A DNA stretch of 61,593 bases, filler included, from Hausera hauseri (Eukaryota): assembly GCA_046269625.1 (NCBI GenBank). It is 10 parts of 10 records of this genome, joined end to end, with 100 filler letters (N's around TTAATTAATTAA, not from the genome) between each part and the next. Parts side by side here need not be neighbours in the genome. Positions count along the whole stretch, not along the records: positions 39,690 to 43,795 come from JBJURY010758985.1; 9 more parts are not named here. One strand, given 5' to 3'. Below, piece by piece: positions 1 to 61,593 of the stretch. A program made the translations under genes and the position numbers. Under the pieces are notes generated by a model that did not search any database, was not told where the DNA came from, and saw only the letters and a list, made by a program, of their open reading frames with translations. Position 1 is the stretch's first letter. The number at the start of each line of letters is the position of its first letter.

Positions 1-3000
1 TTGTTCCAGGGGGTGGGAATAGTGAAACCACGATCAAGCCAGATTGCTTTTTCTAAGGTGTGGGAATAGTGAAACCAAGATCGAGATAGAAAGCTTTTTT
101 TAGGGGGTGGGAATAGCGAAACCACGATCGATCCAGGATGCTTTGTACTATGGGGTGTGAAGCGTAAAACCACGATAAAACCAGAATGCTTTCTTCATGG
201 TGGTGGGAATACTGAAAGCAGGATCAAGCCAGAATGCTCTGTTCTTGGGGGTGGGAATAGTAAAACAACGACTAAACCAGAATGCTGCGTTCTAGGGGGT
301 TGATATAATGAAATAACGTTCAAGGCAGAATGCTTTGATCTGTGAGGTGGTATAGTGAAACCACGATCAAGCCATAATGCTCTGTTCCAGGGGGTGGAAA
401 TAGAGAAACCAGAATCAAGGTAGAAAGCTTTGATTTGGGAAAGGGAAGAGTGAAACCACGATCAAACCAGAATGCTTTGACTTTGGACGTCGGAATAATA
501 AAACCACGATCAATGCCGAATGCTTTTTTTAGGGATGGGAATAGTGAAATCACGATAAAACCAGGACGCTTTGTTCTAGATGGTGGGAATAGTGAAACCA
601 CGATCAAGCCAGAATGCTTTGATCCATAGGGTGGGAATAGTGAAATCACGATCAAGCCAGATTGCTCTGTGCTAGGTTGTGGAAATAGTGAAACCACGAA
701 CAAGCCATTATGCTTTTTTTAGGGGCGGGAATAGTAAAATCACGATCAAGCCAGAATGCTTTGTTCTAGGGGGTAAGAATAGTGAATCCACGATCAAAGC
801 AGAATGCTTTGTTCTAGGTGGTGGGAATAGTGAAAAAACGTTCAAGCAGAATGATTTGTTCTTGGAGGTAAGAATATTAAAACCGCGATCAAGCCAGAAT
901 GCTTTTTTTCAGGGAGTGGGAATAATGAAACCACGATCAAGCCAGAATACTTTGTTCTATGGGTGCGAATAGTTGAACCGCGATGAAAACATTATGCTTT
1001 GTTACAGGGGGTGGGAATAGAGAAACCACGATCAAGCCAGATTGCTTTGTTCTAAGGGGTGGGAATAGTGAATCCATGATCAAGCGATAATGCTTTGCTC
1101 TAAAGGGTGGGAATAGTGAAACCACGATCAAGCCAGAATGCTTTGATCTAAAGGTTGGGTATAGTGAAACCACGATCAAGCAAGAATGTTTCGTTTTAGG
1201 GGTAAGAATAGTAAATTCGCGATCAAAGCAAAATGCTGTTTTACCGGGGAGGAATTTGTGAAACGACGATCAAGTTAGAATGCTTTGTTCTCTGGGGTGG
1301 GAATAGTCACACTACGATCAAGCCAGATTGCTTTGTTTAACGGGGCGGAAATAGTGAAACCACGATCACGCTAGATTGCTTTGTTCTAACTTGTGCGAAT
1401 AGTGAATCCACGGTGAAGGCAAAATTTTTTGTTCTATGGTGGGAATGGTAAAATCACGATCAAGCCAGAATGCCTTGTTCTAGGGCGTGTGAATAGTGAG
1501 ACTACGATCAAGGCAGTATGCTTTTTTCTAAGGGGTGGGAATAGTGAAACCACGATCAAGCCAAAATGCTTTGATCTATGCGGTGGGAATAGTGAAACCA
1601 CAATCAAGGTAGAATGCTTTGTTTCAGGGGGTGGGATTGGTGAAACCACGATCAAGCCAGATTGCTTTTTTCTAAGGGGTGTGAATAGTGAATTGAAGAT
1701 CAAACCAGAATGCTTTTTTCTATGGGGTGGGAATGGTGAAATCATGATCAAGCCAGACTACATTGTTCCAGGGGTTGGGAACAGTGGAACCAAGATCAAG
1801 CCAGAATGCTTTGATTTAGGGGGTGGGAATAGTGAAACAACGATCAGGGCAGAATGCTTTGATCTATGCGGTTGGAATAGTGAAACCACGATCAAGCCAG
1901 AATGCTTTGTTCTATGGGGTGGAATAGTGAAACCACGATCAAGCCAGAAGGCTTTTCTCTAGGGGGCGAAAATAGTGGAAACACGATCTAGGCAGAATGC
2001 TTTGTTTTGGGAGTGGGAATATTGAAACTACGTTCAAGGCAGCATGCTTTGATTTATGGGGTGGTATAGGGAAACCTCGAGCAAGGCAGATTGCTTTGTT
2101 CTAATGGATGGGAGTAGTGAAACCACTATCAAGCGAGAATGCATTGTGCCAAAGGGTGGGAATAGTGAAATCACGATCAAGCCAAATTGCTTTGATCTAA
2201 GGGGTGGAAATAGTAGAACCGCGATGAAACCATTATGCTTTGTTACAGGGGGTGGGAATAGCAAAACCACGAACAAGCCAAATGCTTTGTTCCAAAGGGT
2301 AATTATAGTGAATCCACGATCATGGCGGAATGCTTTGTTCCAGGGGGTGGAATAGTGACACGGAGATCAATACAGAGTGCGTTGTTGTATCGGATGGGAA
2401 TAGTGGAGCCACGATCAAGCCAGAATGCTTTGTTCTTGGGGGTGGGAATAGTAAATCCAGGATCAAGGCTAAATGCTTTGTTTAGCAGTGGGAATAGTAA
2501 AACCACGTTCAAGCCAAATGCTCTGTCCCAGGGAATGGAAATAGTGAAACCACGATGAAGCCATAGTGCTTTTCTGTTGAGGGTGGGAATAGCAAAGCAA
2601 CGATCAAGCCAGAATGTTTGTTCCAGATGGTGGGAATAGTGAAACCACGAGCAAGTCAGAATGCTTTTTTTCAGGAGGTAGGAATAGTGAAATGACGATC
2701 AAGCCAGAATGCATTGTTCTTGGGTTGGGAATAGTGACACCACGATCAAGCCAGATTGTTTTGTTCACGGGAGTGGGTATAGTGAAACCAAAATCAAGGA
2801 AGAAAGCTTTGTTTTTGGGGATGGGAATAGTGAAACCAAGATGAAGACAGAATGCTTCGTTCCAGGAGGTAAGAATAGTGAGACCACGATAAAGGCAGAA
2901 TACTTTGTTCTGTGGGGTGGGAACAGTAAAACATCGATCAAACCAGAATGCTTTGTTCTAATGGGTGGGAATGGTGAAACCACGATCAAGGCTTATTGCT

Positions 3001-6000
3001 TTGTTCCAGGGTGTATGAATAGTGAATTCACGATCAAAACAGAATGCTTTGTTCTATGGGGCGGAAATAGTGAAACCACGATCACGCTAGATTGCTTTGT
3101 TCTAACGTGTGCAAATAGTGAATCCACGGTCAAAGCAAAATATTTGTTCTATGGAGGGAATGGTAAAATCACGATCACGCCAGAATGCCTTGTTCTAGGG
3201 CGTGTGAATAGTGAGACTACGATCAAGGCAGTATGCTTTTTTCCAAGGGGTGGGAATAGTGAAACCACGATCAAGCCAAAATGCTTTGATCTCTGCGGTG
3301 GAATAGTGAAATCACGATCGAGCCAGAATGCTTTGTTCTAGGGGGCGGAATAGTGAAACCACGATCAAGCCAGAATGTTTTTTTCTTCGGGGTGGGCGTA
3401 GTAGAACTACGATCAAAACAGAGTGCTTTGTTTTAGCGGTGGGAATATTGAAATCACGATCAAATCAGAATGCTTTGTTCTAGGGGGTGGGAATTGTGAT
3501 ATCGCGATCAAGGCAAAAAGGTTTATTTTAGGGGTGGGAATAGTGAAACCACGATCAATACAGAATGCTTTTTTCCAGGAGGTGGGAATATTGAAACCGC
3601 CATCAAGCCAGAATGCTTTGTTCTAAGGGTTGAAAATAGTCAATTCACGATGAAGTCAGAATGCTTTGTTCTCGGGAATTGGAATAGTGAAACCATGATT
3701 AAGCCCCAATGCTTTGTTGTATCGGGTGGGAATGGTGAAACCACTATCAGGCAAGATTGCTTTGTTCTATCGGGTGGGAATAGTGAAACCACGATCAAGC
3801 CAGAATGCCTGGTTCTAGGGGATGGGAATAGTGAAACCACGATCAAGGCAAAATTTTTTTTTTAGGGTGGGAATAGTAAAATTACGATCAAGCCAGAATG
3901 CCTTGTTCTAGGCGTGTGAATAGTGAGACTATGATCAAAGCAGTATGGTTTTTTCGAAGGGGTGGGAATAGTGAAACCACGATCAAGCCAGAATGCTTTG
4001 ATCTATGCGGTGGGAATAGCCAAACCACGATCAAAACAGAATGCTTTGTTCTCTGCGGTGGGAATGGTGAAACCACGATAAAGCCAGTTTGCTTTATTCT
4101 AAGGTGTGTGAACAGTGAATTCACGATCAAGCCAGAATGCCTTTTTCTATGGGGTGGGAATGGTGAAACCACAACCAAGCCAGATTGCTTTTTTCCAAGG
4201 GGTGGGAATACTGAAACCACGATCAAGGCAGAATGCTTTGTTTTATGGGTGCGAATAATGAAACCAGGAACAAGCCAGAATGCTTTGTTCTAGGAGGTGG
4301 TAATAGTGAATTCACGATTAAGCCAGAATGCTTTGATCTAAGGGGTGGGAATAGTGAAACTACGATCAAGCCAGAATGCTTTTTTCTATGGGGTAGGAAT
4401 AATGAAACCACGATCAAGCCAGAATGCTTTGATCTAAGGGGTGGGAATAGTGAAACCACTATCGAGCCAGATTGCTTTGTTCTAAGGGGTGGGAATTTTG
4501 AATACACGATCAAGGCAGAATTATTTGATTTAGGGTGGGAATAGTAAAATTACGATCAAGCCTGAATGCCTTGTTCTAGGGATTGCGAATATTGAGACTA
4601 CGATCAAGGCAGAATGCTTTGTTCTATGGGGTGGGAATAATGAAGCCACCTTCAAGGCAAAATGCTTTGTTCTGTGGAGTGGAATTGTGGAACCATGATC
4701 AATGCAGAATGCATTGTTTTAGGGGTGGGAATAGTGAAACCACGATCAAACGAGAATACGTTTTTCCAGGGGATGGGAATAGTGAAACCACGATTAAAAC
4801 ACAATGCTTTATTTCAGGGGTGGGAATAGTGGAACCACGATCAAGCCAGAATGCTTTTCTCTATGGGGTGGGAATAGTGAATTCACGATCAAGCCAGGAT
4901 GCTTTGTTTTCAGGGGTGGGAATAGTGAAACCACGATCAAAACAGAATTATCTGTTTTAGCGGTGGGAATAGTAAAATCATGATCAAGCCTGAATGACTT
5001 GTTCCAGGGGGCGGGAATAGTGAGACAACGATCAAGGCAGTATGCTTTGTTCTATGGGGTGGGAATAGTGAAACCACGATCAAGCCAGAGTGCTTTGTTC
5101 TACGTTGTGGGAATAGTGAATTCACGATTAAGCCAGAATGCTTTGTTCTCGGGGGTGGGAATGGTGAAACCACGATGAAGCCAGATTGCTTTGTTCCAAG
5201 GTGTGGGAATATGGAAACCACGGTCAAGCCAGATTGCTTTGTTCTAAGTAATGGAAATTTTGAAGTCACGATCAAGCCAGAATGCTTTTTTCTTTGGGGT
5301 GGGAATGGTGAAACCACGATTAAGCCAGATTGCTTTGTTCCAAGGGGTGGGAATAGGGAAACCACGATCAAGCCAGATTGCTTTGTTCTAAGTAATGGGA
5401 ATTGTGAAACCACGGTCAAGCCAGAATGCTTTTTTCTAGGATGTGGAAATAGTAAAATCGCGATCAAACCAGAATGCTTTGTTCTAGGGGATGGGAATAG
5501 TGAAAACACGATCAAGGCACAATGCTTTGTTCCAGGGGGTGGGAACAGTGAATTCACCATCAAGCCAGAATGCTTTTCTCTATGTGGTGGGAGTAGTGAA
5601 ACCACGATCAAAATAGAATGCTTTGTTCCAGAAGTGGGAATAGTGAAACCGCGATCAAGGCAGAATGCTTTGTTTTATGGGTAGGAATAGTGAAACCACG
5701 ATCAAGCCAGAATGCTTTTTTCTATGGGGTGGGAATAGTGATACCATGATCAAGCCAGAATGCTTTGTTCTAAGGGGTCGGAATAGTGAATTCGCGTTCA
5801 AGGCAGAATGCTTTGTTCTATAGAGTGGTATAGTGGAAGCACGATAAAGGCAGAATGCTTTGTTCTATGGAGTGGAATAGTGGAAGCACGATCACGGCAG
5901 AATGCTTTGTTCCAGGGGTTGGGAATAATGAAACCACGATCAAACCAGAATACTTTGTTCTAGGAGGTGGGAATAGTAAAACCATGATCAAGCCAGAATA

Positions 6001-9000
6001 CTTTGCTCCAGGGTTTTGGAATAGTGGAACCACAATCAATCCAGAATGCTTTGTTCTAAGTGGTGGGAATAGTGAATTCAGGATCAAGGCAGAATGCTTT
6101 GTTCTAGGTGGTGGGAATAGTGAATCCACGATGAAGCCACAATGCTTTGTTCTATAAGGTGGGAAGAGTGATACCACGATGAAGGTAGAATGCTTTGTTC
6201 CAGGGGGTGGAAATACTGAAACCACGATCAAGCCAGAATACTTTGTTGTAGGTGGTGGGAATAGTGAAACCACGATAAAGCCAGAATACTTTGTTCCAGT
6301 GGGTGGGAATAGTGAAATCACGATCAAGCCAGAATGCTTTTTTCTATGGCGTAGGAATAGTGAAACCACGATCAAGCCAGAATGCTTTGATCTAACGGGT
6401 GGGAATAGTGAATTCACGATCAAGCCAGAATGACTTGTTCTATGTGGTGGGAATAATGAAACCACGACCGATCCAGATTGCTTTGTTCTAGGGGGTGGGA
6501 ATAGTAAAAGCACAATTAAGCCAGACTGCTTTCTTCAAAGGGGTGTGAATAATGAATCCACGATCAAGGCAGAATGTTTGTTTTAGGGGTGGGAATACTG
6601 AAACTACGATCAAGCCATAATGCTTTGTTCTAGGACGTGGGAATAGTGAAACCACGATGAATGCAGTATGCTTTCTTCTAAGGGCTGGGAATAGTGAAAC
6701 CACTTTCAAGGCAGAATACTTTGTTCTAGGGGGTAGGAATAGTGTACCCACAATCAAGCCAGAATGCTTTTTTCTACCGTGTAGGAATAGTGAAACCACG
6801 ATCAAGCCAGAATGCTTTGTTCTAGGGGGTGGGAATAATGATACCACGATCTAGCAGAATGCTTTTCTCCAGGGGGTGGGAATAGTGAAACCGCGAGCAA
6901 GCCAGAGTGCTTTGTTCTAAGGGGTGGGAATAGTGAATTCACGATGAAGCCAGAATGCATTGTTCTCGGGGGTGGGAATAGTGAATCCATGATTAAGCTA
7001 GAATGCTTTTTTGTATCGGGTGGGAATGCTGAAACCACTATCGGGCCAGATTGCTTTGTTCTATGGCGTGGGAATAGTAAAACCACGATCAAACCAGATT
7101 GATTTTTTCGAAGCGGTGGAAATAGTAAAATCACGATCAAGCCAGAATGCCTTGTTCTAGGGGATGGGAATAGTGAAACCACGATCAAGGCAGAATGCTT
7201 TGTTCCAGGGGGTGGGAATAGTGAATTCACGATCAAGCCAGAATGCTTTGATCTAGGGGGTGGGAATAGTGAAACCACGATCAAGCCAGAATGCCTTGTT
7301 CTAGGGCGTGTGAATAATGAGACTACGATCAATGCAGTATGCTTTTTTCTAAGGGGTGGGAATAGTGAAACCACGATCAAGCCAAAATGCTTCGTTTTAT
7401 GGGTGGAAATAGTAAAATCGCGATGAAGGCAGGATGCTTTTTTACAGGGGAGGGGGGATTAGTGAAACCACGATCAAGCCAGAATGCATTTTTCTATAGG
7501 GTTGGAATAGTGAAACCACGATCAAGCCCGATTGCTTTGTTCTAAGGGGTGGGAATTTTGAATACACGATCAAGGCAGAATTATTTGTTTTAGGGGTGAA
7601 AATAGTAAAATTACGATCAAGCCTGAATGCTTTGTTCTAGGGATTGCGAATATTGAGACGACGATCAAGGCAGAATGCTTTGTTCTAAGGGGTGGGAATA
7701 TTGAAACCACGTTCAAGGCAAAATGCTTTGTTTTATGGAGTGGAATAGTGGAACCAAGATCAAGGCAGAATGCTTTGTTCTAGGGGTGGGAATAGTGAAG
7801 CCACGATGAATCCAGAATACTTTTTTTCAGGGGCTGGAAATAGTGAAACCACGATCAAGACACAATGCTTTATTTTAGGGTTGGGAATAGTGGAACCACG
7901 ATGAATCCAGAATGCTTTTTTCTATGGAGTGGGAATAGTGAATTCACGATCAAACCAGGATGCTTTGTTTTCGGGGGTGGGAATAGTGAAACCACGATCA
8001 AGGTAGAATTATCTGTTTTAGAGTTGGGAATAGTGAAAGCACGATCAAGCCAGATTGCTTTGTTCTATGGGGCGGAAATAGTGAAACCACGATCAAGGCA
8101 GATAGCCTTGTTTTAACGTGTGCAAATAGTGAATCCACGGTCAAGGCAAAATTTCTTCTTTTAGGGTGGGAATAGTAAAATCACGATCAAGCCATAATGC
8201 CTTGTTCTAGGGCGTGGGCATAGTGAGACTACGATGAAGGCAGTATGCTTTTTTCTAAGGGGTGGGAATAGTGAAACCACGATCAAGCCAGAATGCTTTG
8301 ATCTATGCGGTGTGAATAGTGAAACCACGATCAAGACAGAATGCTTTGTTCCAGATTGTGGGAATAGTGAATTCACGATCAAGCCAGAATGCTTTGTTCT
8401 CGGGTGTGTGAATGGTGAATCCACGATCAAGCCAGATTGCTTTATTCTAAGGGGTGTGAATAGTGAATTCACGATCAAGCCAGAATGCTTTTTTCTATGG
8501 GGTGGGAATTGTGAAACCACGGTCAAGCCAGAATGCTTTTTTCTAGGATGTTGGAATAGTAAAATCGCGATCAAACCAGAATGCCTTGTTCTAGAGGATG
8601 GGAATAGTGAGACGACGATCAAGGCAGAATGCTTTTTCTAAGGGGTGGGAATATTGAAACCACGATCAAGGCATAATGCTTTGTTTTCGGGGGTGGGAAT
8701 AGTGAAACCAGTATCAAGGCAGAATGCTTTTTTCTAGGGGGTGGGAATAGTGAAACCACGATCAAGGCAGAATGCTTTTTTCTATGGGGTGGGAATAGTG
8801 AAACCACGATCAAGGCAGAATGCTTTGTTCTAATGGGTGGGAAGAGTGAGACGACGATCAGGGCAGTATGCTTTGTTCTAAGGGGTCGGAATAGTGAAAC
8901 CACGTTCAAGGCAGAATGATTTGTTCTATGGAGTGGAATAGTTGAAACACGATCAATGCAGAATGCTTTGTTCTAGGGGGTGGAAGTAGTGAAACCACGA

Positions 9001-9710
9001 TCATGCCAGAATATTTTGTTCTAGGGGATGGGAATAGTAAAACCACGATCAAGGGAGTGTATTTTTTCTAAGGGGTCGGAAGAGTGAAACCGCGTTCAAG
9101 GCAGAATGCTTTGTTCAATGAAGTGGAATAGTGGAAGCACGATCACGGCAGAATGCTATGTTCTAGAGGGTGGGAATAGTGAAACCACAATTAAGCCAGA
9201 TTGCTTTTTTCTAAGTGGTGGGATTAGTAAAATCACGATGAACCCAGAATGCCTTGTTCTAGGGGATGGGAAGAATGAAACCACGATCAAGGCAGAATGC
9301 TTTGTTCCAGGGCGTGGGAATAGTGAATTCACAATCAAGCCAGAATGCTTTGATCTAGGAGGTGGGAATAGTGAAACCACGATCGAGCCAGAATGCTTTT
9401 TACAGTGGAGGGATTAGTGAAACCACGATCAAGGCAGAATGCTTTTTTTAGGGTGGAAATAGTAAAATCACGATCAAGCCATAATGCTTTGTTCTAGGGG
9501 GTGGGAATAGTAAAACCACGTTCAAGGCAGAATGCTTTCTTTTATGGGGTGGAATAGTGAAACCGCGATCAAGGCAGAATGCTGTGTTCTAGGGGGAAGG
9601 AATAGTGAAAGGACGATCAGAGCGGAATGCTTTGTTCTAGCGGTTGGGAGTAGTGAAACCACGTTCAAGGCGGAATGCTTTGTGCTAAGGGCGGGAATAT
9701 TGAAACCCAC
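1..9710. repeat. Satellite array with a 48-bp unit (consensus about GGTGGGAATAGTGAAACCACGATCAAGCCAGAATGCTTTGTTCTAGGG), roughly 200 diverged copies, open at the window start
   Basis: The unit is directly visible. The ORF track shows a 16-aa period (GGNSETTIKPECFVLG on +, IVVSLFPPPRTKHSGL on -), broken by frequent indels and stops. Confidence 0.97.
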
Positions 9711-9807
9711 TCTGCATCCTTAAGAAAAGTGCAACATTGGCACATTTTGTGCTATAGCACAACAGGAAAACGTCCTATGAAGTTGATTCATACACCATTC
9801 GACGCAG

Positions 9808-10148
9808 AATTAAATTTTGCACAAGGTAGAACATTCAAAAAGTTTTCTCGATAATATGAAAAATTTTCCCACGGTCCAGAAAATTTTCCCACGCTCGATG
9901 CTTTCTTCCCTGGGGGTTTGGCTTGGTGTGCTCCATTCTACCTACTCATATGCTTTACCAAAAGTTCAAAATTAAATCACCAGTTCATTGATCTATATAG
10001 AATTGCAATTAATACGATACCAAACTGGAAATCATGAGTTTCCATTATATAATATATGGCCGATTCGGATCAGACATAAAACGGGTTTGTCGATTGGTAT
10101 CAAAGTCCATTCATGTGAAAGACAATCGGAAAGAGAGCAAAGGGTTAA
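9808..10148. mobile_element. Non-autonomous DNA-transposon end flanking the satellite, with a piggyBac-like terminus (AAAGGG|TTAA at 10139-10148)
   Basis: 9808-9950 resembles 30085-30235 on another contig (ATTAAATT.TG.ACAAG.TAGAAC.TTCAAAAA...TTTTCTCGATAA...AAAAATTTTCCCACGCTC.ATGCTTTCT). The GGG-TTAA end fits the piggyBac pattern of a CCC-starting TIR plus TTAA target site. Confidence 0.5.
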
Positions 10149-10391
10149 TATTGACATTTCAACCATGTTTGTTCCCAAATATTTGTACGCGAATTGTGTA
10201 ACTTTCTTTTGTAAAAGAATTATTTAGAATACCTATATTTAAGTTTGGTTTTAATCAATAAACGATGAGAAATCGAAATAATATAAATTGTAATTGAAAC
10301 AGTGAAAAAAAATTCTAACATGCAATTTGAATTCACATCCATTCTCTCATCATATTAAAACAAAAAAACTATATAGTTGGCGAATTAATTG

Positions 10392-11989
10392 AGTAGATAT
10401 GGTCACCACAGGCACTGCTGCCGTCAAGGAGGCATTCATTCACTTCCTTCCCACGAAAGGAAAAACGGCTGAGAAGATAACAGGCATTATACTGCAAAAA
10501 CTGGCAAATGACGGTATCCATATGGACAGTTGCTTTTGATAATACTGCTACAATGTCTGGAGTGCATATTGGTGTGCAGCGTCGAATACAGGCGATTAGC
10601 AAACATTCTTACTTCATCCCATGCAATAAACACAGTCTAAATTTGGCTGGTGTCCACGCAGCTGCTCTTTCTATAAATACCACTACCTTCTTCAGGACGG
10701 TTGAAAGAACATTTGCATTTTCTTTGTCATCTACTCACAGATGAGATATTTTAATGAAGGATATGTCAAAAACTTTGAAACGTGTTTCTGATACTCGATG
10801 GAGTTGTAGGTTCGATGCTATTTCTGCTTTTCAAGATAACCTAGGAGTGATGCTAGCCTTGGAAAAGCTTCGGGATGGCGCATCTGAGACATATAAAACA
10901 AAGTCGGATGCCGGCTGTCTTCTGAAAAGCATTGTCTTTCACATTCGTAGCCTATCTGCATTTGTGGAAGCCAGTACTAAAAGTGATTGACGATGCACAA
11001 CTGTACCTGCAAACTCTTGGACCAGGAATTGATTAATGTACTGAAAAAATGAATGCATTATTATTATTCCTTGGCGAAGAGAGGAAGACTCTTGTTTCAC
11101 AAGCTGTAGTCACAGCCCGCAGAATCTGTACCGAAATGCCATCTCAACAGAGCGAAGAATGAGGAGAAAAAAGCGAATGTGTGATGAAGAAGCAAAATAT
11201 GTTGGAATGACATTGGAAGAGGAGGTAAGACAAAAATTCTTGGAAGTGATGGATCGTCCCACTTACGACATTTCTTCACGCAGGCAGCAGGTTCGCAATC
11301 TGAACAGCCACTTTGGTTTTCTCAAAACCACCTACCTTTTTGATGAGAAAAACGATAACACCATAAAGGAACAGGTGCAGGGGTAACAAATGTCTACAGA
11401 GAAAACAATTCAGCAGTTGTTGGAGGAGATCAAACGACTTCGATGATACGCCAGGAGCTTTTCCGGCATCACTAAAGAAAATATCTCACTCAGTGTTGCA
11501 GATACCGCAATGGATCGCGAAGTGGGCGCTCATCGAAACCCTCCCGAACCTCACCATTCTTCGGATCTTTCTTATTATGGGCGTCTCTGTGGCAAGCTGC
11601 GAGCGAAGCTTTTCGAAGCGAAAGCTCATCAAGACATACCTCCGGTCAACAATGAGCGAGCTTCGATTAAGTAAACTGGCTATTTTTTCTATTGAAAGGG
11701 AAACGACGGAGAAACTGGACATGGAACAAATCCTGCGAGACTCTGCACAGAAGAAGGCCAGGAAGATATGACATGTATGCATGTGTGTATGTGTTTGTTT
11801 GAAGGCCTTTGACCTTGATGAAACATTGGGAAAAATCAAACAATGCTTTTTCGTTTAATGTTTGGAATTTTATTTGTCATCGATATTATATAGTAAAAAT
11901 AAAGTTCAATAATCTTCATTTTTAACAAATGTGAGGGGCGGCACGTTGCAACTTCGTCCCGGACGGTATGTAGGGTTGGTACGCCACTG
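10392..11989 (+). mobile_element. Decayed, 5'-truncated hAT transposon (ZMYM1/DUF4371-type transposase with hAT dimerisation domain), 3' TIR ending at 11989
   Basis: Fragments FDNTATMSGVHIGVQRRI...FIPCNKHSLNL, TLKRVSDTRWS and LPNL...SVASCERSFSK..LIKTYLRSTMS..RLSKLAIFSIE, with several stops and frameshifts. The terminal GGTACGCCACTG is the reverse complement of a CAGTGGCGTACC-type hAT TIR. Confidence 0.92.
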
Positions 11990-12207
11990 CATTTAATCCA
12001 GTTTTGTAGTGAAAATAACATTCATCAATTAATTTAGATAGCAGATAATTAGTCAAAGTTCCAACAAATATGTAAATTGATTATCAATAATTAAATCTAT
12101 CCGGATTCAAAATTTCTCTAAATCTAATGCCGCTGAGAGATTCATTGTTTTTACCAATTGTTGGAAAATCAACTAAAGCTTCACCTAAAACAAAAATCAG
12201 TGTTGTT

Positions 12208-12307
12208 NNNNNNNNNNNNNNNNNNNNNNNNNNNNNNNNNNNNNNNNNNNNTTAATTAATTAANNNNNNNNNNNNNNNNNNNNNNNNNNNNNNNNNNNNN
12301 NNNNNNN
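12208..12307. other. Artificial contig linker (N44-TTAATTAATTAA-N44); also at about 17637, 25317, 29985, 34744, 39590, 43796, 50518 and 56749
   Basis: The same 100-nt structure, with stops in all six frames, occurs nine times. Confidence 0.97.
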
Positions 12308-12308
12308 T

Positions 12309-12437
12309 GTACTATGTAAACAAAGAAAAGTGGATACGGTATTCTTAATGTGCGGTCATCTCGTTGTTTGTCAAACGTGTTCCACCAAAGTAACCCAATA
12401 TCCAGAAGGTAAATGTGCTATAACGGAAATTGTATAG
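12309..12437 (+). pseudogene. C-terminal IAP-type RING finger (C3HC4) remnant, cut by the contig edge
   Basis: Translates as VLCKQRKVDTVFLMCGHLVVCQTCSTKVTQYPEGKCAITEIV*. This matches the IAP RING pattern CxxC...VFLPCGHLVxCxxC...CPxCR, with the last Cys pair degenerate (YPEG). Confidence 0.75.
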
Positions 12438-12664
12438 ATTTATTAAGAATGACTTCAATAACGGAACGAAACAGTGTCATGGGCTTCAATGACGTGGAGG
12501 TAATTTTAACTAGTATGTATCATTTTGATGAGACAATATGAATCATTGTGATATGAAACAATACTCACAAAGTAAATGTCTATTGTCAACAATGAAAACA
12601 AACCGGTATGAACAAATTTGATATAAATATGGATGCAATTTCATTTCACGTTTGTCTTTAAAAA

Positions 12665-13126
12665 ATGTCTTTGAAAAACAATTCAGCAGGTGTCAACTCA
12701 GCGAGTCTCTCAAAAAAGTCAAGGTACAGCGAATATTCGCTCAGAAATTCTCGGTTGTATAATGGATACAACGTCCATTATCTGCGCAACGCTATTCAAT
12801 TGCTATTGATGCAAACGCTCAAAATCAAACCGGTACAATATGGTCTATCGGTGAAAAAGATCAACGACGATGATTTGGATAAAATGGAAGAAACAAATAG
12901 AAAAATTGACAGTGATTTGGTGTTAAGTAAGGATATCCGAGATACACCGTCGATTTTTCTCAAAGGAAATATGGCAAAAATTGTCATTTCACATGGAGGA
13001 GAAACGGCAGCAGTTTTGCCATCAGAAGGAGCTAAAGGCCATCGAACATTGAATTTGAAATGATACAAGGATCTGCACGACGGTATATCACCAATATGGA
13101 AGCTGGGAACGTTTACGCTGATTTGA
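12665..13126 (+). pseudogene. Polinton-associated protein of unknown function (homolog of 42647-43087), with a premature TGA at 13061-13063
   Basis: Near-gapless alignment to the 42647 ORF. Reading through the TGA gives YKDLHDGISPIWKL. TATAAATA at 12622. Confidence 0.7.
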
Positions 13127-13379
13127 CTTACTTTGTTTTTGATTTTAGCTTATAATTAATATATTTTATTGATTTTGTACTTGATATTATTTCTCGTCAC
13201 ACGAAGCTAAATACATAAATGCATATAGATAAATTAAATGATAATAAAACAAAAGGCAAAAACAACGGAAAATATACATTGCTTATACACAAAAACACAG
13301 AACACAATGAATTGTCACAGTAGATTGGTTACTTGGATCTGTCTGTATCATCAAAACAGAATTCATGTGTATGCGTGTG

Positions 13380-26341: not shown

Positions 26342-27795
26342 ATGACAGAGAGCCAAAATAAAGAAGAATTGTATGCAACTGCCCAAAATAGTTTTAAGCG
26401 TTTGTTGGAAGTAGCTTTATCGAGGGAAATCAATAGTGGACAACCGTTAGATGATCCGGAAATTTTACATGCGCTACAGGAAATGACAAATGCGATCAAC
26501 GAACCCATAAATAATTGCTATCTGGTTACTCAGTTTATGCGTGATTGCTCTGAGGGAAATTACGAATCTGTGAAGGAACATATAATCAATGCCTGTGACG
26601 TAAATGAAGTAGGACATAATGGCGAAACTGCTCTCGTGTGTGCAATTAACGCAAACAGTTACAAAATTGTAGAGTTCTTATTAAAATCAGGTGCTGATAC
26701 AAATTTACGAACTGATAAAGTCGAATCAACTCCGTTAATGGATGCAGCGAATGTTGGATTTACAGACATCGTACGTATTTTACTGGAATATGGGGCTGAT
26801 GCTGATGTTCGATCACCTACAAACAATACAGCATTACACTATGCAGCTTGTGGAGGCTACTTAGATTGCTGCAAACTATTATTAGAATATTCTAGTAGTC
26901 GACAGAGTTTAATTGAGGAACAAAATGAAAACGGTCATACAGCACTTATGGAAACAGCAACAAGCGGTTTTTTTGAAGTGACAAAATTCCTCATAGAAAA
27001 CGGAGCACTAATCAATACACCCTCAGCCGAATTCAAAGAAACAGCATTAACCCTTGCTAGTTATAAGGGTTACAGTCATATTGTACAGTTTCTTTTGGAT
27101 GCAAGTGCGGATCATGAACATTATACCGATGAAATGCACACCGCCCTAATGGAAGTCTCAATGGAAAGTCGCATAGATACGGCTCGTGTCCTTCTGGATT
27201 ATGGCGCTCAGGTTAACATGATGGTGGACAGCTTCGAATCACCTTTGACAATAGCAGCATGTAGTGGTCATACAGATCTTGCAGCATTGCTTATCAGTTT
27301 TGGTGCAGATATTGAAAAGGTTAGTGATGAAAGTTATACGCCGTTGATGGAAGCTGCTGAAGAAGGTCATTTAGATATTGTTAAATCCTTAGTCTGTATG
27401 GGGGCGAATATTGAAGCTAAAAATGCTAGTTATGAAACAAGTTTGCATTTTGCCGTTGAAAATCGCCATGTTGAGGTGTGTCGGTATTTGCTTGAATGTA
27501 ATGCAAACATCAATCGTACGTCAGAAGGCGGAAGAACTGTACTAATGAAGGCTAGTCAAGCAGGCAATTTAGAGATTGTTGAACTCCTTGTTAAAGAGGT
27601 GCAAATGTCGATCAATTAACTGATCAAGGAGATCACAATGCTCTTAGTTTGGCATGTTCTAACGGACATTGCAAGGTCGTTGAATATTTGTTTAAAGTCG
27701 GTGCTGATCCAACAATTAAATTGAAAGATAACTGTACGGTTCTCATCGAATCATTACGAGGGGACAATTTGATGTTATCGACTTATTACTGCGGG
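26342..27795 (+). pseudogene. ANKHD1: ANKHD1/ANKRD17 (Mask) N-terminal ankyrin cluster; intronless, frameshifted near 27597, truncated
   Basis: Diagnostic strings DPEIL, NENGHTALME, EFKETALTLASYKG, TDEMHTALME, DSFESPLT and SEGGRTVLMKA. After the frameshift it continues GANVDQLTDQGDHNALSLACSNGH...GADPTIKLKDNCTVLIE. No second ankyrin block or KH domain. Confidence 0.9.
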
Positions 27796-28030
27796 ACACT
27801 ACGGTCTCATTTATTTCGGTAAAATCGAACTGTTGAAACTCAGTATTTAACCCTCTGTGAAACATGCCATTGAAAATGCGTTGATAAATCCTTTTCATTA
27901 CATCAAGAACAAAAAACTCCGTTTGGATTCCAACATGAATATTACGAAAAATTTACCCGACACTGCTAATGTGTTCAAGTTTCACCTTGAATTTCAACGA
28001 AACAAACTGAACGTTTATGACTGATTTCAG

Positions 28031-28085
28031 ACATTGAATGTTGCTTTACCCGGAGGTCCAAAATTTGAGCCTTTAATGAAGGACA
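28031..28085 (+). pseudogene. PRPF8: Short PRP8 fragment fused in frame to the BLM fragment
   Basis: LNVALPGGPKFEPLMKD, versus the highly conserved PRP8 ALNMAIPGGPKFEPLVRD. Preceded by an acceptor-like TGACTGATTTCAG. Confidence 0.8.
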
Positions 28086-28686
28086 CCAAATGGTTTATTC
28101 AAAGTTTCGATAGGCCGAATTTGCGTTCGGAAGTGCGACAAAAGGCGACAAAAGAATTAACCAAAGACATAATTGATTTGATTAATTCGAAGTTCTGTGG
28201 ACAGAGTAGAATTGTTTACTGTTTGTCATGGAAGGAGTGTGATCAAGTGGCACAAGAATTGAACAAATCTGGTTTGAAAGGAAAATCATATCATGCCTGT
28301 ATGGTTGATGGTGCACGAGTAAAAGTTCAACAAATGTGGATAAACGAGAAAGATTGCAAAATAGACGGCGCTACAATTCATCTGGCATGGGTACTGATAA
28401 AGCAGATGTGAGATTCCTTATCCATTACTCGATCCCGAAATCTGTCGAGGGATATAACCGGCTGGTTGCGTGTTGTACTATTACTGCCAGGATGTTATAC
28501 GAATGCGGCGCATGATTGAGAGCGATGAAACCGGAAATCTTGAAACGAAACACCAACACGAAATACAGTTGTATAAAAAGGCGTCATTCTGTGAGAATGC
28601 GTTAGACTGTCGACAAAATCCATTTTTAAGTCATTTCGGTGGACATTTTGACAAAGCGCTATTTGAAGTGGTCCGAAATTGCGAAT
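28077..28686 (+). pseudogene. BLM: RecQ/BLM helicase fragment (helicase C-terminal domain plus RecQ Zn-binding region), with a frameshift and motif VI deleted
   Basis: [79 protein letters not shown]...HFG. Confidence 0.88.
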
Positions 28687-28721
28687 GTAAGTCGATTGAT
28701 GATGTATTTATATTTTCTGTA

Positions 28722-28859
28722 AATGATATCAGTAGTTCAATTTGTTGGCACGTTTATAAGTTAGTCCAAAAGTCAGATAGGAAGTACTATAAAGCCGTGA
28801 AATGTTATTTGAGAGCATTGAAAATAGATGAAGATAACATTCAGATATTGCCTGATTTG
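28722..28859 (+). pseudogene. NAA15: TPR-region fragment of the NatA auxiliary subunit NAA15/16
   Basis: [46 protein letters not shown], versus recalled NAA15 [46 protein letters not shown]. Confidence 0.88.
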
Positions 28860-29984
28860 AGGGGAAACTCGGTCACCCTGCAATTTGGGGCCCGCCCAGC
28901 CAGGGCGGAAGTTCCGACCACCAACCCTGCGCCAGTCGTCGGACGGCGCCTTTCGCGTCGGCCCCACACCACGTCCCCAAGCGCACTACTTCTTCCCACT
29001 CTATTTTCTTTTTCCTCAATAATACCCATATTTACACAATCACTACACCCATAACGGCGCTATAATACCTCTCACCGGAACCCTACCATCTTTCTCAAGC
29101 CACACTTACCTCCACATACATTTCCGTATCCGTGGTGGCATCAACTCTTCGCCAACCATAGACACCACGGATAAAACTACCACGAAACCAATACCTGTTA
29201 TATTGCTCCAAAAACCCATTTCTACCCCTGCTAGCAACCTCCCATCAAATACATCTTTCGCTCCTTTCCTTAACTGCACCGAATTTTTTATTGACAACCA
29301 AGGTTCCAGCAAAACTTGGTTACAATTCCATCAGCTATGGCTGCAGGCAAATAATATCACTGACTCTTTAACAAAAGCACATAATCTTCTCTTCCTACTG
29401 CCTAATAGTATCAAAACAGGCATTCACAACATCATCGAAATCTTTAAACTTCCAGACCCATATTCCCAACTTTCTAACACAGTTCTTAAGATTACAGAAC
29501 CTTTCATGGACAGAAGCATACAACGTTTCTTCCACGACAACGTTAATAGGCACCCACCGGCCATCAGAATTCTTACGTACCTCCTTAGCACATCTCCATA
29601 CCCTCGGTGTCACTAAGGAACACAACCCGGATTTACTGCGCCACTACTTCCTCAACGCGTTACCCATCTAAATCCGGGCCCTACTTACCGTGGTGAAGGA
29701 CTCTACATCGCTTGAGAAATTGGCCGAATTAGCATACAGGACACACGATGTCCTACACGTAAATTCTCCACCAGTTGTTTCAGCAGCAGTTGCCGCTAAC
29801 AATAATATATCCATAGAACAAAAACTTAATCAGGTACGTGCTGAAAATATTGCACTGCATGCAACAATCAACAGTATCAATAATAAAGTAAACGAATTGT
29901 CTCTGTCCCGACGAGGGGATTTTGTCCCTTACCGCGCCCGTTCTGCGTCTAGAAACCGCTCACCATCGCCTGCGCATTCGTCGA
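28858..29984 (+). mobile_element. Ty3/Gypsy LTR retrotransposon 5' part (GC-rich LTR-like sequence plus decayed gag)
   Basis: Abrupt GC-rich segment starting with TG. gag-like W...NNITDSLTK...PDPYSQL and IRALLTVVKDSTSLEKLAELA, closely matching the gag at about 51330-51410. Confidence 0.78.
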
Positions 29985-30084
29985 NNNNNNNNNNNNNNNN
30001 NNNNNNNNNNNNNNNNNNNNNNNNNNNNTTAATTAATTAANNNNNNNNNNNNNNNNNNNNNNNNNNNNNNNNNNNNNNNNNNNN

Positions 30085-30235
30085 ATTAAATTCTGAACAA
30101 GATAGAACTTTCAAAAAAAATTTAGTTACCAAGGAAAAAAATTTTTCTCGATAACATTAAAAATTTTCCCACGCTCAATGCTTTCTGTCCGCAAGGGGGT
30201 GGGGGTTGCGGCAGTGTCCTCACATCTACCTACTG
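30085..30235. repeat. Dispersed repeat shared with 9808-9950
   Basis: Direct sequence similarity. Confidence 0.75.
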
Positions 30236-30435
30236 TCCAGCGTGAATATTTCCGTATTGCTCCCACTTTCCTCCATTTCGTTAAAGGATACTTCCTCGAA
30301 ATTTTCCGTTTTTATAAATTTTCGTACTTTTTCCTGTGTCATTTTATCCATCGATATATCTCCGTGTCCCCTTCTTCCTGATCCGTCTATATTGTTTGAT
30401 ATACTACTTCTGTTATACATAACGATATTTTCGTA

Positions 30436-31490
30436 GCCTGAATCTATTATAGTGCCCCGATTTGCTCCACTTCTGTCGAGGCTCTGCCTTTTGGGGAAAC
30501 TGACTCTTGATCGGATTCTGTTTCTTCCTGCTGTATGTTTGCGACATCCCCCGTCTTCTGTTCAGATTATCCCCGTACCTTCTTTTAACTCTGTACGTAT
30601 CCCACCCTGGTTCTCTTCTCCTCTCCAGCCTGGTGTAGCACTCCTTTTGGGTATGTCCCTTATAGTGACATCTTGCACAGCTAAGGTTAATACAATTTCG
30701 TCTGATGTGCCCTAGCTGACCACATCCGTAGCACCGTATTGGTTTTCTTTCGGGACACCGCCAGCTTATGTGTCCCTCTTTTCCGCATCCAAAGCATTTA
30801 ATCGGTCTTTGTGTGGTGCACGTTGTGCTTGTATGTCCTTCCTTCTAGCACGTCCAACACTTTAATCTACTATTTTGCATTCTAGTAGAGTTAATGTTGA
30901 TTCTAGGAACGGGTTTCCTGATTTTTTGTGCTGCCACTTCTTGGTAGCTTCTTCTACCGATCCCCGGATACTCCTTGACCGTGTTGACTTCTTCTGTCTT
31001 AATCTTCACCTCGTGTATCTTCCGTATTTTCTCCTTTATTGTTTCCGCGTCTTGTTTTTCACTGAGGCATATTTCTCTTCTCATCTCTCTGTTGTTACAA
31101 CATTGGAACAATAGTTCCTCTTTTAGAGCCTCGCGTGAAAGATTGTGTTTTATGATTTTACCCAGCAGTTTCTCGATTGCCTCGAAGTAAGCCTCCGGTT
31201 CTGCCCCATTCATTCTGTACTCGAGCGTCTCTTTTAGATCTTCGCATACCGAAAGCCTTCCGTAGTCGGTTTTGATATCCCGTAATCCTTGCATCTACGG
31301 CCTCGTATCTTTCTAGTGCTTCTTCCTCCAAGAGACATTCAGCCATGATCTCTCGCTTTGCCGCCGGGATGTTCATGTATTTAAAGAATTTTTCACATCC
31401 TTTAATGAACCTTTCCACGTCGTCTCCTTTCCTGAATTTGTTGGGCAACAATTGGTTCGCTAAAATGTCCAATGTGGCGTAAGTCACCAT
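30436..31490 (-). mobile_element. gag: Retrotransposon gag pseudogene with four tandem CCHC zinc knuckles
   Basis: KFRKGDDVERFI..CEKFF N-terminus, then CWTC*KEGHTSTTC, CFGCGKEGHISWRC, CYGCGQLGHIRRNC and CARCHYKGHTQKEC in one frame (about 30635-30860). Confidence 0.85.
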
Positions 31491-31639
31491 CTAGGCCGCG
31501 GACGCGTCTGCCTCGTCCCCGCCCCCTGGTATGTCCGCTAAAGCAGAATTTGATCGTTTGTAATCACTCATTGCAAAGTTAACACCAGTGGTTGAAAATT
31601 TTATTGAGTCTCAAAATACTCATTTGGAAACAAATTTCC

Positions 31640-31765
31640 GACAATTCCAAAATTAAATTATACTTTTACTATTACATTTTTAATTTAAATTCATTGTCGA
31701 ATTTTAAAATTCAAAAATGTTTCTAATTTAAATTCAGAATTTCAGTTCTCAATTATTTGCTCACA
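31640..31765 (-). repeat. AT-rich dispersed repeat, an inverted copy of about 39472-39589
   Basis: Its reverse complement TGTGAGCAAATAATTGAGAACTGAAATTCTGAATTTAAATTAGAAACATTTTT matches TGTGAGGATATAATTGAGAACAGAAGTTCTAAATTTAAATTAGAAACATTTTT at 39472. Confidence 0.7.
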
Positions 31766-32100
31766 GAACGACTATCTATCACGATCCATCTTACTCCACA
31801 TTTTAACCCTGTCTACCAGCAAACTATATAATATAATCGAAGTTGAATTAATTTGAAATTTACAAAATTTTCAAATGAGGAACCGTGATGCAGGAAACGT
31901 ATACAATTACATAACCCCTTTGGGAAAAATGCCGAACACACCACAGTGCAGTACGGAAGACCTCCTGGTGAGTTAAATAAACAGAACATGGTACAAAATA
32001 TCTCAACATGGAAAAAGGTACGTCAACATTGCGAATGTCATTTTCGGAATATTTCCCACAAATCCCATCGACAAAAACGCAAAAAATATTCTGAAACAAA

Positions 32101-32400
32101 TCACTCTGAATCACTTCCGCAGTGCTTTTTGTTGCGTTTCTCATCGATTTCCCGCAATTTATCGAACAAGAAATCTGCATTTTTGAAATGTCCTTCAGTA
32201 TCTTGTTCACATGCCTGACATTTGCCTTTGAGACTTTTATACATTTGCAGAGCGCATTTGGAACAGAAATAATGCATACACCTCGTTACGACTGGATCGA
32301 CAAAATCCCCGTGACAATAACTGCAAATGTGGGGAATACTCTGACAGGCTTCGTCGTCATCATTAATAACATATTTGTCGCCACTTATTATGACATTTGA
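32101..32400 (-). pseudogene. RNF113A: RNF113/Cwc24 C-terminal RING region (last exon or isolated fragment); not in the ORF track
   Basis: IPHICSYCHGDFVDPVVTRCMHYFCSKCALQMYKSLKGKCQACEQDTEGHFKNADFLFDKL, versus recalled RNF113A [33 protein letters not shown]...[22 protein letters not shown]. The upstream CCCH finger was not found. Confidence 0.85.
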
Positions 32401-32911
32401 TCTTAAATGACGATGACTGTTTGATCAAGTCTATCGTTTTCGTTTTCAACTACTGAATCGAAGTTTTTGAACAGAAGATGTTGAAAACGTATTTTTTATA
32501 ATTTTATGAGAAAAACAATGATAAATCAATCATAAACAATTATGGTTCGGCATTAGTGTGAATAAATCAATTTTAAAGTCTTTTCAATAAATGAACAAAC
32601 ATTAAAAACTCGAGAGAATTAGATAATGCCATATGAGCGGTAGATTGACATAGTTATTGAACCTAAAACAGTCGAAATGACAAAAGAAGATTAAAACGGC
32701 TTTTATTAGTATCAGACTTTGGAAGCAATCAAATTACTGACAAATTCTAATCGACCAGGAAAAAAGGACCAGAATCGAAGTTTTCTGGAACGACTGAGAG
32801 AAAAGACTAACGCGGATAACCAATTGTATTACTCTATTTTGGAGCTTCTCACTCTAAATCAGTTGAGGTTGTTTTGTTCAGTTAAAAATAAATTTTTCAT
32901 TGTCAAAATTG

Positions 32912-33452
32912 TTATAGTTTTTCATCGCTCCTTAAGAGTGATTTGAGATCCACTAAGCAGTAAAATATTGACGTAAATTATATAGTAAAGAGTTTGTAAA
33001 CTTCTGCACAGGACACTGCATTCATTACCCAGCAAGCATTCTAAAGGAGGATACATTCGTTTAACGAGAACATTAAACCGAACTTGCATATGATTAATCT
33101 AACTTCCAGTGTAATTTACTGTTATATTCAGGAGACGTATATGGACCACCGTAACTATAGCAATACGTTTAATTTAGACTAATGCATAACATTGTTGTTA
33201 TATATTGGTGTGGCCCTTAACGATCTCCCACTATATAACAGTAATTTACTCTTGAGTTTATTAACCTTACGCAGATTCGGTTTAACGTTCTCGTTAAACG
33301 AATGTGCCAATGTGTAACAATTTTAAGAAATGCGTGTACTGCTTGCCAAATCCTGTGCACGGTTTAATTACAATTCTTGTAACTATATAAGTTTAGTAAG
33401 ATTTTAACCTTAATGTCGTCGAATCAGCCTTAAGGGCCGATGAGAAACTATA
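32912..33452. mobile_element. About 540-bp imperfect palindrome (foldback/MITE-like)
   Basis: Symmetric pairs around about 33180: TATAGTTTTTCATCGCTCCTTAAG / CTTAAGGGCCGATGAGAAACTATA; TGCACAGGA / TCCTGTGCA; ACATTCGTTTAACGAGAACATTAAACCGAA / TTCGGTTTAACGTTCTCGTTAAACGAATGT. Confidence 0.8.
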
Positions 33453-34016
33453 GAGGGAAGTTAGAACAAGAAATTCACACTTACAATATAATAAACCAAT
33501 TCAAGTATCAACACGTTCGATAATCGTCAATAATGTCGAATAATGAATTTGCCAAATAAACTTCTGTTTGCAAAACTTTTATCTCGTCCACTCTTTAATT
33601 TCGAAATCAGGAATTTTCTAGTTTCGTCTCTACAACCGACTCTAAGTCGATAACAGCTCTCTCTACTGCCAAAGGCATTTGCTTAAATAGTAGCCTACCG
33701 TGTAGGCGTTTTATCAGCTTTTCAATTTTTAATTAAATACGCGCATTGTAATAGCATATCTTTCATTTCTATGGCTATTCAATTTGTTACATTGATTAAT
33801 TCATTAATAAATAATATGTACAATTCTATGACTATTCAATTCTGTGATTATCTAACTTCATCAATAATTAATATATACAATGACAATGGCAACCTATTCT
33901 CCACGCTGTGTTTACTGACAACAATAGCGAATCTCATTGATTACAACATGAGTAAAACGCTTAGTCATAATATAATAATAATAACAACCTATTTAATAAA
34001 TGAATTTCGTTTTCAG

Positions 34017-34136
34017 AAGAAAATAACTCTGTGGAATTTCAATGTATTTGAATACGATGAATTGTGTGTCGAAAACGGCCTTTCCACTCTAGTGCAGTAT
34101 ATTTTTGAAACAGATGGATACTGTAAAAAATATAAG
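34017..34136 (+). CDS. Probable exon of a class I cyclic-nucleotide phosphodiesterase (start of the catalytic domain, PDE1-like)
   Basis: TTTTCAG acceptor (NAGNAG) and GTATAT donor. KITLWNFNVFEYDELCVENGLSTLVQYIFETDGYCKKYK fits the PDE W-x-F-D/N-V-F...L...F...F/YK segment. Confidence 0.65.
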
Positions 34137-34897
34137 GTATATATGTACTTTTATTACATTTATTATTATTATTGTTTACTTTTCATTAATTACATTAATT
34201 TAATAAACCACCAACCTTTTTTATATTGCAACGGAATAATGCCGACATGCGACATTTTTGTCTTAAAATAAGTTATACAAGTACAAAAATTTATATAGAT
34301 TAATAATATGACTAACCAATATCATCTTGCGAATGTTACATCATTTCGCACTTCTTCAATTTCCACCCTTACATGCAGACAATTTTGATATTTTCATATT
34401 TCAGTCATGTTGCTAATATTTTTACGCATGAATAACGACAGCTTACGAGCCTAATGTTTGAGGAACATTTATTAGTTCGACAGAAAATCGAGAAAACACT
34501 ACGTCAAGTATTAACTATCGAAAAATGATCGAAAGTGTTGTCTACGCACACTCAAGACTGCGATTTATAATTCATATTCATATCGATTTATTTGATCATG
34601 ACTCATCGAGTCGAAGCATGATGCAAGATAACATCGGTATTTATCTTTTCGCTAAAATCAAATTAGCGAAAAAAAATTAGAAAATCGTTATAATTAATAT
34701 TGATTGTCGATCAACTACAAATTGGCAGTTGTTTCATAACAAANNNNNNNNNNNNNNNNNNNNNNNNNNNNNNNNNNNNNNNNNNNNTTAATTAATTAAN
34801 NNNNNNNNNNNNNNNNNNNNNNNNNNNNNNNNNNNNNNNNNNNTTTAAAAGGAGAATTATGTAACTCATTATATCATTACATTATAAATCTTCCAGA

Positions 34898-35080
34898 TAT
34901 TGTGGTGCCACAGTCACTGGAGCAGCTCGATTTCTCACCAAGATACTAGTCGTCAACGTAATGCTGCTGGTGTTAAGAAGAAACCGTTTCATCCTACATA
35001 TCAATTTCGACCACCTTCAAGCAAAGAAGATTCCACCACCATTTATTCAAAAAGTGAATCATACAGAGGACATATCGACC
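34898..35080 (+). pseudogene. Degenerate AGC-kinase C-terminal fragment (S6K/RSK/MSK-like tail)
   Basis: AARFLTKILV...AAGVKKKPF (frameshift) HINFDHLQAKKIPPPFIQKVNHTEDIS resembles the INWDDLxAKKIPPPFxP....DxS pattern. Confidence 0.6.
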
Positions 35081-35390
35081 ACTATTAACACCAGCGAGTC
35101 AGTTACATCATCTCAAACTTCTTCAATATTCCTTACAGATGATGATGCCAATGATGATATTAAAATGAAACTACAATTGTCAGTGAATAGACCTTCCAAT
35201 TTTATACCAGAACAACCTGTCAGTTACAGCGTCTCACAAAGTCTTCAACATTCCTTGGGCACATCTATGATAAAAAAATATCAAAAACTGTATATATATA
35301 CGCGTTATGGTAAAATATTGATTTTAAACAATAGATTTTTAATTCTATTTGTACTTGATTCATTTGTTTTATATACTGTTTAAATTTGCT

Positions 35391-38300
35391 TTATCTATCA
35401 TTTGGATCTAAAAATAGCTCTCTCGTAGTTGTTAGGAAGGAAATTTCCAATACTCGGACTTTTGAATAATACTTTCTTAGATAAGTACTTGGTTCGTTTG
35501 GATAAGTATTGTACAGATCGAATTGTTGTTTATATTCATAACCCAATGGTATTTCACAACCCGGATTTGGTTGTCTTTGTGCGATATAACAGTATTTCAC
35601 AGGAGGGTTTCATTTATTTATTGTACTAATTGGATAGAAATTTGTCTGTCTCTTGGCAATTTTACTTTATTCTTAATCTAAATACATCGATTTTTGATGT
35701 CTTTAGAGATTTCGACAATGTTGTAATCTAGAATTCGCTTGTGGGTCGGTTTTTCGGGTCATGTTGTCTATCTTGGTTTGATTTACTTTATTGCTTTGAG
35801 GCATTTTTACTCAAAATTCTGTGATTATGTAGGCTTGAGCTACGGGCAGATTATAATAAAACATTTGAAATTTGTATTTATATGTCCGTCAAAAATCTAA
35901 TTCGCAAAATTTTACGTGGTTTCAAACGGGTTTTCTTGCTTTGAACCATGCGCATGGTTTGTTCCAATCCATGTCTTAGACTTTTATCGACTGGAAATTC
36001 TGTATATCATTTCGTCTCTCTGCATGTTATTGTTTCTCTGTTCAGTATGTATGACGGTGGGATAATTCCGTAGATATCTTCTTCTAAGTCCATTGTCCAT
36101 TGAGTCTTTACTTTTGGCATATATGAAGCAAGGAGTGATAGAGAAAGGACTGTCTGTACATATGATATCGGTCTGGTTATTATTGATGACTTGTTTATTG
36201 CTTTACTTCTACTATTCGAATTTTCATTATTCCTGCGTAGGTAATAACCTTTATTCGGCCTTATTTCCGTTTTAACAACTCTTCGTATTGATACGACTTC
36301 TTTTCCATTTTTGTTAATATAAACTGTAGTCGGCGTGGTTCTGATAACCTCATAAAATCCTCTTCCAGCTCGAGTGAGCTTCAAAGATGTGCCTTTCTTG
36401 GCTACTGGGTAATGTACATAAACCCATTTTCCTTTTTCTGGGTTATGTGGTTTAGCCTTCTTGTCGTATTGCTTTTTAAATTGTTCTTGATACCCTTCAG
36501 ACAATTCTTTTGCTACTTTCAAACACTTTTGTAAACTTGTCTATAACAGTTCCACAAAATTTTGTTCTAAATCGTCTGTTTTCGCTGTATACGGTATCAT
36601 TCCTAAGTCCGTCGGTAATATGGTTTCTCTGCCGTACATCATAAAGAATGGAGTGAATACAGTCGCACGATGTGTGTGTAGTATTAATAGCGAATTGCGT
36701 CCCTTCTAAAAATTAATCCAAATCTTTCTGGTTTTTCGCGACTACTGTTGATAAAATTCGCATGAGTGTTGCGTTCATCGTTCGACCATTCCGTTACACT
36801 GATCGTGATAAGCTGTCGCGGTTAATCGTTCAATTTCAAATATTTTGATGATTTTATAGAATAATTCACTCGTAAAATTTCTTCCTCTCTATGTTAGGAT
36901 CTGTTCAGGAGGTCCATATCTAGATATAATTTTTCTTACTACGGCTTCTGCAGGAGTTTCAGCTTTTTGATCCATTAATGCCATTAGTTCGACAAAATGA
37001 GTTAGCCGGTCTATACATGTCAGAATGTATTTATTACCTATATGAGTTGTAGGTAAAGGCCCTACAATATCCATGGATATCGCTTGTATCGGTCTGCCTG
37101 ATATGTTTATCGGTTTGAGTTCAGCAATGTATTTTTTCGCTTTTCTATGTTTGGTTGCGTATGCTTCACAAGTACTTACCCAATTTTTCACACCGATGTA
37201 TATGCTCTGCCATTAATATTTATTTATCCAAGACATGTGTCTAGCTAAGTATGAGTCATGTTCGGCCATTAGCACTTCCGTCCGTAATCCTTTTGGTATG
37301 ACTACTAATTTTCTTCCTTTTTGTCCGTAATATAACTCTTTTTAGTGGCTTTTGTTGCCTGTTACACAATATTTATGACCGTGTCTTTGCAAATTTTTCC
37401 GTAGTTGGTGACCTTTTGGCTTTATATCATTTCCTACAAACTCGATAATTCGTTGTACAACTTTTTCTTTCGTTTATTCAGTTGAGATTTTAATTGCTTT
37501 ATCCAATATTAGGGCTCGTTACCTACCTACCAGTTTTTCGAGCTGAATTTTTCTCATGACAGTAATCGCACTTGTTTTAGTTTTGAGTCTTGATAGTGCA
37601 TATGCATCGACATAATTGTTTCTGGGCTTATATTGAAATTCAATATTATATCGTGAAATCTCTTCGATCCATCTGTTGAGTCTACATGTTGGGTTATTTG
37701 CTCTACCCTTTAAGGCTGTAACAGCTTTGTAATCGGTAACGACTATAATCTTCTGTCCGTAGATATAAACGTTAAAGTGTCGTAAAGCTTCTTTCACTGC
37801 TAGCGTTTCTAATTCCGTAACAGAATAGTTCTTCTCGGCTTTCTTTAGTGATCGTCCTCTGTAAGCGATCGGATGCTCCAGCTCTTCATGTTCTCTTTTC
37901 TGAGCTAACTCGTACCCAATGCCCTCTTTACTGGCGTCAGTTTTGATTATAAACGGTAGGTTAAAATCATGATATCTTAAAACAGGTTCGCTAGTTAAGA
38001 ATTTCTTCATTTCATCAAAGGCTTTTTGTTCAACGTCGGTTCATTTCCATTTAGTTCCTTTTTTAAGTAAACGGTACAAGGGCGCATTTATTTTCGAATT
38101 GTCTGGTACATATGTGGCATAATAACCACATAAACCAATCAATTTCTTAATTCTTTTTGGTTCTGAGGTTCAATACATTCTGATATTTTGTTTAACAATG
38201 ACTTATCAGGTTTTGATCCTCCTGCTTCAACTGTATGTCCAAGATAGGTTGCTGCATTTTGAGCCCATTTACATTTCTTAGGATTCAGTTTCAATCCTGC

Positions 38301-39460
38301 TTGCTCCACTCTCATATGCGTGTCCTCGATATCCTTTAAGTGCTCTTCTTCCGTTTTTGATGCGATTCAAGTACGCAAATGCGTGTTCCCGTCCCATCAA
38401 CATTTTGTTCATTATTCGTGTAAAGATGGCTGGTCAGGTAGTTATCCCAAATGGCATAACGTTAAATTTGTATACCCCGTCGTGTGTTTTAAATGCAGTT
38501 TTATACCGGTCTTCATCCTCTATTTCCATTTGCCAATATCCAGATTGAAAATCTTGTGTGTTAAACCATTTTGCTCCGTCGAGTCTATTCAGGACTTCTT
38601 TTATTGATGGTAATGGGAAGGATTCCTTCATCATAAGGGTGTTTAACGCTCGGTAATCGATACAAGGTCGATGTTTTGTAGTACCTTTCTTTTTAACCAT
38701 AAGTATGGGATAGTACCAAGATCTATAGCTCGGCCTAATTACGTAAGCCTTAAGCATACTTTCCACTTCCATTGTTATCTCGGGTCTTACAAGTGCGGGA
38801 AAGATACCATTTGACATCCTTTGATCTTCTAGATCAATTTCATCATTCGAACCAGGCTTTTTCTTAAGTGGAATTGTTAATCTCAAGGCTTTAGCTCTAC
38901 AAATGTCTTCATCGTCTTTAGTGATGACTGAGCTATAACGACAAAGTAGTTCGTAAAACGACGGTATGATTCCGGTGAGAATTTAGTTTTGACGTGAGGT
39001 GGAAATGCAGCACATTTGTAAAGTTTTTCTTTAATAGTTATCGACTATACTCTATACGTGTGACACAAGGTGGTATTGGCGTACAATTTGATTGGGGTTG
39101 GCGCGTTATTAGCTATTCTGATCGGCACATGATACGTTGACACTCATTAATACATTACTGAGTACAATGCTTGGGTTTAATGATTCTTTTGGCTCAAAAT
39201 ATACCGGCTGGTCGTCATCTTGACGGATCTGAGCATGTATTAACATTTCAGTTTTAGGTAGAATGTTTTCATCCACTGGAGTCCATACTTCTCCAACTTT
39301 TCTATCTTTGATATTTTTAACTCCTTTTATCGGACCAAGTTCTATTAATTTTCGCACATGAAAGTCTATTGATACATTTGGTAGTTGTCTCAACAGATCA
39401 TATCCTAATACATCATCCGTTAACTATTCCATTACTCAGAATTCATAGTGAAAAGATTGT
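35391..39460 (-). mobile_element. pol: Decayed Ty3/Gypsy pol (RT, RNase H, integrase) with a 3' extension
   Basis: RT: RPCIDYRALN, GYWQM, KTAF..MPFG. RNase H: TDASKEGIG, NYSVTELE, VTDYKA. Integrase: ISMDIVGPLP, YGPPEQILT. The RT-RH-IN order is Gypsy-type. Confidence 0.95.
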
Positions 39461-39689
39461 CCCATTATGTGTGTGAGGATATAATTGAGAACAGAAGTTC
39501 TAAATTTAAATTAGAAACATTTTTAAATTTAAATTGAGATTCCAATTTGGAATTGGTTAAAAAATTTAATTAAAATTAATTAATTAAAANNNNNNNNNNN
39601 NNNNNNNNNNNNNNNNNNNNNNNNNNNNNNNNNTTAATTAATTAANNNNNNNNNNNNNNNNNNNNNNNNNNNNNNNNNNNNNNNNNNNN

Positions 39690-40457
39690 GAAATTCTTAA
39701 TAAATGGCGTCGTACTTATTTTCGAAATACGTACGTAAGCACCGATGTTATATTTTGGGCGTTTAATTACCTCTTATCCTCGTGTTTGGTTTTTATAAAG
39801 CCACATGTCCAAATCGTCGACTACGTCAACCGGGCGCATTTCGTTGATTTCACGGTGTGTAGAATGATTGTATGCATGAATAATATCCGGCAGTACATCT
39901 GCCAGTGTTTGTTGCCTTGCTTCATAAAGAATTTGTTTAGACTACCGCGCTATGTTCAATTAAATTGTTCAAAGAGTGCAGCCTTGTATTAAAAAAACAC
40001 CGAGTAGTGGTTTACGCCAAAACGTTTCAAGACCGCTGTAACGTGGGCGTTGTAGAATTCCTTACCGAAATCCGTTTATAAATGCTTCGGCTGTTTTTGT
40101 TTTTGTTGTATTAGTTTTTAAACAGCGTCGGCAATCTCTACTATATTTAGATTTGGCGAAAATTGCACGTACAAAACAACTAAACACATCAATACATGTC
40201 ATCACGTACCGATACCCATGGTTGATGCTGGCGTACGGAATCATTTCCATCAGATCCATTTGCCATATATTATTTACACCGGCAGCACGGTATGAAAGAG
40301 TTGAAAACCGCATTCTTATCGGTTTGTTTAGACTGTATGCTAACTGTGTCTCGAGCCAACGTTGGATCTGTTGCCGAGTCTGTTTGACAGTCTTTGCCAG
40401 TTTGTCGACGCTAGTATGCCCAACGGGATGACGTGGGTAGAACCACACATCGCCCAT
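39690..40457 (-). pseudogene. int: Polinton rve-type integrase, frameshifted
   Basis: IWQMDLMEM..YASINHGYRYVMTCIDVFS, followed by DFGKEFYN, GVNHYS and KAALFEQFN. Confidence 0.92.
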
Positions 40458-40607
40458 CGTTGTTGCCGTCGATAGTGTCGGTTTTGCTGATTGCATTACA
40501 ACAATTAGAACGAAGAGTAAATGAAAGATTGGGTAAACTGGAACAGCAAGATGAAAACCATGCACCCATATTGCCGAATAATTATATACTTACCATCATC
40601 GTTTATA

Positions 40608-40937
40608 CTATGATGTTGTTGCAGAACCAATGAGTTCACCTAGTAATGACGTGACAACCGGTAGAATTGCACCAAGGAATCCGCCGTCTTGCTGGTCCAT
40701 AACCTCTCGTTTCAGTCGTTTACTACGGGCGTTGACAAGGCCAATGAGTCGTTTTCGATACTTTAGTAAATTCCACTTTCCACTACCAATGTCAACGTGA
40801 CCCACAACGATATTTTACAAAATTTCCATCAAATCGTTTACTACAAATTATGGGAATGATCATACCATGTTTCGCTTATGTCTCGTAGATGCCTTGAGCA
40901 AAGCAATAAAGTACTACTGATTACGTTTGGGTCGCAT
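40608..40937 (-). pseudogene. Polinton small basic protein with a C-terminal GGFL amphipathic helix (adenovirus protein-X-like)
   Basis: Ends QQDGGFLGAILPVVTSLLGELIG and lies between the ATPase and the integrase. Confidence 0.7.
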
Positions 40938-41199
40938 TCTTTTTTGTGGACGTATTGATATTGATGAGACGTAGTTGTTTATAACCGTTGGCAGTGTGAC
41001 AGTAATTTGCGTCTAGTTTCTGCTGCTGTTTTTGTTGTTCGAAGCATAGAATTGATTAATCGCTTGACTGTAACGGCGGTTCTTTTTGATGCACGTTCCT
41101 TGCCGGGCACCCGCTTGGTAGGTTTACGTTTAATAATTGTTTTTCGGAAATTCTTTATTGTATCACTATCGTGTCGTCGATTTTTGAATTTGTTTATAG

Positions 41200-41815
41200 A
41201 CACATACACTTTCTGATTGAAAATGTTTGGTAGTACACGCATGTAATCGGGACACTGTTGTGTAAAATCAATGAACAAGTGGCTCGGTCGTAGCATCATG
41301 ACATGCATCTATCAAACAGGCTCGGTTGTGAGGAAATGCTTGTCGTGCAACATAGTCAGTGATAGTCTGATCACGGGGATTTTTGAACAACACCACATAG
41401 CGTGCGTTTAGATTTCTTGTCGATGCTCTCCGTCCTGATGGAACATGTTTTTTGTAATGAAAATAACTGTCACACCACAGTGTTGTGCAATCTTGATGAA
41501 CAGGTTGTAGAAGTCCGATTGTTTCGTGGCTTCCTGAAATAAATCGTCAATGAGAATAACGTCACCGTTGCATAATCGTTCAGATCAATTCTCATCAAAC
41601 CCATCAATTACCGTCATCGATTTCAGTATACAAAATTCCCGATGTGTCAAACCGGATTCACCATAGTCACCAACATCCTGGTGCCAGTAAATGTGGTTGT
41701 ACCGCGGTGAATGGAACACGTCACCGTAGTTCTGCAATAGTTTACACACAAAGTGCGTTTTGCCACTTCCACTGGGGCCTACAATCTGGAAAATTTCAGC
41801 ATTCTGCAGCTTCAT
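41200..41815 (-). pseudogene. Polinton DNA-packaging ATPase (A32/FtsK-like)
   Basis: Walker A IVGPSGSGKT, Walker B VILIDDL, then VTVIFIT, NARYVVLFKNPRD and HLFIDFTQQCPDYMR. Contains stops and frameshifts. Confidence 0.93.
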
Positions 41816-41911
41816 CTAAATAGTAATAATAATACAACATTTTCTCAACACATGATTTGTTTTTAATCGTGTTACACGCATATAAATAGCTATAGTATAA
41901 ACACTGTTTCC

Positions 41912-42360
41912 ATAACGTTAGCTAATATCAACTATCACGGACATGTTACTAAGTGTGGCATTAACACACTACCGTTAAATCAATGGAAACTGAGGCAGTA
42001 TGTCCTCAAGTGTCCACTGGATTTTACATTCATCGTATTTCAATCGGGAAAGTGTCGTATTATGGGTTGTCTCAAACCTATCACAGCTGATAAACTGCTC
42101 CCATCCGGAATTGTCATTGATCAAATTCAATCAATAACGGTAACGACTCAGTTAGACTACCAAACAATCAATCTGTACAAATTAGCAATGGCCACTGAAT
42201 GTACGTATGAACCCGAACTCTTTCCTGCATTGACTGACATTGTTTTGCCCACTATGTGTGAATGTGTTTAGCAGAAGAAAAATTATTGTACTCGGTATTT
42301 GAACAGTGGATCATGAATCGATTATTAATCAAATTAAAAACCACATAAATGTTTTAGTGA
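41912..42360 (+). pseudogene. TATA-binding-protein-like gene (two TBP repeats) inside the Polinton-type contig
   Basis: TLANINY...FIVFQSGKCRIMG (repeat 1); IQSITVTTQL..TINLYKLA...YEPELFPAL, frameshift, CVNVFSRRKIIVLG (repeat 2). Compare TBP IFSSGKMVCTG, YEPELFPGL and IFVSGKVVLTG. The start appears mutated to ATA. Confidence 0.8.
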
Positions 42361-42428
42361 AGCAAAATAATGTACATTGCACAACAAACTATAAATACCA
42401 TTCCCATGCTTATTTAGACATTACTGCC

Positions 42429-43087
42429 ATGGAAGAAGACGAAGACAAAAAGATTCTACTCAAATATGATTATGGTTGTGCGAATGATGAAAGTTCAGAT
42501 TGGTCGTGGTTGTTTGGCCACAAAAAAACAATTCTAATGTCAAATATCTGGAAACGAAAACAGAACCTGTCTAAAAATTAGAAAAACCTTCTAATGGCTA
42601 TTGTCTGGAATTTGCAGCAAAACCGACGGTAAAAAGAGAAACGGCCATGATTGAAATACGTAAACGAAAATCAAAACCGTCGCACCAAACATGGACATTT
42701 TTACCGAAACGAATTTTTCGCAAGTATGAAATGAATTTTCTGAAAACGCCCGTTCGGATTTCATTGAATGATTCCGTATCTCTATGTGAACTCAAGTACA
42801 GCTATCGTGTAAAACGGCTTTTGGGTGAAAATTTGGATAAACTTTCTGATGCTCTACGTCAATTAAGCGTGGATTTAAAGTTGAACGAAATGACTGTGCA
42901 ACAGCAATCTGTCAATTTTCCAGCGCAGAAAACAAAATTTTTTGATTTTATCGAGCGCGAAATGCGTAATGTACCCTTTGATGATTTAAAGTGTCGACTG
43001 AATATAGAATTTCAAGGTTACAAGGAAAAATCCGGTATCAAAAGCACGAATTGGCGTTTAGCTGAAGCACATTTTAATTTTCAATAA
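42429..43087 (+). CDS. Polinton-associated protein of unknown function (homolog of 12665-13126); 5' part disrupted, 42647-43087 open
   Basis: 146-aa ORF, TATAAATA at 42390, AATAAA overlapping the stop codon; aligns to the contig 2 ORF. Confidence 0.65.
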
Positions 43088-43179
43088 ATTTTATTGTTTC
43101 GTTTTACCATTCTTCTTCTTTCATCAACCCCATTAATGAGTATAAATATACGTGTAATTTTAATATTGGTATAAGAATA

Positions 43180-43640
43180 ATGATGATGAATGATGTAAAG
43201 ATTATCTTAACAAATGTAAATGCCATTGTACCGAGACATGTTACAACAGCAGTGCAGGCTACGATGTGTTTTGCAATATCAATACGACAATTTCGGAAAG
43301 CACAATCAAATGCACAACGAGTGGGATTCGATTGGTGATTTCATCCCGTTACGACGGCCAACTTTTATCGAAAAGCGGACTGGCAAAACTCAAACTGACG
43401 GTTGTGGGCGGCGATGTCATTGATTCAGACTTTCGTAGTGAAATTAAGGTGTTACTGGAAAAGCAATCCGGGGAACCGTGTGCTTTTTCGAAAGGCAGTG
43501 CAAACGCACAAATCGTTTTTCTTCGCTGTGAAGAGGCAGAATTCAGTGTAATGTCACCTGAACAATAGGAGTTGTTTTGTGTCAATAAAGCAACAACAAT
43601 GTGAAATGAACGCAAAGAATTTGGCTTTGGTGACATGAAA
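43180..43640 (+). pseudogene. dut: Trimeric dUTPase, decayed
   Basis: Motifs SAGYDV, KSGLA, DVIDSDFRSEI, ANAQIVF and a degenerate motif V (RKEFGFG); has a frameshift and stops. Confidence 0.9.
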
Positions 43641-43737
43641 AAACCACCTATGTTTATTGATTGTGATAATAATAATAATAATAGTTAGTTGTTTTGTTTG
43701 TGTTATAAACAAAAAATGATTTTGTACATGATAAATA

Positions 43738-43795
43738 ATGGCGACAGGATTTATAGATATTGAAGCTTTCCAAGATGATAATGCCCGGTACATAA
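43738..43795 (+). CDS. Start of a possible DEDD-type exonuclease ORF, cut by the contig end
   Basis: MATGFIDIEAFQDDNARYI contains an hhDxE motif; only 19 codons are visible. Confidence 0.35.
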
Positions 43796-43895
43796 NNNNN
43801 NNNNNNNNNNNNNNNNNNNNNNNNNNNNNNNNNNNNNNNTTAATTAATTAANNNNNNNNNNNNNNNNNNNNNNNNNNNNNNNNNNNNNNNNNNNN

Positions 43896-43970
43896 TGGCG
43901 CGGGCGGCTTCGCAATTATGGGGTCACCGTTTGCTATGAAGCCGAGACCGTATCAAACAAACAAACAAAC
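43896..43970 (+). repeat. 3' end of a retroposon with a (CAAA)n tail; same family as 48981-49411
   Basis: Nearly identical to 49334-49411 (GGGCGGCTTCGCAATTATGGGGTCACCGTTTGCTATGAAGCCGAGACCGTAT). Confidence 0.85.
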
Positions 43971-44189
43971 AATGATAGGCGAGAATCAGCAGCACAGGAC
44001 CAGACTGCATGGCACACATTTCTTCCAACAGCAGATGAGAAATGTAGAAAACATTACAGCAGAACAGGCGAGACAGGCTAGGAAAGCACATGAATTGAAA
44101 TCTTCACTTGTAGGAAACATACCTTATCAACATTGCTCAGTATCTTTCTGGTTCCGTGTCTGTCTCACCAGTTTCATTCATTATTCTGG

Positions 44190-44365
44190 TCCGTGATGTA
44201 TTTGCTACTTTAATCTGTTCCGTGATGTATTTGTTACATTAATCTGTTCCGTGATGTATTTCCTACATTAATCTGTTCCATGATGTGTTTGTTACATTAA
44301 TCTGTTCCGTGATGTATTTCCTACATTAATCTGTTCCGTGATGTATTTCCTACATTAATCTATTC
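44190..44365. repeat. Minisatellite, 29-bp unit (CCGTGATGTATTTGTTACATTAATCTGTT), about 6 copies
   Basis: Directly visible. Confidence 0.9.
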
Positions 44366-44814
44366 CAGTTCTTGGTCTTGTTATGTTTATATTTTGATCG
44401 TTGTGCGCTGAGTACAGACAGTGTTTTAATTGGAAGAATGTTTCTAAATAGGATGGCGTTTTGTATGCAGCTATGCAGTATTTGATAGACATAAATTAAA
44501 ATCTTGATAGTAGAAGAAAATTTTGACAGGGAGAATGTTTAGTAAGGAAAGTATTTGTATTCTCTCTGTGTGTTTCTATCTAAATAAATCAGATGCATCG
44601 CTCTCTTTTGGAGAGATACAAGCCTCTTCAAGGCAGTAGAATTACCACGACTCCAAACGCTGGAACAATAGGAGAGGTGGCTTTGTATATGTGCATGATA
44701 AAATGCTAATCTAAAGTTAAGGCATAAGAAGTGCTTAATTTTCGATAACTGGTAAACATTTTGGGCTATTTTCTTTGTCGTAAAGAAAATATGTGGCTTC
44801 CAGCTTTAGTCAGG

Positions 44815-45087
44815 GCCAGGACAAACATACTGGCCAAGACCTGTCATAACTTCCAAGTAGTGTGTCCTGGAAACAGAAGCAATTCTGGCCAACGATGGAA
44901 GGATCGATCATGACCCCCAACTGAGATGTGGATCACTAGGAGCTCAGGCAATGCAGTACAGCCTGGAGGAATAGGTTCCGCTGGGGCAGAAGGAATGCTC
45001 AACGCAACCACTCCTTCTTAGGACAGCCCTTATAAGAGCTCATCCACAGAGCTCCTCGGTGATGAGATCACACAACAACAACAACAA
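44815..45087 (+). repeat. SINE/LINE-tail-like repeat with a (CAA)n end; diverged copy at 49412-49812
   Basis: Shared CATACTGGCCA..ACCT...CCTGGAAACAGAAG.AATTCTGGCCAA...GGATCGA...GTGGATCACT and GCTCATCCA..GAGCT...CAACAAC. Confidence 0.75.
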
Positions 45088-45089
45088 AA

Positions 45090-45560
45090 TCTTATAAAAC
45101 GATTGGCAAGCACCAATTGGGGAGCCAATGAGCCCACACTACGACAACTATACCTGGAATATGTACGCTCTGTCATGGACTACTCCGTGCCATTGCAAGC
45201 CACTGCCAATCAGACCCAGAGGAACATGTTAGACCGCATTCAGAAACAAGCACTCCGATTAATTTACGGAGGCCTGCGATCTACTCCAACAAATGCGTGT
45301 GAGATTTCTGCCAATGTTGAACCCCTAGAACTGAGGAGAGAAAGGGCAGTTATGACAACAGCAGAAAGAGAAAAGACAGAGACGATCCTTGCAAGAAGAT
45401 TGTAGCTAACTACGAACGCAGATGACGAATCTAGAAAAATTCTTTCACGCAAAGATATAAAGAGTTATCAGAAAAGCTTTACCTATCAGAGACAAGAATG
45501 CCAACAATACATGTACCTAATCTTCCATGTCACAAGGAACTAAGAAAACCAATAATAATG
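45090..45560 (+). mobile_element. Non-LTR retrotransposon ORF2 fragment (I-group-like, RT thumb region)
   Basis: LASTNWGANEPTLRQLY..YVRSVMDY...LDRIQKQALRLI.GGLRSTP. Confidence 0.88.
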
Positions 45561-45666
45561 AGTAAAAGGCTCTTATAAGATTACATGCTTTACTTACAAA
45601 GGAGAAACAAGACACAGAAAAGGGAAAAAAAATAAATACGCATAAGGCAGAAAGTGAAATTCATGC

Positions 45667-45970
45667 ATCATCATCATATCATCATCATCATCATCAGGTG
45701 CCATGCTGCAAGCGTAGGCTGTCATGGATCTCCAGTTCTCGCGATTCCTGATGTCCCCAATCATCTCTGCTGTTGACCTACATCCGAGCTATTTTTTCAA
45801 ACCATCCAGACACTTCATTCTTTGCTGACCACAGCTTCTGTTTCCTGGTATTTTGCCTGTGGTGACCAAGTTCTCCAGACCTTCTCTTCTTAAAATATGG
45901 CCAATCATAGACGTTTGTCTCTGATCTTACTGATAATTGTTCTTTCTGCATCTGCTTCTTGTAAAACATC
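45667..45970 (-). mobile_element. RTE-clade LINE 3' end with a (TGA)n tail
   Basis: Minus strand reads GHILRREGLENLVTTGKIPGNRSCGQQR...RENWRSM, followed by (TGA)n. Confidence 0.8.
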
Positions 45971-46244
45971 TTCAGATATCAAATTCGCAAAGTTTCAATG
46001 AACGTTTTCGCCATGTAGCACACCACCGTGACATGCAGCATGGTCTGTTTAATACAGAAGCAAGCTCCAAATATTTAAGGAGTTAAACATATATACATAT
46101 CTGAAAATAGGGTAGTGGAGATGGTCTCATGTAGGCAACAGGAATGAACCTTCGTGTATATCGTCTCACAATAGTTTTCTTTCATTTGGATACAAATATG
46201 CGAGTTATGGACATGACTGTAATAAGAGCTGTTATTGATCTAAC

Positions 46245-46488
46245 GTCGTCCGCGGTGGCCGAGTGGTTAGTGCACTTCGCTGCCGAGTCTAGTGGCGCGG
46301 GTTCAATTCTGACCGCCGGACCTCAGGTTCACCCAGCCTTAATTGGGTGCCAGGGTAAAACCTGGGAAACTAATGCGGCGAGATAGATGGTGGCGTTTCT
46401 ACTCACAAAGATGAAGCCTAGAAAAATGAAGGCACTAACACTTCATTCCCCTACGGCATCCACCAAAGCTAAGGGAGTGGTTTCTTTT
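46245..46488 (+). mobile_element. tRNA-derived SINE with a Nin/Deu-like central domain and a target-site duplication
   Basis: A box TGGCCGAGTGG, B box GGTTCAATTC, core TTCACCCAGCCTTAATTGGGTGCC. Flanked by TATTGATCTAAC (46233-46244) and TATTCATCTAAC (46489-46500). Confidence 0.85.
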
Positions 46489-47618
46489 TATTCATCTAAC
46501 ACCAAGCTCGCGAATTACAAATGAATGTCAAAGTAAGACTTTAATTTGAGAGTGAAGACTCGTATAGTATCTTGTACCTATTTAACGTGATACAGTTCTT
46601 GCAAATTATGGCATGACACAGGACCAGGTTAACTAATGCAACTCAAGCTACAAACAAAAAAATCAGTCCAAGGTCTTTGAATGTTTTTGATTGGGTAATG
46701 TAATTACGTGTCTGATGCTAACCAGGTTTCATTTAAGAAACATGGTGCTCTAAATAGAATGATGTATTTTTATGTATTATCTAACAAACAGATGTAAGAT
46801 AATGAAAACTAAAGGATTTCAAAGCGGATGAATGATTGGAAGCGAACGATATTTTCTCTCTCTAAACAAACTCGACCATCACAAACAGATTCGAATTGTT
46901 TCAAAAATAGCTTTAAGGGTGGATAATATGAAATATTTATCAAATCAATTAAATGCAACAACAGACGGGCATCAGAAGTAAAGAAACACAGAATATTAAC
47001 TAGTTTTGTCTGTTTTAAGAAACTGAGGTGAGATAGTCTTTAGTACATTCGCTTGTCGGTCAAATAGCCATGACTTTATTCCAAGATATGGCAGGATCAT
47101 TTTTGTGTAATGCTTGAGGGACCCACCCGACCTCAGACATTCTGCGTTATGCTGAGAATATAACCCAGCCATGTGCCAATATTTAAGGTAATGTGGACAC
47201 TAACTCGACATTCCATTACACACATTTAGGCGAAAATGAACTTTGCCTAATTATTTACGCTGTAAGTTTCAGTTATTTCACATTAGACAAAGAGAGACCA
47301 TGAGACATGTTAATGAGTACATTAAGTCATATTCCAAATGTTGGTGACTGGTTTTCAAAATGTTGAATGTAAAAGGTATATTTGTTTTGTATTTTTTCCC
47401 CCATAATGTTGCTTGTAACAGGCATACATTTTTAATTTTTTTTTTTTTTTTATAAAGTTGAGTATGAAAGATTAAATATAATATGAAAGATTAAACAAAT
47501 ATTGTCTTCATGTTGAACACAAAAGATATATTTTTGGTAATTTATTTTCACAATTTTGAATATGAAAGATATTTTTGAGACATGCAAAATGTACCTTTCT
47601 GAAAGCACCCATAGGTTG

Positions 47619-47785
47619 AACATAACACCACAGCCAACATTCCAACCCTAGAACATACCACCACACCCATCATTCCGGCCATCGAACATAAAACCACAGC
47701 CAACATTCCGGCTCTCTAATATAACACCGGACCCAACATTCCGACCCTAGAACATACCACCACGGCCAAAATTCCGGCCCCAGGA
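47619..47785. repeat. Minisatellite, 33-bp unit (AACATAACACCACAGCCAACATTCCGACCCTAG-like), about 5 copies
   Basis: Directly visible. Confidence 0.85.
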
Positions 47786-48980
47786 TGAAGTCAAGCTTAG
47801 TGTAGTGTATCCCGTTTTTCGTGAGACTTGCCTTGTAACTCCGAGACTTCATCAAAGACTTTACAGTCAGTTTATGTCCAGCATGACGCGCCAATTGAAA
47901 ATAATGACACTCGCAGCTATCACAAAGATACAGCGATCGCAATTCCATGTAAAATAACATAAAACAAAACAAATACGAAACAACTCCTTCCAATGCTGTT
48001 TTTGGTTACTATTCAAGGTTAACACTCTAAACTGGTATTTCAGTTGAAATGTTCAGCCGAACTGAAATTCAGTGAGTTGCTGTTCTATCTCCACAGGAAG
48101 GTTGGCAATGGATTCTTGCATCGTGGATCGCCTATCCAGTCATACTTGGCGATCGTGATGAATGGCAAATCAACCTGACATTAGAACCCAACGCCTGCAA
48201 ACAAATGGATGCCGAATTCAAACTGTGTCCGCTCAACCCTGAGTTTAACCCCTATTGCCGAGTGTGCCCAGGAAACTCGCCACTGTGTGAGAGTGTGTCA
48301 AGGAAAGTAACCACCCTGTGATACAGTGCCTTGATCCAAAAAATCACAGCCGTTAAGCTATGCTGTTCTAAGAAAATGGAAAGATAAAGGAGCTAACAGA
48401 GAAAGGAGTTATTTGACCAAGAAAAGAGAGCGAATTGCTAAGAGAAAACATACCGTGGAGAAACACAATTGCCAACACCTACTATCGTCATTATCAAGTG
48501 CCATGGTGGTCGGCGTAGGCGATCATGTCTCTCCACGGAATACAGACTTCAGTTTCTCAAATCAGTTCATCCAACTTCTTCGACTACAGGAACTTCTCAT
48601 TTCAAGATTAGATGAACTTGTCATTTACCTTCCTCGACTAGAAGAACTTGTCATTTACCTTCCTCGACCTTTTTTGATGTGCTTTTACTTCAATGAGAGC
48701 GTCTTGGTTGCCAACCGTTGGTTACTTTGTCAAATGTCTTTCTTGTGTTTCTATGTAGTGCTGCATGCACGTCAGACATTAGCTGTATCAATACACCAAG
48801 TAATAAAACTTAACCGCTTTCACACAGCCTGTCCCACAAAGCTGATAAAATCAAATGACAAGTAGTGAACTGCAGAATGGTAAAAGCTCATAGTGTGGCA
48901 AAAATGAAAGACGTTTTATGGATATATTCAAAACCTCAATGAAAACCTTTAACATAAATGTGACAAACAATGATAGGCGG

Positions 48981-49411
48981 AAGGCATCACTTCCGGTTCA
49001 ACATGGCGGAAGGACCCGTCGCACCAGTTGAGCTGTGCAGTTGTAGCCATTTTCCTGTGTGTCGACCGTGTCAGTTTCGCTGTGTTCCAGTTTGGAGGCC
49101 CGGTCTGGCGCCGGAGCTACTGAGATAGTGCTCCTGGCGACGCTGCGAGCTGTGGTTGTCGCATGGATGATCCGCATGTCCCCGCTATCGACAATTGGTT
49201 GTTTTGGTCCTCTTCCGTTGGCGCCTTATAGCTGCGGCTGTGTGCAGCCTTCGGATGGTGGATTTCGAGATTTCCGATTTGAACATTATTGTACTTCACG
49301 TGGGACAGTGAACGATTTTCTGTGTGGATGCTACTGGCACGGGCGGCTTCGCAATTATGGGGTCACCGTTTGCTATGAAGCCGAGACCGTATAAAACAAA
49401 CAAACAAACAA
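48981..49411 (+). mobile_element. About 430-bp GC-rich retroposon with ETS-like (CACTTCCGG) and YY1-like (AACATGGCG) motifs at its 5' end and a (CAAA)n tail
   Basis: Motifs at about 48988-49008; its 3' end recurs at 43896. Confidence 0.6.
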
Positions 49412-50619
49412 ACCAACATACTGGCCATGACCTTTCAACACTTCCTCGCAGTGCATCCTGGAAACAGAAGAAATTCTGGCCAATGTTGGGAGGATCGAAA
49501 TGGTCCCCAGTTGAGAGGTGGATCACTTCCAGGAGGCCAGGCATTGCACTAAAGCCTGGAGGACCTCGGTCCATCTCCTATATACCACCGGAATGACAGG
49601 AAAACTTTTCGTAGTTAAGAAATGATTGTTATTTGAAGTAGGTATGATACACGAAATCATAACTACTCCGTGGCGAGCAATCACGTTGCAAACTTTAATT
49701 CTACAACAAGCTGAGCTACCCTCATCCATAGTTCTTGTTAGGACTGAAGCAGCTATTCTCAGGGCTCATCCAGAAGAGCTAAAGCTGGTGATGTGTAGAT
49801 CAAACAACAACATAAGATCAAAAAATCAAACACAGAGTGGTTTTTTTTTGCCTACTGGTTTTGTCTTCAAATAGTCGAAGCGTATCTGGAGGTAAAACAA
49901 CCGTCCAAGTGCTAGAGGTAAAGGGTTCAAATCCCAATGGAAACACTTAAGATTTTTTCTTCTCCTAGATCTTCTAGTAACTAGTTTCCGTTTACATGGT
50001 CGTCTATTTTAAGAATCATTTGGTGCAGGTCTAAACTAAAGAAGATGTTGACTGCAAAATTATCTTGTATGCGTGTGCGTGTGTGTGATTTATTAAAATT
50101 TCACACATCATATTCCCATATACGTACTGCAGTACCCCCCCTGCACATTTTACGGTACTCTGTCAGTTTTCTTTTTCAGCATTTCTTCTTAGCACTCTCT
50201 AGTATCTATTTATTTTTTTCATTATTTCAGTTCATACATAATAGTGCCCAATACATCAGTGTGTATCTCTCCAATTGTCAATATCCTTTCGTTCCGTAAT
50301 ATTGATTAGGTTTTGTTATAACTTCTACATGTGATCCTGTAAAACCATTTAAGTCATGTCTGATACATGCGTCATTTTAATAAGTATTGTTTGTTAAAGT
50401 ATTTGACAGCCAAAGCTAAGATAAGTCAAAATAATAGGGGAAATATTGTAAATATATGTTCTAAGATGGACATAGCTCAACAGACTCTCACGATACGGAA
50501 CAAAATGATGACGGACTNNNNNNNNNNNNNNNNNNNNNNNNNNNNNNNNNNNNNNNNNNNNTTAATTAATTAANNNNNNNNNNNNNNNNNNNNNNNNNNN
50601 NNNNNNNNNNNNNNNNNAC

Positions 50620-50763
50620 TATGGTAGATCAGGAGCGAATTGGCAGTAAGAACCACCAGCTAATGACCATCACATCAAAAAAGAAAGCACTGGATCCCTT
50701 TGATGATAAACGACATTGGGTTGATAAAAACCACAGTGTCGCCTATGGACATTATTTGTGTAA
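50620..50763 (+). pseudogene. polB: C-terminus of a second Polinton-type protein-primed PolB
   Basis: RIGSKNHQLMTITSKKKALDPFDDKRHWVDKNHSVAYGHY. Confidence 0.85.
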
Positions 50764-50789
50764 ATAACTTAAATAAATTTCTTATGCCT

Positions 50790-51072
50790 TGCTTTGTTCC
50801 ATGGTATGACTTTGTTCAATACCGCTTTGTTCAAAACCCCTTTGTTCAAAACCCCTTTGTTCAAAACCCCTTTGTTCAGGGTGGGAAATCGGCGCCATAT
50901 TGCTTTGTTCCGCCAAAATTTAAACAAAAAGGTGGTGGAGCCAACTTCTTCCCTGATTGGTCAGTTTTCCTTACACATTTTCTTTCCCCCGATGACGTGG
51001 CCGCTTCCCATTCGCCAGTTTTCCTTCCCCCGATGACGTGGCCGCTTCCCATTCGCCAGTTTTCCTTCCCCG
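50790..51072. repeat. Subterminal-like repeats after polB: 15-bp CTTTGTTCAAAACCC x4 and a duplicated unit of about 42 bp containing TGACGT
   Basis: Directly visible; also contains ATTGG (CCAAT box). The position is compatible with a Polinton terminal repeat. Confidence 0.6.
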
Positions 51073-51084
51073 GGGGGGGGTAGT

Positions 51085-54000
51085 GGCTCGAAGTCATCAC
51101 ATCCTACTACTAACGCTGACCCCTACAACTCCCTCTACTCTGCAATACTTAAGCTTACTGAACCTTCTATAGACTTAATAATCCAAAAATACTTCAATGA
51201 CAACACCTTGGGCAATACCAAACTCTCAGATTTTCTTCGAACTTCTTTATCGCAACTGAGTACGCTAGGCGTAACACAATCAACCAGTTCCGATGTCTTA
51301 AGACGCTATTTTCTGAAATCCTTGTCCAAGGAAATTCGAGCCCTTCTAACAGTCGTTGAGGACAGTGCATCACTGGAAAAATTGGCACAGTTGGCTGACA
51401 AAAGCTTTGATATACTACACAGTCAAAATCAACCGACAATTGCAGCAGCACTGAAAACACCAACAATACACAATCAAAACACAATAAAAAACATTTATAA
51501 TCAGATTCAATCATTACACATAGTGAATGTCGCACAACGACAAGCAATTACAGCCATCACAGATAAGCGCAATCAAATGACAGTGCCAGGCAAATGTTTT
51601 TCTGGGAATCAATAGCTTCCCACAAGATCGAGTCGTTCTTCGAGCAACAGTTCTCCTGTGCGCGGTTTGACCTGCTTTTTTCACTCCAAATATAAGCAGA
51701 ATGCAAATAAATGCTGCATAGGATGCAGATTTTACAATCAAAGCTTGATATCAAATGACGACGTCTTCATTTATCACAATACATTTCGCAACAATGCCTG
51801 CAAAAGCATACAAAGCTGTAAATTTTACAATTCTTCGGCACAGTCACACTCAACAACGCATTCAAAAAACTAACCACGCCACCAGAAGTCACGGCAACTT
51901 TTGGTTAAGGCTCAGACGCTTCATTCAACAGTGGTAATGCATTCTTTGCTGTCTTTACACTGCAGGCTACCATTACGTCTAAAAATTCTTCCGTCTCTTT
52001 CCTCATTGATACTGGAGCTTTAGTCCCACTTCTTCCTCTTTCTATGAATCGCAAAAATCTTTTTCAATCAGTAAACCCTTATTTACAACCAATGATGAAC
52101 AGTTGCGCACCATTGTCACAGCAAATCTTTCCTTTTCCCTATCAGGTTTCTCTGAATCTTTTTCTTGAAAATTTACAATAGCCAATGTTCAAAGTCCAAT
52201 CCTTAGATCAGACTTTCTTTCACATTACAATTTAGTGGTCAGTTGTAGACAGCGTCGTTTGATTAGAAGTCCTTCCTCCAAAATTTTAACAATTTCATCG
52301 GTTTTACATTCAATTTTACCAGCGTGGATTCAGTTATAAGACCGAATATCAAATCAATTTTAAAAAATAAAAATTTTGTAAATAATCTTGTACATTATGA
52401 TACCTCGAATACCTATATTTCGAGCGTTGAGAGTAATGAGTCTGCCTCTTCCGGCAACATCATCTCAAAAACCACCGTACCCAATGATCAAGTGTCCACG
52501 TCATCATCATCCTTCATCCAACTCTCATCCGATCTTCAAGCATTTGTCACTGCTCAATGCTTAAGAACTCTCAAAAAAAGATTCATTCTTTAAGCCTCGC
52601 TCCAACACATTTCACCACATTGTTACCTCTCATCAACGTCCAATTCGGAAAAAAGTGCGACCTCTTTTACCACGTCGCAAAAAAGCCGTTGCTAAAAATT
52701 TTCAGACTTTAGAGAACGCTGGCATCATCAGACGTTCCAAACCACCATGGGCATCATTATTACACGTCGTGCCCAAGAAAGACGGCACTTTCAGACCTTG
52801 TGGTAACTATCGCCAACGAAACCCCATTATAATCATGGACGCATATCCATTGCCTCTAATCAACGACATCTTGCACAGACTGCATGGTAAAACAATTTTT
52901 TCGTCCATCGATCTTCATAAGGCATATAACCAAATTCCTGTTGCCCGGCTAACATACCGAAAACGGCTGTAATAATACCATTCGGTCTATTCAAATATGT
53001 CTATATGCCTTTTGGGCTTGGCAGTTCCTCACAGACTTTCCAAAGGCACATTGATACAGTTCTTGCTGGACTAGACTTTGCTTTCCCATATATAGACTAC
53101 ATTCTTATCGCTTCGTCATCCCCCAAACAGCATGCGGAACACTTGCGCATAATTTTCCAGCGCTTGCACCAGAACAACCTTGAAGTAAACTTTGCGAAAT
53201 GCTGTTTTTTTAACATAAAATTAACTTTCTTGGACACGTTATCACCCAATCTGGCCATTCACTCCAACAAGATCGCATCACTCAACTCAAAAATGTCCAT
53301 CTACCACGCACATCAACAGAAATGCGCTCCTTCCTCCGAACACTTCACTTCGTGCACAAGTATGTGCCTCACTGTTTAACACTTACGGCACCATTCGCCT
53401 CACTCAGCTCCGGTACGAAGAAACAGCTTATTCACTGGACTGCTAACTTAGTCAATTCTTTCGAACACCACAAGGATAGTTTAAAAACTGTTGAAATCCT
53501 TGCATACCCTGATCCACATTTGGAACTTTTATTAACAACTGACGCCTCTACCACAGCAGCAGGCGCAATACTGCATCAACTGAAGAACGGTTCCCATGAA
53601 CCCCTTGAATTCTTCTCGCGAAAATTCTCGAAAGTAGAACAACTCTACTCGACGTTCGACAGGGAACTTCTCGCAATGGTCCTAGCATTAAAGCATTTCA
53701 AATGTCTTTTAATTTCACGCACATTCATCATTCAAACGGACCACAAGCCTCTACTTTATATTCTCACTATGAAATCTCCATCTCCACGTCAAGAGAGACA
53801 GATTTCATATCTTTCAACCTTCGCGTTCGAAATAAAACATATTTTAGGGGTTGACAATTTAGTGGCTGATTTTTTGTCGCGCTCCGTCGACTCTATCACA
53901 TTTGCACCAATTTTTGATAGTAAGTAACTCCAACGGAATTTGCCAGACGAGTCTATTCCCTCCGCCTTCAAATCTTACAAAATCGTTGATGGAGTAGCTT

Positions 54001-55700
54001 TGAACACCTCTAATCCTGGGTTTACTAAAATTATTCTATCACCTTCTTTGCAAAAAACCGCTTTCACCAATATCCATTCTTTGCATCATCCAGGATCCAA
54101 AGATACTTATCGCCTTCTTAAACGCCAAGTTATATGGCCATCAATGAAAGCAGATATGCAGGATTAAATTAGGGAGTGTGTGGAATTCCAGAAGTTTAAA
54201 GTAGCCAAACATTTCAAGCCGCCACTCTATCATTTTCCCTGCACATCACCTTTCGACACCGTCCACATCGACATAGTCGGACCTCTTACACCTGACAACG
54301 GCCATCAATTCATTCTCACAATGATGGATCGTGCTTCTAGATGGCTAGAAGCCATTCCGCTTCGCTCAACGAACAATGACATCATTGTAGATGTCTTCAT
54401 ACGCACATAGCTCAGCAGATTCGGCTTACCTAAATACATAATCAGTGATCAAGGCCCCCAATTTGAGTCGAATTTTTTTAAATCATTAGTAAATCGACTG
54501 GGGATCAAGCATATTCATACAACAGCATATTATCTTCAGTCAAATGGGCTACTGGAGCGTTTTCATCGTACTACGAAAATCTCCCTTAAAATTCTAGCTG
54601 ACACCAATCAACACTGGATAAACCTTCTTCTTACGTTCTACTGGGATGGCGAAACACCCCATTTACAACCACTGGCTGTTCTCCGTCCGAGGCACTCTTT
54701 GGTACACCAGTGCGTGCAGTGTTCGAGTTGGCGAAATGTGATGAAGCACCCACTAACGAAACAATCCGGGCAGCGCAGGAGCACTTTGTTGCGTTGAATA
54801 GCGATTCTTTCTGCAGAATTCTAAATCACGACAAAGCATACATTCCAGACACTCTATATACAGCCAAATTTGTCTAGCTAAAGAATCCAGTGTCGCATGG
54901 GTTCCAACCTCAGTACGTTGGGCCATTCAAGTGAATTCGTATGAACTCACATACTGCTACAATCCTCAAAAACGGAAAAGAATGCTCGGTGCATATCACT
55001 AACATCAAACCAGCATTCTTTATCGATGACAACCCTGATTATTCTGTTCCGCTTCGCAGAAATTCCTTTCTTGATGTTTTTATCAAACCTTTTAATCCAC
55101 CTCTCAACAAACTTCTCTTTGACTTTTTATCTCAGCCTTCACTAAGCCTTCAATTCCGTCCTAATACTTCTTCTCATCCTTCGTCAAACGCACAATGTTC
55201 TAATTCTTCTTCATTTTACAATAACAGCTCGCTTAATACCTTTCCTCAATCTTCCTCAGACCTTCAATCTTTCAAACCTACTTTACCTTTCTCATCTTTG
55301 TTTTCAAGTTATTTTCCTTCACAGTCTTCATTCTCTTCGACGTACACAACGTCAAACACTAAATCCAAAGATCTAACAAATCTTCCGCCGCTACATACCT
55401 CTCTGCAACCTAACACAACGCACACAAACAAAACAAGCAAAGTAACATTCAACACGTACAGTAGGGGAAAAATCATTAGAAAATATTCAACGTTCTGTCC
55501 GCACTAAGACTGACTGAAATAAACATTTTTTTCTTGGTGCCTTTCATTTCCTTTCTGCTTTGCTTTTATAGTTTTCAGTTCAGCGACGGGGAGAGGTGAT
55601 GTGGTGCCCCGGGCGTGGTGGCGGCGGCCCGGCCTTTGTTCTGTTGTGCCGTGTGTTGGGATATGTTCTCTCTTGTCCGGAATTCGGCAGCTCTGAAGCA
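51085..55700 (+). mobile_element. Decayed, near-complete Ty3/Gypsy element (gag, protease, RT, RNase H, integrase, PPT and start of the 3' LTR)
   Basis: gag with a C..H..Y...A.KC...C knuckle; FLIDTGA; PWASLLHVVPKKDG, MPFGL, YIDY; TTDAS, YSTFDRELLA; VHIDIVGPL, SDQGPQFES. Purine tract GGGGAGAGGTGA followed by TG at about 55600. Confidence 0.95.
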
Positions 55701-55714
55701 CTTGGAACAAAACA

Positions 55715-56680
55715 AAAAAAATCAAATGAATTCACACATTACGTATGGATAAAGAATTTCAAGCGTCTGGTCAGATCCTAAATTATGATACACACAAAAA
55801 GAATCGAAGTATGCAAAAGATGTCTGTCCTATTTCAGTGGTGATGCAGCAGTGGACAAGCTGCAGGAGCACAAGATGTACTGATACAACAATTATTGTAT
55901 TAGACCAGAATTTCCCAAGGAGAACTACATCGAATTTAAAGATTTTAAGAAGATGATCAAAGTTCCAATAGTCATTTATTGCGACTTTGAAGCAATCTTA
56001 ATTCCAGTTCAGAGCTGCAGCCCCAATCCACAACATAGCAGCACAACAGTCAACCAATATCACGAACTTTCATCATATTGAATGTATGCCAAAGGACTGG
56101 ACAAAGACCTATTTCTATTCAGAGGTCCAAATGGCGCAGCACATTTTATGAAGAGATTAGAAGACATGGCTCAGAATTAAAATTGTGCAGCAACAACACA
56201 AGGAGTTGGATACAATGACCATGTCAAAGAATAAACATGAAGAGTGACACCGGGCATCAACATGCTACTTGTGCTCCAAAGCATTCACTAAGGAGAATCA
56301 TACAGTAAGGGATAATTACCATTTTACAGGCAAATATCAAGGCGCAGCCTGCAACAACTGCTGTCTACGTTGCAAAATATGTACATCTGTGCCTGTACTG
56401 TTCCACAACCTCAGTGGAGATGATTCCCATTTCATTTCCAAGTAAAGAAGCGGGCTAAAGGGGTTCAAAGGACAACTATGCCAAGATCACTTTTGCGGAT
56501 TATGTGAGAGTTCTGCAGGAGCACACTCATATCATATCAGAGATGGGCAGGACCCTGTCTCACAACCATAAAATTCAATCAGCTCAACTGCGAAAAAAGA
56601 GCTTTGATTGGATTGATGACAAGAGACAGATCCTAGAAGATGGAAACCTCACACTACCTCACGGGCATGCTGCATTGTGA
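55715..56680 (+). pseudogene. polB: Third Polinton PolB remnant, with a large internal deletion
   Basis: THYVWIKNFKRL, CKRCLSYF, IVIYCDFEA, RDNYHFTGKYQGAACNNC, VLFHNLSGDDSHFI, then directly KRAKGV...DDKRQILEDG.LTLPHGH. Confidence 0.9.
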
Positions 56681-57758
56681 ATATGTAAATAGCTTTGCTG
56701 TATTGTTTTTATTACGTGTTGTATTGTTCTATCAATAAATCTTGTTCANNNNNNNNNNNNNNNNNNNNNNNNNNNNNNNNNNNNNNNNNNNNTTAATTAA
56801 TTAANNNNNNNNNNNNNNNNNNNNNNNNNNNNNNNNNNNNNNNNNNNNTGCAGGGATGACGTAGTTTTAAGGGGAGACAACTTTTGAGATGTTTTAAGGG
56901 CTTCAGAGATTTTTGTTGTAAGGGGAGAAAGAACCCTTCCCAGGGTTGCTGAGTTATCCGCATGCGTCATTCGCACTGAGTCAAGGTCACCGGTTTGCGG
57001 ACAAGGGGTCGAAGTCATCGGGTCATCTGCAGGGTCATTAGGTCGTCTGTAGGGTCGCTGAGTCATCCGCGTGCATTTCTTGGTTAGTTTTTTGTCAGTG
57101 GGGACGTGTACAGATTTGTTTTTGGGTCACCAGTCTTGCGAAGCTAGCAGGAGTGGTGGCAACTTTCTTAGGATGTAGCTATCATGTGAGCATAGGTGGG
57201 ATTCTTTTGTAGAGGGGGACGCACAGTAGGTTATAGTGGGAGTCTGAAGAGCAGAAGTGTGATCAGCTCTCTGGAGGCGCTGCTTGAGAAATGACTGGAG
57301 GTTTGATTGAGCAGTGTCAGCATCACCCCAGACCACCGTGGAAATGTTCAGTAATTTTTAAACACACACACACAAACACACGAGAAATACAACATAATAC
57401 CGTTTTATATTTACATTGTTTTATTTAAATTAAAATGTTTACAAAGCTTTTTCGAGTTCAGGTCTCTTTCTTCTTTTTGTGAAAAGGTTTGACTCTCGCG
57501 GTTTCGTCGTGCATTTGTTCATGTAACTGTTCATTTGAAGTTCTGTGCGCTGACTAATCAAAGGAAGATACACAGTTCTGTAAATAAGTGTTTGATGGGT
57601 TTTGCATCGACTCGGTGTACACAAAGGACTATATAGGATCGCTTTGCATGATGGACATGTCATAAAATGATAAAAAGTTTTGTAAAGGTTTGGTGTCAAT
57701 GAATGACATACGGTTTGGCAGAAGTTCGGTTTGCCACATTGGTTTGCGGACACGGCTG

Positions 57759-58031
57759 TCATTTCGGAACATCTTTTGGAACTGTCGTTATGCACTTGAC
57801 GGCGGATAAAATATCATTCTGCAAGGTCATGAGTTGTTTAAACTCTTCGTAGGTATGCGAGATGGCTGCTTTCATCGGGAACTTTTTGTCGCTTTCACCA
57901 AAGTATCTCCTGATATGTATCAATAATCTGCTTCTATACAGGGAAACCGTAACTAACTTGACTGGCCCTATCCGTTTTGCCAGCACCGCATCATTGGTCA
58001 TGTAGACGTTGTTATAAAACCATGTAAACAT
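57759..58031 (-). CDS. PC4/Sub1-like ssDNA-binding transcription cofactor, intronless; may extend to 57439 via a frameshift
   Basis: IGPVKLVTVSLYRSRLLIHIRRYFGESDKKFPMKAAISHTYEEFKQL..LQNDILSAV, versus recalled PC4 [24 protein letters not shown]...[28 protein letters not shown]. Confidence 0.8.
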   Translation of the reverse strand: MFTWFYNNVYMTNDAVLAKRIGPVKLVTVSLYRSRLLIHIRRYFGESDKKFPMKAAISHTYEEFKQLMTLQNDILSAVKCITTVPKDVPK

Positions 58032-58169
58032 TTTGAAACAGAAAGACCCTTATGCGCGTGAGTTGCTTATATACCATTATATTCAGTTTTGTCCGGTTTT
58101 TATTAAGTCATAGTTATTTATAGAATAAATTCAAATTTGTTTTATTTAGCCAAGGTCACACGTGGCGCA

Positions 58170-61142
58170 ATAGGGGTGCTGGAGTGGTTCAGGTCGTCTT
58201 CATCACGCTTATGGGAGCCTGCTTGGTCGTGTAATTCATATTTTCTGTTAAGGCTGGGTATCATAATGAAGCGGGACGTGGTTTATTTCGTCCTAATCAT
58301 GTTTATGCATGCGTATGGGAGCCTGTTGCATTACAGGCAAATCATATTTGGGTCATATTTTCTGTTAATGAAACATAGTGGGCTGGAGGTAGTTTAAGAC
58401 GTCTTCTTCATGCTGGGTCAAGGGAAAGTCATATTTGGGCCATATTTTCTGTTAAGGTTGGGTATCATAAGGGAGCAGGGGTTTATGGTCACCGCAGGGG
58501 CATATTTTCCACTAAGGTTGGGTATCATAAGGGTGCTGGAGGCGATTTAGGTTGTCTTCTTCATACTTATATCTGCTTATGGGTGCATGTTTGGTCAATG
58601 AAGGGTCATATTTTCTGTTAATGTTGGCCATCATAAGGGGGCTGGAGGTTGTTTAGGTCGTCTTCTTCATGCTTAGGCATGCTTATGGGAGCATGTGTCG
58701 GCATGTTTTCATGTCAGGGACTTCGCCATGTTGGCATCTTTCCACGTCGACACCTTCCATGATGACAACTTTCATCTTGGTGATTTTGTCATGTCGGCAA
58801 CTTTTCATGCTGGCAACTTTCATGTTGCAAGTTTTCATGTGGACATCCTTTCATACTGTTACATTTTCAAGTCGGCGACTTATGTCGATGACTTCTCATG
58901 TTGACAACTTTCATGTCGACAACTTCTCATGTCGACAACTTTCATGTCGACAACTTTCATATTGCAAGTTTTCATGTTGGTAAATTTTCATATCGGCGAT
59001 TTTGTCTTGGCGGCGACTGCTCAATATTTAATGTCGACCACTTTTTGTCATTTCTGGCAATTTTTTGTCATGCTGAACACTTTTTTGTCATGTCAGTCAT
59101 ATTTTTAAAGCCTCCGATTTCTTTTCATATCGGCCACATTTTTGTCAAGTCGCCCACTTTTCTATCGTGTTGGCAATTTAGTTTCATTGTCGACCAGTTT
59201 TCATGTTGGTAATTTTCATGTTAACATCCTGTCATGTCGGCAACTTTCATGTCAAATACTTTTCATGTTGGTGAATTTTCATGTCTGCAACTTTTCATGT
59301 TGACAACTTTTATGTTGACAGCTTTATATCCCAACACCCTTTAATGTCGGCGACTTTTCATGTCGAAAACTTACATGTCGACAACGTTTTCATGTCAACA
59401 ACCTTCCTATCGGCATCTTTTCAGAAAGATCACGTGATAACAAAAACAGAAACGCAAAATTTTTTAAAAAATTCAGAAAACGAGGAACATACAAATGACA
59501 GAAAAGAGTCCAACCTAAAAAGGAAAATGAAAAAAAATAAACGTTAGAAATGACAAAATTTTAAAAATAATTTTTTGCGTTTCTAATTTTGTTATCACGT
59601 GACCTTTGTCATGTGACAATTATCACGTGACTTTTGTCCGTTACCTTTTCCGTTTCTCACGAAAACCTCGAGAGCAAGTCTGGACATGTTTGAGAAACTG
59701 ACCCGAAGTCGCTGACTCATGCAGAAGACTCAGTGACCCTGCGTATGACCACTACCCTCAGAATAAGAATTGGCCGATATGACAAAATTGAAGACGTGAA
59801 AAATTGCCAACATAACTGTTGTCGATACAAAGGTTGTCGCCATGAAAATTGCCAAAATGGAAAGTCGCCAACATGACAAAGTCGCCGACATGACAAACGT
59901 GCTGACATGAAAGTTGTAGACATGAAAATTAACCAACATGAAATGATGCTGACATAAAGGTTGTTTATATGAAAACATTATCGACTTATAAGTTGTTGAC
60001 ATGAAACGTTGCAGACATGAAAAGTTGTCGTTATGAGAAGCTGTAAACGTGAAGGTGGATGACATGAAAATTTGCAGGCATGACAATTTACTAACATGAA
60101 AAGTTGTCGACATGAAAAGATGTTAACATGAAAAAAAATTACCAACACGAAAAGTTGTCGACATTGAAACAAAATGACCTAAATGACACAAAAGTGGGCG
60201 ACAAGACAAAAATGTGGCCGACATGAAAAAAGTGGTCGGTATAAAAATGGTCGACATGAAAAATATGGCCGACATGAAAAACAAGGCCGACATGACAACA
60301 AAGTAGTCGACATGATAAAAAACTGGCTGACGTGACAAAAATGTGGCCGACATGAAAAACTGAGAAGTCACCGTCAGGACAAAGTGGCCAACATAAATAT
60401 TTACCAACATAAATACTTGCAATATGAAAGCTGTCGACATGAAAGTTGTCGACATGAGAATTCGTCGACACGACACAGTCGCCCACATAAAAAGTTGTCG
60501 ACATGGCAGTTGTCTACCTGGAAAGATGCCAACATAACAAAGTCGCTGATATGAAAACTTGTCGACAAGACAAAGTCACCGACATAAATAGTTGTCGACA
60601 TGCCAGTGGTTGACATGAAACTTCGCAGACATGACAAAGTCGCCGAAGTTGTCGACATGAGAAGCCGCCGACATGAGAATGTCGCTGACATAAAAGTTGT
60701 TGACATGGAAAGATGCCAACATGGCTAAATCACTGACATGAAAACTCGCCGACACATGCTCTCATAAACATGCTTAAGCATGAAGAAAACGACCTCAACT
60801 ACCTCCAGCCCCTTATGATAACCAACCTTAATAGAAAATATAACCCTTCTTTGAGCAAACATGCTTCCATAAGGAGGCATAAGCATGAAGGAGACGGCCT
60901 AAACCACCTACTGCACACTAATGACACCCACAGTTAATATAAAATATGACACTGCCGTGAAACTAAACGACCCCAGCGCCCTCATGATACCCAACCTTAA
61001 CAGAAATATGACCCTGCGGTGACCCTAAACACCCCCTGTTCCTTTATGATACCAAACCTTAACGGAAAATATGACCCAAATATGACTTTCTCGTGACGCA
61101 ACATGCTCCCATAAGCATGCATAAGCATTAAGCAGACGACCT
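58170..61142. mobile_element. About 2.9-kb foldback element: long inverted arms built from an outer module of about 100 bp and an inner ~15-bp CATGTCGACAACTTT minisatellite, with a short central loop
   Basis: 58640-58760 is the reverse complement of about 60690-60815. The minisatellite orientation flips between about 59420 and 59770. A small inner inverted repeat lies at 59425-59460 / 59571-59607. Confidence 0.85.
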
Positions 61143-61169
61143 GTCTCGTCTTGTCTTGTTTTTTATCCA

Positions 61170-61593
61170 CAGTCTCTGAGCGTCAGCTCTTATTGAATTT
61201 GATGCCAATATAAGGTACTGTGCAGTTTTAATAACTGCCGTGGGCTGCCATATACGATATTGTCTATGTTAGGGTTGTCATGTAGTAGAGTCGGTCCAAG
61301 CTCCTGGAGTTCGGGACAAGACAGCAGGTGGCATTTCACCGTCTCAGTTTGGTGTGCACAATGACTGCATTCTGCTGTAGCCTCCGGGTCCAGTCTGTTT
61401 CTGTGAGATTTAATGTAGAGTGGCCAGTTCTCGACCTAAAGATCTGTTTTTGGAATTTGCGTTCAATCCTGTTGATAGCATCTTCAGTGTTGGGGGCTGT
61501 AAGGTGTCTAAAAAGTCTCCTTCCGGTTTTAGCCTGTGCCCACTTATTCATCCAATCCTCTCTACAATTATTTTTGATTATCTGTTTTGCTGT
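61170..61593 (-). mobile_element. 3' end of an I-group-like LINE ORF2 (zinc-finger region)
   Basis: WMNKWAQAKTGR...IFRSRTGH..LN, then after a frameshift ETVKCHLLSCPEL...VYGSPRQL. Confidence 0.8.

Follow-up and report, generated by a model that had tools for sequence, protein, structure and literature searches.

The window analysed here, a stretch of 61,593 nt of DNA from Hausera hauseri, is composed of short contigs joined via N44-TTAATTAATTAA-N44 linkers. The feature under study spans exactly one of them, a contig of 4,106 nt (positions 39,690 to 43,795) without element ends. This contig was confirmed to be a decayed fragment of a Polinton/Maverick, and this copy of the element is non-functional. 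The following genes and frames lie on it.

~40493-39690, minus strand: rve (retroviral-type) integrase, decayed, its 3′ part lost at the contig end
40456..40569, minus strand: small conserved ORF with an MG start, overlapping the integrase start
40623..40937, minus strand: pX-like / core-protein-like gene, 44% to L024:908-1231, with 4 stops
40990..41165, minus strand: short Lys/Arg-rich frame without ATG, seen in the six-frame translation
41178..41817, minus strand: A32/FtsK-type packaging ATPase, with stop(s) and a frameshift
41912..~42362, plus strand: TBP-like gene (mini-TBP), ~150 aa, two repeats, Pfam TBP
42429..43087, plus strand: predicted OB-fold ssDNA-binding protein (SSB) ORF, its reading frame interrupted near 42575 by a frameshift or an intron
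43180..43568, plus strand: dUTPase, split across two frames, Pfam E 2.5e-15
43738..43795, plus strand: probable DEDD-type exonuclease-like gene, first 19 codons, ending at the contig end

Gene content of the contig and its relatives

The preliminary description of this DNA had placed an ATPase, a protein-X-like gene and an integrase on the minus strand, and all three were borne out. The integrase matches Pfam rve (E 6e-6) and shows 37% identity to the intact integrase of the relative L019, with 5 stops; the ATPase is 49% identical to the intact ATPase of L019, which itself matches Pox_A32 (E 4.8e-6). The pX-like ORF (40937-40623) has its counterpart in L024, and its name is a presumptive label. 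Decay is shared by these three genes, each containing stops. The small MG ORF matches L028:3410-3661 (E 2.6e-6) with 55% identity across 29 aa, and its start may be of the myristoylation type. The Lys/Arg-rich frame (40990..41165) lies where relatives have a small basic gene and, judging from that position, may correspond to it; no similarity match was obtained between it and the basic ORFs of two relatives.

Relatives of the TBP-like gene were located in 35 metagenome loci, 13 of which also have an ATPase, integrase, protease or putative hexon. L036, retrieved through its hexon and not through TBP, carries a TBP gene too. An rve + Chromo integrase is found in L019 and L036 (rve on the contig itself), an A32-type packaging ATPase on the contig and in relatives, and an adenovirus-type protease in L014 and L036, off this contig. 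The 880-1070-aa ORFs of L019 and L036, candidates for a protein-primed PolB by their motifs, match 19 IMG/VR loci; their only Pfam match is Endonuclease_7, and these candidates have no match in PDB. Candidate ORFs for the double- and single-jelly-roll capsid proteins, of ~410 aa and ~350 aa, stand in the expected order: neither matches Pfam, the ~410-aa protein is also without a match in PHROG and PDB, and PHROGs gave nothing for 8 proteins. With their rve-chromo integrase, A32 ATPase and adenain protease, together with putative PolB, penton, cupiennin-like and hexon proteins, L014, L019 and L036 resemble Polintons/Mavericks and adintoviruses (Starrett et al. 2021, PMC8502044).

On the plus strand, the ORF that had been listed as unknown is predicted, from its model, to encode an ssDNA-binding protein of the T7 gp2.5/Enc34/ASFV CP312R type: the model has a pLDDT of 93 and Z scores of 7.2-7.5 to phage SSBs, and the ORF is homologous to cluster C1 of the relatives. 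An atlas search with the SSB gave no usable match. The dUTPase already described is secured by its Pfam match. As for the possible exonuclease, its 19 codons have no significant profile match among the matches listed and a weak match, 5/14 identities (pairwise E 0.002), to cluster C4 of the relatives, and a C4 gene is close to TBP in 8/35 loci. The view of these four genes as one conserved TATA-driven cassette did not hold, as the dUTPase is unmatched by any ORF of at least 70 aa across the 35 TBP loci and the neighbours of TBP and their orientation vary.

Fold and family of the mini-TBP

The two-repeat TBP-like gene of the preliminary description was recovered, with all three of its quoted peptides present in the six-frame translation. 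The contig piece matches Pfam TBP (PF00352) at E 1.6e-7 and 31.5 bits, as compared with a gathering score of 22.9, and the L014 TBP gives two Pfam stretches and 63.7 bits. The contig gene is broken, as had been noted for this copy: the ATG is absent at the start position of the relatives, the frame shifts near 42233, and a stop codon interrupts it at 42300. It has 11 close homologues (best 78%) and is 75-78% identical to the intact P0001 and P0002. The fold was checked on the intact relative P0002, whose model (pLDDT 91.8) has 44 PDB matches at E≤1e-3, all of them TBP chains among the matches listed; its residues 1-148 align to full TBP cores with Z 12.9 and an rmsd of 2.9 Å over 147 residues. 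By its Pfam match and this predicted structure of a relative, the contig gene was confirmed as a true TBP-fold gene with a two-repeat saddle.

Three features of the protein were examined. One is the helices: apart from a 3-residue turn at 61-63, those of the P0002 model span only 84-90 and 133-147, and the model differs from the two helices per repeat of cellular TBP in that both repeat-1 helices are absent. Another is the second repeat, where F101/P102/F117 and E97/E99 are 91-100% conserved among 161 family members; E97 (96%) and E99 (99%) belong to the acidic stirrup, which is kept and would bind TFIIB. The intercalating Phe residues F40, F101 and F117 are 99-100% conserved, and the fourth equivalent may be the near-invariant F20 or P25. 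The last is the first repeat: Asn6/Arg46/Met48 are 94-100% conserved in the 161 members where cellular TBP has Val/Val/Thr, a tentative mapping made from alignment end points, a profile alignment and yeast TBP numbering. The second repeat, the reader of the 5′ TATA, is kept, and the first repeat, the reader of the 3′ half that differs in the TATAAAC box described below, is remodelled. The mini-TBP shares with cellular TBPs (TBP/TRF and archaeal; PF00352) the full-length saddle, the second repeat, the YEPELFP stirrup and three of the four positions at which a Phe intercalates, but is about 30 aa shorter, carries polar repeat-1 substitutions and forms a separate clade.

In the family profile search, the best 120 of 587 matches are 131-193 aa in length, only 2 longer ones (267-275 aa) being found, and 51 TBP clusters were obtained at E≤1e-30. 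IMG/VR scans with the TBP piece and with TBP, hexon and ATPase alignments gave no relatives, and the phage collection gave no match to the hexon. The mini-TBP family was shown to be under purifying selection: of 276 pairs compared, the 52 whose dS falls within 0.05-1.5 have a dN/dS of 0.15-0.49. In a quick tree that knowingly included no TRF or giant-virus TBP, and in which P0214 is a family member by sequence, the family is separate from 12 cellular TBPs (SH-aLRT 99); its identity to cellular TBPs is 18-28%. These results support the mini-TBP as an element-encoded TBP homologue kept across a Polinton clade. The broken state of the contig gene might suggest a retrocopy or pseudogene of a host TBP/TRF that landed in one element, but 35 + 1 further loci contain intact homologues, and the selection, the separate clade and the low identity to cellular TBPs also speak against it, so that it deserves practically no credence. 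As a one-off host pseudogene, it was ruled out by the 35 + 1 loci, dN/dS and the tree.

Canonical TATA and TATAAAC boxes

Two kinds of box occur on the contig, and the preliminary description had reported only the first, overlooking six TATAAAC sites. Its three TATAAATA positions were confirmed.

41881..41888, plus strand: TATAAATA, 31 nt upstream of the TBP-like start position
42390..42397, plus strand: TATAAATA, 39 nt upstream of the SSB ATG
43141..43148, plus strand: TATAAATA, 39 nt upstream of the dUTPase ATG
40074..40080, minus strand: TATAAAC, probably incidental, located inside the coding region of the integrase with no ATG closer than 80 nt
40601..40607, minus strand: TATAAAC, 38 nt upstream of the small MG ORF ATG
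40977..40983, minus strand: TATAAAC, 46 nt upstream of the pX-like ATG
41192..41198, minus strand: TATAAAC at the ATPase gene end, upstream of the basic frame
41896..41902, plus strand: TATAAAC, 16 nt upstream of the TBP-like start
43704..43710, plus strand: TATAAAC, 34 nt upstream of the exonuclease-like ATG

The TATAAATA sequence is an ordinary host-type TATAWAWR box. Its 3 sites on the contig compare with 0.3 expected (3/500 simulations reach 3), and a strict TATAWAWR box lies upstream of only 11/27 TBP genes. For TATAAAC, 6 sites were found on the contig against 0.84 expected (0/500 simulations), and 8 in the remaining ~57 kb of the window. The site at the ATPase end is found in the same place in L006, L012, L019 and L028; the one 16 nt upstream of TBP belongs to the contig copy only (0/27 relatives), and the box upstream of the contig ATPase is degenerate in this copy.

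Among 26 de-duplicated loci, TATAAACA occurs 63 times against 19.5±3.8 expected, while TATAAAG/T/A show no enrichment there. The distinctive signal of the clade is TATAAAC(A), about 35 nt upstream of packaging/virion genes. By gene class, TATAAAC precedes the ATPase in 9/9, the putative hexon in 6/6 and the cupiennin-like gene in 6/6 cases, as against TBP in 0/27 and the SSB core in 1/13. It is partial for the integrase (2/7), pX-like (4/7), penton-like (4/7), protease (3/5) and exonuclease (3/6) genes, and many non-structural accessory ORFs also have it. In 9 long loci, 72/74 sites are on the gene-block strand. Ile-Asn codon pairs situated at most 110 nt from a gene start are written TATAAAC in 16/23 cases, those elsewhere in 1/49; this spelling is a DNA-level constraint on TATAAAC.

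At −55..−28, TATAAAC is found for 37/158 genes of the TBP loci and for 1/287 of other Polinton-like elements, a clade-confounded comparison of non-independent genes. The controls were 22 IMG/VR loci, many represented by partial contigs and all belonging to other clades, with no TBP detected in their examined DNA, and no TBP-less member of the mini-TBP clade was found; since the controls come from other clades, TBP and TATAAAC may be merely two traits of one clade.

The preliminary description proposed that the element encodes a basal transcription factor which could drive its own TATA promoters or compete with host TFIID. The encoded TBP homologue stands, but the TATAAATA box is of the host type, and TATAAAC, being clade-specific and preceding packaging/virion genes, is therefore the likelier target. 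A general, TAF-independent booster of both boxes, by which every element gene would be expressed in cells where host TBP is limiting, with no early/late switch, is the reading that corresponds to that description. TATAAA is common to the two boxes, the contig copy has both upstream of TBP, and EBV BcRF1 does not distinguish TATA from TATT when binding in vitro (PMC4893493). We nevertheless consider such a booster improbable, because it requires neither the sharp class split (ATPase 9/9 vs TBP 0/27) nor the C of TATAAAC, which is kept even within coding sequence.

Possible role of the mini-TBP

We favor the reading, which we hold to be probable, that the mini-TBP is the element's own late-promoter factor, binding TATAAAC upstream of packaging and putative virion genes, the class "late" being assigned from gene identity alone. 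The early genes (mini-TBP, SSB and dUTPase), in many cases provided with canonical TATA boxes, would be transcribed by host TFIID/Pol II. The mini-TBP would then bind TATAAAC: its conserved second repeat would read the 5′ TATA, and the first repeat, remodelled and polar, would accept a C at position 7, a base disfavoured there by host TBP. C at this position inactivates the yeast HIS3 TR element (PMC4457894), and step 7/8 is the site of intercalation by the second Phe pair (PMC1935006). The retained acidic stirrup would recruit host TFIIB and Pol II, and the usual TFIIA/TAF contacts would be dispensable because both first-repeat helices are absent. Packaging and capsid genes would therefore be turned on only after the mini-TBP accumulates. 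By analogy with beta-/gamma-herpesviruses, the mini-TBP and TATAAAC would likely constitute a built-in early-to-late switch.

The same stirrup, kept while both first-repeat helices are gone, also resembles a dominant-negative design. The mini-TBP could be a decoy or competitor that occupies canonical TATA boxes or titrates TFIIB, damping host transcription or the element's own early transcription, with TATAAAC being read by a host factor or, once templates are abundant, by host TBP. A Hoogsteen pair allows binding of host TBP to a C-7 box (PMC4457894), and PDB 1qn3, a "C(-25) variant", is among the structural matches listed. Against this stand the Asn/Arg/Met residues, nearly invariant on those first-repeat strands that face the DNA, which suggest that specificity was changed, not lost, and the lack of positioned TATAAAC in the 22 loci without a TBP match. 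We regard the decoy, taken together with its host-read TATAAAC, as unlikely.

Herpesvirus vTBPs depend on five viral partners. The vTBPs (EBV BcRF1, KSHV/MHV68 ORF24 and HCMV UL87) resemble the mini-TBP in being viral TBP-fold proteins whose DNA face is more polar, and their TATT late promoters resemble TATAAAC as one-base TATA variants upstream of structural genes (PMC4893493, PMC12529657); a variant TATA box split by gene class is present here as in herpesvirus-type late systems. The differences are clear, however: the mini-TBP is a bare ~150-aa saddle and vTBP a large multidomain protein; the mini-TBP retains an acidic stirrup, which is missing from ORF24; the base that varies is the seventh in TATAAAC and the fourth in the herpesvirus box; and the six-protein vPIC has no counterpart among the ORF clusters of the relatives, where no conserved vTBP-like partner set was found. 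In BFVD, herpes proteins match the mini-TBP only at E 3e-3 to 7e-3, as separate families. We see a somewhat better than even chance that this Polinton clade evolved, independently of herpesviruses, a one-protein late switch in which a minimal altered-specificity TBP reads a private TATAAAC box by its remodelled first repeat and engages host TFIIB/Pol II.

Giant-virus (Nucleocytoviricota) and mirusvirus TBPs also have a viral TBP fold and are the best BFVD matches and atlas neighbours, but the named matches are 8-17% identical (at most 19% including unnamed rows) and mostly longer. Giant viruses and mirusviruses are large, and NCLDVs bring their own RNA polymerase. That viral TBPs are known mainly from large DNA viruses, as the preliminary description stated, needs one amendment: a TBP-like gene of a Polinton-like virus was already labelled "TBP" in a MELD-virus figure legend, that of Fig. 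5 in Starrett et al. 2021 (PMC8502044). Fig. S2 of that article has SSDBP, dUTPase and IAP labels; its accessible text mentions no TBP function or promoter motif, and TBP is not among the labels in the text of Fig. S2. The accessible parts of PMC11161782, 10.64898/2026.06.19.733378, 10.64898/2026.10.13.758929, PMC11131425 and PMC12220804 do not mention TBP, and those of the PMC10748475 supplements hold no motif or TBP text. A TBP-TATAAAC promoter link was not found in the open literature searched.

The present findings bear on how Polintons time their capsid genes and on helper-free particle formation. Given a dedicated factor and a defined box, TATAAAC would predict which genes are late, and where they start, in any clade member, and the small size of the mini-TBP suits it to binding assays and structure determination. 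If the proposed role is true, this would be a second origin of the strategy combining a viral TBP with a variant TATA, and the smallest natural orthogonal TBP-promoter pair known. Such a natural altered-specificity TBP could be used as an orthogonal part for transcription and to probe the way TBP reads the 3′ half of the TATA box, and it would be a sign of an autonomous, staged virion programme of these elements in the nucleus.

The window contig and its surroundings

The studied feature is real: it corresponds to exactly one 4,106-nt contig (39690–43795), in a window of small contigs joined by N-linkers. The genes named in the preliminary description were all found on it, on both strands as stated there, and this gene call was right:

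minus strand: rve integrase, with stops
minus strand: pX-like gene, with stops
minus strand: A32-type ATPase, with stops
41912 to ~42362, plus strand: TBP-like gene, decayed
plus strand: previously unassigned ORF (predicted ssDNA-binding protein, SSB)
plus strand: dUTPase
plus strand: probable exonuclease, first 19 codons only

The copy had been described as decayed, and this was borne out: besides the stops in the three minus-strand genes, the TBP-like gene lacks an ATG at the family start, its frame shifts near 42233, and it runs into a stop at 42300. The TATAAATA boxes were likewise located 31, 39, and 39 nt upstream of three plus-strand starts (3 observed versus 0.3 expected in the contig; 3 of 500 simulations). 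A second box, TATAAAC(A), was found by inspecting the regions upstream of genes. TATAAAC occurs at six sites in the contig (0.84 expected; 0 of 500 simulations): three at 34–46 nt before an ATG, one before a basic frame, one within the integrase, and one at 16 nt before TBP. In the public run X1 the family is diverse and has a very high copy number, with 33,051 contigs placed along the whole window contig; it is also present in run X2 (1,735 contigs).

A second Polinton fragment lies on another contig (12308–17636):

~13400–16030, minus strand: PolB-like gene, decayed
12662–13063: second, divergent SSB homologue (profile E 5e-11; TATAAATA 43 nt upstream)
12309–12434: RING fragment (E 2.6e-9)
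17433–17597: homologue of an unassigned ORF flanking TBP in 5 loci

Elsewhere, an intronless ankyrin-repeat ORF (448 aa) is followed by fused RecQ-like and TPR gene fragments (26273–29054), a tract resembling a chimeric captured-gene or retrocopy tract. The window also contains a G-skewed tract at its start (1–10000), a long, strongly skewed 9/12-nt tandem repeat of low complexity (18500–25300), and decayed Ty3/Gypsy-like gag-pol fragments (30400–31500, 36000–39420, and 51000–55500; ORF translations, integrase similarity).

The TBP-like gene family

Using the uninterrupted first TBP piece as the query, 11 homologues were obtained from 12 candidates (best, 78%). A TBP profile search gave 587 proteins from 2,505 candidates; the best 120 of the 587 are 131–193 aa long, while the remainder may include cellular TBPs. 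At E ≤ 1e-30, 51 clusters were found among 1.84 billion representatives. A metagenome scan yielded 35 loci with the TBP-like gene. In 13 of them it is accompanied by an ATPase, integrase, protease, or putative hexon gene; the remaining loci are 1–5 kb contigs, many with accessory neighbours only. Locus L036, retrieved with the hexon alignment, independently has TBP together with an ATPase, integrase, protease, and PolB-like gene. It is a near-complete TBP-bearing element on a GTDB MAG contig; both L036 and L037 are Polinton contigs of eukaryotic origin that were sorted into bacterial MAGs. As for the features of a Polinton, the element itself has the integrase and ATPase, and its relatives have the protease. 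Genes are labelled here as PolB, hexon, penton, pX-like, or cupiennin-like by inference from size, order, and characteristic motifs; library searches gave no matches for these labels.

The dN/dS values were 0.15–0.49 for the TBP-like gene (dS was usable in 52 of 276 pairs) and 0.02–0.14 for the ATPase (3 pairs). A quick tree with 59 rows places the window piece beside the homologues P0001/P0002 (96) inside the family, which is set apart from 12 cellular TBPs (99). The AlphaFold2 model of the intact P0002 (pLDDT 91.8) matches TBP cores end to end (best E 2e-8, Z 12.9, rmsd 2.9 Å, 147 residues), with both helices missing from repeat 1; the protein belongs to the TBP fold family, but is not a canonical TBP. 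The homologues, loci, dN/dS, tree, and fold therefore speak against both outcomes that would have refuted the preliminary description: absence of a TBP fold, and a one-off pseudogene that groups with host TBP and is missing from other copies of the element. Although the window copy is broken, a host pseudogene is exceedingly improbable, and the TBP-like gene is conserved as part of the element. A family-type protein with two tandem units (P0210, 219 aa) was also seen, and a more distant TBP-like subgroup adjoins the family (P0196, P0219, P0222, P0227, P0234, P0251, and P0255).

Accessory genes and the TATAAAC box

The previously unassigned ORF belongs to a cluster present in 16 of the 35 loci. 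The model of a relative's ORF (pLDDT 93) has Enc34 SSB, a DUF2815 phage protein, and T7 gp2.5 as its top structural matches (Z 7.2–7.5), with ASFV CP312R next (Z 6.7), and these four outrank all other chains. Because the top-ranked chains are all of one type, the ORF is predicted to encode an ssDNA-binding protein, Z values below 8 being middling. No dUTPase match was found among the ORFs of the 35 loci; the four-gene cassette is therefore particular to this lineage, and not a conserved unit. By eye, the SSB gene seems to be split by an AT-rich GT..AG intron and joins in frame (L003:2374–3085, L004:1140–1841, L015:1103–1838, and L033:791–1503), which suggests that Pol II transcribes it in the nucleus and that the transcript is spliced; exon 1 is cluster C3, with a canonical TATA before it in 4 of 4. 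Related loci also carry accessory genes for a dual-specificity phosphatase (L004:4008–4319; E 6e-20) and an LRR protein (L030:1307–1845; TATAAAC 35 nt upstream).

De-duplication removed 9 of the 35 loci; the 26 that remained (89.7 kb) contain 63 copies of TATAAACA versus 19.5 ± 3.8 expected (maximum 28 in 100 simulations), and TATAAAG, TATAAAT, and TATAAAA showed no enrichment there. TATAAAC sites are most frequent 30–50 nt upstream of the ATG, and 72 of 74 sites in nine long loci are on the gene-block strand. Most boxes lie just 33–45 nt before the ATG in TBP-bearing loci, which would imply 5′ leaders of ~5–15 nt. Within −110 to −15, the box precedes ATPase (9/9), putative hexon (6/6), cupiennin-like (6/6), pX-like (4/7), penton-like (4/7), protease (3/5), exonuclease (3/6), and integrase (2/7) genes, the SSB core in 1/13, PolB-like in 0/1, and TBP in 0/27. 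The earlier promoter reading, based on TATAAATA, is revised on these counts. Strict TATAWAWR precedes 11 of 27 TBP genes and all four SSB first exons; by eye, genes with canonical TATA often have GATTGG upstream and TCATT/TCATAATT immediately before the ATG. A mini-TBP (the ~150-aa two-repeat protein of the element) that generally boosts both boxes is improbable.

Near gene starts, 16 of 23 Ile-Asn codon pairs are written as TATAAAC, versus 1 of 49 elsewhere: a box overlapping an upstream gene is conserved at the DNA level. The 23 cases fall at about five homologous positions and so do not count as 23 independent events. As controls, 29 Polinton/PLV loci were retrieved by PolB or integrase (22 after de-duplication), and TBP had no match in the 29. 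The box at −55 to −28 was found in 37 of 158 genes in 27 TBP-bearing loci versus 1 of 287 in the 22 control loci, while canonical boxes were alike (25/158 and 34/287). Because the control loci belong to other clades and are often partial, this contrast shows association, not cause.

A candidate promoter switch

Among 161 members, repeat 2 is conserved at F101, P102, and F117 and in the acidic E97/E99 stirrup (91–100%). Repeat 1 keeps N4 and F40, but Asn6, Arg46, and Met48 (94–100%) stand at the positions of Val, Val, and Thr in cellular TBP, in a mapping that we base on yeast numbering alongside the alignments; near-invariant F20 or P25 are candidates for the position of the fourth intercalating Phe. 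Since TBP repeat 1 reads the 3′ half of the TATA box and C stands at position 7, the altered half of mini-TBP would face the altered half of TATAAAC. The two Phe pairs of TBP insert at different places, one at T1-A2 and one at step 7/8 (PMC1935006), and C at position 7, outside the YWTAWADN consensus used there, inactivates the yeast HIS3 TR element (PMC4457894).

The literature covered by our searches gave no study of a Polinton TBP or a TATAAAC promoter; in the text covered of Starrett et al. 2021 (PMC8502044; preprint 10.1101/697771), the legend of one figure explains the label 'TBP', with no function given. Mini-TBP likely acts in the manner of the beta/gamma-herpesvirus vTBP–TATT system (PMC4893493, PMC12529657), but is no member of it, being a bare 150-aa saddle with an intact acidic stirrup and no vPIC partners. 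A decoy for host TBP/TFIIB is an unlikely role for such a protein. Rather, mini-TBP probably switches on the packaging and virion genes via TATAAAC: host TFIID would transcribe mini-TBP, SSB, and dUTPase, and mini-TBP would then bind TATAAAC and recruit host TFIIB/Pol II, whereupon the packaging and virion genes would be turned on.
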